NCBI GenBank assembly: GCA_026026165.1
Contig: JAPEUD010000085.1
Location: forward strand, 1 to 64,000
Length of the DNA: 64,000 nucleotides
DNA from: Sarea resinae
Taxonomy: Eukaryota
Direction: 5' to 3'
A model generated the notes under the pieces. That model was not told the origin of the DNA. It did not search any database and worked only from the letters and a program-made list of their open reading frames with translations. The position numbers were made by a program, and so were the translations under genes. Positions 1-64,000 of the stretch are shown in pieces (position 1 is the stretch's first letter; every line of letters starts with the position of its first letter).

Positions 1-59
1 CGATCATCCTGGAGATGAGAGATACACGCGGGGCCACCTCCCGCATATCTCGGTGGGAT

Positions 60-2660
60 CCGATGCAGATATAGACGTTCGTATAGAGATATATTGTTCA
101 CATAGGGGTATATGTTCATATCGAGATTTCCTTAGCTCTTAATAAGGGGCAGCTAGGTTGTTCCTCTAGAGAAGATAGTCTGCTAATAGATTTATACACA
201 AAGAACGCGATAATTAGCGAGAGATAAATAATAGAAGTGTTATCCTTAATACAATTTATAATGCTAGAGAGCTCTCTACCTCTTTCAAGCAAACAGTTTT
301 AACTATTATATATAAGAAGAGAGACCTAAATAATATACACAACTATTAACTGCTATCTGTAATAGAGGCAGACTATTAACTTAATACTAACATTCTATCA
401 AACCGCCTAGTACCTCTGCTTAGGATAGTTATCTGTGATCACTAAACAGCTTCTCTACTAGGCTAGAAATAGGAGATAATATATAAAATTAATCTAATAC
501 GCAATAGATATATATAAAGAGAGTGATAAAGAGACAGGTATCTTGTCCCTTAACTAAGAAAAAGCGTATAACTATATAAGCTACATTTACCTATAGAAGT
601 GCCTAAAGAAGATTAAGCTCCTCTAAAGCTAGATTAGGAGCACTAAGGCTTAGTATTCTAGAGGCATAATAGTACTATATATTAATAGGCACTAAGAGAA
701 TATAATAGAGATTAATAACAGAGTATGCTAAAGAGACCTACTCTCTTATATTCTCTATATAATAGTGATTGACTCTATTAATACTATTAGAGATATAAGA
801 AGTAACTTAGATACTATGTAGCGTCTAAATATTAGCAAATAGCGCTGCCTATAACCACTTAGGAATTCTAATAGAGATAGATATTAGGATAGAAATTAAG
901 AGATTCTAGAATACAATAACTATAAGCTTAAAAGAAGATATAAATAAATAGTTAAAGGTTAGATTGTTATAACAAGTAAGAGTAAGGATTGCATTATCTC
1001 TACTTATATTAGTGCCTTAATATGTAGTTAAACACCTAAACCTCTTAAAGAAGAACTAAGATAAGATTAAGAAATTACAATAAGAGTTAATTTAAGGAGG
1101 ATAAGTGATGTTTATACACCTATAAAATAGCGTAGAAGTGCTAAATACCTGCCTTTAGTATTTCCTAAGCCTATTTATAGAAGGGGCTCTATGTTAAAGA
1201 GGAATAGGTACCTAGGCTACATAAACTTAGAGGCTGATTGCAGCTAATAAGTTAGGCCTAATTAACGTTGTAGAGGGACGAAATAGACGCACTAAATCAG
1301 TGCTAATAGGTGAATATCTAGACAGTCCTAACAATACTAGATGCAGTTATCAGGCTAGTTAGAGGACTATATATCAACCTACTACTAAGCAATAGGAAGC
1401 AGAGAGGCGTGCGTAGTAGGATAAGAAGGCGAGGTTCGTGTTAAAGATAGAAGTAATAGTTTTTAATAGCTTGAACTAAATCTCTAGAAACATAAAGATC
1501 TGACTAAACTAAACTCTAGAACTAAACTGAGTAAAAAATAACCTCCTAAACACAAATCCTCCTACCTATTACTAAACTAACTCCCTTGCTAAAGAACACC
1601 TACGTGACTGCTGACTAAGCTAAGCCTAACTGATTCGTCTTATAACAACGTTATAAGGGACTTAATTGACATATAGAATAATATAAACCTGTGTGCCCTT
1701 AGGCGCACACCTAGAGAAAGAACTAGAGTAAATTAAGCTATCTATATAATAATGTTAGGAATCCTAGCTATATAGCGCAGATTACTAGAGGAGATCACTA
1801 AAATAGAACAAAGGTTTTAGAGAAAAGATTAACTCTTTTAGCACTGCTAAATAATATAGGTAGGATCCTACTTAGAAGAAGCTATAGATATTTATTATGT
1901 TACCTATTGATTAGCGTATAAAGCGCTAATAAAGGACAAACTAGCGAACTAGACTTTAAATAATCACATAGTAGATATTGTTAGAACTATAATAAGAAAA
2001 CTAAATAGAGTAGTCTAAGCCTCTAAGCTATAGACAGCGGTAAAAAACAAGGAGCGTGTACTAAAGGCAAATAATCTGTTATATTATCTGTTGCTAGACG
2101 TTGTTAAAACAAGAGAAGCTCTTATATAGGTAGATATTAAAGCTTAAATGTGCTCTATCAACAGCAAGGCCTAAACAATAGAACATATATAGATCTACTA
2201 TAAAATTGCAAGTACAGTGTAGGATACTTTTGTTACAATCTTTAAGCGAGCAGCAAGAGGAAAGTTATTTGCAACTAGACCTACTACTTAATAGGAATTA
2301 GTGGGTTTATTCGCACTAGGACCTAGCCTAACAGATCGATTTGAAGTAATAAGATAGCACATCCTATATTCTAAAGCGGTCTGGCAAATCTAGAAACTAT
2401 ATTGTAACAAACAATATAGGGATCAGAATTTCACTGTGGTAGCTGCTAGAGGAATCTATCAGAAGGCGGTCTGGCACTAAATGATAATAGATAGAGCATG
2501 GTATTAAACACAGAGAGCCTTCTGCAGAAGACAGCTTAGATCTGGCCTCGAACACAAGCCTTGATCTATCTAATGATATCTGTTGGTACAAGGCATAGTG
2601 GCACACTAGAGATAGATGACAAATACACGGGTATAAGGGAGATGACCGATAAAACTGGCG
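60..2660. mobile_element. RIP-degraded repeat/transposon relic (family not identifiable)
   Basis: Strongly AT-rich, TpA-enriched and CpA/TpG-depleted (tataat, ctatag, ttaata throughout), stops in all frames, abrupt return to high GC just before the ADE4 stop codon. Boundaries approximate. Confidence 0.8.
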
Positions 2661-2740
2661 GCTCAATTGTCAGCTGCAGAAATGAGAGATATTCGAAGCC
2701 TTAGATGGTTCATCAACATGTCTAGAAACTTAGTCACTAG

Positions 2741-4504
2741 CTAATGGTGATAGTCTCCAAAATTATGGAGACTGATATCCATCCGGTTGGGGACCTGCTG
2801 AGGCTCGTCCTTTTCCTCAGAGTGCTGGTGGGATCCTCTATTAACGGCGTGACTGTTAATCTGTGCCCCAGCTGCCGAGGCAGGGTCCGAAGCCGGGACG
2901 ACCTGTCCGTTGCTGTCGACCTCGACGCCCTTGGTGGCCATTCGCAATTCGGTCTCTCCAGCAAGCCCATTCATGACTGCTTCTCTCGCGCTCTCCATGA
3001 TCTTCATCTTCTTGCTCTCTCCGCGGATCTGCTCCAAGCGTCTGAAGTAGTCGTCATCGACCGGCGTGACATATTTACCGCAGAATACACCAACTTCAAA
3101 TTCCTGCTTTGCCGGATCCCGAGGGGACAGTTCGGCGCACGAGGTCTTGAGGTCGGCTAATGTCTGGTATATGACGGCGTCGGCCCCAATGTGCTCAGCG
3201 ACCAGCTGCGCGCTACGGTTGTAGGCAATCAGTTCATTAGATGAAGCCAAGTCGATGCCGTAGATGTGAGGAAATGTGATTGGGGGAGCGCAGCTAGCAA
3301 AGAAGACCTTTCGAGCGCCCGCTTCCCGTGCCATGTTCACAATCTCTCGACTAGTCGTGCCACGGACAATACTGTCATCGACCAGGAGAACGTTGCGTCC
3401 TTCGAACTCTGCGCGCATCGCATTGAGCTTTCTTCGCACTCCCTTCTTGCGGGCTTCCTGTCCGGGCATGATGAATGTGCGGAAAACATATCTGTTTTTG
3501 ACGAAACCTTGCGAATACGGAATGTTCAGGTATTGAGCGACGCTCAGTGCGGACGTATTAGAAGTTTCCGGGATCGGAATCACTGCATCGATGCTTCCTA
3601 GAGCCTCCGAGCCCAGTGCTTTTCGAATCGTTTCGGCCAGCTTGTAGCCCATGTTCTGTCGACTCCGATGCACGCTGATGCCGTCGATGATAGTGTCTGG
3701 GCGTGCAAAGTAAACATATTCAAAGATATCTGGGGAATAGGCTAGTCGTGGGTGGACTTGACGGAAGATTGGCTCGCCACCCTTCGGGATGATGACTGCT
3801 TGTCCGGGCAGGATATCGACGATGTTCGTGTATCCAAGCTGGTCTAGGGCGACAGATTCGGAAGCCATCATGTAGTCCATGCCGGGTCCATTCGAGGACG
3901 GGCGAGAGCCCAGCACCATCGGTCGGATGCCATAAGCATCTCGGAATCCGATGATGCCAAACCCAGCAAGCATGGCCGTGCAGGCCCAGCCGCCAACGCA
4001 TCTCTTGTACATCCTCTCGAGACTGGCGAACAAGTCCTCCGCATTCACGCGAGCCTTCTTGGTCTCGTTGAGCTCGTTGGCGAAGATGTTCAACATCAGC
4101 TCGCTGTCACTATCCGTGTTGATGTGTCGGTGGGCTTCATAGTCCAGGAAGTGTTTCAGCTCCGGGGCGTTGATGAGGTTCCCGTTGTGCGCGAAGCAGA
4201 TGCCATACGGACTGTTCACGTAGAAGGGCTGTGCTTCCGCGTTGGCGCTGGTGCCCGCTGTGGGGTATCGCAAGTGACCGAGGCCCATGAAGCCCGGCAG
4301 GTCCGTGATGCGCGATCCGTCGTGGAAGACCTTCGAGGCCATGCCATTTCCCTTGCACTGGTAGATGCGGCCTCCATTCGCGCAGGTAGCAATCCCACAG
4401 GCATCCTGCCCTCTGTGCTGCAAGAGGTACAGCGCCTCGTGGAGCTCGACGACGGCGGACGTCGACGACGGATTGGCGTGGATGAGAGCCAGGATACCGC
4501 ACAT
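2741..4504 (-). CDS. ADE4: Amidophosphoribosyltransferase (glutamine PRPP amidotransferase), intronless, 587 aa
   Basis: N-terminal M-CGI (catalytic Cys1 of Ntn amidotransferases), [39 protein letters not shown]-binding loop [19 protein letters not shown]. True ATG at 4504. Confidence 0.97.
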
Positions 4505-5567
4505 CTTGCCGGTGTTTGGACGGTGGAGTCGGCTCACGAGTGATCAGGGAGGTGGAGAGGAGGTGAGGTGGCCGTGAGATGACCGGTCGCAGAACCTGTA
4601 GAAGAGTCTGCAGGTGGTTCGTCGGTCTCGTTCATCGAGGCAGATTCATCTTGGGGTCTTCCGAATCTTCCTTCGGGCAGGTCCCGACCTCGCAGCTCCC
4701 CTCGGAAGGTGGGGGGAAAAAGACATTAGCCTTCGGCGTATAGAAGGGCCGATGAGCATGTAGCCGAGCTTTTCGGAGGTGTGACCGAGCTACGGCGGTC
4801 CATGCCGCGTTTGCCTGCTCATCACATGACCCGCGCGGCTTTGACCGACGCCAGCAGCTTGCTCCGACGGACGACCAATCTACACTTGCAGAACGCGTGA
4901 AGCATTCGATTGTGACACGAACGATGCATACAAGAGAATCCCCTGGGATGGTTTCAGCAGTGGGCGGAGGTTATCTTGTGCTATCTAGGTCATCAGTCAG
5001 CATCCACGGTGAGGGATGCACGCGCGAGTGTGAGTTGATCTCGGAAAGACTGAGAGAGGTATATTGCTTGCCATGGCTTACGAGTACTCCGGAGTCGTAC
5101 GCTCTGAGACGAGTCACGATCGGGCTGTGGTGGCCGCTGTGCTTTCCGTACGGTGAATGAGTCGGCTTGGTAACCCTTCGCTTCGCTCTTAACGATGCGC
5201 ACCGCACCACTACTTACGTTACTTACGTGCGCGCACTCCTGCTGCTTCCCTGTGCGCCAAAATCTAACTCCTGTAAGAAAATCCTACAAAAATTTGCAAG
5301 CAGAAAGGCCCGAGAGGCCAACCCGGTTGGCCACACATCTTAATCTAATATGATATTGCTAGGATATTCGCCTACAAGAGGCCTCAAAGATGCGTGGAAA
5401 ACCGGAGCATTCACCTATGACAAATCATAGGCCGACAACCCTGCTACCAATAGGTGTTTGGCAGCTGAAGTGAGTTATCTATGGCCAGATCTGACCCAGG
5501 GTACAGAGAAAAGCGAGGGGCCACTATACAGATGAAAGTACCCTGGGTACATCGATCGGTACGAGGC

Positions 5568-5574
5568 TGACTCA
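5568..5574 (+). promoter_or_regulatory. TGACTCA site (Gcn4/CpcA consensus, contains Bas1 core TGACTC) in ADE4/PCS60 divergent promoter; second GAGTCA at 5111-5116
   Basis: GCTGACTCAT read directly; function inferred from motif only. Confidence 0.45.
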
Positions 5575-5835
5575 TCCACCCCACCAATTTCATGGTCCGC
5601 CTGCCGCGCGCGGGCCTCGGGTTCGATGCCTGCCCACGCCGAATCGTCATCATTATTCCCTACTCGCTCGCTTCATGCTTCGCTCCCATGAGAAGCCACC
5701 CCTGTGTTCGAGTTCGGAGTCATCGATCACTCTCCCGATCGTATCGCCATCGACTCGTCGTATCGATGCATCTGTCCACCTTCTGCATCCATTGAAGAGA
5801 TTCATTCCCTCTCATTTCATCCGATCCGATCCACG

Positions 5836-7576
5836 ATGACCACGCTGGCCAATGCATTCTCGACGAGCGCGGACTCGCCCGCAGTCATCGTGCCCACCGG
5901 GGACGGACTGGTGATCACCTATCACCAGCTCGCAGCCCATGTTTCCGCATTCCAGCAGAAGCTCGCTGCGCTGGGAATATCGCCTCGGTCGGCCGTGTCC
6001 ATAGCGCTGCCGAATTCGTTCGAGTTCATCGTCGCCTTCCTCGCCGCCTCGTGGCAACGAGCCATCGCCGCACCGCTGAATCCTGCCTACAAACAGGAAG
6101 AGTTCGAATTCTACATCGATGATCTCAGCTCGGCGGTTGCGCTCGTTCCTCGAGGGGCCTTTGGGCAAGACGCCGCGGCGGTGCGAGCCGCACGAAAGTA
6201 CAAGGCGGCCATAGCAGAGTGCTACTGGGATGGGCAAGAGGTCGTCTTGGACGTGAAGGATGCTGGGAAGCTATCAGGGCAAGGAAACCGACGGGTCGAA
6301 AAGGCTCAGCCAGATGATGTCGCCTTGGTTCTTCACACGAGTGGAACAACAGGGCGACCGAAAGCCGTACGTCGCCAGGAAAGGGCCCCGTTCGCCGATT
6401 TTGGCAATTGACAAGCCGCAGGTTCCGTTGACGCATAAGAATCTCACTCGGACCATGAGCAAGTAGACTGCTGGCAAGGCGAACCGGGAGAGAAAGCTGA
6501 CATTCGATAGAAAACATCCAGGCCACCTACAAGCTCACCCCCGCCGACCGCACTATGCTCGTCATGCCCCTCTTCCACGTTCACGGCCTGCTCGCCGGCC
6601 TCCTCGCCCCACTCCACTCAGGCGGCTCGGTCATTGCCCCTATCCGCTTCTCCGCCTCGGAATTCTGGAAGGACTTTACAACTTTCAAGGCAAATTGGTA
6701 CACGGCAGTGCCGACGATCCACCAGATCCTCCTCCGGAATCCGCCTCCAGATCCCAAACCCAACATTCGCTTCATCCGATCCTGCTCCTCCCCACTCTCC
6801 CCGAAAGTTTTCCATGAGCTGGAAGAGGCATTCAATGCTCCAGTCCTCGAAGCCTACGCCATGACCGAGGCCGCTCACCAGATGACCTCCAACCCCCTTC
6901 CGCCCGCCAAGCGCCTGCCCGGCAGCGTCGGAATAGGCCAAGGCGTCGAAGTTCGTATACTGCCCCCATCCGACACGCAAGACGACAAGGAACTCCCACA
7001 AGGCTCCGAGGGCGAGATCTGCATTCGTGGCGAAAACGTCACCAAAGGTTACCTCAACAACCCGAGCGCAAACAAGTCATCCTTTACGCGGACGGGCTTT
7101 TTCCGGACAGGGGACCAGGGCAAGAAAGATACAGATGGCTACGTAATTCTCACTGGCAGGATCAAGGAGCTTATCAACAAGGGCGGCGAGAAGATCAGCC
7201 CGATCGAGCTTGATAACGTCCTCGCGCAGCACCCGGCCGTGGCCGAGGCCGTCAGCTTCGCCATCGCCGATGAGATGTATGGGCAGGATGTGGGAGCTGC
7301 GATTGTCTTGAAGCAGGGCCAGAACGTCACGGCTGCTGGATTGAAGGAGTGGATGTCGACCAGGGTTGCCAAGTTCAAATTGCCGAAGAAGGTATGCTCC
7401 AAAGCCCCTTGCTCAAATGCCCCCCCTCTCTCTCAAGTGCGATGCTGACATTACTCGCCTGCATCTAGGTCTTCTTCACAGACATCATGCCTAAGACGGC
7501 TACGGGCAAGATCCAGAGGAAGAACGTCGCCGAGGCGATGCTGAAGCAAGAGAAGGAGACGAAAGCGAAACTTTGA
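5836..7576 (+). CDS. PCS60: Peroxisomal acyl-CoA synthetase, Pcs60/AAE3 (oxalate--CoA ligase) family; introns 6367-6421, 6459-6510 (GC-AG), 7392-7468
   Basis: AMP-binding motif LHTSGTTGRPK, MPLFHVHGL, RFIRSCSSPL, LEAYAMTEAAHQMTSNPLPP, FRTGDQG, GRIKELINKGGEKISP, MPKTATGKIQR. Spliced C-terminus ends ...KAKL-stop (PTS1). Confidence 0.92.
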
Positions 7577-8115
7577 GCATCGCACAGGACATGCTCTCTT
7601 CGCTTTGCTCTGCTTCGTCTATGGAACTTCTCGTCTTTTGTTTTCTCTTAGGAGGCAAGGGTGTTTGATGCCTAGGATCTTGCGATTCTGTCATCCACAT
7701 ACCGTAGGAGTCCGCTGTAGCTCTACGCACGCGCGCGCTCTCTCTGCTCTGCTCTGCCTGGCCTTGTTCTTATTCTCCTGTCGGTTCACATCCTCTGCGC
7801 AGCCGCTCTAATGTTTGTGCATTTTCACATGGCTTCTTTGTTAGAAGTCGATATAGCTCAATGTTGACGCAGGCCATTGAATTTTGTAAACTTGTAAGGC
7901 GATAATGTGCTCTAGAGCTATCTCTATCGTTCATTCGTCGCGACCAACAGGAGAAATATGACTACAATTGCGCAGTCCATTGCAGGCTACTCCCGCCCCC
8001 CCTTCCCCCTCTACAGACACACACATACACACACAATTACACATACACTAGCTGCGAGCCACACTTCCCACCCCCGCAGCGCCTCAACCAACCAATCTGG
8101 CCCACCCTAACCCAC

Positions 8116-9406
8116 CTACTCCCCCCCTCCCTCCACAAGCACATCCCCCCACGTCCTCCCAGTCAAGCGCTCGAACGCGTCGCGATACTTGTCCGCCGTG
8201 CCCTTGACGACATGCGCGGGCATCTCGACGCCCTCGCGGCCCTGGAGCCCGTGCTGCGTCAGCCAGTCGCGCAGGTACTGCTTGTCGAAGCTGTCCTGGG
8301 CGCGGCCGGGCGCGTACGTGTCGGCGGGCCAGAAGCGCGACGAGTCGGGCGTGAGGACTTCGTCGACGAGCACGACGCTGGAGGTGGATGGGTCGAGCCC
8401 GAATTCGAATTTGGTGTCGGCGATGATGATACCGCGTTCGAGGGCGTAGGTTGAGGCCTGGCGGAATCGGGGGTTAGTGGGGGGCGGGGTGAAGGATGAT
8501 GTGAGGAGAGGGGCAAAAGGGGGTGGGGTGGTGGGGCTTACGGCGGTGTAGAGTTGGAGTGCGAGATCTTCGATCTGCTGGGCGTATTTCGCGCCGACGA
8601 TCTCGGCAGCTAGAATCGACGGGATCAAAATGTCAGCGTCTCATGACGCCTGGGAGAGGCAAGCCAGCAAGCAGACGAGGGTCGGGGCGCGGGGAGAGGG
8701 TAGTCGGGGGAGGGGACGTCTCATCGACGTACCTTTCTCCGGATGGATATTCTCGTCGTGCGCGCCCTGCTCGGCCTTGGTGCTGGGCGTGTAGATGGCG
8801 CCGTTGGGAAACTTGTCGCTCTCCTGCAGGCCCGCCGGCATCGCGATTCCGTGCACCGTGCCGTGGGCCTGGTATTCCTTCCACGCCGAGCCCGTGATGT
8901 AGCCGCGCACGATGGCCTCGATCGGAAAGATGTGCAGCGCGCGCACCTGCATGCATCGGTTCCGCAGCAGGGCCTGCTGGGACGCGGGGATCGAGGCCGG
9001 CACCTGCAGCGACACGAGGTGTGTCTGTAGCGTTGGGATCAGCGTGCCCAGCACCCGGAACCAGTGCGCGGAAATCAGGTTGAGGAGGATGCCTTTCTCG
9101 GGGACGCCCTGCGAGGTTGTCAGCGGTTGGGTGTCCGTCGGGCTGGGATCCGTCCCCGGGGGGGTCTCGGCGAGAGCGAGACGCGGTGTCTGCTGTTCGG
9201 AAACGAAGGGACGGGCATCGACGTACGTTTTTCATGATCACGTCGTAGGCCGATATGCGGTCCGTGGCGACGAAGAGCAAGGTCTTCCCGCCCGGGAGAC
9301 TGTAGAGGTCGCGGACCTTGCCTCGCGCGACGAGCGTGAGGGAGTCGGTGAGGTCCGTCTGGACCACGACCGACGGCGGCGGTGCTGCCCTCTCGGCGGA
9401 GGCCAT
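8116..9406 (-). CDS. ADE1: SAICAR synthetase (phosphoribosylaminoimidazole-succinocarboxamide synthase), 3 introns
   Basis: [92 protein letters not shown] across exons joined by canonical GT-AG introns. Confidence 0.96.
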
Positions 9407-9591
9407 CGCGAAGGATTCTCAATGGACGCAGAGGTGTTCCTCGAGCGGATGCGGCAGCCTCGTGCCGTGCTGTGATGATCGAAAGGAGCAGCTACGGGTT
9501 CATCTGCGACAGGATGCGAACCGTATACGCAGAACGATGATCAATTCCTCCCGGTATATAAGATAATCATCAAAACCGACGTGTTCTGTTC

Positions 9592-9597
9592 TGACTC
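9592..9597 (+). promoter_or_regulatory. TGACTC (Bas1-type core) in the 422-bp ADE1/ADE2 divergent promoter
   Basis: CTGACTCTT read directly, roughly midway between the two ATGs. Confidence 0.4.
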
Positions 9598-9828
9598 TTC
9601 CTGTGACGCTTCGAACGGGTGGGGTGGTTTGCCCATCGAAAGAGGCTTAGTGCCGTCGCCCGCTCGCTTGATGGATCTCTTATCCACGACGGATCAGGTA
9701 CGGCGGGGGAAGACTGCGCTCGTCTGCCACGAGCAATTCCGTGTCTCGATCAGCATCTACAATCAGACTTTTCCCCCGATTCCAGCCATCATCCAAGTTC
9801 GGGCCACCGCGCATCGCCAGACGTGATC

Positions 9829-11808
9829 ATGGATGGCCGCACGGTGGGCTTGCTGGGGGGAGGCCAGCTCGGACGCATGCTGATCGAGGCCGCCCATCGT
9901 CTCAACGTCAAAGTCGCCGTCCTCGACGCCGAAGATGCGCCGGCCAAGCAGATCAGCGCGCACCCGCACGTCCATGGGTCCTTTGCCGACCCCGAGGCCG
10001 TCCGAAGATTGGCGAAGAGGTGCGACATCCTGACGGTGGAGATTGAGCATGTGGATACCGCCGTCTTGGAGGAATTAGCCACCGGGGACGACCCGATGGA
10101 CGTGCAGCCCAGCTGGCGCACGCTCCGCGTCATCCAGGACAAATACTTGCAGAAGGAGCATTTGATCTCCCAGGGCGCCCGGACGGCCAAGTCGGTACCG
10201 CTGACGGAGAATAGTCCCGCCGAGCTGGAACGGGTCGCGACGGAGATGGGCCTGCCTTTGATGCTCAAGTCGAGAACGCAGGCATATGATGGACGAGGGA
10301 ACTTTCCCCTCAAGACTCGGTCGGATATACCGACGGCACTCAAGGCGTTGGGGGAACGGCCACTCTACGCGGAGAAATGGGCGGATTTCAAAGCAGAGCT
10401 AGCGGTAATGGTGGTGAAGACGGTCGAACAGTCGTCTACGAACTCGTGGGAACAAGGGACTCTGGCATATCCTACGGTCGAGACTGTCCACGAGGAAAGC
10501 ATCTGCAAGCTGGTTTATGCGCCTGCCCGGGGAGTGTCTCCGACGGTCGACCAGCAGGCCCAACTCCTGGCCAGGAAAGCCGTGGCTGGCTTCTGGGGGA
10601 AGGGTGTGTTTGGAGTGGAGATGTTTCTGCTCGAAGATGGTATGAGATTTGTCTAGACTTCTATTCTTCTGCGGTTAACCATCGCTGCAGATACCCTTTT
10701 GATCAACGAGATTGCACCTCGACCGCACAATTCGGGCCACTACACGATAGAAGCCTGCCCTGTCTCGCAGTACGACGCCCAGCTCCGCGCCATTCTCGAC
10801 CTCCCGTTCCCGCCCCAGGGAACGCAGCTGAACACGGCCGACACGCATGCGGTCATGCTGAACTTCCTCGGCGGCGCCAGCCCGACGTCTCATCTGCAGG
10901 TGTCGCGCCGGGCCCTGAGCACGCCTGGCGCGCGCATTCATCTGTATGGAAAAGGAGATGCGCGCCCCGGACGGAAGATGGGCCATGTGACCGTGGTGGC
11001 TGGGACGATGGAGGAGGCTGAGCGCAGGATACAGCCATTGATAGAGGCCGTCGACCGAGTGCGGGCGGAACGTGACACACCAAGCTCATCACGATCGAAA
11101 TCCACCCCCTCGGCGCCTCCTACCACCGCCACGACCACCGGCAACCCATCATCATCGTCGTCCTCTGCCGATCCCGAAACCAAACCCGTCGTCGCCATCA
11201 CCATGGGCTCCGACTCGGACCTCCCCGTGCTAAAACCGGGCATCGCTCTGCTCCGCGATCTCGACATCCCTTACTCCGTGACCATCACATCAGCGCACCG
11301 GACGCCGGGGCGCATGTTCGCCTTTGCGCAAGACGCAGGAGGCAAGGGCATCAGAGTGATCATCGCGGCGGCGGGCGGGGCCGCGCATCTACCCGGCATG
11401 GTGGCCGCCAGCACGCCGTTGCCTGTCATCGGCGTGCCGGTCCGGGGCAGCTCGTTGGACGGCATGGACAGCTTGCTTAGTATCGTGCAGATGCCGGTAT
11501 GTACTTTGATATGTGCTGGGGCTTTGGCTTTCTGCGTCCTCCCTTTCCTTCTTTCCTGCGGCCAGTTGGTCAGGTTGTATGTAAGCTGACTCTCCCAACT
11601 CACACAGCGAGGCGTCCCCGTCGCCACCGTCGCGATCAACAATTCCGTGAACGCGGCCCTGCTCGCCGCGCGCATCCTCGGCACGGCGGACGTCGCGATA
11701 CGCGCGCGCCTCGTGGCGTACGCGAAGGATATGGAGGATGGGGTTTTGGAGAAGGTGGACCGGCTTGAGGGGCAGGGGTGGGAGGCGTATGGGGGTGGTT
11801 CGAGGTGA
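9829..11808 (+). CDS. ADE2: Phosphoribosylaminoimidazole carboxylase, fungal PurK-PurE fusion; introns 10640-10690, 11497-11607
   Basis: GLLGGGQLGRM, LTVEIEHVD, QDKYLQK, AYDGRGN, INEIAPRPHNSGHYT, RPGRKMGH (ATP-grasp PurK), then MGSDSD, SAHRTP, IAAAGGAAHLPGM, SIVQMP|RGVPVATVAINN (PurE). S/T/P-rich linker between domains. Confidence 0.97.
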
Positions 11809-11995
11809 ACCGGGGGAAGTGGATGGAATTAGATTTTTATCTCCTGAAAAGTAATGAAAAAGATGAAGGACTGTTGTCCTTACCACTAGCTCTATCCCTT
11901 GGAAGTTTTCCTCTCAGAGCTATGTAGTTGATATTGCTCGATCTTCTCGGATCAGATCGAAGAGAGAGATCATATCAATGCTTTTGTGGGGCAGC

Positions 11996-12041
11996 AAGTG
12001 CGCAGTGCTTTGTGCCTCTGTGCACAAAGCACTGCGCACTT
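11996..12041. repeat. Perfect 20-bp inverted repeat with 6-nt spacer between convergent ADE2 and ADE8
   Basis: AAGTGCGCAGTGCTTTGTGC (11996-12015) - CTCTGT - GCACAAAGCACTGCGCACTT (12022-12041); arms are exact reverse complements. Confidence 0.95.
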
Positions 12042-12102
12042 CTCTCGCCTCAATCATTCCTAACCTCTTGTTTTATCCAGTACGCGTTTGATAGAAGGTG
12101 AT

Positions 12103-12747
12103 TCACACTATTCTCTCGATAGCCATCTTTGTCCCTCGGACAATAGCCTTCCACTCCACCTCATGCACCTTCTGCTCGAATCTCTCCAAATCCTCGTCCT
12201 CGCCCTTCACAAATGGTATCTCCACCACTAACAACGGCTGTCCTTCATCGACCGCGAGGATCACCTCATGTATCATAATCCCCGACTTTTCAATCTTCCC
12301 CTCCAGCCAAGCCGCGTGGGCCCTTTCAATAGCATTAGTTCCCTTGAATGCCTCTGGTAAACTAGGATGCAGATTTATGATCTTCACGCCAGCTTTTGCG
12401 AGAGGGTCTAGAAATAACGGCGTGAGGATGTGCATGAAGCCTGCGCAGACAACCAGGTCCGGTTCGTCTGCGAGGACAAGTGATGCGAGATCTGCGTCGT
12501 AAGCTGAGCGGGCGCGGTCAACATCATTCGGGTAGAGCTTCTTGTAGGACACGAGATTGTGGTACGCGGTTGGTATCGAGGCGTTCTCGGCGCGTTGGAG
12601 GCCGTAGGCGGATTTGCGGTTGGAGATGACGCGGATGATCCGGGCCGGATCGAGGGGCCCGTCTCTGCAGGCGTCGATGAGCGCCTGGAGGTTGGTGCCG
12701 TTGCCCGAGATCAGCACCGTCAAGCGCGTCGGATTGGAAGTGGCCAT
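12103..12747 (-). CDS. ADE8: Phosphoribosylglycinamide (GAR) formyltransferase, intronless
   Basis: LTVLISGNGTNLQALID, VISNR, PDLVVCAGFMHIL, INLHPSLP (catalytic Asn/His), HEVILAVDEG (catalytic Asp), VHEVEW. ATG at 12747. Confidence 0.95.
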   Translation of the reverse strand: MATSNPTRLTVLISGNGTNLQALIDACRDGPLDPARIIRVISNRKSAYGLQRAENASIPTAYHNLVSYKKLYPNDVDRARSAYDADLASLVLADEPDLVVCAGFMHILTPLFLDPLAKAGVKIINLHPSLPEAFKGTNAIERAHAAWLEGKIEKSGIMIHEVILAVDEGQPLLVVEIPFVKGEDEDLERFEQKVHEVEWKAIVRGTKMAIERIV

Positions 12748-13023
12748 GATCGAGGATCGACGAGGATGAAAGGTGGTCTTCGGCGCGGACTTGCAAGGCA
12801 GACCAAAGGTCGTCACAGCCACGACGTCGAGTTGCCCAATTTTGGATGGAGGGGGAGTTGGTGGTGAACACCGCCGTGCGTGTGGAGAAGGCGGTGAGAA
12901 GCGACACGGCAGTTTCCGTCTCCCCATCAGAGTCGCCGGCGCCCACGTACGGCGGCGTCGCGGAGGACGCCCCATCGTGAGGGCCGGTGGCCTGGCCGGC
13001 GAAAAGAATTCCAGGTGGACATC

Positions 13024-13031
13024 TGAGTCAT
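13024..13031 (-). promoter_or_regulatory. ATGACTCA (Gcn4/CpcA consensus) in ADE8/zinc-finger divergent promoter
   Basis: TGAGTCAT on + strand, ~280 bp upstream of the ADE8 ATG. Confidence 0.45.
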
Positions 13032-13685
13032 CGAGTGCAGTCAGTTCCTGACGAGATCCAGGAGCATTCTTCTCTGGTCTCATGGACGGCTGAGGAAAGG
13101 TACGCGCACCTCGAATCGCAGTCACATTGATGCTTAGAGATTAGGCTTAGATGGATTGATAAGTGGGTGGGTGGGTACCTTGGTGGGTAGATGGCGGAGA
13201 TGGGAATCTCTGCACTCGCGCGGTTTGCGACCAGACATCTCCCCTCTTCCGCTTCCCCCCTCCCCCTCCACCCGCCAGATCGATGGTGCTCGCGCATGTC
13301 ACTACTGTCACCGGTGACAGTCTGGTCCATCTGTCTATCATCCCCGCTGCTCCACCGGGCAGATCGCTTATTGCACCCTGATCTCCCTCTGATCTCCCTC
13401 CTTCTTCTTCTTCTTCTTCTTCTCCTCCTCACCTCATCTCATCTCACCTGCTCTCCACACTCTTTCGGCATCTTCCCTTGATAGCTACAACCTTGTGGGC
13501 AATCGTAAGTCATCTCTCTCATCGGTGGATCCCTCACACGGTGCATACGCGCTTTGGTGCTGCTTGGTGGGGCCCTCACCATCGAGTCGGCTTGGCCAGG
13601 TCATCTCGAGATGATCGGAATCGGTGTCCGTTTCGGTTGAGAACGTGCGTCACTGACCCGGATGTCCGAGCAGTGAAGACGAAGG

Positions 13686-16195
13686 ATGACGACGATGTCG
13701 AGGGAGAGCTCCTCGGGGCTGCTACCCGCCTTGACGCCAGATGACGACGCAAGATCCGTGTGTCTGTCCTGTAGTGATTGCTGCAGCGAGGACCATTGCG
13801 CACCGGCTTGTGATGACTCCTGTGCGGGCGACTGTGACGAAGAGGATATCTGCACCAGTCCCCACTGCACTCAGGGAGCATGTCTCGAGACCTGCTCGGA
13901 AGCCTGCCCGAACATCTGCCCCGAGGCTTGTCCAGAAGCCTGCCCCGAACCTTGCCCCGAGGCCTGTCCGGGGACTGGCCCGCAATTTCCTCTGCCATGC
14001 TACAACCCACAATGCTCGCCGCACGTCTTCGGCCATGGACTGTCTGCGACATCAGCCTTTGCCAACACCCTCTCTCCGGGAACCATCTCCACCTCGGCAA
14101 CGCCGGAGACTTTCACGAATCCCTGGTTAACGCCCGAGCAGTGCGCCGCCAGCCTTGGTGCTTCGCTTGGGAACTTTCAGGTATATGATGCTCATCACAA
14201 TGCTCAGCTATATCCACCATGGCAAAACATGGATCTACATCACGCTCATCTGCCCTATCAACCCTATCCCGAGCAATCCAACGAACGGAAGTTCGAGAAT
14301 TCCCTTGGCGATGGGCGCGCTCAGACGAGTCATGACCACGAGTTCCGTCCCCTGAATGCCAACTTCCAGCATCCAGACTGGCTAGAACAGGTGCCACCAA
14401 TTTCAAACGGCGAACATTTGCATTGCCATTGGAGCAACAAGGACGACGGCTGTGGGGAAGCATTTTTCGACTGGAACGCTTTCTCTAGCCACATCCAGCA
14501 AAGCCATATCATACCTCAAACTTCGACTAATTGCGCACTGGATCATTGTGGGCAGTTGATAGAACCATCAATGGTCGTCGATCATCTCCAACAATATCAT
14601 TCATTTGACGGGCATCAGCCTGCCAACATGGAGCACCCTTGCCTGTTTGAGGGCTGCGAAGATCGATTCTCGACTTTGGAGGACTGCTGGGATCATTACC
14701 AATCTTCTCATAACCTTCTTCACTGTCAATGGGATCAATGCGGCGCCGTAGCCACGGATCCGTCGGACCTGAACGAGCACCTTCAAACGAATCACTTTGT
14801 CGAGCATCCACCGATCTGTCTGGATCACTCCCAGTTCATAACCCCAGCAGCCCCTACAGCGGCCGAAGTACCTGCCCTGACTTCAGTACCTCCCTTGACT
14901 CCAGCACCTACGCCTTCTCAAGCGCTGCTACAGCAACCTGGAGTTGCCCAAGTAATCCCTAAAAACGAGATCACTAAGCCTATGCCATGTAGTTGGCTGG
15001 TCGACGGGCAACACGGTCGTCAACGATGCGGAGTGGTCTGTCAAAATGCTTCCGAGCTGCAAGATCACCTGACGAAAGTTCACATCAGCTGCTTGACTAA
15101 AAGGATCGGGTTTCTGTGCAAGTGGGACGGCTGCAAGCGAAAGGAAACGCAAACGTTCACGCAGAAGGGAAAATTGGAGAGGCATATGCAGGTGCATACG
15201 GGATGTAAGTTTATTACCAGGTGGTTCTCCTGCGACGATAGTTTGACCGGCTTCCTCCAGATAAATCATGCCTGTGCCATACATGCAACATTGCATTCTC
15301 GGCTCCTCAGGCTCTGCAACAGCACATCCGCACGCATACGGGCGAAAAGCCATTCTACTGTCCATTTTGCCATCATCTTTTCGCGCAAGGTAGTGCTCTT
15401 AGTACGTAAATCTTTTGCCTTGTTTGCTATCGGCGATACTAATCCTACTTGCTGGGACAGCTATGCATGTCCGAACGCACACCCGCGAGAAGCCTCTTCA
15501 GTGCGAATTTCCTGGCTGTGGGAAGAGATTCAGCGAGGTATATATACGACCCATTCGTGTGTGATTTGTTCTTCCTGACCTGTCCTTTAGTCGTCCAACC
15601 TTTCCAAGCATAGGAAGAGTATGTGTCTTGACCCTTGGGACGAGAAAATAACCTTTTGAACTTCAGTCACTGACTTGGCATACAGCACATGAAAAGAATG
15701 GCAAACACAAGTGCGAATTTCCAGGGTGTACCAGGACTTTTCACCGCCTAGGTAAGTCTTTCAGTGAACACTTCCAAGCCCACTTGCACGCAGCAATCCA
15801 CCCTTCAAGCTCGAAAGAGACATCGAATTCTAATTCAAATACCAGACCAACTGAAACGCCACCAAGGCACCCATAGTCCGGATAGCAAGAATGGTAGGAA
15901 TGGGATGAACAATAAGAACACTAAGACCGGCACGAACTCCAACCCCGGCAAGGTCCCCAAGACCGGTAGGGTCACCAAGACCGGTAGGGTCACCAAGACC
16001 GGTAAGAACAATAAGACCGGCAAGAACAACAAAACCAGCAAGCCTGGCAATGAAGGCCACGATTCCGGTACAATAGGCCTCCCGATCCCTGGTCCGGACA
16101 GCAGACACAACAGCAATGACGTCCTCATCAATGGCGTTGATAGTCAACTCAATGTCAGTCTCGGTATTGGTCTTGGCGATATTCCGGACAATTGA
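13686..16195 (+). CDS. Zap1/ZafA-like multi-C2H2 zinc-finger transcription factor with Cys-rich N-terminus; about 5 introns between 15206 and 15845
   Basis: Spliced C-terminal fingers [25 protein letters not shown]...[12 protein letters not shown]...[32 protein letters not shown]...FHRL|DQLKRH resemble the Zap1 DNA-binding region. Several CxW...C..H..H fingers upstream; 20 Cys in residues ~25-110. Confidence 0.85.
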
Positions 16196-16791
16196 TGCAG
16201 TAGATTGGTGCACTAGACCTCTGCATCTTCACGCCCTAGCAGATTCGACCTTCCGAGCTGCGAGGGACTCTATTCCTTTATTTTCGTTTTTTTCCTGGTT
16301 TTGATGTTTGTCGGTCTCTGCGTTTCATTTGGCTGCGCCGGCGTTTCTAATAGATGGAAGGTCTGGCGACCTGACGGGAGGAACGGTTCCTTGATGGGCA
16401 GAGGCAACAGGACGGAAAACGAAGATCGCGACCAACGGGTAATGATAATGGATTTATGGAACCTAAAAAACCGGGTGGCAGTCGTTTTTAATTATGGTGT
16501 TATGGAACGGAAAATACCCCTAGAGCACTGGCTTCGCACAGGCTTAGGCTTTGCAGGACGGAGTTCATATTGGCTTCCTGTATTTTGTTTTCATCTTTCA
16601 ATCCTTTTTTTCTTTTTTTTTTCTGACCCTTTTACCGTCGGGGATTCCTTTCGTTCCCCCTTCCCGTTCTTTTATCTTCTGTGCCGCGTCGCTGTGCGTG
16701 ATTGTGTCTTTAGGGCTATCGTATTAGAGAGTCGATCTCGTGATAGGTCTGCGGTCTCACTCCTCAGTCCGAGTCCGAGATTGATCAGTTG

Positions 16792-16852
16792 CGTCGTCGT
16801 CGTCGTCGTCGTCGTCATCGTCGTCGCTGTTATTATTGTTGTTGTTGTTGTC
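16792..16852. repeat. Compound (CGT)n/(GTT)n microsatellite
   Basis: cgtcgtcgtcgtcgtcgtcgtcgtc...gttgttgttgttg read directly. Confidence 0.85.
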
Positions 16853-17199
16853 ATCGCCGTCTCACACCCCTCTTCTAGTGGATGTACTCTAGAGTTTCGA
16901 GTAGAGTGCGTAGGACAGATCGCACAATAACAACAGCACAAACCATAGAACATGATATCCTGAATGCTTAATGCTAGATCTTGATCTGCATCCCAGTGGA
17001 CGTCGTCCGGGGGAAGACTAAGGTTAGTAGGTATAGACTTCTAGTACTTCGTACATGCAGTAGTGGCTCTCTGTTCTATGTGTCTGTCTTTCGCAGTGAT
17101 TCTATTCTGAGAGTCTCGTTATTGTCGTGTGCACTCCTCGCGCTTTATATCGACCCCCCCTTGTACTCTCTGTCTGCCCTCTCTGTCTTGTGCTAGATC

Positions 17200-18170
17200 T
17201 ATTTCTAAGATATATATCTATATCTAGAGAGAGAGAGAGAGAGAGAGATCCTTAATCTGCTAATCCACTAACCTACTAATCTCACTACTCTACTCTACTA
17301 GGGAAAACACCTTAAGGTCGTTTCATATAGAGATAGCTGCTAGGTAGGTTCTGCAGGTGAGATATCCTTCTATAGTACAGTCTTAAGTGATCTATAAAGC
17401 CCCTTCCTATTAGCTGCTAAATCCTGCAGTAACGTGACCTAATCCCTTTAATAACTTCGCAGTAGACCTGACCCCTATGATTATTCTAAGCATTAACACT
17501 ATCAGTACAATATAATCTAAATTTGTTACGTATTCTATAGATACCTTATCTAGACGTTGCTGCACCTAATGCTCTGTTTTTTAACCTTAAGCAAACTTTC
17601 TAAAAGCCTTAGGCAACATTTATTAGAGTAACTATTAATATAATAGCTGCAGAGTATTTCTCTATAACTCTACTTTGTTTATATTATAGCTGATTGTAAT
17701 AGAGCGCAAAACGTACAAGCTACTAAGCTTAAAGACCTCTTGAACTAACGTCTATTAATCCTTACGGTACCTCTAAATTAGAGGAACGACATAGCAAGCG
17801 GCAACAGCGGCGAATTCAACCTCGCGCTGCCTTGACACAGTATAAACCTGCTCCTCTACCTTCTCCTACATATATACTAGGGCTTTGAATTAATCCTTCT
17901 CTTCTAAGGCCACCACCTCCTAATAGCTACTCGATTATACGAATGCATTTGGTAAGGTAGTTAGCGGTAAGAAAGGCACTGTAGCTGCACGCCTTTATCT
18001 CAGTGCTTTTCCGCATACTAGCCATCCTTTCTATAGAGCAGTCTCTCCTTTACTCAATTGATCACAACTTCTCTGCTACTCTTCTTATATAGCACTAATA
18101 ATACATGATGTGTATAATATCTGCCTATCACCTCTAATTACGATTAACTTTTAAGTTCAGCTATAACAGA
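17200..18170. mobile_element. RIP-degraded repeat relic preceded by an (AG)n tract
   Basis: TpA-rich, CpA-poor. A minus-strand frame near 17700-17930 reads like protein (EVVALEEKD*FKALV...EKVEEQV...REVEFAAVAA) interrupted by TAA/TAG compatible with CAA/CAG transitions. Confidence 0.7.
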
Positions 18171-18526
18171 TAGTTGCGGCTGCCACGGCTGCGGCAGCAG
18201 TAATATGTACGTCCACGAACCATACCACACTTTAATTTGGCAGCAATTCAAGATGGACTCCAGAGAGCTGGTGGAGCCAGACAATGTTTCGATGTTGTAA
18301 GTGATAAGCGGACTCAGGAGATCGATCGGGTAGGAGTGGATGAGCAAATGTTTCGCATGCCCAGAAATAAAGAATGTATTTTTGCAGACGATCGAAAGCA
18401 TCCATAATGGGATATTGAAGGAACAGTGCTCCACCTCGACCAACACCCAAAACGCACAGCCTCCTTCTGTCTCCTACTTCCACGACATCGATTCCTTCCC
18501 AGGCCGGCTCGAACGAGACTCAATCC

Positions 18527-19708
18527 TCAAAAGATGCCGCTGAAGTCAAACACACCGTCCTTCCCTCTCTCAACCGCCCCCTTTTCGGTCACGACGGCAT
18601 CGATAAGCTCGGCGGGGGTGACATCAAAGCTTGGATTCCAGACCTTCACACCGGGCGCGGCGATCCTGACCGTCTCGACCACATCCAGATCCAGCACATC
18701 CTCGGGATCGGCCGCCGCCGCCCCCTTAGCCCCCTGCACGACTCGGGGACCTCTGACGCTCGTCATCTCCTTCCCGGGGCGTTCCTCGATGACGATCTCG
18801 GCGCCGGAGGGCGTGGAGAGATCGATCGTCGTCCGCGGCGCCGCGACGATGAATCTGATGCCGTGTTGACGCGCTAGGATGGCGAGGCCATACGTGCCGA
18901 TCTTGTTCGCCGTGTCTCCGTTTCTCGCCACGCGGTCTGCGCCTACGACGATGGCGGCGATGTTGTCGCTTGAGCCGCGTAGACGTAAGAGGGCCGCCGC
19001 CATGGAGTCGGTAATCAAGGTCGAGGGGATCCCGTCGTGTAAGAGTTCGTAGGCCGTGAGACGCGCGCCTTGATTATAGGGTCGAGTTTCGGTGAAGAAG
19101 GCCTGGCTGAGATGCGAGGTGGAGTAGAGCGTGCGTATGATGCCTAGAGCGGTGCCGTGCCCGGCAGTGGCGAGGGATCCCGTGTTGCAGTGCGTCAGCA
19201 CACTTATCTGGCCTGCACTTCGTCCCGCGGGCAGATGGCCGAGGATCCACTCCGCGCCGAACTTGCCGATGTTCTCGTTGTCGTGCACGTCATCCACGAG
19301 CATCTTCTCCGCCGCCTTGATGTAAGCCTCCTTGATCGCATCGCCGTTGGCGTCCTTTTCCGCCTTGGCGCTCGCGACGACCCTCTTCAATTTCCTCGCC
19401 GCGTCCGCCATGTTCACCGCCGTGGGCCGACTCGTGACGAGGTAGTCGAGCTTCTCCTCCACAAACAGAGCCACCTCCTCTGGCACGGCACTCAGGCTTC
19501 TCCTCGAGGCGATGATCTCGAGCTCGACTGCCAGCGAGAGGGCGGCGACGATGGCGATGGCGGGGGCGCCGCGCACCAGCATCGAGTGGATCGCGTGCCA
19601 GGCATCTTGGGCTGAACGGATAGGGGCGTAGACGGTGGTGTGGGGGAGGGCAAGCTGATTGATGATGGACAGCGAGCCGCGGTGGTATTTGATCGCCTCG
19701 AGCGTCAT
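18527..19708 (-). CDS. MRI1: Methylthioribose-1-phosphate isomerase (methionine salvage), intronless
   Basis: MLVRGAPAIAIV, TSRPTAVNM, VLTHCNTGSLATAGHGTALG, ETRPYNQGARLT, VVGADRVARNGDTANKIGTY, NPSFDVTP. Confidence 0.96.
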   Translation of the reverse strand: MTLEAIKYHRGSLSIINQLALPHTTVYAPIRSAQDAWHAIHSMLVRGAPAIAIVAALSLAVELEIIASRRSLSAVPEEVALFVEEKLDYLVTSRPTAVNMADAARKLKRVVASAKAEKDANGDAIKEAYIKAAEKMLVDDVHDNENIGKFGAEWILGHLPAGRSAGQISVLTHCNTGSLATAGHGTALGIIRTLYSTSHLSQAFFTETRPYNQGARLTAYELLHDGIPSTLITDSMAAALLRLRGSSDNIAAIVVGADRVARNGDTANKIGTYGLAILARQHGIRFIVAAPRTTIDLSTPSGAEIVIEERPGKEMTSVRGPRVVQGAKGAAAADPEDVLDLDVVETVRIAAPGVKVWNPSFDVTPAELIDAVVTEKGAVERGKDGVFDFSGIF

Positions 19709-20065
19709 CGTGAGGTCTAGGCAGGAGCGACAGAAACGCTTTCGGAGACGGAGGTTGGAGGTCTTCGTGATGGCGGGGCAGAAATTCGGGAGGAGGGGTG
19801 AAGGCGGTGAGGGAGGGAAAAGTTGGCGAGACGCGAGGGCAAGCGAGCGAGGCGACCTAGGCGATGGGGGCGAGATCGGGGATCGACAAAGAACAATTTA
19901 GACTGGAGCTATCATCATCGTCCTCGGAGCAGAACCACCTAGCTCATCACCGCAGCTCAATTGCATTTCATCGAGCATCAGGGAGACTTCTATCGATCGA
20001 TTCCTCAACCACGACGATACCCAATCGATCCAGCCGATTCCCTCCCCGATACACCTCTCAACACC

Positions 20066-20944
20066 ATGGCCTCTCCACCGCCCCGCCGCATCGCAACTCT
20101 CATCCGCAACACCAACGAAACCAAGATTTCCCTCTCCCTCTCCCTCGACGGCGGCGATCTCCCGGCCTTGGAGCACAATCCAGAATTCGCCTCCAAAGCC
20201 CCCTCCTCCGGCGATGGCGAGAGCAAGGGACTCAGCAGCAGTAGCACGACCGCCCACGCGACACAGCGGTCCTCATCACAGAGCATCGAGATAGATACGG
20301 GCATCGGCTTTCTGGATCATATGCTGCACGCTCTAGCCAAGCACGCGGGGTGGAGTTTACGGATAAGATGCCAAGGGGACCTGCATAGTATGTATCCGCC
20401 CCCCGCCCCTCACGCTCACGCTCATCCTCGTGCCTCATCATCCCCGATCTCCTTTCTGACTTACCAACTCTGCGCTCCTTCGCTTGTCCTCACCGTATAC
20501 TAATCCCTCCCCCCCCCCCCGCTAGTTGACGACCATCACACCTCGGAAGACACGTTCCTCGCGCTAGGAGCCGCCTTCCGACAAGCCCTCAGCTCTCTCC
20601 CCGGAGGTTCCACGGGCCTCGCCCGCTTCGGCCACGCCTACTGCCCACTGGACGAAGCCCTTTCGCGCGCCGTCATCGATCTCTCGAGCCGCCCTTTCTG
20701 CGTCGCCAATCTCGGCCTGAAGCGAGAAAAGGTGGGCGATCTGAGCACGGAGATGCTGCCGCACTGCCTGCAATCTTTCAGCCAGACGGCGGGCGTGACG
20801 TTGCATGTCGATTGCCTGAGGGGGGATAATGACCATCATCGGGCGGAGTCGGCGTTCAAGGCGTTGGCGGTGGCGACGAGGCAGGCTACTACGAGGGTCG
20901 CAGGGAGGGAGGGCGAGGTCATGAGTACGAAGGGTGTGCTGTAG
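20066..20944 (+). CDS. HIS3: Imidazoleglycerol-phosphate dehydratase; intron ~20388-20525
   Basis: [84 protein letters not shown]-stop. Confidence 0.96.
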
Positions 20945-21391
20945 ATAGAGGATAAACAGAAATAGAGGCAGAAAAGCACATGATACCGGTCGTAGTCACG
21001 TCTCCATCACACGGGAGAAAGGCCAAAACCTGTGCAAATATGACGCAGGTGAGGTGATCACTGTTCGTCGAAAGATACAACAAATCACCGATGTAAGATG
21101 AGCCGCATAATACCCACGACGGGGCCAAGGGATGCTACGCTGGAAGCCAACTCGCCACAATCAAGGCATTGCTCACGCTCGAATCTCTCGTACCACGACA
21201 GACTGCTCGCCCCACGCAACAGGAGCAATAATGCATGCCAAACGCCCCAATCCAGCCAAGCGGCAGTACTACATTCCTTCACCGTCCAACTCCCGATCCT
21301 TAAATGATGATGCCAATTCCGAGTAATCGAACGCTAGTTCCCTTCCTGACTTCCTCCACTGCCCTACCTGCAAGTCTCCCGCTTCATGCAA

Positions 21392-22335
21392 CTACCGCAC
21401 ATCCCCGGCCGCGGCAGCGGCGATATCGTTATGAATCCCGCCCGCATCCGTCTCCTCTCCCGCTCCGTCCACGTCTTGTTCTTCGGCACGAGGGCGCCGG
21501 CCCTCGAACAGGCGCCGAAACCAGCTCGGTGGGGCCAATGGGCGTTGGTTGTTGTGCAGGGAGGGGTAGACGTCCGTGAAGAAGTAGTATACTGTCAGGT
21601 TGCGCGACATTAGCCTGGCCCACGCCGAAACCCACCACATATTCAGAGTGGGACGAAATGTCAGATACGACAAAGAGGAAGATGAGGAGAACGAGGGAGG
21701 AAGAGAGGGGAGATGTTGAAATCATGAGGGGCAAACGAACTATGACCGACGACGACCCCACAAATCTCATCCTTCGGCACAGTCCCATGCAGCATCAGCG
21801 AGAAGCCCATCAGCACCCAGGGCAGATACGGCGCCGTGAAAACCAGCACGCCCAGGAAACTGAGCCGCGTCTCCGGGTTCCTCCGCGCCCAGATATACAC
21901 CAGACTGTTACTCAGCGCGGGGCCGAGAAACGGCATGCTCAACAGCGGGCTCAGGGCGACCAGCACGGCACAGGCGTACAGCAGCAACCACGCGAACTCG
22001 GCCGGCGAGCCCGAGCTCTCCTCCAGAAGACGGGCATACCGCTGCATGAAAAAGACATGGAAGAGCAGATCGAGCGACAATGGCCCGAAATAGAGGAACG
22101 TCGTCAGCGGGCGCCAGAACTGGGACTTCTGGTAAACGGCGCGAAAGGAGTAGAAGAGCTGCCACGGTGTGATGAGATGCGCCTGGACGGCCAGAGAGGT
22201 TAGGACCGTGGCGGTGGTCCAGAGACGGGTACAGGGCGGGAGGGAGTAGAACCAGGATTCGATCGGAAGTTGGTTCGCATTCAGATTGATGGCGGCGGCA
22301 TTGTTGTCGTTGGGGAAGGCGGCCGCCATTCTCAT
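21392..22335 (-). CDS. DER1: Derlin (ERAD membrane protein), one intron near the 3' end
   Basis: SLPPCTRLW, QFWRPLTTFLYFGPLSLDLLFHVFF, YARLLEE, LVYIWARRNP, FTAPYLPW, GH|IYYFFTDVYP. Confidence 0.92.
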
Positions 22336-24082
22336 CGGATGAGCTTGGGGGGGATGGCTCAGTGAGGTGGCGACAATCGAGCACGGAAGGAGGGGACGAA
22401 GGGGACGAAGGGGGCGAGGTCTGGAGAGGGTGTGGGTTTGATCTTAGATTCTTGTCGTCTTACCGTAGTTGTGGTCGGCGTTGATGTTTGTTCCAGCTGG
22501 CCTTTCGTTCAGCGATGGTGATGTGATGCGGTAATGGCCGCCGAGCGCGCGGTAAATGCCCGGCATTCCATGTTACGTAGCCGGAGACCCTGAATGGAGC
22601 CCGATGGTGTGATACTTGTTCTCTCAAAAGTATACATCTTCTTGGTCACCCCAGACGTTGATTGGGATGTACTCGGGAGGTTCGCCATTGTCACCTCTAC
22701 TCATTCTGGTCAAGGTGTTACCGGGCAGTACCTACTTTGTGCAGCGCAGAGGCCTGCCCGCCTGTCTTGTTCAGCATGCCTACGCCAACTCCGACAACTG
22801 CCCTTGAACTTGGAGTCGCGAGTAGAGTCTTACATTTTGTCTCTCACTATAGCTTCGGAGGTATCGAGGAGACCACCGGAGCCAAATAAAGTACGGCAAT
22901 TGATATCTACAACAAGACGGTAGAACTGGCACCTCATGGTCATGGCCTTCACGGCCCGCTTGCCTGTGAAATGCGATCACTCCTCCTTGGCAAATCCCTG
23001 GGCAGGAAGCCTTGGTTGGCGGCGGCACGGACTTCTCGTGCAATCCGAGATTCGATGTTAGAGAGCTCTTAGACCAGCCTCAAAGATGCCCACAATGCGG
23101 TCGTCATTTCTACTCAGAAGATGAAAAAGGCGGCCAAAGATCAGGGGTCCCCAGAGACAGCAACCCAGGAGTTCCTCCTCTGCCGACGAGGTCAATTCCC
23201 TAGCGGAGCCGCAGCGTCATCGAAAATGTTGCGCAACCGCCAAGATGCGAATCTTCCATACCAAAAGGCTCGAGGAGCGGCAGCCCAGAAAACCTGCCTT
23301 TCAGCTCACGACATTGATTTGCAGATGAAAACAGCTCTCGCACTCCACGGAACTCAAAGAATTTAGGTCAAGCGAGGATTGTGCGAATCTTTGCCGATAG
23401 ACCCTAGGCCGCATACCAAACTGCGATGGCGGCGGAGTGACTCACGGAGGCAAGTACCAGCAGAGCACGTTGTTGCCGCGACCTTGACCCTTCAAACACC
23501 GTGGGGACGAGGGAACGAGATCGAGCAAGCAAGACGAGCCTTTGCGAAGACATGTCGTTGTTTTCTAGACGGCTGGGGCTGTTCACCTCAGCATTTGGAA
23601 GGTGGGGCGGCAGACGAGGACGGTGGCTGCGGAGACGGTAGAAGCCGTCAACGTCCGAGCTTCGGCTCTGATAGGTGGAGAAGACGTAGAAGGGAAATAT
23701 GACAATTGGATGTAACTTCAAGGTTTGGCTGAATTTGACGGTGATCGGAGTAGCTTCAACAGGCAGGGTCTCGAGGGAATAAAAAATGGTGGCGGCAAAC
23801 CGATTTATCATAGCGAAGATAGCGACGCCATCCAGAAAATCTTCGATGATGGATGCGCTAGGGCGTGCCGTTGCCTAAAGCATCTGACTCCAGAAGACGT
23901 CTCCGGGTTCAGCTGAAAGATTTAGCTGATGGAGTCCACGGATCTGCGGCTGTGATTGAAGCAAACGGCTCGTTCATCGTAGATGCTCGGACGCAATACG
24001 CATCCAGGCGCTTCTTCGACCAGACCGTCATTGCGACGCAAGGTCGAACCTAGACGTTGCTCACTTGCCACATTGTATGGTA

Positions 24083-24838
24083 CTAACTGGTTGGCGTAGG
24101 AGACAGCCAGGCCCAAGTGACGTCGACTCTCCCCAGGCTAGGATCCGCAAGCTGGTCAAAAGCACCTGGACTGAGGTCGAGATCGGTAGCAGCGCATCCG
24201 ACACCTGAATAGGTCAGTCTTGCGCCGGTCACACCAATGCGATGACTTCAACCCACATCTGTCCACCACTTTCAGGTCGACACTTCTCCGCGCATTGACT
24301 TGCTCATCAAACCGCGACGCTCTGATCTTGAGCCCACAAAGCGGATTCGCATTCGGATCGGAGCCATTCTTCTCGGCGTCGAAGAGGAGATGGCTGACGG
24401 CGCAGATTTCGTCGTTGTTGGAGGATGTGACGCCACAAGCGCCGAGGCCGGGAGCGTAGTAAGTGAGATCGCCGGTGAATTTCTGGGATTTGGATGGGAG
24501 AGGCAAGTCCTGAGACCTATTCTTCTTCAGCTGTGGCGCACGCAGAGAACCGTGAGACCATACCCCGAATGTCGCGTCAATCCCACGGCCAATCCCACGA
24601 TCAAGCCAATGAGGCAGAGAAGCACGACGACCGCGGTCCAGAGGACGGTGCGTCTACTCCGACCCAAGTATCTCCTCTCCGGCGGCAGAATGGCATCGAA
24701 TTTCTCGGTCACGCGCGGGTTGCTCCACGTGAATTTCCCGCCGGGCAGGGTCGCCGCGCGCAAAGATCGTGGTAGATGCACCCCGCGCCCCTTCGGCGGG
24801 TGCTCTGGGACCTCCCACTCCGGCATCTGAGTAGCCAT
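24083..24838 (-). CDS. Single-TM RlpA-like double-psi beta-barrel (expansin/loosenin-like) protein, 2 introns
   Basis: TM segment (VVVLLCLIGLIVGLAVGL) then TGDLTYYAPGLGACG, NPLCGLKI, VVDRC|VGCAATDLDLSPGAFDQLADPSLGRVDVTWAWL. Confidence 0.85.
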
Positions 24839-25140
24839 CTCGACGGATTGGGCCGATCGCGGCGGACACGAAGGCTCTGGGATCAGGGAGGCCGGGATGG
24901 TGGTGAGGTTTTCGAGCTCGCCAAGGGGTTCGGTAAACACCTTGCCCGATGGAGCCCTCCGAGCGACGAGGTTGCCGCCATGCTGGTCGTCACCTCGAGT
25001 GATGATGCGTAGAGAGGGTGAGGATCGATCCAGCATCCGATCTCTTCCTCGCCTCGCAGACCCGATTCGAGGGAGCCCCATGCACCATGCACCTCCCCAC
25101 GAAGCATCGTGGACTCCCGGGGCGCGTCGACGACGAGATG

Positions 25141-25154
25141 GGGTCACGTGACCC
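25141..25154. promoter_or_regulatory. 14-bp palindrome GGGTCACGTGACCC (bHLH E-box) in the RlpA-like/SDH2 divergent promoter
   Basis: Read directly; second GTCACGTG at 25293-25300 and a CCAAT box (ATTGG 25369-25373). Confidence 0.5.
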
Positions 25155-25653
25155 GTTCGGTGATGGCCCACGCCGTCCGCGAAGAGAGCCATCTGAGGAT
25201 GAGGAGCGGCCGCCCTCATCACGGCGTCAATTGCTCTTCGTCCTCTCCGTCCCCTTCCCCGATGGCCGCCTGTGGCTTCGAACGCTCTCACGGTCACGTG
25301 CGTGGCAACCGGCCCTTCCCGCGGTCGTTCTACGGGTGCCGTCGCTGCTGAGATTCCTCTCGCGTCTGATTGGCCGTCGCCACCCGTGCGGTGATGATCT
25401 CAGCATGTCGACAACCGAGCGAGTTCCGAGGTCGATCGCCGCCGGGAGTCTTAGGTTGGGAATTTCGAGAGGCGGCATCGTGGGACTCTTCATCTTCACC
25501 TTCACCGTTGCCGTTGCCTTCCTTTCACCTCCACCTGCATCTCGTTTCTCCGCATCAGGACGTCGAGAGGAGTAGTGGTTGACCCGCAGCGACGACCTCT
25601 GGTCCATCAACTCAGCCTGCAATTCGAGATCTCTGCCGTTCGCCTCGAGCATC

Positions 25654-26649
25654 ATGGCCACCCTGCGCACCTCGACCACCCGCCTTTTGGCGTCCGCGAG
25701 ACCCGTGCGGATGGCTTCATCGCTCCGCCCCTTCGCCACCGTCACCGGTGATGCCCCGTCTCCCGCCAGGCATCCGATTCCAGAGTCGAAGACGTCGACC
25801 GTCCACGACCCGCACCCGAGCAAGGAGCCCGCCATCAAGACGTTCAACATCTACCGGTGGAACCCGGATGAACCGACGTCGAAGCCGCGCATGCAGAGCT
25901 ACGAGCTCGACCTGAACAAGACCGGCCCCATGATGTTGGATGCCTTGATCCGGATCAAGAACGAGATCGATCCGACTTTGACCTTCCGACGGTCCTGCCG
26001 AGAGGGCATCTGCGGGAGCTGCGCCATGAACATTGACGGTGTCAACACGCTGGCTTGTCTGTGTATGTGAATTGGGATGCTTGCGGGAGGATTGCACGTT
26101 ACTGACCGATCGGCAGGTCGCATTCCCACCGAGACGAAGAAGGAATCCAAGATCTACCCTCTTCCCCACACCTACGTCGTCAAGGACTTGGTGCCCGACT
26201 TGACCCTCTTCTACAAACAATACAAGTCGATCAAGCCATACCTCCAGCGCGACACCCCCGCTCCGGACGTGAGTCGTCGTCTATTCTTTCTCCCTCCTTT
26301 CACCGGTGTCTAATGATCACTCCAGGGCAAGGAATACCGCATGTCGAAAGCCGACCGCAAGAAGCTCGACGGCCTCTACGAGTGCATCCTCTGCGCCTGC
26401 TGCTCGACCTCGTGCCCATCGTACTGGTGGAATCAGGAGGAGTACCTCGGCCCGGCCATCCTGCTTCAATCCTACCGCTGGATCATCGACGCCCGTGACG
26501 AGAAGACCGAAGCCCGCAAGGACGCCCTCAACAACTCCATGAGCCTGTACCGATGCCACACCATCCTGAACTGCTCGCGGACGTGTCCGAAGGGACTGAA
26601 TCCCGGTCTGGCCATTGCCGAGATCAAGAAGAGCATGGCATTCTCGTGA
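25654..26649 (+). CDS. SDH2: Succinate dehydrogenase iron-sulfur subunit, 2 introns
   Basis: Mitochondrial presequence-like N-terminus, [56 protein letters not shown]. Confidence 0.97.
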
Positions 26650-27567
26650 GCGTGTGTGGGAAGGAAAGGCTGTTGGTGGTAGATCCAATGAAAATGGAAA
26701 ACAAAAACAAAGAGAAAGAGCCTGTCTCGGCCACGTTATGCGTGTGTGTGGCTGTTTTCAGCAACTCGTTCGCGTCGATCGTAAGCGCCTCGTTTCCCCT
26801 CCCCGTCCGAGACGTCAATTCGTCAATCTTCCGTCCCCCCCAGACTCCTTGGCTGCGAGTTCTGGTGGTTTCGTCGTCTCCTGTCTATCTCTCCGCACGT
26901 GTTCTATTCCGTCCCGTCCATCTATCTGTTTCTTTTGTGTATTCTACCGTCTGTTGCTATATCCGCGATGCAACGCAATGCAATGCAATGCAAATCCAAC
27001 CATACATCCATCAATCAAGTCTACGATCAAGGCACCAAACCATCCACCATCATCTTCATGTGCGGCTGAAGTCGGAAGAATCCATAGTCTGGCTCAACCA
27101 TCAGTCTAGATCCGTGCTTGTGTTGTGTGTGTGACCCTTGTCCAACCAACCCAGTTCAAACATCCATCTTGTCTCGAACTCAATATTCCCGCTGCTCCTC
27201 CCTTCTTCCCCCACCCCTGGCCGCCCTTGGCACACCAAGCTATGAATACCCCCACCCCCATCCAGCCCAAATCCCGACATCCTCACACAACGTCCCATCA
27301 CGGGATAGCCTACCTCCGCTAGCCAGAGACCCTCCGCCGATATCCTCGCACTCTCCATCCCCATCCTCACCCTCATCCTCAATCTCAGCCTCAAGCTCGT
27401 CCTGGTTCGTCGGGCTGGTCCTTGCGGGCCCAATCGATCGATCGATGCTGCTCTAGATCAATGTGTTGAGTTATCTCTATCTTATCTCGTCGAACTACCT
27501 ACCTGCGCACCTGTCTCAGGCTCGGTAGCTACTGTAAGGACCGTCACAGAACAGGTGCAGTCGCACT

Positions 27568-27591
27568 CACGGTCACGGTCACGGTCACGGT
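27568..27591. repeat. (CACGGT)4 tandem repeat in a low-complexity intergenic region
   Basis: cacggtcacggtcacggtcacggt; nearby (CTGAG)3 and (ATGCA)n tracts. Confidence 0.8.
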
Positions 27592-29043
27592 GAAAGGGAT
27601 GGATAGATGGGTGATAGACCACCGAATCCACTAATAGAGCAATCAGCCAGCACTCTCCAGCTCTCAGACAGACAGACAGGACAGGACAGGGGGGAAAAGG
27701 GGGCGTCATTGGTGAAGCGGAGTCGATGGATCGTATTAGTGTCAGTGTTGTAGGGTTGAGTAAATTTTTACAGATGCCAAAGGAAGGAAAGAAGGGAAAT
27801 GTGCCTGAGCTGAGCTGAGCTTAGTCATGCAATGCAATGCAATGCGAAGTGATGCCTTGAAGGGAACCATGACTGTATGGCTGGCTCTCCTACACTGCCC
27901 ATGTCCGCCCGCTATCCCTGAAAAGCATCCAGCATCCAGCAGCCACCGAGCCCTTCTCTACCCTTCGCCTCGTCTCAACTAGATGTCAAAGACCTCGCTG
28001 ATGGCTTGGATAGAGATGTAATGCATGCCTCCCCCACTAACGCCCCTCTCGCGGTCGGAATAGAAAGGACGGGGGTGGAATTTCTCGATCATCACAGTAG
28101 CGTTGGGCGTAAATGTAGTAGTCCAAGCAGCACAGAGATACGTTGGAAAGATCATATATACCAATACGGTACTTGGTTGTGGACGGAGCGGCTCTTGACA
28201 AGGTATGACGATCAATTTGGCATTAATCTCACATGTGAAATGGAAAAGTACGGTCGATACAACCAGTGTTAGTGTAAGTGGATATGCTACCCGTTAGTAT
28301 TGAAGCCGCCTTCGAGAGCGGAATATCGAGCTGGTTGGAGGGCGGGCGTGAGAAAGAGCAATAAAGCACTCGGATCAAGGGAGACGGACATGGGAGTGTC
28401 TCGACCGCCAACACCTGAAGTCTCTGTCCCCCATGTCTCATACGCAATTTTGACGCACGTTGTCCGCCTGATTGACGAACCGAGCTCAACGACAGCAACG
28501 CCTTCACGACGAGAGGAAAGCCTTGACCACAACTTATCAGCGGCGTGAGGATGCTACACCGTAGCCTCTTCGCAGATCTCGGTCAGACCTATCCAGGAAA
28601 GGAAGGGGGGTTGAACTGCCAGTGTCGCGGCGAAAGCGGCTCGTGATTACGGTGTGAAACGAAGCCGAGAATTGCAAGCGCTAGGCCCCAGGCGACGCTC
28701 GCGGGCATCCCGAGCGGCTCTCCTATTATTTGGCCGTGAACCTGTGCCTAATAGCCAAAGAGAATACCCTGCGATGAAGACATACAAGTCCCTCTCGATG
28801 GAGTGAACGAACAGTTAGTATCCCTGGCCGGCGTCTGCGAGCGATACACCTCGTCCCCCATGCCTGGTGTCTCGCCAAGAGTCATGCGATCGAAGCCGAG
28901 AAGGCAACGACGGACGAAGAAAAGCGAGTCCATGGCGCTTGGGCCGACGGAAGAGATTCAAGGGGAGGAAATCGCAGACAAAATGATTCCAATTCAAGAT
29001 CAAGGACGTAGACGTCGAGAAAGAAAACCCCCCAATTTCAAGG

Positions 29044-29770
29044 CTAAGCAAACTCCCACACCGTTCCCATATCCCCATGGATCTCGCCCATCGTAAGAAT
29101 GCCCTCGCCGACGCTCCGAAGATAGAACTCCGAGAAGATACTCTCTACACGCACCCTCATGGTGCCGTCCCAGGGCACCGGCTCCAGGTGAGTCTCGCCA
29201 TCTTGGTCCATCTGGTCCGTGTATTGCTCCGACACCTCGGTCGCCGCGTCGATCGCGATCACGTACCCGGGCTCGTCGTCCGTGGCGTGCAGGATCGAGT
29301 GCAGCGACGCCGCGTCAATCATCAGGCACGCGTCGCTGCAGAGCCCGTCGGAGCGGAGTGGCGGCCCGCGGTCCGCTTCGTCGTCGTCGTCATCTGGGTT
29401 GTTTGGCTTGTACAGAGGGTTGAAGATTCTGCATTCCTCTCCCCGCCGCGCCGCCGGTGGCACGTACACGTTGTCAATCAGCGGCACACGAACAAGTCAT
29501 CTCGGCCCCACTGCCGCGGGGACGTACTCACAGACGCACTTCCTGGGCAGTCCGATCCTTCAACGCTGCCTCGTCGTCGATGAACTTCAACGTCGCGAGA
29601 TCGGGGTCGCCCCGGTTCTCCTCAATCTCCTCTCGGCCCTCGGCGGTCGAGAGCGTCGCGAGGATTTTGGTTTTGGCGACGGCGAATGCGGCATCGTCGT
29701 CGTAGGTCGTGCGGTAGACGACGAAACCCCACTGGTCTCCTGCTTCGTCTTCTGATGATGAGGAGCTCAT
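29044..29770 (-). CDS. Hypothetical acidic protein (WGFVVYRTTY motif), one intron
   Basis: Exon 1 MSSSSSEDEAGDQWGFVVYRTTYDD...EVR joined by a GTGAGT...TGCAG intron in frame to LIFNPLYK...DACLMIDAASLHSIL...; strong GC3 bias. Confidence 0.7.
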
Positions 29771-31114
29771 AGGAGGGATGAATGATTGCAGAATTACCTG
29801 TGGTAGCAAGCAACTATTCAATCCACATAGCAGTAAACCGTTCGATGTTCCATTATCTGTTGTTTCGGTTTCGGGAAACTATTTAACAGTCCGTGAAGAC
29901 ACCCCGCTTACCTGCCTCTGTCATGGCAGCCTACGAGTAATCCCGCTACCCTGACGGCCCACATGAGCGTAATGCTAGGCCGCCAAGGGTCAAACCCGCA
30001 AACATCCATGGACCGATCGCAGCATACTCCGCATTAAGAATAGCAACTAACATGAGACAAGTCTTACACTGATCGGAGTGATCGTCTAATATTTCTTTAA
30101 ATAGACTCGCCACCTGGTGGATAGCTCTACATACGAAAAACAATTGGTTTTAGCGATACGAGAAATACGCTCTTCGTTGATATTATATTCTACCCCCCAT
30201 CTTGTCCCAGTCTGTACTTTCCAAATCAGACCTTCTTAGTACCGCGTAAGAGTCTAAGATGCCAATTGGGGGAAAATGAAAACCCAAGAAAAAGAAAGAA
30301 GATGAAATGAAAACATGAGATACCGTACAAGGAATCCACTAAATTGGAACACAATTTAGCATTTCCTTTTTTAATTTTGCATTACTTTTTCTTTTATTTG
30401 TCACGAACTTGATCAAAAAAGAATAACGTTCCCGGGTAAATCTATCTATGAATTATCTACGAATTCCGACTTAAATCCGCAGTGCTACCAATCAGTCGAA
30501 AATCAATGGAAGATCATGCTAGTGTAGTAGATATGGCCAACAAGAGAGAAGGCTAAAGACCTTCGACATCCTTAGTGTAATGAAAGAGTAGGGAAGTATG
30601 AGCAGAGGCACCTGTCCGTGTTGGCGTGAGAATGCAATTAGTGACGAGCTTGGTGCAAGAACTCCGGATAGGCGTTACACTGGACGTACGCTATGATCTC
30701 ATTGATTTGCCTTTTTCGTGAACCACCTGCGTCGGCCACCAACCCCGACAAGTGCCTCGAGTCATCTTATAGAGTAGCCAGAGCCAGAACATCAATTCTG
30801 GCGTCAGCTTTGGAGTCAAATGCACAGCTCTGTCGAGGCTGAACGGCTTCAGAAAACAAGGTATCCGTGCTCGTAACATGTCTCCTACTGTATCATATAC
30901 CTGTTAGATCAGAGCATAACAGCGGAAAGAAGGCGATTTGACAGTAAACCAGCCGAGCGGCAATTGCATAGGCGCGGAGGAAGCACCGTCGCTTTATCTA
31001 GACTGGTGAGAACGTGATTATTGGACCGACACGACCGACGTTTACTATTCTCACCGTTGCATCCTCCTAGATCTGGGAAAGCTTTTCAAGGAAGGCTCTG
31101 CTACTTCAGTATCA

Positions 31115-34100
31115 CTAGAGAGCGCCATGATCAAGCAACAACCGTACCACACTGTTATGGCCTGCATCTGATGCCACTTGAAGTGCAGTGCAAGAAGGTC
31201 CAGATTAGTTAACGTCTGCATCATGATTGAGTAGCAGTCGGACCACGTTTCTATGGCCCTTAGATGATGCCTCTTTGAGTGCAGTGCTACAAGGTCCAGT
31301 TTGGACGACATCTGCACCATGACGGAGTAACAGCCGGACCACAATTTCATGGCCCCTAGATGATGCTATTCGGAGTGCAGCGCCATGAGGTCCAAATTGG
31401 TTGACATCTGCGCCATGATTTAATAACAACTGTGCCATATTGCTATTGCCCCTGGACGATGCCGCTTGGAGTGCAGTACCGTGAGGTCCAGATTGGTTGA
31501 CATCGGCGCCATGATCAAGTAACAAACGTATCACGTTTTCATGGCCCGCAAATGATGCCACTTGGAGTGCAATCCTGTAATGTAAAGCAAGGGATCTGTC
31601 ATACAACCGTCTCCATAAGCCCTGGTAGAATCCTGGGAGTTCAGAGTAACTGGGTCTGGGTTCGTTGACATTTACGGTTTGGTTGACATCGGCGCCTTTT
31701 TCAAGCAACAATCGTATCACGTTTTCATGGCCGGCAGATGAGGCCATTTGGAGTGCAGCGCCTATAGATTCATGAGGTCCATAAAGTCCGGGTTGAGCGA
31801 AATCAATTCCGCTTTCGAGTAAATGTTGCACTATCTTATAATAGCCATACTCAGCGGCGCAGGATAGGCTCGACTGAAGCCAGTTGATATTTAGATTCCC
31901 ATAAAAGCCTTTAAGTTCACTGAGCTCCTCTAAAATTGAGCTCAGTCCAAAGCAACACCCTAGAAATAATGGTGTCGATGGATCCAGAGCTTGCTCAAGC
32001 TTCTCGCTCAAAGGAGTCCCCACTTCTAATGAGACTTTCTGTCTTTCTCCGATTGTGACCCATCTCCGATATGAAGAATTGACATCGTATGGAAAACAGA
32101 ATTTCTTCAACTTTCGTCTCGGTCCTGTCAGATTGGGATCTTGTTCGATGATTTCGTAATGCAATGGGAAATATAGGGTCGCATAAGATCTTAAAATGTT
32201 GTACATACCGCCTGCCCCGGACACTAGACTGTTGACTATAGAACTTTTTTATGTGTCGGAAATCCTGCCTTTTAGTAGTCTCCTCTCACGGATAGTCCGT
32301 TCGAGTTCTGAGTCGATAAAGTCGATGATATCCCCGCTATTGTCATCTGCGTTGATGAAGATGTTAGGAAAGCCTTTTAAGCCAATGACGATATCCGTAT
32401 CATCTCGGCTGGAAACGAAGATTTTCACAAGATTCGCCGACTCCTTCATGACGCGGCCTAGAGCAGATAAGAGATCGAATCGTCTTCCCGGCTGACATTC
32501 ATCCAAAGCATCGATAATGATAGTTGCTGGACTTGTGGCGGTCAGGGATAGAATCAGCGCCACGCTCTCATCCACGGTCAGCTTTGCCGGCTCCATGCCG
32601 TGCTTATCTGCTTCTTTCTTTTTGCGGCATATTCCAGACTGACAGGATCTCTGATGGGTGAGTCCAAGTCAGTGCAAGCCAACTGTTTCAAGACCGCTCC
32701 CATAATCTCATCTGGATCTGAGCGCCTCTCGGCACTATTTCGTGCGCAATAGAAGTACGCCAAAGGGGCCGTAGATGTAATATTCGCGGCCTCTTCTATT
32801 GAACCTTGAATGACCATTGAGCTTCTGGATATTAGTGGCAGACACATTCAAGATACCGGTCGTGGATACCTTACGTGAGTTTGGTTTTGCCAGAGCCGAC
32901 TTTGTGCAACACCGGTAAGCCGGTGAATTTCATATAAGGGACGGCGGACTTACGTATCCCATGTAGCCATAAGAAAGAAGAAGTACTTGACTGTTTCCAG
33001 TTCATATAGTCGTCCTTTTTCAGTGACCACTGCCCAGTTCCAGACAAAATATCTTTCTTTGCTGTCTTATGATGTTCGCTGTACGGTATTTGTGACAGCC
33101 AATGAAAGACTTTCCGACGCTGTTCACCTGCGGTCTTATCAGATCATACCAGGCAGTTCTTGTAAGTAAACTAACGGCTCAGATGGTCGTGGAGATCAGT
33201 CACCCGACCGACCACGCGAACCAAAGGAAGATCCGGACTTTTCAAGAGTTGATAGAGACGACTGTCTATGGAGTCGAGCTTATCTCGTTGCCCTTTGAGA
33301 TTATTAGTGTGATCAATGACTTTGGACGAAGACCCACATTCTGCTTCAACGAGACGAGCAAGATTATTGACTTGCGTTTCTTCGTACGTGATTTTATGAA
33401 GCAACGCATCGGTCCTCTATCAGATTTCATTGCGCTCGTTGTAAAACGTCCTGATTTGACATTAGCTGGGTATTGAAAGATAAATCGATGATATCTTGGC
33501 TCACCTATTGTGTGATGACTGTAATAACGCTTTGCGGTGGAAAGGTACGCCAAGATTTCCGCGTATATCTTCACGATGCCATGCTCTAGATTATCTCTAT
33601 GGCCGGAAGCTCCACGCAAATAGACTTGTTCAAAGAGAGTGTAGCGCGTGATCAGGTTAGAGACATATTCTATGCCTTCAAGCATAGCACCAAAAATCTG
33701 ACTGTCGTCCACCACCAGCTATCCGGCATCAGTCAAGATCATTTTTAACACCAATTGAGACGTTACTTACCTGAAGAAGGAATCGCACACCTGCCCAGGG
33801 TAGAGCCGCATGCCCGGGGCCGTACTGTACGGCGACATCACCGACCTCTTTGAATTTATTGACCCAATGTGTTACCTTGTCAAAAAGGTCTCGACATATG
33901 ATCACTTCGCCGTTCTTCTTCTTGTAAGTCCACCGCCGGTCCAGACACAGCTGTCTCTTCTCTTTGACCGTTTCTAGGATATCCCTCAGGATATCAATCT
34001 TACCAGGCCGGCTGAGATCGATGTGCTGTCTGTCTTCGGCACATAGAGTCTTGAGCGCCTTGGTCCAGAGATCACTGGTGGAGCTGTAGATCGCTAGTGA

Positions 34101-34188
34101 ATTAGCCCGGTGCCCTAACGCCGGACCCTCGAGCCGGATCGCTTCGCCGATCTTACACAGAAGCTGAAGCGGAAGTTGTGGATGCCAT
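31115..34188 (-). pseudogene. NACHT-ankyrin fungal NLR-like pseudogene
   Basis: N-terminal DLW..A...GDVAVQY.P.HAALPWAGVRFLLQ domain, GTGQW, LWLHGI|xGSGKTKLT (Walker A), IIIDALDEC (Walker B), KIFVSSR, ankyrin repeats (TALQAASSRG). Frameshifts near 33410, 33015 and 32615; in-frame TAA at 32249 and 31205. Confidence 0.85.
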
Positions 34189-34816
34189 GTCTTCAATTCA
34201 GATTCGCCCAGAGAATAAACGAGCATAGGTATTGCTCTGATTTTTCCAGGCCTCCAGATTCGCGTGAAGTATCGGATCCATGATATGAAAGACTCGGGGC
34301 AGCCGTCCGCTCAGCAGCTCGCGGCTGTGCATGGGCTCAGCGATAATTGATTGGTGGATGCATCTCGTTTTGACTGCTGCCTGGTGGTCGTATATCACGT
34401 GGGAAGCAGCACTGGTCATTGACAAATGGAGGGTCTTATCCATCTCTCAATGCTTCAAACGGCGTACTGACCTTTTCACGCACTGGAGCGTTCGTCGAGC
34501 GGTCGCGGCCGAAGTTGCCCGTTGAGATGGGTTTAAACGTAGAGGTTCGTCGTGCCAGCCAGCCTTCAAGAGAGCACCCGAGGCTTTTTCAGTAATTTGT
34601 GCATGCATTTAGTAGCCTCTGTCAAGATTACTACGGACTAATGGGGATCGTTTTGAATGATGGTCGACGCTATCGACTTGTGTGGCTCTATGACCTATCT
34701 GCCACCCTAATCTGTTCTCTGCCCCATTCTTGCGCTGTTGCAAAGCTTTCGCGCGACTCTCATGGGCGACGCTATTCCGCATTTCGCTCGAGAGAACGAC
34801 AAGGATTAGATGGGAC

Positions 34817-37800
34817 CTAGTCCTCCATGCACGAATCACCGTCCTCATCCGTAACACACGCAGCTCCGTCTCCGTCCCCATTAACACCTCCACCGCCATC
34901 CATACTGTCATCACCCCATTCAGAGTAGGAACCCAACCCACCGTCCTTGACGGTAAACGGCAGATTTTCACCTGCTAATTCCCGTGACATGTTGGGCTGA
35001 GGTTTGAAGATTGGTCCGGCCGTGGTGCTGCCCATAGGCATAGGTTTTGTCGGTGAGGTAGCGCTGGGTCCTGAGACGGCGTGAGGCTTCGGACCGCCAT
35101 TTCGGTTGCGATTGAAGGGAAGCGAAGGGCGAATGTAACCACTTCTATCCCCACTTCCATTTTCAGTAGCAGAGAACTGGACATGGTCATTTCTATGACC
35201 ACGATCGTCCCCAACCTCAGGAGGCCTGACCCACTCAGCAGCCACCGCTCTCTCCCTCTCTGTCTGCAAGCCATTCTCCTTGTGAATGACTCTCCGCTTG
35301 TGACCATTCTCATTGTCCCCGATGACACCAATCTCGTCGGGAGGAAGCTCGCCGAGGACTTGTGAATGGTCTACTTTGGAGCCGAAAGCCGGTTTCTCAA
35401 CGGAGACAGTATCAAGGCCCAAAGCTGGTGTCTCGATGCCATTTTTTAAATCTTCGACTCCACTTTTAGGGCTACCGACGAGGGTATGAGTAGAGCTGTC
35501 ATTTTCTTCATCCAAAAAGGGGATATTTGCCTCGTAGTCGTTTGCGGCGCGTATGAGAGGTTGGCCGGCGTGTATGGCTGTCTCAGGGGCCGTACATGCG
35601 GGGACAGCAGTATCTTCAACCATGGGGTTGACGGCGATATGGCCGCCTTTCTTTATCTCATCCAATCCCATCTCCAAGTCCGTATATGCGTCAATTTTCA
35701 TGGTCTCATGCTCAGCGGATGCAGATGCACATGCGTTGGCTATCGCCGGGACAACCGAAGAAATTGATGTAAGGGATTGTGTAGCTTTCCTTGATGTAGC
35801 AGCAATACAGACTACCGGCTTTTCCGCACCGAGCATCACATTGGCCTGCCCCTCATCTCCATTTACCACTCCGACAAGACTGAGCGCAGGATGCACGCTG
35901 GCCACCCACACACAATGCACCTCCCTCGGGTCCGGCATTCGGTCGTCCAGTCTATGGTCTTCGAAGCCTACGGCATCAAACGCTTTGAGGGCCCGAGCAT
36001 GTCGTGTGATGCGTGCGGAAGTGTATAACTTGCCGAGCAGCGTGTTCAGGACCCAGCCGTCGGCGATCGGAAGGTCGATGCCAACAGGGTCGAGACCGAG
36101 GAGGCTGAGGACTTTGAGAGGGGCATAGATATTGGTATTCAGGGACCAGGGCGAAGCTCGGGTCTTTTGAACCCCGTCGTGGAATCCGATATCAGCCAGC
36201 CCGAACGGCTGCCCTGTAGTGCCGTTAGGCTGGCTAGTGTTCAAAAACCTGACCTCGTGCACATCAAGCGGATGTTTTCCTTGCACGCGAGCAGCAGCAA
36301 AAACCTTCGCTAGAAGCAACGTATACAGCCTCTGCGCATGAACGTGAAGATAATTCGCCGACTGAGAGGACCCCGAAAGATAAGTTCTCGGAATGTGACA
36401 ACTGTAGATTGAATCTTCGATTTTTTCATCACATGCCTTCATGCCGAATTCGTCTTTGGCTTGGTTGTAGCAGTCCTGTGAGCAAAAGAGAAATCGGCCT
36501 CGGTGGCGAAGTTGGTTTCCTTCTTGGGTTTCAAGATTAGGAATCCGGATATGCGGTGGGGGGGCAGGGGGAGTATTGGGAATCATGGGCTTTGCAGGGA
36601 AGTCAGGTGGCGTGAATGGTGGAGATGATGGCATGTGCGAAGCTTGCGGCGGAGACTCGGGTGGTGGACAATTCTCGCGGTCTTTTTGGGAGCTGAATAG
36701 AGGAGGGTCGATTGAGTCCTCGTCGTACTCCTCATCAAATCCGTCAGTGGAATCGTCCGACGAGGACTCCTCTTCTGATAACGTTTCAGAGCTAGCCCCT
36801 AGCTGAAATCCTTCCGGTAGAACGATCACAGCACTGCAAGTGTGACACCAATAAGTCTGCTCTTCTACAGATCCTTCAACCGGCGTCGCAGCTTGTAGCG
36901 AGGTGTCCTCAACGAGGACAGATTCTCCTGTCACGATGTCTCGCTTTGCGATGAGCGCAAACCCGAGTTTTTCGTCTTCGAGCTCCACGAATTTGATCTC
37001 GCAGTTGTTGTTCACCTGCCGTAGCTCAGCATTGGCTTGATCTCTGACCTCAGAGACGCTCTTGCACGAAACACGCTCGTCCCAGGGGTATATGGGATTG
37101 ATCGATGTCATCTTCGTCTGCATCTCACCCCTTATTCCAGCCATCTCCAGATCATCAAGAAGCTTTACCGTAATTTCTGGATCCAATTTTGGAGTCCGTA
37201 GCGCCGTCTTATCCCGATCTTCACGTGCCATGAGCACCTCAATATCTTCCAAGATGGCGTTTCCAAGATCAATAAAATCCTGCTTGCTCATGACAGTATC
37301 CGAACGGCACGCGTTTTCGATGGTGTCAAGGGCGTCCATCCGAGCCCCGCCGCCGCATTTCCAAAGGGCATAGGCCAGACGGTAACTAGCGTGATTGTCA
37401 ATCCTGGTGCAGATCAATTTGATTCGCCTCTTCCATGTTCCGGAGTGCGTCGGAGCTAATGCCAAAGATGCCAACGGACGTTGCAAATGCTGGTCTCCGC
37501 GAAGGTAGCAAGTAGGATGATTCGCCCAAGGGCTACCCTCGTCTCCGAGAAGCGCAGTGGTCGCATTGAGATATTTCAAGAGGGGCGTGAACCTTGACTT
37601 TCCGGAAAATGAGATTTCACCGCGCATCCGATCCGCGACCATCTTGGCGCGAGTCGCGTCAGATGCCGCAAGTTCAGGATACCCGAGAGCAATGTAGCAG
37701 AGCGCGCGATTGAGGAAAGCGGCCGGATGGCCTGGCGAGACTCGGTAGAGAAACTCAGTGTAGAGTTCCAAAGCTTCATGTGGGTGATTGGCAACGAGAT

Positions 37801-37903
37801 ATTCGTTCGCACGCACGAGAAGCCGTAAACCCGTTCCTGAGAGTGCTTCATGGCTAAGCGTCTGACAGCTTTCGCGGATTCTGCCACTGCAGTACGCTGC
37901 CAT
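34817..37903 (-). CDS. TPR + SET/MYND-like domain protein, 1028 aa, intronless
   Basis: TPR-like FLNRALCYIALGYPELAASDA, SET N-half FALIAKRDIVTGESVLVE followed by CHTC...FCSQDC zinc ligands. C-terminal SET motif looks degenerate. Confidence 0.7.
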   Translation of the reverse strand: MAAYCSGRIRESCQTLSHEALSGTGLRLLVRANEYLVANHPHEALELYTEFLYRVSPGHPAAFLNRALCYIALGYPELAASDATRAKMVADRMRGEISFSGKSRFTPLLKYLNATTALLGDEGSPWANHPTCYLRGDQHLQRPLASLALAPTHSGTWKRRIKLICTRIDNHASYRLAYALWKCGGGARMDALDTIENACRSDTVMSKQDFIDLGNAILEDIEVLMAREDRDKTALRTPKLDPEITVKLLDDLEMAGIRGEMQTKMTSINPIYPWDERVSCKSVSEVRDQANAELRQVNNNCEIKFVELEDEKLGFALIAKRDIVTGESVLVEDTSLQAATPVEGSVEEQTYWCHTCSAVIVLPEGFQLGASSETLSEEESSSDDSTDGFDEEYDEDSIDPPLFSSQKDRENCPPPESPPQASHMPSSPPFTPPDFPAKPMIPNTPPAPPPHIRIPNLETQEGNQLRHRGRFLFCSQDCYNQAKDEFGMKACDEKIEDSIYSCHIPRTYLSGSSQSANYLHVHAQRLYTLLLAKVFAAARVQGKHPLDVHEVRFLNTSQPNGTTGQPFGLADIGFHDGVQKTRASPWSLNTNIYAPLKVLSLLGLDPVGIDLPIADGWVLNTLLGKLYTSARITRHARALKAFDAVGFEDHRLDDRMPDPREVHCVWVASVHPALSLVGVVNGDEGQANVMLGAEKPVVCIAATSRKATQSLTSISSVVPAIANACASASAEHETMKIDAYTDLEMGLDEIKKGGHIAVNPMVEDTAVPACTAPETAIHAGQPLIRAANDYEANIPFLDEENDSSTHTLVGSPKSGVEDLKNGIETPALGLDTVSVEKPAFGSKVDHSQVLGELPPDEIGVIGDNENGHKRRVIHKENGLQTERERAVAAEWVRPPEVGDDRGHRNDHVQFSATENGSGDRSGYIRPSLPFNRNRNGGPKPHAVSGPSATSPTKPMPMGSTTAGPIFKPQPNMSRELAGENLPFTVKDGGLGSYSEWGDDSMDGGGGVNGDGDGAACVTDEDGDSCMED

Positions 37904-40900
37904 ACTGCACTCTTGATGAATGTCAAATCAGAAGTAGTAGGACTGAAGGAGAGCACAATCTGGCGCAAGCCTACCATCCAAGACGTTGTATGCGCAGGAC
38001 AGGAGAGGAGGATGGACTAAGGTTCGATGCGCAAGTCCTGAGGCGGCACTGATGGCGATGAAGCGGGCGCCTCTGCCAAGGCGAGCAACATTCACAGCAG
38101 GTAGTCAGATCACGTCGCAGACATGAAAGCCTAATCGAGTCACCAAGGTGTTGCGAACACGTCGCGTTCATCGATCGGGAGCAAGCGCGCCGAACTCATT
38201 CACCACTTCTGATCTCCAAGTAAAGCGGCCATATTGGTGAGGTGGATGAGACGGTGAAAGTCTACGGCCACAATTCCAGTTGTCATGTATGGCTGTCAGG
38301 ACAGTGGCCCGCAACAAGATGGAATATTTCAATATCTCCATCACTTCTGCAACTTGTCGACCCAAGCTGGCAGATCGACGCTCGATTTGGCTGTTCAAAT
38401 AGGAAAGAACGGGAAACAAGGTCCTATGAGAGAAAAGCTCCATAAGGTAGATACCTGATACCTAACATCACTGTTGGTACCTAGGAAAAACGACCGACAA
38501 GACGGGAAGGTTCGAGGGGCCTCGTCTGCAGAATATCATGATTGGGACACTGATTGCACTCGTTACCATGCATCTGCAGAAATGACAACGACAATACCCC
38601 AACTTGCAGGCATCGACCTCTTTCTGGACCTTTTTCAACGACGAAAGGACAATGAAAGTGGTAAATCCAAGCTTGAGAAAGGCCTGTATGGTGGCCGAGT
38701 CAAGATACGTTATGTCTGCAAGGCAGAGTGGAGACTGGGGGAGAAGATGATAATTGTTCTTGGTCCGAGAAATCACTTGAGGGAATGGCGATCTAGGGCT
38801 AGCTGTCAGGATGAACAGAAGACAATCAAGAGCTTCTCTCGTGGCAGATCGATGCCATCTCTACCTTACTATCGTCGCGATGAACAAAACTGAGATTTCG
38901 CTGATGGCATTCTTTCTGGACCGACGAGACGTAACGCCATAAGCCAACGTGAGCGACCAATATCCTCATGCTGCGACGCTCGAGGACAAGTCGGCCGACC
39001 GAGATCAAGCGAGAAGACTCCTCGAGCCTCGAGGTCGTCGTCTACTCCGGAGTATGCTGCTCTGAAGCCGTACTGATATATAGGTTTCGACTGCCGCCAT
39101 TCTGCTGGACTTCCTCTCTTCGGAAGGAGAGGGTTTTGAGTGGCCTGCTCCGGCAAAGTCAATGTCACTAGGGATCATGCACGCCACGGATTCATATCGA
39201 GGGAGCTGCGTAAGATAAATCCTCAAGCGGTATATGCGCGCGGAGCGCATCGTTGATCTCGCTCACCACCGCAACGATAAATGCGCCGCCGTCCCGCGCG
39301 ACATTCCTCGACAGAAACTGAACCGAGAGATCGATGCCGGCGGTAACCTCGAGATGGCTTGATCAGCGAGGCCGACTGGTCGAGGGTGAAGGGAAGATGC
39401 ATCCTTACGACTTGCAGCCAGAGTGGGTCAATTTCTCTCCCTCTTACGGGCCGAGCCATGGATTGCCCTGTTGCATCATGTTGGGGTCGACGGAAGGGCT
39501 TTCCTCTTTCAACCACCACAGCTTCAGCGGATTGCAAGTCATTTCACGTGATCCGATTTGTTACGGATGAAGTACGAAGTACATCTATGAATTGAAAGAC
39601 GCCTCGGCCCGCACGAATCGTGTTCGTTTCCACACCCCAAATTACTCAAGTCGTACAGAGAAAGGGCCCTCGGACATTTGCGGTTGCAAGTCCAGTCTAC
39701 CTGTCGTACGCATGGATTGAGTTCTCTTTGGCGGTCAATTGCATGCGTGGTACTTTGCTCCTCATCTATTTCCTGTACCGTTACCTGCATTCCATCAGAG
39801 ATAGCCGGCGGGGTTGGCGTGCTCACTATCGGCAAACGGAGATAGGTTCGGGTCAAGCTCGGCCAGGGTCAGTACCGAGAGCAAAGCGCAAATTACCGTT
39901 CAATTGGTGCTCAACCTCTGTCATTAGACTTATAGCGCTTGACAGCCGCAGGTAGATTCGTACAGCCTGGTCTTCAGGACTTAGATCGGCGCGAGGGGGA
40001 AATTCTCCTGCCGTCTGCGAGACATGCTCTATTCCGCGTCAGATGCATGATTTGTAGGATCCCGCTGTCGAGCATCGCATGTCGACATCTTCGTCTGATA
40101 CACACCGGCGAGGCCTGGTGGTGAAAAGGTAGATTAACGCTCACAGCTCGCCAGCAGAGGCGTTAAACCGGAATGGTCGTAAGGCAGAGGGATGGTTTCC
40201 TGGATAGCGATGATACTTCGGCTCACCCACAAAATGAACGAGCCTTCAACCGATGCTAGAAGGCGAAGCGAAATACCAGTCCAGACACTAAGGCGCGCGC
40301 GAAAAGCTTGAGAGCGATCCCTGCCGGCTTGCCCACGGCCCATCTCCCCTCCGGCTGCAATCTGTGACTTACTTATGCATGCCACTAATCGATTCAACCA
40401 AGCAAGGCCTGGATGAATAGGGCGCGCTGGAAGAGTGCCGCCGTCTGAACCGACGTTGACTTCGAGCAAAGTAAGGCAATTAGCACGACGGGGATTTCCC
40501 GCAGCGTACATATTACTACCGTAGGTTGGTGAGAATATATCCTGTTACTCTGGAGTACTCTGCACCCTTCGGGTGCCATCTCGTCAATTCGTCGATGCAG
40601 GTTGCCGGGTAAGGTATACACGATGGCGTTAATGCTGGAAGCATCCCCCCGCGCGTCAGCGGTCAATCGATTCAGCAAGTCCTGGCGGGATGTTAGAAGA
40701 GAAGTCGTTGGTGATAAGCAAGTTCGGTTTGGCCTTGCTTGTGCCATGCCGCCCGCGGGAACCGAGTGCGGAGTGCATCTTCCGGCGAACGTCATCAAGG
40801 CTGCAGCTCTTAAAGGACGAGCTATCGAGTAAGATCAGCAACAAATCTCGGTCGAAGGTCCAATGGTGGGTGGGAGATGAGGTATGGCAGGACGTTCCCC

Positions 40901-42004
40901 GAAGAAAAGGACGAGAGGAACATCAGGGAACTGCAGGTAACAGACATATGGGATAAATTCGCTATTGAACAGAAAATGTCGCATGGTCGAGCTGGAGGTA
41001 CCTCCCGTGTCCCGCACCGCGGCTGGTTCGCGGGGGAGGGGACGGCGGGAGTACTCGACTGGCACTCGCGCGACCGGTACTCTACCTCCAGCTGCTTCGC
41101 ACTACGGAGTACTCTCGAGTACCAATGCACCGTACGAAGTACATCGTAGTAGGGCACACCAAGAGCGCACGAAAATGCCTCATTTCCTGGGGTGGAGAAG
41201 CGGGAAGAGCGAAATAGCGAAAGAGCGCGGCGGACGTCGCGGGCTGTCATGAGGCGTCCTTGCCGCCTCGGGCATGGCGTGGGACGACCGTGGTGCCGCA
41301 GAGGTACCTCGCCGAGTGGTGGTCCGGGCGAGCTACCAGGTAGTACTTCGTACCTCGAAGCTACGTCGAGCTAATGGAGCTGCCAGCCATTCAAATCGTC
41401 CACCAGCTCCGTCGCTTCCCACCGACCTTGGACCTCTCGCTTTCGCTTTTGTTCTCGCCCTCTCCCAACCTCTTCTTCTCTTTCAACACCTCCACCTTTG
41501 AACATCAGCCATTCCCTCGTCGCCGACCAGATCATCCACGATCAGAGGTAAGCAAATACGAGATGTTTTCTATCGATGCAATTGATTCGATGTCGACGTC
41601 GTCGATGCCTGTTGTCTGTCGACCGCCGAGAGCTTGATGAGAAGTCGTTGAGGAGAGGAGATTGCGAGTGTCAGATTCTGCATCCGTCGTAGCCGAGAGG
41701 TCCGCACCGAACAGAAGCTCGACCCGTAGCGATCATCTCTATCATTGCCATTTCGCTCGACGACTTCGGTTTTTCTTCAATTGCGGTTCTCTGAGAGTGG
41801 CGAATTGGTCTGTTCTCGAAGCTGACCGCAATTATTTGTTTCAGATCGCCAGCCCTCGGCCGCTCGACGCGCGAAGACAAGTGAGCAAATCCTTTTGACC
41901 GTCAATTTCTCTGGTAAGACTGCTGCATCCGGGTTCAGTATCTTCAAAACAAACTCTAATTGCGTCGATAGGAACATAATCTTCATCCTTCAACCTACGT
42001 CAAA

Positions 42005-42193
42005 ATGCCTGCTCTTGATCTCTCCGTCGTTGCGCGCGACCAGTTCTCCCAACTCGCTAAGCGCGAGAAGAACTGGGCTCACAGGGAGCCCGGTGTCGTC
42101 CTCGTGTTCTGCATTGTCTTCATCGTCGCCGTCGGCCTCTGCGGGCTATTCATCCACAAGAAGATCAAGGCTCGCCGTGCTGCTCGCCAGTAG
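42005..42193 (+). CDS. 62-aa single-pass membrane microprotein with two predicted 5'-UTR introns (41548-41844, 41881-41971)
   Basis: Strong Kozak CAAAATG, C-ending codon bias, hydrophobic helix VVLVFCIVFIVAVGLCGLFI followed by basic KKIKARR; upstream GTAAGC...GCTGAC...TTTCAG and GTGAGC...CTAAT...GATAG. Confidence 0.7.
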   Translation: MPALDLSVVARDQFSQLAKREKNWAHREPGVVLVFCIVFIVAVGLCGLFIHKKIKARRAARQ

Positions 42194-45037
42194 TTCGATT
42201 CGGAGACATGAAAAGGTGTTGGCTGGTGAGGGAGGGCTCGGAGGTGGTGCGGTGGGTGGTCGGAACGTGCACAGTCGACAAGCAACGACGATACGCGAAA
42301 TGGCCAGAGGAGCGGTACGGTTGGAAGGAGTGATGTGGACTGGTTTTGCCCTGTGGCCGCGGATCGAGAGAAGCCACAGGGTCGCCCCCGTGATAATATG
42401 GACAAAGCAGGGGCAAACTGCAGCTGTGTCAGGAGTTGGTTTTGGATTTGCTTCTCAGACCACCACCCACCGCCGTTGTATCGATACCACACAATTCTTG
42501 AAGCAAGACACATGATCTTCCTCGCCTGTCTGCGCTTTTGTCTGATCGACACCATTCGGGCGTTCGTTGATATGTTCCGTCGTCTTGCTTGATCTTTGAT
42601 TCTCATCTGATCCGTGTTCATTCTGTCTATCTGATCTGACGTCGTCGGAGCACTCTGTTTCGATCGATCCATGGACTGGACGCGTGGTCCGTTGCCATTC
42701 AGCTCAGTCAATCAGTTTCTCGGACCATCTTCCTCGGTTTGGTAGCCATTGTATAAAGCGGCTTCTAGGTTAATAATAAGGGTTCTTTTGTAATTTATTG
42801 TGTTCAGTTGATGTTTCATGATGATGCCATATCCCAATGCCCTCTCCGACACTGGCTGGTCTCATTTGGCTCATTTTCACCTCTATCAATTCTATCTCTC
42901 TCGCCCTTCGCCATCCCGCTCCGCCCAAGCCATCCACTCCAGATCCAACGCCATTCCTTGTGTCTGTCAAGTCACGGGTCTGTGACGTCGCCAGTTCCAC
43001 TCTACTCCCACGTTCATGCCACCCACGACCAATTCCCAAACCAATAGCCTTGCGCGCCTTCTCATCGCCTTTAAGGCGCCCTAGTATCCGCTTGTGCTAT
43101 GCGTCTCCGTGCTCTGCCAAGTTATTGAGCTTCACGCCGTTATCTCTTTGGCTCTTGGATGAGAGTGGACTGCTTCGGCGGATCGCCACTCTGTTTGTGC
43201 TAGGAATATGTATAGAAAACGAATAAGAACCCGAAGATGCTTACCATACAGTACAGTAAACTTGCTGGAGGGGGATGATAGATTTTATGACTTTATGCTT
43301 TCGGTCGTGCGTAAATATGAGCTGAGGTGCGCACTGTTTCATTTGGTCGCCTCCTTGTTGGTATTGAGATATCGAGTGTCACCTTCCTTGGATACCTTGG
43401 GCAGTATTGTTATTGGTATGAAGCGTCGATTAAGGGGCAGCTATCGAAAAAGTTTGTGTGTAGCTATCTTGTTATATCTGGCATAAGGATAGACAATAAT
43501 AGACAGAATTTATGTATTATTGCAGTGTATTCACTTCTGGTGTGTTGCGACAAATGATGCGTTGAAGATGTGTACCTAAATCAATATCGAGTTTGAATCT
43601 GTCGAATCTATTGCGAGATGACAGAATTCTGCGCTCACTCATTAAGCTGCTGCGAAAGATCGAACATCTCTCCAGTAATTACAAATACCTCGATTGCAAG
43701 TCATAGACCATTCATACCTTAGAGATCTGTCTTTCGTTCCATTCCAGGAATTAATCTTGGACCTGCAAAAAAATATTGTCAGGAGTCATGCACGGATAAA
43801 GCTCAAGCCGTCGTTGAGTAGAAGCATCCTTGCTTATTGATTTGCTGCCGGAGTACTCTTTACCTGAGGTACGTCGAATTTAAATGGATTTCAGTAGAAT
43901 GATTTTCCCCGCAAATAGCTCGATAAACCGAAATGTACGATCTTGAAAAGCAAAGCCTTCGCTTTTGACTGACCATCAACTGCTCTGCGAATCTTCATAC
44001 TCGTACAGCGCATCCAGATCGATCTCGAGCATCCAAGTTTCGCTGCATCTCTAAGACATTATCATTGTTTACCTGGTTGGCCGGCCGCGTGGTCCGCAAT
44101 AGGGAGGTCGAATACGTATTGCGGAGTAGCTAGCAGTGACCAGCAGGGGCCTTTTCATTGGGGAGGTCTTATGCACGACTTGTGCATGTCGTATGCAATC
44201 TCATGTCATTTATGCAGACCTTATGCCCGCTGTGTAATTCTTTCACCGTCGTTTGTGAACATGGCACGCGAGGATGCTGTGGATGAGAGGATCAATTGAT
44301 CGAACATATTAGCGGTGAGGCCTCGCTCGAAGAGGTCAGTGGATGGCTTTTGCCATCCCACGTGCTTCATAAAGTCCGCGTTGGTTGCATCTGGAGCAAT
44401 CTGGCTGAGCTCGGGGGGTTGCACAAAGAGTCCCAAGGGACATTACGGAGTAGATGGGCGCGGGCAGATCCGCATCCGAGGAAACATCACAGACCCTGCA
44501 GCTGCTGAATCGCCCATCAGCCCATAGATTGGGATGGGCGCTGCATGGGCACTGCTGCGTCGGAGGCGAAGGCGATGGCGACGAAAGTCATTTGGCCCAT
44601 CCACCCATCTCCTGCTGCTGCCGTCTCCCTCCCTGTCTCTATCTCACGATCAATTAATTTTTTGCCTTCGTTTCTCCTTCCAAGCCCCCCAACGTCGGGC
44701 CATTTCCATCTAGACTTCAGACTTCGTCGACGACCGACTCCAACTATCTCCATTCGCGTCGCTCGACTCTTTTGCTTACGCTCTCTTAATTAATGCCCTC
44801 GTTCGATTCTATATTCCACTAAATTTATACCTATCGAGTTGGAGACCCTCTCGGCCTGCCATTAGAGCCCTATCACGCAGCCCGAGCGAGCGAGAGCGAA
44901 AGAACGGACCGTACAGCAGAGTGCCCAGGTAAGAGAAGAGCAAACGAAGCGGTCAGTGTTGAGATCCCCATCGATGGACATCGCCTACGTGCTATCCGAT
45001 GATGAAGACTGACGGCGACGGCTTGCAGTTCTCGGTC

Positions 45038-46829
45038 ATGGCCGAACCCGCCCCTCACGATCTCTCCCCCGAGGGAAGAGAAGTCGTGGAACTCTCCTAC
45101 CACGAAGGCCACGATGCCGATGTTCCTTCCAACGCGGGGGCCTTTGATGCGGAGAAGCATTCGCTGAGACGGACCTCCACCACGAGAAGCGCTCGCCCGC
45201 GGGAGGCGAAAGTGCCTTCTCCCGACATCGAGAAGGCTGAGGAGGATAAAGCCTCCTCCAACGACGACGGCACCGACGAGTTTGACTCCGATGACCCGAA
45301 CTTGGTCTTCTGGGATGGACCGGACGATCTAGCGAACCCCATGAATTGGTCGTCGTGGTTGAAGATGTCCAACATCGGCGTGGTGTCGATAATCACCTTT
45401 ATCACGTAAGGACCAACGACTCGCATGCAATCGATGAAAGCTAACGTACCAAAGCCCGCTCGCCTCGTCCATGTTTGCTCCAGGTGTCCCTGAGGTTATG
45501 GCTCGTTTCCACCAAACCAACGTGGAGCTCGCCTCCTTCGTGGTCTCTGTATATCTCCTCGGATACGTGTTCGGCCCGATCGTCGTGGCTCCCATCTCCG
45601 AATTGTATGGGAGACTCGTTGTCTATCACTCTTGCAACATCCTCTTCGTCGTTTTCAACGTTGCGTGTGCTGTCAGCAGCAATTTCAACATGCTCATCGG
45701 CTTCCGTTTCTTGGCAGGCTGTGCTGGTTCCGCGCCTATCACCATTGGGGCCGGCTCCATTGCCGACTTGATGCCACAGGAGAAGAGAGGTGGTGCCATG
45801 GCCTTGTTTGCCATGGGACCTTTGCTGGGACCGGTCGTCGGACCCATCGCCGGTGGATTCCTAGCCAATGCCGAAGGCTGGCGATGGGTCTTCTGGGTGC
45901 TCGCCATAGCCGTCAGTCTATTCTACCTCCAACGTTGCCAATTATTGCTGACTTTTCCCACTAGTCTGGAGTCTTGACTATCCTGGGTTTCTTCATCCTT
46001 CGGGAGACTTACGCTCCTGTTCTACTTGGCCGCAAGGCCAAGAAGCTTCAGAAGGAAACTGGAAATCCCAACCTGCGTTCGAAGATGGACAACGGCATGA
46101 CTACGGGAGAGCTGTTCAAGATAACCATCATCCGGCCCATGAAATTGCTCATCTTCTCCCCGATCGTTTTCTCTCTGTCTTTGTTCATGGCTGTCGTTTA
46201 CGGGTACCTCTACTTGCTGTTCACCACCTTCACCATGGTCTTCGAGGAGCAATACCACTGGTCAGGTGGCATTGTCGGTTTGTCCTACATTGGCATCGGT
46301 CTGGGAATGTTCATCGCGCTGTTTGTGTTCGGCTTTGCCTCGGACAAAATTATGAAGGCCAAAGGTGCCAACGGTGGGATGAAGCCCGAATATCGTCTTC
46401 CGCCTTTGATCCCCGCCGCTTTAATTTTGCCGATTGGCTTCTTTTGGTACGGATGGGCCGCCGACAAGCACACGCATTGGATCGTTCCCATCATCGGGAC
46501 GGCCTTCATAGGTCTCGGGACGCTAGGGATATTCGTATGTATTTGCCTACTGCCCTTCTTCTCAAGCTAACCCGATGCAGTTGCCTATCCAAACATATCT
46601 GGTCGACGCTTTCACTCTTCACGCGGCATCGGCCATGGCGGCCAACACCATTCTGCGTTCCCTCTTTGGCGCTCTTCTCCCTCTAGCCGGCCAGAAGATG
46701 TACAATACTCTAGGATTGGGGTGGGGCAACAGTCTACTTGGTTTTATCGCCTTGGCCCTGATCCCAATCCCCATCATCTTCTGCAAGTATGGCGAAGTGA
46801 TCCGGACGAGATATCCCGTCAAGTTATAG
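45038..46829 (+). CDS. MFS drug:H+ antiporter (DHA1 family), 3 coding introns plus likely 5'-UTR intron 44929-45028
   Basis: [75 protein letters not shown]...[20 protein letters not shown]. Confidence 0.93.
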
Positions 46830-47675
46830 AAGGCCAGCGTACAAGAAGAGGAGGCGGTCAACAGGTGCCCAGCATCAGCGCGGCGTTTTTCGTTTCCAAT
46901 AGTCACCGCGAGTTCCTCGATTGATACCCTCGTACTCGCACTGAGACTTATAGATGGGATTTTTAATAGCTTGATTTCGGTTGTCACGAACTAGTAAAAG
47001 CGGAGCGTCATTGTCTATCTTTTGCCATAGAGCGACTGAGCGTCTGCACGGGTGGAAGGGGGTGGAATTACGGCGGATAGACATATAATATTTTCGTCCA
47101 AGCATTACCCTTAGTATATACTCCGGAATAGATGTCTGTCTTTCAATAATAGCAGTCAGATCCTGCGATCTCAATGCATGCATTTCCCATCCTATTGATC
47201 GGTAGCATCATGGCGAAGCCTGACGTCCACCCCCGGGGGGCCTCCGAGACTCTGGCACGTGCAGACATTCATGGGATGGGTCGAATTACCGAAAGGGCCT
47301 AAGCGCAGGTGCCAGCATTCTCGACCTGGGGCGGTGGAGATAAGCTTTGACTAACCTACGACGACGCCGAGATCCCTTATCAGCGAATGCCCCGGTACAT
47401 GCGTATCGGCCCTGTCGTGGCGGGGGATGTTGTACCCAAAGAATAGACATCCGATCGTCGGCGTAGGAGAGTGAGAGGAGAGAGGATGCCCGCGCATCGG
47501 TCAGTCATGTTCCCTTGACGAACAGATACGGCTTCTTCTTCTCTCTCTCCGCGCGCGCTTGTGGTTTTCTCTTGGCTGCCCGCCGTCTCCGCTCTGATCT
47601 TTGCGACGACGCCGAGGAAGAGTAGGCGGGGAAGAGCTGGTGGTCCTGGAAGCCAAGCCAAGGCAAGAAAACATC

Positions 47676-49622
47676 ATGACCGTTCCCCTTCGCCAGCACC
47701 ACCAAGCCTCGCCACTCTCTCGTCTTCTTGTCTGCCTATTTACTTTCCTTACCCTTTTGGCGACCGCGCCCGAACAGGTCGACGCGCGGCAAGTCGTTCT
47801 GGGAGGCTCTCCGACGGGCAACGAAGCACAGGGCCAGGTTCAGGACCACCTTCGAGCAGAAGCCGGAGCAGGAGATGAGGCTGGAAGGCATGACAAGTTG
47901 GGCGCCGTTGCGTCGGAGAGCGACCGATGTAGTCGCATCGGCATCGACTTGCTTCGGCGGGGTGGCAATGCCGCTGACGCTGTACGCCCCCTCGAACCCT
48001 GCGCTTTGCTTCCGTTCCGGCCGGCAGATAGCTGACCTTGTGATGCCATCTAGATGGTCGGCACCGTGCTCTGCGTTGGCACAATCGGCATGTATCACAG
48101 CGGCATCGGCGGCGGCGGATTCATGCTCGTCCGCGCGGCCAACGGGTCCTACGAATCGATCGACTTCCGCGAGACGGCGCCCGCGAGTGCGTACGAGGAT
48201 ATGTATGCGGGGAACACCGAGGGGTCGTTGTTCGGGGGCCTGGCCAGCGGCGTGCCGGGCGAACTACGCGGGCTAGAACATCTGCACCGAAACTACGGAC
48301 AGCTTCCATGGGCGACGGTCGTCATGCCCGCAGTCGAGGTCGCGAGATCCGGCTTCGACGTCACGTCCGATCTGGTGCGGTACATGGAGTTCGCGACGCA
48401 CGACCAGGCGGATTTCCTGACGCAGGATCCGGCGTGGGCGATCGACTTCGCGCCGAACGGCACGCGGGTCGGGCTGGGCGATGTCATGACGCGGAAACGG
48501 TACGCGGACACGCTCGAGACGATCGCGCTTGAGGGTGCCGATGCGTTCTACGAGGGCGCCATGGCGCGGGCGCTGATCGATGCGTTGCAAGATGCAAACG
48601 GCACCATGACGCTGGAGGATCTGCGGGACTATACCGTCATCGTTCGCGAATCCGCCATGATCGACTACAGAGGGTATCGCCTGCGCAGCTGCCCGGCCCC
48701 CGCGAGTGGCGGTGTGGCGCTGGCTGTGCTGAAGACGGTCGAGGGCTACGCCGATTTCATGACCTCGGACTCGGCGGCCACAACGAACCTCAGCACGCAC
48801 CGACTGGACGAGGCCATCCGATTCGGCTACGGGGCGCGCGCCCAGCTCGGCGACCCGGCCTTCGTGCCAGGCCTTGACGCCTACGAGCACGACATGATGA
48901 ACGCCAGCACGGCGGCGGGCATCCGGGCCAAGATCTCCGACCGCCACACGCAGAACGTGTCGGCATACAACCCGTCGGGGCTCGAGAGCAAGGACACGCC
49001 GGGCACCTCGCACGTCGTCACGGCCGACGCCAGCGGGCTGGCCGTCTCGCTCACCACGACCATCAATCTGCTCTTCGGCTCGCAGCTGATGGTGCCGGCC
49101 ACGGGCCTCATCCTCAATAACGAGATGAACGACTTCTCGATCCCGCACACCAAGAACGCCTTCGGCTACGTGCCGTCGCCGTATAATTACATTGCGCCGC
49201 GCAAGCGGCCACTGTCGTCCATGACACCGACCATCGTCGAGGTCGAGACCACGGTCGACGACGAGTCCGCGGCCACCACGCGCAGCGGCGGGGCACAGCT
49301 GTACCTCGCCCTGGGCGCCGCCGGCGGCTCGCGCATCATCACCGCCACCATCCAGAACCTGGTGCACGTGCTAGACGGCAACATGAGCGTGGCGAATGCG
49401 CTGCGCCAGCCGCGCCTGCACGATCAGCTCGTGCCCAACGAGGTGCGCTTCGAGTGGGGCTACGACAACCGCACCGTCGCTGCCATGGCCGCCCGGCGCC
49501 ACAACGTCTCGTGGATGGCCCCCGGCGAGAGCTCGGCCCAGGCGCTGCGGCTGCTGCCGAATGGCACCTTTGAGGCCGCCGGCGAACCGCGGCAGAGGAA
49601 TTCCGGCGGCTTCGCCATCTGA
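47676..49622 (+). CDS. Gamma-glutamyltranspeptidase; intron ~47982-48053
   Basis: N-terminal hydrophobic anchor, GAVASE..CS.IG..LL..GGNAADA, SGIGGGGF, IDFRETAP, GVPGELRGL, catalytic GTSH, TTTINLLFGS, NNEMNDFS, RPLSSMTP, GAAGGSRI. Confidence 0.95.
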
Positions 49623-50520
49623 GTGCTCGGTCTCGATGTGGATGTGGAGGTGGATGTGGATGTAGATGTGCAGAGGACAGGCGGACAGATAGACGGCGTA
49701 TCTCGTGATTTATGGCCAGACCCTGTGGGCGGGTACGACAGTCACTCGGCTCATGGCAACCCAACCCACCAAGCCACCACTCAAAACACAAACTTCACAC
49801 ATGCATACATTCATACATACACACAAAGAAAACAAACAAATGAACCACATACACAAACATATACACACCACGAAACCCTCCAATCAAAAACAAAGACAAA
49901 AAAACACTTCTAATGATCTTACCCTGTTCTAGACCTAGATAGCGTCTCACATTTTCTCAAATTTAGTGCGTAACACGTTTGATGGTATGAGATAGGAAGG
50001 TAGAGGGTACTGTACCTGTACCCCCTTCTTCTGTCCCTGCGGTGGCGTCAAGGATTCGAGGTCTTTGCATGCATGTAAGCCGAAGTACGAAGACTCGGAT
50101 GCATGAATCTAAAGAGACACTTTTACCGCTATACACACTCCGGGGGTGGGTGGCTTGTGGTACTTGCGAGGAAGAGAGAGACAAAGAATAGAAAGAGAGA
50201 GACGAAGAGAGACAGAGAGAGCAGACGAATACCGTAGATATCCAACACGATCTATTCATATTATTTCGTGATATCCGCGCGAGTATTCGGCTTGTCTAAT
50301 GCTGGTGCCAACATCAAAAACCAACTTCCACCAAGGTTTCGAGAAGCATGAGATCCCAAGAAGCATGACCTGCACCCACTCGCAAAGAGGGGAAAATAAA
50401 GAGAGACGACGTGAAGCAAGGGTATTGTATCATCGTAACTAAAGAGAAAAAAAAGACAATCGGAGATCAACAGACGAGAACATAGACGAGGACAACTTCC
50501 GTTCGACTCCGACCAGTCGG

Positions 50521-52092
50521 TCACTGTCGTTGCCAGACGACTTCGACCACGGTGTCATGATCACCGGACCTAGGATCCGCTCGATGGATGTAGTATTGCC
50601 GGACTCGCCGCACATCGTCGTCCTTTATGTCGCCTTCAAGACCACTACCACCCTCGCCCTCTCGGACCACGCCCGCCAATCTCAGGGAGAATTTCCCCTC
50701 GTCTTTAGGTCGCAAGGGACCGAGCGTGTGATCGAACGCCTCGTCCGTACCACCATTATTCGTGTCCCAGGTCTTCTCGATCGAGAAATCCGCCGCCGCG
50801 AGAGACGGTTCGGCTCCCGAGACGCCCGGCTTGAACACCGAGTACCCGTTCGCCAGGAACCAGCCATCGGCGAAGCGAAACCGCCGGAGCAGAGACTCGG
50901 TGCCGCCGACCGAGGCCACGGCCGCCAGGTGCACCATATCGACCGTCTTGGCGCGCGTAGTACTGCCGGCGAAGGCGGATTTCCAATGATGCACGCTCAG
51001 CGGCTGGTCGCGGCCGCACTCGTAGAAGCCCGAGGCATCGCCCGAGAGGTCGAGCTGGTGCAGGCCGGACTCGATCTCGAGTTTCGTCGTGGTGTGGCCG
51101 TAGATGCATTTCGCGAGGCGTCTATCTCCGCTCAGGTTCTGCGTCGAGCAGACGTCGTAGATCTCGGGCGCATTGAGTTGTTTGAGTAAGGGAGTCGAGA
51201 GGAAGATGCCGGCGCCGCCGTAGGCCATGTAGCCCCAGATGTTCATCTGGACGAGGTCTTCGGAGAGGGAACCGATGTAGTGCGGAACGTTGGCGTCGTA
51301 GCGAGAGAGACGGCCGAGAAGGCGGGGGAGGGATAGGAAAAAAGTGTCGTCGTCAATGAGAGCGGCCCATTGGGTCGAGGGGAGACACTCTTCGTAGAGG
51401 GCGCGGACGAGTGAGAAGTAGCGGTCTAGGTATTCGGCGGACGATTCGCGGATGAGTAGGGTGAAATGCAAAGATGCTGCCTTCCGTACTAATGCTTCGA
51501 TCTTGTCAGGAGATTGCGTGGGCTCGATGATGGCGAAGATACGGGTATTGGAGTGGCTGGCCCAATGTGCCATGGCGGAGAGCGACCCGTCGAGCCGGTC
51601 GAATGTCGTGGCGACTCCGAAGATGACATGCGAGGCGTTCGGTGGATGAGGCGGAATTGGCGGAACGTGAATCTTGACCGGATCTGCACAGCCGGGGAGA
51701 GGTAAGTTGGCGGATCGATTCGGATCATCGAGACGTATGACCTGGGATTCGGGAAAAGGCACGTTGAGCTGCTGTGACGACGATGAGGCATTTTCCGAAG
51801 GAACGGCGATAATGTTCAATTGTGTATAGTGTATCGCCTGGGACAACCCATAGGCTTGGAGTGCATCGACATCCAGTGCACATTGCTGCTGCTGTTCTGA
51901 TTCGAAAGAAAGAGGAGCGGCGTCGTCAACGTCGCCGAGGTGTAGAGGCCTTGGTAGCTGGTGCGTTTGAACGGAATAGACAAAAAGGAATGTAGCCGTC
52001 GCAAGCGCAAATGAAAGTGCTGCGACTTGCAAGCCTCGACGACGGGGTGGCCCATCTGAAGGAAAGACTTTGTGCATCGGAAGAGGTGACAT
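50521..52092 (-). CDS. Glycosyltransferase family 31 (Fringe-like), type II membrane protein
   Basis: N-terminal TM, IFGVATTFDRL, WAALIDDDTFF (DxD), YIGSLSED, MAYGGAGIFLS, GD..L..CI, LHQLDL.GD, PLSVHHWKS. Confidence 0.92.
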   Translation of the reverse strand: MSPLPMHKVFPSDGPPRRRGLQVAALSFALATATFLFVYSVQTHQLPRPLHLGDVDDAAPLSFESEQQQQCALDVDALQAYGLSQAIHYTQLNIIAVPSENASSSSQQLNVPFPESQVIRLDDPNRSANLPLPGCADPVKIHVPPIPPHPPNASHVIFGVATTFDRLDGSLSAMAHWASHSNTRIFAIIEPTQSPDKIEALVRKAASLHFTLLIRESSAEYLDRYFSLVRALYEECLPSTQWAALIDDDTFFLSLPRLLGRLSRYDANVPHYIGSLSEDLVQMNIWGYMAYGGAGIFLSTPLLKQLNAPEIYDVCSTQNLSGDRRLAKCIYGHTTTKLEIESGLHQLDLSGDASGFYECGRDQPLSVHHWKSAFAGSTTRAKTVDMVHLAAVASVGGTESLLRRFRFADGWFLANGYSVFKPGVSGAEPSLAAADFSIEKTWDTNNGGTDEAFDHTLGPLRPKDEGKFSLRLAGVVREGEGGSGLEGDIKDDDVRRVRQYYIHRADPRSGDHDTVVEVVWQRQ

Positions 52093-53351
52093 GGCTCACC
52101 TTCCGGAGGCGAGGGAATGAACCTTTGTTTGAAGATACCTTATGCTTGAGAGCTCAGGTTTGAGGAATGAAACAAAAATCGCTCTTGCAATGAAAGAAAG
52201 AATATCGCAAAAGGCAAGCAGAAGCATAAGGGACTTGGAAAAGCAAGAGGGACGGTAACGCATCCCTATATGCGATCTTTGAGCACCTCGCCGCAAGCCC
52301 CACCTGCTCGCTCAGGATGAGTCTGGCGCCGGGCCATCATGTTGGTTGATGTTTAAGAATGGCAAGGAAGATCACCACAACCATGTACGAGTACGCGCCC
52401 GCGCACGCGGTTGAATGTTCGGAAGAGCCGGCAGGACGATTAGGGTAAGATGAATACCTTCAACGGCGGCAATCGATGCCTTTTCATTCATTCATTGTCT
52501 TGGTGTAGTGGGGTAAGGAGTTGCTTCGGCCATGGTATATCCTGCATCTAAGCGCCGATAGTCCCGGGGCATTTAGCCGACGAACAAACGGGCCGGTCCG
52601 AAGCACCAAAACAATATTTTACGATAATCATCACAGCACCTGGTTAATTAAGGTACGATGTCCTGCATTTTAATCATTGTTTCCTGAGAATTGCAGCGCT
52701 GCTCCGAAATGGCAAGACCGACTTCGCCAACAGCGGTCTATGCACTTCTACTTCAAAGATAGTGGACGAAGGTCATGGTGGAACCACAGTGAGGGCAGAG
52801 TTCGACTCCTGAGACGGGCTACGAGCTCGAGAGACGATGAAGATAAAACAGATGCAACAGAATGGAACAGAAGAATTATTTTTGTCATGGCTCATCTGGG
52901 TCTCCTGGCTCTACTTCGCGGCCTCTGATCGTCGCACAAGGCAGGTAGTCCTGACTTCTATATCGATGCTGAAGGCAGTCTTAGCAGCGGCGTTTGGGAT
53001 TCGATGTATCGACTACCTTGTACTGTTAGACTGAAATTTCTCTTGTTGAGTAGGCTGGCAGCACCAATCACGTTCGTTATCTCCAAGGCCGAGGGGTAGG
53101 ATATCTATCCTGTCGGTTGTGCGGATGAAAGCGTTACATTAGGCTGTCAAGTATGAGATTTTTGTATGAAAGCATCAGAGCAAAGCCGCTGTCATCCCGC
53201 AACGCCGAAAACCTTCCCCCGGCCGCGACAAAAGAGATCTACCGTGTTGTACCCATGTGGCTTTTAAGCTAGAAATAAAGAGAAGAGGACCAATCGGGGC
53301 GTTGGATGTTCGCCGTGATAAGAGAAGAGAGGAAAACAAATCAGGTGTGCA

Positions 53352-53963
53352 TCAATGCGTGAGTCGTCCATGGCCCCCTTCGCTCGAGCTCGGAACGTCT
53401 CCATCAACGCTCCGCTCATTTACGACGACGCCCTCCTTCCCTTTCCCCTTTCCTTTCTTCTGTAGCCTCGTCATCTCTTGAGTACCGCTATACTCACCAA
53501 GCGCGCGCACGCTGTCGAACCCCTTGTCTTGCGATTGAGCTTGATGCGGGCCCCAGGCCATCCCTACTCCAGGACCTCCACCCGATATTCTGGCTCTCTT
53601 AGCATCGGCTTTCCGTTTGAAATGGCGTCGGAGGAAGAACGTGCAGATGGCGAGGAGGAATAGACCCAGGAAGACCACGATGAGCATCACGATCCAACGG
53701 TAGTGGCGGTGCATCCTGTTTTATGTCAGTTGGTGGAGAGAAAGAATCGCGAAGGTGAAATGTCACGGAATGAGAAGGGTGGGGGCGCATTGGTTGACAT
53801 ATGGGGTTTCGAGGCTGATTGGTAGGGGAAATGAAGGAGACCATATGAAGACTTACCAGCTTCCGTGTGGTGGCGGCGAGGATTGGGATGTGTCGCCGCT
53901 GGTGCCCAAGGTGGTCGCGCGTGCATGGAGCGCACCTACCGCTGTGGCCACCAGTACTGCCAT
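53352..53963 (-). CDS. Small single-pass membrane protein, one intron
   Basis: MAVLVATAVGALHAR...GS|WMHRHYRWIVMLIVVFLGLFLLAICTFFLRRHFKRK; GTAAGT...CTGAC...AACAG intron restores the frame. Confidence 0.72.
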
Positions 53964-55047
53964 GACTGCGGAGGAATTGCAGGAGACTGCGTAGAGAGAA
54001 GAAAAATCGGTTGTGCTGCAAGAACGCCGAGGTTGGAAGAGATATGCGACCGGATGTGGACCTGCTTGTCCACTGTTGCGCGAGTGAATATCTGTGGTGA
54101 TGGCGATGGAGGGCGATTCCTCGACTGAATTGGGGAATTAGGCTGTGTCAGATGCCCCCGATTTCAGCTACTTCATCGCCTGCGCATCGACGAAGATGGT
54201 GAGTCGTGAGATGAGGGTCGCATCGGGCGCTGGATAAGGAAATTGACGAAATCAAATGGAGGAGCGAGGATAAGAGCGCGAATGAACGAGTGAAGAGATT
54301 GAAGCTGTCAAGTCATGGTGAGCTGGCCGTGTCCACGGGCACTCCACGTCGTGCAACCCCTGGCCAGGCCACCAAGGAAATTCCAGCTCTCCAGCTATTC
54401 TCGTCCCGTTCGAATGCGGAAAGACGCTGGCCGAGGGGGAAATTGGAGCCGGTGATCTACATCGGTTAGACGAAGATAGAGTACGGAGTTACCACTCGCG
54501 TTCGATTTCGATCTGGGGCGAGACGGGGAGGGACCATCGAGAGAGGCGACGCGGGAGGACAGCATGTAAAAGCGATGAGGTCTGATTAGGGCTCTACGAC
54601 GAGATGCATTTCCGCCCGATGCTGAAGTCATCGGAGCAGGCGGAGATACGAGACGCTCGGCGCCATTTCAGGACGAGTGTTGACAGAATCAATTCATGAT
54701 CGTCTCCCATTCCTCAACAACTACTGTACAGCGTACTCCGCGTAGAACAGCTCGGTTCCCCACGCCCCGCCAAGGGCACGCTACAGGAAGTCCGTCCCTC
54801 GCGTCTGAACCTGCCGCCTTACTTGTTCGAGTCTGGTGGCCGACCTCTAAAGCTTGACGCGACATTGCCCTAATCGTACCGCCTTCCAGCATTGAGCCGG
54901 AGGGCATGCGCAATCGCACCTCGGCCGCAGCGGGGTGAGCCCAGCGAGCAAAGTAGGTATCCGTTACATGCGCTCACACCCAAAACTTCGCCTGCAGACG
55001 AGCTCCAAATCTCGTATACTCTACTTCGCCGGGGCAAAGACCTCAAC

Positions 55048-57500
55048 ATGCCGCGGCCACGGTCAGTGGTCATCGTCGGTATGTCTGAAGTCCACCTCAA
55101 AGACTTTTCGGCCCTGGATATGCGCTGACGAGTCACGACGATCAAGGTGGCGGCCCGGCAGGCTTGGTTGCAGCAAAAACCCTCCTTCATGCATTCCCTC
55201 GTGGCACGTTCGAGGTCACCCTCCTTGAAAAGTCCAAGTCGGTAGGCGGACTGTGGCCGGTGGCCGACGACCAGCAGGATGGCATGCTCAATCCTTCTAT
55301 GCCGACGAACCTCAGCCGTTACAATGTCTGCTTCTCCGATCTGGCTTGGGAGACGACCGATCTCGAGACCGTGTCTTCCTCGATACCGATGTTCCCGAGA
55401 GCCTGGCAGGTGGGCCGGTATCTGCAGTGCTATGCGCAGAAGTATATCCCAGAAGGCGTCATTCGTTTGGAGAGCATGGTGACGAGCGCAGTTCGTGAGA
55501 AATACAAAGATCGCTATCGATGGAAGGTCGACTGGACAGCACCGCCAACGCGCGAGGACGATACGATGCGAGAGCGCCCAGTGGATGATATCTCGAAGAT
55601 GCTGCAAAACATGCGCTTCTGCCAGGGCTTCTTCGACCACCTGATCGTGGCTTCTGGCTTCTTTTCTGCCCCGAAAGGCCCAGAAAGTAATGAGTTTGAG
55701 ACCTTCCCTGGACCAGTTCTTCATAGCTCCGAGCTTCGGAGTCTTGAAGGATTCCTGGGTAGTTCTGGCCATCCGACCGACTCCAGATCAGAAGGCGGCT
55801 CCAGCAAAGAGCAAAATCTGAAAGCCAAGCTTCTAGTTGTGGGAGGAAGCATGTCCGGTGCCGAGGCGGCTGCATCTTTGGCTTTTGACTTGTCTTCTGC
55901 CAGATACTCCCCGCAGGCTTCTTCGCTGGATTATGAAGTCGTCCACGTTACCTCGCGGCCATTCTACCCTCTACCAACCATGATCCCAAGAAGCTTGAAG
56001 AGATCTCAAGAATCTTCTGGAGATGAACATCCTCCCACGTTTGTTCCTATCGATCTAGGGATGTACGATCTGTCCCGTCGGCCGCAGGGCCCTATATCAG
56101 ACATGTCTGGCAAGATGAGTCCTAGCAGGGCCAAGCCTACTCATGCCTTCCTTCAGAGCATTATTGGAGGAGACCAAAGCGGCCTCAGAAAGGACACTTT
56201 GCTCTTCACGCCAGAACGAGAGGAACTACCCGCATATGTCGCGATCAACGACCGCTATGCCGAGTTTGTCAGATCCGGCGACATAAGACCGATCGCTGGG
56301 CGGGCCACCGAGTTTGGTCTCGACTCTAATGGAAAGGGAGCTGTCACTGTCTCTGACGAAGGTAAAAATGCGACCATTGAAAATGTTGCGGGAATCATTT
56401 TAGCAACCGGGTTTCAGCCTCAGCAGGCAATATCATGGCTTTCTGAAGAAGTCAAGCAAGTTCTCGACTGCGACGACGCCTGTCATCGGATGCCGCTCAT
56501 TCTTCAGAAGCGCTGCATATGCCATGAGAAGATCCCTGATCTGGGTTTTGTCGGGTTCTACGAGGGGCCCTACTGGGGCGTTATGGAGATGCAAGCCCGA
56601 CTCATCGCAAGGCGATGGGGTGATGACGTAGGTAAATCCTTGATTCCTGGACCGCCTGAGCATGATGGGGAAAGCCAGGAATTAAAGGAGATGCAGGCGC
56701 TGAGGCAGGCCATAAGGGGTTCGGATATGATTCCGCAGTTCTGGATGGGCGACTATGTCGGTCTGATGGAGGGGTTTGCCCGGGAATTGGAGAAACAACG
56801 GGCGCCACTTGCGGGATATGGAGATAGAGATGGGCCGGTCATAGGGGCGAGATACACACCTGCAGATAATTCGGGAGACATTAAAGAAACTCAGAAGATC
56901 CTGACGTCACTGGAGACGATACTCGCGGCGTCGACTACCCATGCCACCTTCGTCCCACGTGCGACTTTCCGTGCCTTGCAAGGGTCGTGGAACATCTTTA
57001 GAGACCTTAATAGCAAACTCGCCACTTTCCCATCGGGCATCTTCACGGGTACAGCAGCCTTTCATCCCCGTCTTCCAACGAATTCCGAGTTCGACGCCGA
57101 ATATCTATATTCCGAGCAAGGGGAACTCGTAACGCAGCAGGGTTACACTATGAAAGCATCCCGCAGCTACGTCTACAGGTATCGTGAGGTCGACGACCAA
57201 CTCAGCGTATGGTTTGTCAAGCCCGATGACGGCAAATCTGTCGACTACTTCTTTCACGAGTTGCAATTCATCGTTCCTTCGACAGATGCTGGGGCTCTAC
57301 AGGAGAACAATGCCGGCGGTGGTGGCAGCAGTCCTGACGAATGGAAAGCCTGCGGCTACCACCTCTGCGTCGATGATGAATATCGGCCAGACTACACTTT
57401 TAAGTTCCGTGGTGTGACGCTCAGCGAGCTTACGATCGCGTTCCATGTCACCGGGCCGAAGAAGGATTATCTCTCTTCGACGAGGTTTACGAGGGCATGA
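55048..57500 (+). CDS. FMO-like FAD/NAD(P)-dependent monooxygenase with C-terminal DUF6314-like domain; one 5' intron
   Basis: VVIVG|GGPAG FAD motif, EKSKSVGGLW, FDHLIVASGFF, FPGPVLHSS, LVVGGSMSG, ILATGF. C-terminal W...R...F.GTA.F..R, Y.E.G, H.C..D.Y...Y pattern. Confidence 0.85.
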
Positions 57501-58406
57501 TTTGATTTGATTGGACTGGGTATGGAGCGCTTTGATCGTACGAGATCAGGGCTTATGAGACGAGCTATGAATTCAAGCACATGGAAGGGGGTATAGGGTA
57601 TAACGATAACGGGCATTTTTCGGATTATCAACTACTGGGGAAAGAGTACGAGACTGTGTCTTTGGTAGCTACTGAATCGAAGAACAGTAACATGAATACC
57701 CATTTGGCATTTATCTTTCTCATGATGTGATGTGTCAACATTTATTTCGTATGCTCCCGTTGCCAGACCCGGGTTTCAGCTTGTCGACTACGAGGATCCG
57801 TGAAAGGTGATTCAATTGTCTTGATACGAGCGTAGGACTTCGGAGAGGTCAAAGCCGAAGCCGAAGACTCATGAACTGATACGTCTGACAGCTCTTTCGT
57901 GACGTGGTAATTAGCGTCCGGGTTTCTTTTATTTGAGAGAAAGATTGCCCTTTACGCTTTGCTGGAAACGCGCAGCTACCAAAGGTCTCGATGCCTTTAT
58001 CAATGGTTGACTTACGCTTCATTCAAGCAGACCTGGAAGGGCGCTGACTGAGGTTGGTCTCATGAGGTCGCTCATATGCCGACTTGACGAAAAGTGTCAG
58101 GATACTGAATGTTATTCAGCTAAACTAGTTCCACAACACTACAAGATATTGAGTCCTGTATGAAAGTACTCTAAGGCCGTAGATGATGGACAAGCCTCAC
58201 TCTTCATGAGAGAGTGCACTATCTGTGAAAAAGAGGAAGAGAGGAGTGGAGAGGAGAGAAACATCTCGTCGCTGATATCAAAAACAAGGAAACCGAAACT
58301 ATATCATGATGCCGAGTCTGACCCGACCCGACCACGAGACACAGCCGACTACAAGTCCAGCAAGCCGAGTGAGGCGGCCGCTTCATTGGGAGTATCATCT
58401 CGATGC

Positions 58407-58931
58407 TTATCTGGAAGCAGCTGTATGGCTTTCCGGCTCAGCTCTAGTGCGTCTGTGATGCGCATTAAATGCGGCGGTACGGCTTTCTAGCTCAGCTTCG
58501 CTGCGTTCTAGATCGCGACGTTCTGCCTCGAGGACCTCTCGAGTGAAACGGATCTCACGTTCTTCATCACGAAGACGCCAGGCCTCCTTCTTTTAGTCTG
58601 TCCCGTAATCCGAGATTGTATCCGAATCATCAGAGTCCGAGTCTGTTTCATCGTCAATATTCGATGTCCACTGAACCACTCTCTGCAGAACTTGATCCTC
58701 GGTAGAAAGCTCGACCGCCTCTCCTTTGCACTCGAGACATCCCTCATACCGCGGGAAGGGATCTTCCCAGACAAGAAAAATGACATCTTTCTCTGAGGGC
58801 CGACACGGCTTTATGTTGACGTCGGCGCTGAGATTGCACCTCGTGAGGCGCCAGCGTCGAAGACCCTTGTTGGAGATTGTAGGCTTATGCCCCCCTGGGC
58901 ATTGGTATTTGGCATATGCGAAATGACACAT
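58407..58931 (-). pseudogene. Hypothetical small Cys-containing protein with internal TAA at 58593
   Basis: MCHFAYAKYQCPGGH...CLEC...acidic tract, then TAA, then the same frame continues ~60 codons as a charged coiled-coil-like sequence (KKEAWRLRDEEREIRFTREVLEAERRDLERSEAELE). Confidence 0.4.
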
Positions 58932-60399
58932 CTGGGATTTGAGGGAGTTAGCTTTCCTCAAATTTGGAGCCAGCGAGTTCTCGATACACGGGCTTGCCTT
59001 GAAGTTTGGTACTCAAAAAAGCTTGAACCTTGGCGTAAGGCTGAAGTCAGGATTGAAAAATTGTTAGAATGTGATGGGGTCTCTTGCGAGCCTCAAGGTA
59101 TGAGACGCGATTGAGGCTGTACTGCTTGATTGAGGGTTTTGGTGAGCGTGAGAATATCTGAAAGGTCTGTAGCCTACTGTTCCTTAAGTAGTTCTCTCCT
59201 CTTCAGCATGACGGCATTATGAGCCAATTTGGGCATTAAAATGAGAGTTGGCTGGAGTGAAGGAATCTGGTAACAATAGAATCAAAACTCTAGTTGGACG
59301 GTGAATCAATGATGAGAGTATGGCTGACGTGCGGCTGCCAATGAAGATTTGCTAGATGGCAAAAATAGGTTGTCACTGCTCCCGTCCCGACTCCTGTAGA
59401 CTCTCTAGGTGATTGCCCGAGAAGAGAAAGAGGAGTAAATACTTGTGGTCGAACTAAATTAACAGGAAATCCGCTCAAATCAAACCCGTGAGCCCGGCTC
59501 CAAATGTGAGTTTCTCTTGCTAGACGCCTTTCCGTTGTTCCTCTTTCATCACTACCCCATCGCAACGTGGCCGAGAACGCGGAGTCGAGGAATCTATGTG
59601 ATGATTTGCTTACGATGTTGGCGCAAGTGCCCGACGATCAGACGATCATCTGGATCGCACGTCATTAGCACTTACATGGAAATCGATGCTACCGGGCTCC
59701 TAGCCGGCTTCAACCCCGCGCATCCTCCGCACTCGGCGATGCCTCTGGATTTATCCGTCAATGGAAGAAGACGGGGTAGATATCTTTGGCTGCAACGTGT
59801 CCGCAGGGTTCTTTTCGGCTATCGTGGATAAATGCTCAATGGTAGACTTGCAGAAGAAACGAACTTAAATCAAGTCTCGACTCTCGACCCCGCGTAGACG
59901 CCCGTTGCCTGCTTGCTCGATGGCTTGGTCAAAGCCTGTCAAACGGCGATCTTTCCGCTTGGGACGCCGCAATGCAAATTTGCGACCATTGAATTTGAAG
60001 CTGCTCATGTCGACAGGACTTTTACATGCTCGATATATCAGGGCTAGATGCAGGGCCAGATCCGACAGGCAGGCATCATGCATCAGGCATGGAAAAAAAT
60101 CTGCTTATACCGAGTCTCTGCGTTCGTGCATGCGGGGAAGATCAATTTCTTGAATTTCTTGAGATTCACAAAGCGTGTGTTGGATGTGCCTGTGCGTTGG
60201 TTGTGCTTGTGCGTTTCGATCGTCTGTAATTCATGTTAAAACCCGTCATCTGCCGTCAGGACGGATATGTTGTTTGTTAGAACTATCAGCCCTTGATCCG
60301 GCTTATTGATTTTGATTCCGCATTCAATCCGCTGCTGGCCATATCATCCATTCCTCTCTGCGACCTTGTTTCCCTTCCAGAGCCGGCGACGCCTTCAGG

Positions 60400-62703
60400 A
60401 TGTTTGCCTTGTCAGCGAAGCTGGCCGTGGCTGCCACGCTTTCCTCGAGTCTTATTTCTGCTCGTTCCCTCCAACAGGTGCCTCGCAGTTCTTGGAATGG
60501 TACCAACAGTACTGGTCTGACACTTAATATTGCATCCGAGGGTGTGAACGCGACCTCACCCCTTCTCTATGGTATTATGTTCGAGGATATCAGTGTACGA
60601 AAGCCCCGTGGCTTTGTCATCATCATTAATAGGTCCTAATAGATAGGCACATTATATAGAATAGCGGTGACGGAGGTATCTATGGCGAGCTCATCAGTAA
60701 CAGGGACTTTTACGGTAATTCAGGAATCCCAGAGACTGGGTGACAAGCCCTAACTGACGTGGAAAAGGAAAAACCTCCTATAGCCAGGACCTCTACGGTC
60801 CCACCATCGCCAATTGGACTTCATCCAGTGGTACTAACATCGGAGTGACCTCCAAATATCCTCTTTCCCAGGGGCAGCTCTGGTCTCTAAATGCCAATAT
60901 AAGCAGCAATGCTACTGGTGAAGTCACTCTTTCGAACGTTGGGTATGTTAGCAACTACTTGCCACGTGCCTCAGCTGACCTCAGATATCAGCTACTGGGG
61001 CTTCGATGTGAAGCCTCAAACCTATAACGCTTCTTTCTACATCCTTGGCACGGCAGGAAATAAAAGTTGGCCCTCCCACATAGATGTTTCTCTTCGCTCC
61101 GCTGATGGCTCCAAAACTTTTGCCAAATCGTCCATCCCTATCACCAACCAGAGCATCTCTGGCACCCAGTATAACTATTTCTCTACTCAGATTGTCAACA
61201 CTGAGCAGGCTCCTGATTCCAATAATGTCTTCACCATCTCTGTCGATGCTGCTGAGGCCAGCGGTGACCAATACTGGATTGCTCTCCCGAGCTTATTTGG
61301 GGAGACCTTTAAGGGACGTCCCAACGGCCTTCGTAAGGACATTGCACAATCCATGTATGACATGAAGCCTACCTTCCTCCGCTTTCCCGGCGGTAACAAC
61401 CTCGAAGGTCAAACTCTTGCAGAGCATTGGAAGTGGAACGAGACTATTGGCCCCTTGAAAGATCGAAAAGGCCGCATAGGCGACTGGGGCTACTGGAACA
61501 CCAATGGTCTCGGCCTTCTCGAGTACTTCTACTGGTGTGAAGATATGGAGATTGAGCCCATCCTCGCCGTCTGGGCTGGCTACGCCCTTGATGTTGTATC
61601 TGTTCCCGAGGCCGACATGGGGCCCGTTCTCCAGGATATCCTGAACGAGCTTGAGTATATCACGGGTAATGTCTCCACTACCTACGGTGCCCTTCGCGCC
61701 TCCGATGGCCACCCGGAACCCATTGACCTCAAGTATGTTGAGATCGGTAATGAGGACTGGTTTTCTACGACATACCGCTATCGCCTGGACTATATTTACC
61801 CCAAGCTTAAAGCGGCCTATCCTGACATCCACTACATCGTTACGGAGTACAACGAGAATACTGAGGTCGGAATTATTACCCCTCCACCTGGCAGCAGCTG
61901 GGACACTCACCACTACGAGAACCGCGAGGTCTTTATCGACAGCTTCAATTTCTGGGACAACTGGCAGCAGGAGACGAACAACACCGACGTCACCATTTTC
62001 ATCGGCGAGTACGCCAACACTCTTGACGATTCTAATAATACCCTGAAGTGGGGCAATCTCCAAGGCGCCATCAGCGAATCAGTCTATATACTGGGCGCCG
62101 AACGGAATCAGGACGTCGTCCGCATGACATGCTATGCTCCCACTTTCGCCAACGTCAACAACCTCGATTGGACACCAAACTTGATCTCTTTTGACGCTGA
62201 TACTGTTGTCCCCGGCGTCAGCTACTACTTTGAGCAGCTCTTCGCCAGCCACCGTGGTACTAAAACCCTGCAGGTGGAGAACCCAGCGGGTGATTTCGAT
62301 CCGCTCTACTGGGCCGCTCAGATCGATGAAACTCTGAACGTCGTCTACCTCAAGCTTACCAATATTGGTGACGACGATGAGCCCTTGATTGTTAACTTTG
62401 ATACGTCAATCACAGGTTTCAACGGCACTATCATCGTAAGCTTCAGCCGCCTTTCCCCAACGCTCTCTTAGTTACCCCTATAATCTGCTCCATCACTTCT
62501 TATGATACTCATCCATTTGCTCTGCTTTCGATCCAGTGCTGATGGGAGATGACCGACAGACCGGCGACGCCCTTGCCTCCAACACTCTAGCGAGTCCCTA
62601 TACTGTCCTTCCTGCTCCGATCGACGCCAGTTTCACCCCAGGAAAACAATTCAAATGGACGGTCCCTAAACTTTCTATCAACGTCTTGGAGTTTAGCCTC
62701 TGA
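60400..62703 (+). CDS. Secreted alpha-L-arabinofuranosidase, GH51, several introns
   Basis: Signal peptide, SPLLYGIMFEDI, SGDGGIYGELI.NR, FLRFPGGNNLEG, W.W..TIGPL..R.GR.G.WGY.NT.GLGL.EY, YVEIGNED, IFIGEYA, YAP; last exon ends ...WTVPKLSINVLEFSL-TGA. Confidence 0.93.
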
Positions 62704-62949
62704 GGTAGACACAATGGTGCTCGGAAGAAAAAAAAGAACTAACATTCCCGGCCATCGGATCTCTATCCCTCTCAAGCGATATAACAGTAGTTTTCGTTCT
62801 ATATCCCCCTCAAAAGACCATTTTGTACGCGGGATTTGAAGTTTGTATCAGGCCTGTTTAATGTATATACACGATGCACATAAACATAATGCGTATATAC
62901 ATAAGACATTGCTGGACCGTGGCACACGCCTTGAAAAGAATACCTTTGT

Positions 62950-63900
62950 ATTCAGGGATAGCGAAAGTTCTTAATGTAGCACTCTTGATCATATCGAATC
63001 TACCTAGCATCGATCTGGTCTGGCTTCCGCCCCAGCTTACTCGGTCGATCAGAAGCGCTAAGACCAGCGCTTATCTAGAGCCTGACTACTAGTATCTTCG
63101 CTAACGTATCGGCGATTTGGGCAGCTGCGGGTTGTTTGCTTATATAGAGCGCACTCTACTGCGAGCCTTTATGGATAGACTCGCCGCTATCGTATGTAGA
63201 GTCTAGGCACCCTCTTTCTGGCTCTCTCTTTGTTCAGATCCAGACTCTATACCTATATATGTTATATATTGTAACAAATAGCTTATTCCTTCCTTGGACC
63301 CACGTGCGCCTAAGCATATACGTTGGCTTTGGGACCGATTTCACTATTGTAGGCTCGCGGTTGACTTCTCTGGAGGTTTTGAATGGCCTGACACTTCGAT
63401 TTCAATCTTCCGTTAGCTCTTGTTCACTATCAATCGGAATACATTCTAGATCTAAAATCCGAGGTGAGCACTCGATCAAATCGGGTAATCCTACAGATCC
63501 TCGGCGCCTCTTCATTCTAAGGAATGAGTCGCGCTACTTCTCACTCTGTTCCCTGACTGGTACGGCAAGCGACACCCTTTGCCCACCTTACGCAAGGCCT
63601 TCTTCTTCATCAGCCCGAAGGCGTAGCTCTTTATTTCCCTACCTTCCGCAGACAGATGGGTGCGGCACCAATCGTTGTCCTAAACATCCCCTCAACCAGT
63701 TTAAGAGCCATCTCATCACGGTAAGCGTCCTCCGTCTCGAGAGACCGCACATACCTCGGAAGAACGATACAAAACGGAGCATAGACAGCCAGCTGAGTTT
63801 CCTGTCCCCCAAGTCTCCCTCTTCGTACTTCTTCGCATTTCCCGACTTTTCCTTGATATTCCGCCGCAACGCTTGACGGTGGTGAGTGGTGTCGGGCATT
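62950..63900 (-). pseudogene. Partly RIP-degraded unidentified coding/repeat remnant
   Basis: One minus-strand frame stays protein-like for ~300 codons but is interrupted by scattered TAG/TAA/TGA; TpA enrichment around 63000-63280. Confidence 0.3.
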
Positions 63901-64000
63901 AGAACGATATTACAGTGATGGTAGTAGCACAAGGCCTGGTGGCAAAACTGGGGATTGCCCGCAAATGATCTGTTTATATGACATTCAGCTCCATGTTGCC

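Follow-up and report, generated by a model that had tools for sequence, protein, structure and literature searches.

Four genes of de novo purine biosynthesis lie within 10 kb of each other in Sarea resinae: do they form a genuine gene cluster, and were they gathered from native genes, inherited as an old linkage, or acquired together? Most known gene clusters of fungal primary metabolism belong to pathways for conditionally used nutrients, and it is mainly on them that ideas on the gathering of eukaryotic pathway genes are tested, be it for co-regulation, for the avoidance of toxic intermediates, or for co-inheritance. A de novo purine cluster would contrast with these: its pathway is essential, is needed at all times, and has no obvious toxic-intermediate logic. 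We found no published fungal purine gene cluster in the open-access literature that we searched; the text supplements of Wisecaver 2014 contain no purine-cluster EC pairs, and the CLOCI paper makes no mention of purine. The locus is a rare candidate for a fungal gene cluster that serves an essential biosynthetic pathway. We studied it in a window of 64 kb (the whole stretch of DNA that was analysed), which is part of one contig in a metagenome-assembled genome (MAG).

Gene content and organisation of the locus

The sequence-only reading had described four ADE genes, intact and within 10 kb, with one intervening gene. Our annotation recovered all of them (Table 1), with profile matches above the cut-offs for ADE4 and ADE8. 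The gene order is ADE4, PCS60-like, ADE1, ADE2, ADE8, with strands alternating throughout (- + - + -), and the four purine genes span 10,007 bp (2741-12747), from the first base of the ADE4 stop codon to the A of the ADE8 ATG. They cover steps 1, 3, 6 and 7 of the pathway and are interrupted by a single unrelated gene, the PCS60-like one. Like the fungal metabolic clusters of the GAL/DAL type, the locus brings together at least three adjacent, non-homologous genes of one pathway. The genes for the six steps encoded by ADE5,7, ADE6, ADE13 and ADE16/17 were not found in the 64-kb window. MRI1 and HIS3 lie near the cluster, in head-to-head orientation.

The identity of the genes was established with protein profiles and alignments. 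ADE4 matched the NCBIfam purF equivalog (TIGR01134) with 406 bits for a cut-off of 350, as well as the Pfam families GATase_6/7 and Pribosyltran, and its translation shows the N-terminal Met-Cys and the 17-residue loop. ADE8 matched Pfam Formyl_trans_N and the PurN equivalog TIGR00639 (173.9 bits, cut-off 150.1), and its NLHPSL and VDEG motifs align with solved GAR transformylases (PDB). A longer ORF of 345 aa can be read for ADE8, with an N-terminal extension that is not conserved in a relative with a long N-terminus; hence, we took the ATG at 12747 as the start. Both large exons of ADE1 matched purC models. The deposited ADE1 model (349 aa) retains an in-frame intron of 84 nt, and the homologues lack this stretch in the alignment. 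Our model of ADE2, which encodes purK followed by purE, gives the same protein as the one deposited (P0121). The PCS60-like gene matched Pfam AMP-binding and AMP-binding_C, and the best solved relative of its product is an oxalate-CoA ligase (8aff, E 5.8e-110).

Table 1. Genes, intergenic regions and candidate promoter elements of the purine locus (positions in the 64-kb window).
Feature	Product or content	Position	Strand	Structure
ADE4/purF	amidophosphoribosyltransferase, step 1	2741..4504 incl. stop; coding 4504..2744	-	single exon, 587 aa
ADE4/PCS60-like region	divergent intergenic region	4505..5835		1331 bp
PCS60-like	oxalate-CoA ligase	5836..7448 (end of modelled part)	+	at least 3 exons
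ADE1/purC	SAICAR synthetase, step 7	8116..9406; exons 9406-9227, 9108-8733, 8609-8542, 8457-8116	-	four exons, three spliceosomal introns, 321 aa
ADE1/ADE2 region	head-to-head intergenic region	9407..9828		422 bp between start codons
ADE2	fused PurK-PurE AIR carboxylase, step 6	9829..11808; exons 9829-10639, 10691-11496, 11608-11808	+	three exons, two spliceosomal introns, 605 aa
ADE2/ADE8 gap (convergent 3' ends)	perfect 20-nt inverted repeat, 6-nt loop	11996..12041 (inverted repeat)		gap of 294 bp
ADE8/purN	GAR transformylase, step 3	12103..12747 incl. stop; coding 12747..12106	-	single exon, 214 aa
ADE8 5' region	divergent from Zap1-like zinc-finger ORF	12748..13700
TGACTC, ADE4/PCS60-like region		5111	-
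TGACTC, ADE4/PCS60-like region	full TGACTCA	5568	+
TGACTC, ADE4/PCS60-like region		5717	-
TGACTC, ADE1/ADE2 region		9592
TGACTC, ADE8 5' region	full TGACTCA	13024-13030
TATATAAG element, ADE1/ADE2 region		near 9555

Ancestry of the genes

The ADE4 protein is 79% identical to that of Xylona heveae and is its sister in a tree of 32 of the best 120 matches (SH-aLRT 97). ADE2 is likewise sister to Xylona (SH-aLRT 91, 26 of the best 120 matches), and ADE1 falls within Leotiomyceta, where its placement is not resolved by the tree (20 of the best 120 matches). This agrees with a published phylogeny that places Sarea with Xylona (PMC9157775). The end branches in the three gene trees are of ordinary length (0.15, 0.23 and 0.24, versus medians of 0.23, 0.25 and 0.19). 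All named matches among the best 120 for each of ADE4, ADE2 and ADE1 are fungal, with 59-79% identity, many of the rows being nameless. The best representatives of ADE8 are also fungal (57-64% identity).

An acquired pur operon should carry bacterial phylogenetic affinity and consist of co-directional, intron-free genes. We observed gene trees that follow fungal classes, alternating strands, and introns in ADE1 and ADE2. The four genes are native and of fungal ancestry, with vertical descent seen for ADE4, ADE2 and ADE1. The sequence-only reading had called the genes fungal-type from their introns and the PurK-PurE fusion, to which the alternating strands and the fungal named matches can be added. 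It had also held the transfer of a bacterial operon to be unlikely and had proposed gene trees as a check on vertical descent; the sister relation of ADE4 and ADE2 to Xylona, the position of ADE1 inside Leotiomyceta, the introns and the mixed strands bear it out on both points.

Linkage in related fungi

We compared the linkage of ADE4, ADE1 and ADE2 in the species common to two lists of best 120 matches, telling contigs apart by eye from their sizes in the match tables; ADE8 was compared at one Eurotiomycete-like metagenome contig (L001). ADE4 and ADE2 were on separate contigs in all seven common species (in five of which both contigs exceed 160 kb), ADE1 and ADE4 in all 12 (seven of them single-member clusters on both sides), and ADE1 and ADE2 in four out of five, keeping in mind that separate short contigs are still compatible with proximity. 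Xylona, the nearest sequenced genome, is without the cluster: it encodes ADE4 on a different scaffold from ADE1 and ADE2, which share one scaffold of 3,129,946 bp with accessions 203 apart, their distance being judged from accession order. The accessions of ADE1 and ADE2 are consecutive in Sarea resinae.

A metagenome scan with the ADE2 alignment gave 591 confirmed loci, of which 80 were kept. ADE2 was alone in 69 of these. Of the 11 loci with further pur genes, all but L023 look bacterial; the 11 are 27-36% identical to the ADE4, ADE1 and ADE8 of the window (33-41% for ADE2). The single Pezizomycotina-like locus among the 80 of 591 was L001, whose ADE2 shares 67-73% identity with ADE2 proteins of the Eurotiomycete-like kind. 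In the 10 kb to either side of it we found no ADE1, ADE4 or ADE8, and instead genes for AIM24, TAF8, SH3 and a sugar transporter. None of the 80 kept loci had counterparts of window ORFs besides ADE2. An ADE4 match (P0012, from ENA) and an ADE8 representative (P0365, from Logan) are both on contigs of 3323 bp; we made no use of this pair, chance being plausible and the sources being different.

The linkage was thus absent where compared, i.e., in Xylonomycetes, Geoglossomycetes, Lecanoromycetes, Lichinomycetes, Eurotiomycetes and Leotiomycetes. Since the ADE4/ADE1/ADE2 linkage is missing in every relative compared, Xylona included, it is most parsimonious to regard it as not ancestral and as derived by relocation in the Sarea lineage. 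ADE4, ADE1 and ADE2 therefore behave like the genes of the GAL/DAL type of cluster, native and relocated, with unlinked counterparts in relatives. An assembly by relocation of native genes had been proposed from the window alone, and the comparison with relatives and the gene trees uphold it for these three genes.

Candidate regulation

TGACTC elements are of the type to which Bas1 and Gcn4/CpcA bind in other fungi. The window contains 21 such sites. The three 5' intergenic regions, 2631 bp in total, have five of these against an expectation of 0.86 (Poisson P 0.002); the baseline is the average for the window as a whole, not for other promoters, and ADE genes should have such sites in any case, clustered or unclustered. 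Two of the three full TGACTCA sites of the window are in the 5' regions of the cluster. The only 8-mer common to all three 5' regions, CCGCCGTA, was not counted as a motif because it has six copies in the window. The sequence-only reading had also called the cluster operon-like, and the enrichment of TGACTC is the one indirect sign of such a putative co-regulation. In a wood-decay metatranscriptome run, we recovered 0.17 of the sampled words, a fraction from which we draw no conclusion on expression or habitat.

Origin of the cluster and alternative explanations

We consider that the locus is a lineage-specific physical cluster of native, housekeeping de novo purine genes, which arose by rearrangement after the split from Xylona-like relatives and is probably coordinately controlled, and we give this reading a probability of about 0.6. 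A genome rearrangement would have joined ADE4, ADE1, ADE2 and ADE8 after this split. Blocks that are AT-rich and RIP-like flank the cluster on both sides (TpA/ApT 1.49 and CpA+TpG ratio 0.76 at 60-2700; 1.66 and 0.73 at 17001-18000), and they suggest that repeats mediated the rearrangements. The four genes would give separate mRNAs, with the 422-bp region as a putative bidirectional promoter shared by ADE1 and ADE2. Control by adenine and amino acids would most likely act through ancestral trans-acting factors, because TGACTC elements are kept in all three 5' regions, and the close spacing in one chromatin neighbourhood may make expression more tightly coordinated.

The cluster could also be real and derived yet functionally neutral, a by-product of repeat-mediated rearrangements that brought no gain in co-regulation and was not selected. 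The unrelated PCS60-like gene is embedded in it, only four of the ~10 pathway genes are present, the genes have retained their individual orientations and promoters, ADE genes should have TGACTC sites wherever they lie, and RIP-like repeats lie on both flanks. A 208-genome survey also reports that clustered genes of nucleotide metabolism are under-represented in Pezizomycotina (PMC4256263). However, four of ~10 pathway genes would fall within 10 kb by chance in about 2e-8 of genomes, assuming random placement in a genome of 35 Mb, and this value stays small when allowing for many genomes and pathways. Furthermore, head-to-head pairs of the ADE1-ADE2 type, here 422 bp apart, are described as conserved and functionally linked in fungi in an earlier study (PMC2871058). 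We therefore view neutrality as unlikely, though deserving serious consideration. Ancestral synteny, broken repeatedly in other lineages, would fit the shared scaffold of ADE1 and ADE2 in Xylona and the genetic linkage of ad-3A and ad-3B in Neurospora, but it requires many independent losses, given the absence of the linkage in the six classes compared, and we find it very improbable.

The two other alternatives question the data or the role of the genes. A chimeric MAG contig might have brought together genes that lie apart in the organism: the source carries a MAG label, and the single DNA run with all of the sampled words could be identical with the source. Yet, such an artefact needs three false joins within 10 kb, exactly in the intergenic gaps of 294-1331 bp, in a region where we found no internal repeats able to cause a false join and where GC is uniform (53-65% throughout 3-14 kb); ADE4 and ADE2 moreover have the same sister taxon. 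This makes a mis-assembly hardly credible. Alternatively, the genes could be extra paralogues belonging to a cluster for a specialised metabolite or for resistance, with the housekeeping copies elsewhere, as the adenylating enzyme within the cluster might suggest. But this enzyme is an ordinary oxalate-CoA ligase, and no backbone enzyme is adjacent: Pfam searches of the cluster ORFs and of the ORFs of at least 100 aa at 13-64 kb revealed no PKS, NRPS or terpene synthase, and no tailoring enzymes adjoin the cluster. The genes are 70-79% identical to their orthologues, have normal branch lengths, and have no second protein with the Sarea label among the best 120 matches of the ADE4, ADE2 and ADE1 searches. 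Hence, this explanation is highly unlikely.

A more ambitious view takes the locus as a nascent "purine supergene" that is selected and co-regulated, with shared chromatin, Bas1/Gcn4-type control, and the PCS60-like ligase and the MRI1/HIS3 neighbourhood as members. The oxalate-CoA ligase would supply formate, by the breakdown of oxalyl-CoA, to the 10-formyl-tetrahydrofolate used by ADE8, whereas MRI1 (methylthioadenosine salvage, adenine release) and HIS3 (histidine pathway, AICAR) would make up an extended PRPP/adenine neighbourhood. If true, no eukaryotic cluster for an essential nucleotide-building pathway would have been seen before this one, and it would be observed early in its assembly; we hold this view to be improbable. 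Under the preferred reading, a lineage-specific cluster of relocated housekeeping genes, the origin would be recent enough for the genes to be still dispersed in the closest sequenced relative. The order of relocation and any gain of co-expression can therefore be tested directly, in a comparison of Xylona with isolates of Sarea/Tromera.

Comparison with known systems

The DAL, GAL, nitrate assimilation and biotin clusters are for the most part concerned with nutrients that are used conditionally. The Sarea cluster resembles them in that native, non-homologous genes of one pathway appear to have been joined by relocation in one lineage; it differs in serving an essential anabolic pathway, of which it covers four of the ~10 steps, its co-regulation being putative. 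Such gathering of native, non-homologous pathway genes by relocation in one lineage is described for DAL (PMC2776167).

Bacterial pur operons combine the same enzymes (purF, purC, purE/K and purN), and bacterial-type neighbourhoods were found in 11 of the 80 kept metagenome loci. In contrast, the Sarea genes have alternating strands, their own promoters, introns, a PurK-PurE fusion and a fungal phylogeny. Judged by these features, the cluster is not a transferred bacterial operon.

In Neurospora crassa, the genes of SAICAR synthetase and AIR carboxylase (ad-3A and ad-3B) are close on one chromosome arm, with other genes between them. The same two genes are linked in Sarea, but there they directly adjoin each other, head-to-head, and ADE4 and ADE8 lie with them.

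A parallel to this pair exists in vertebrates. The human PPAT and PAICS genes (GPAT/AIRC) are 70 bp apart according to PMC2871058 (citing Brayton 1994; Gavalas & Zalkin 1995). In both cases two de novo purine genes stand head-to-head on opposite strands over a short common intergenic region, and the activities overlap (amidotransferase, AIR carboxylase, SAICAR synthetase). The partners differ: the Sarea pair consists of ADE1 and ADE2, the activities of which are combined in the fusion protein PAICS, whereas the amidotransferase gene ADE4 faces the unrelated gene of the oxalate-CoA ligase, and ADE8 is attached as a fourth gene. The two arrangements are independent, with a putative promoter function in Sarea, and the ADE1-ADE2 pair parallels not only the PPAT-PAICS pair of vertebrates but also the fusion within PAICS.

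Gene content and models

The window holds what looks like a real, derived cluster of four native purine genes, the derived linkage being that of ADE4, ADE1 and ADE2. Six-frame ORFs and Pfam/NCBIfam scans of the window bore out the gene list and coordinates of the sequence-only reading. Intron borders (GT...AG) were taken from the sequence and then verified by translation. The window's ADE1 and ADE2 proteins are labelled as consecutive genes on a 96,348-bp contig of a metagenome-assembled genome named Sarea resinae. Our ADE2 and ADE4 models are identical to the deposited proteins. In the deposited ADE1 (349 aa), an in-frame intron of 84 nt is retained and translated into 28 extra residues. The Xylona and Pycnora homologues have no such insert, and our shorter model fits better than the deposited one. 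Catalytic signatures are intact in ADE4 (Cys right behind the initiator Met, plus the PRPP loop) and in ADE2 (PRPHNSGH and GGAAHLPGM), and ADE8 carries NLHPSL and VDEG in alignment with solved GAR transformylases. The top solved relative of the PCS60-like ligase is the oxalate-CoA ligase 8aff (E 5.8e-110).

Features of the purine gene cluster and of its surroundings in the window
Feature	Position	Strand	Remarks
Left AT-rich block	60-2700		TpA/ApT 1.49; (CpA+TpG)/(ApC+GpT) 0.76
ADE4/purF	4504..2744	-	1 exon, 587 aa; TIGR01134, 406 bits (cut-off 350)
PCS60-like acyl-CoA ligase	5836 to at least 7448	+	several exons
ADE1/purC	between PCS60-like ligase and ADE2	-	4 exons, 321 aa
Intron retained in deposited ADE1	8458-8541
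ADE2	right of ADE1	+	3 exons, 605 aa; PurK-PurE fusion
Inverted repeat	11996-12041		perfect, 20 nt; 6-nt loop
ADE8/purN	12747..12106	-	1 exon, 214 aa; TIGR00639, 173.9 bits (cut-off 150.1)
Cys/His-rich ORF	13677-15578	+
Right AT-rich block	17001-18000		TpA/ApT 1.66; (CpA+TpG)/(ApC+GpT) 0.73
MRI1/mtnA, methylthioribose-1-phosphate isomerase	18530-19897	-	TIGR00512, 442 bits
HIS3, imidazoleglycerol-phosphate dehydratase	about 19943-20941	+	2 exons
SDH2-like iron-sulfur subunit	25576-26646	+	Fer2_3 plus Fer4
Ankyrin-repeat protein	31208-32668	-	NPHP3_N/NACHT-type N-terminal part
Gamma-glutamyltranspeptidase	48054-49619	+

Origin of the genes

Every named match to ADE4, ADE2 (queried with exon 1) and ADE1 (exon 2, both with the 'longer' search) was fungal among the best 120 listed for each, many of which are unnamed. 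The closest match listed was Xylona heveae (79% identity for ADE4, 70-73% for ADE2, 70% for ADE1). We built quick maximum likelihood trees (LG+G4, SH-aLRT support only) from named matches picked by hand among these 120. The window was sister to Xylona for ADE4 (32 matches, SH-aLRT 97) and ADE2 (26 matches, SH-aLRT 91), and its ADE1 was placed among Leotiomyceta classes without a resolved sister (20 matches). Groups at class level were mostly recovered and the window branches were not long. This picture agrees with the grouping of Sarea with Xylona as it appears in published work (PMC9157775). The best 50%-identity cluster representatives for ADE8 were 57-64% identical, and the named ones among the 10 examined were fungal GAR transformylases (Patellaria, Cryomyces, Sphaerosporella, Vezdaea). 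The earlier view that the genes are of fungal type thus held: with named matches fungal and ADE4 and ADE2 sister to Xylona, a bacterial transfer can be excluded from these sequence comparisons. Transfer between fungi found no support in the gene trees or in the best matches listed.

Linkage in relatives

We compared by eye the contig size given for each match across the ADE4, ADE2 and ADE1 tables (best 120 matches each), using it as the key to linkage. We left out Aureobasidium pullulans with its many strains, Paecilomyces variotii (multi-strain clusters), the second Trichoglossum assembly and Endocarpon pusillum, which was represented by two different strains. ADE4 and ADE2 lay on separate contigs in all seven species compared (ADE4 and ADE2 contig sizes, respectively: Xylona, 733,607 and 3,129,946; Trichoglossum GP486, 3,538 and 4,654; Lambiella, 544,612 and 768,236; Agyrium, 250,561 and 297,934; Arachnomyces PD_36, 1,247,977 and 722,083; Thelocarpon superellum, 31,760 and 28,728; Phylliscum, 164,881 and 209,819), although in two of the seven the contigs are short, and genes on separate short contigs could still be close. 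ADE1 and ADE4 were likewise separate in 12 of 12 species, seven of them with single-member clusters on both sides, and ADE1 and ADE2 in four of five (Piccolia and three Xylographa). Among these best 120, the contig of the window itself and one scaffold of Xylona were the sole sizes to recur between tables. The Xylona scaffold carries both ADE1 and ADE2, with accessions (XP_018190689 and XP_018190486) 203 apart, unlike the consecutive accessions of the window's pair; here we take accession order as gene order. A 385-kb metagenome contig (L001) has an intron-free ADE2, 67-73% identical to Eurotiomycete-like ADE2 proteins. AIM24, TAF8, SH3-domain and sugar-transporter genes flank it, and ADE1, ADE4 and ADE8 were not found within 10 kb on either side. 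Taken together, the contig comparisons, the Xylona accessions and L001 argue that the ADE4-ADE1-ADE2 linkage is derived in the window's lineage, a claim that does not extend to ADE8.

The contigs of an ADE4 homologue (P0012, ENA) and an ADE8 homologue (P0365, Logan) are both given as 3323 bp; either the match in size is due to chance, or a further fungus has ADE4 and ADE8 as a pair.

Layout, flanks and regulation

ADE4 and the ligase gene are divergent (1331 bp between them), ADE1 and ADE2 head-to-head (422 bp from ATG to ATG), and ADE2 and ADE8 tail-to-tail (294 bp). Because strands alternate, the genes are predicted to be separate transcription units. The inverted repeat, midway between the convergent 3' ends, may be a common 3'-end element of ADE2 and ADE8. 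Bas1 has TGACTC as its core site, and Gcn4/CpcA the longer form TGACTCA. The window has 21 TGACTC sites against about 40 expected from shuffles. Five of them fall in the three 5' intergenic regions (2631 bp), against 0.86 expected from the window average rather than from other promoters (Poisson P 0.002). Full TGACTCA sites occur three times in the window, twice within these regions. This distribution fits ordinary ADE-regulon control and is alone no proof that the cluster is controlled as a unit.

The cluster lies in a GC-rich block (2.7 to 17 kb) bracketed by two AT-rich blocks (33-40% GC), the left one beginning directly past the ADE4 stop codon. Their dinucleotide indices are RIP-type by the usual thresholds. 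The cluster could have been assembled via repeat-mediated rearrangement, which such flanks fit without proving it.

No further purine genes were found in the other 51 kb of the window by Pfam scans of ORFs (31 of at least 150 aa and 125 of the 158 of at least 100 aa, most of the rest having been scanned earlier). Divergent from ADE8 lies an ORF whose N-terminus is rich in Cys and His and whose matches to C2H2 and Zap1_zf1 are weak and below threshold. This ORF probably encodes a zinc-responsive factor of the Zap1/ZafA type with C-terminal fingers split by an intron, and its domain matches gave no sign of a purine-specific regulator. MRI1 and HIS3 form a head-to-head pair, 6-8 kb to the right of ADE8. 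Each belongs to a pathway that touches adenine/AICAR metabolism; a tie to the purine cluster is speculative. The SDH2-like, ankyrin-repeat and gamma-glutamyltranspeptidase genes are ordinary.

Comparison with known systems

In the open-access papers searched, among them a review of fungal purine metabolism, we came across no account of a cluster for de novo purine synthesis in a fungus. Clustered genes of nucleotide metabolism are given as under-represented in Pezizomycotina in a survey of 208 fungal genomes (PMC4256263). A 5.2-kb metagenome contig (L023) carries divergent purC-like and purK-like genes about 455 bp apart (150-3698), with a purE-like part another 715 nt on; its purine-like proteins are 35-43% identical to those of the window. 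The four-gene cluster is a new addition to the primary-metabolism clusters already known from fungi, with a functional role that is putative. Within the sources consulted, the closest eukaryotic precedent is the divergent PPAT-PAICS pair of vertebrates (PMC2871058), and the closest in kind are fungal clusters of relocated genes such as DAL (PMC2776167).
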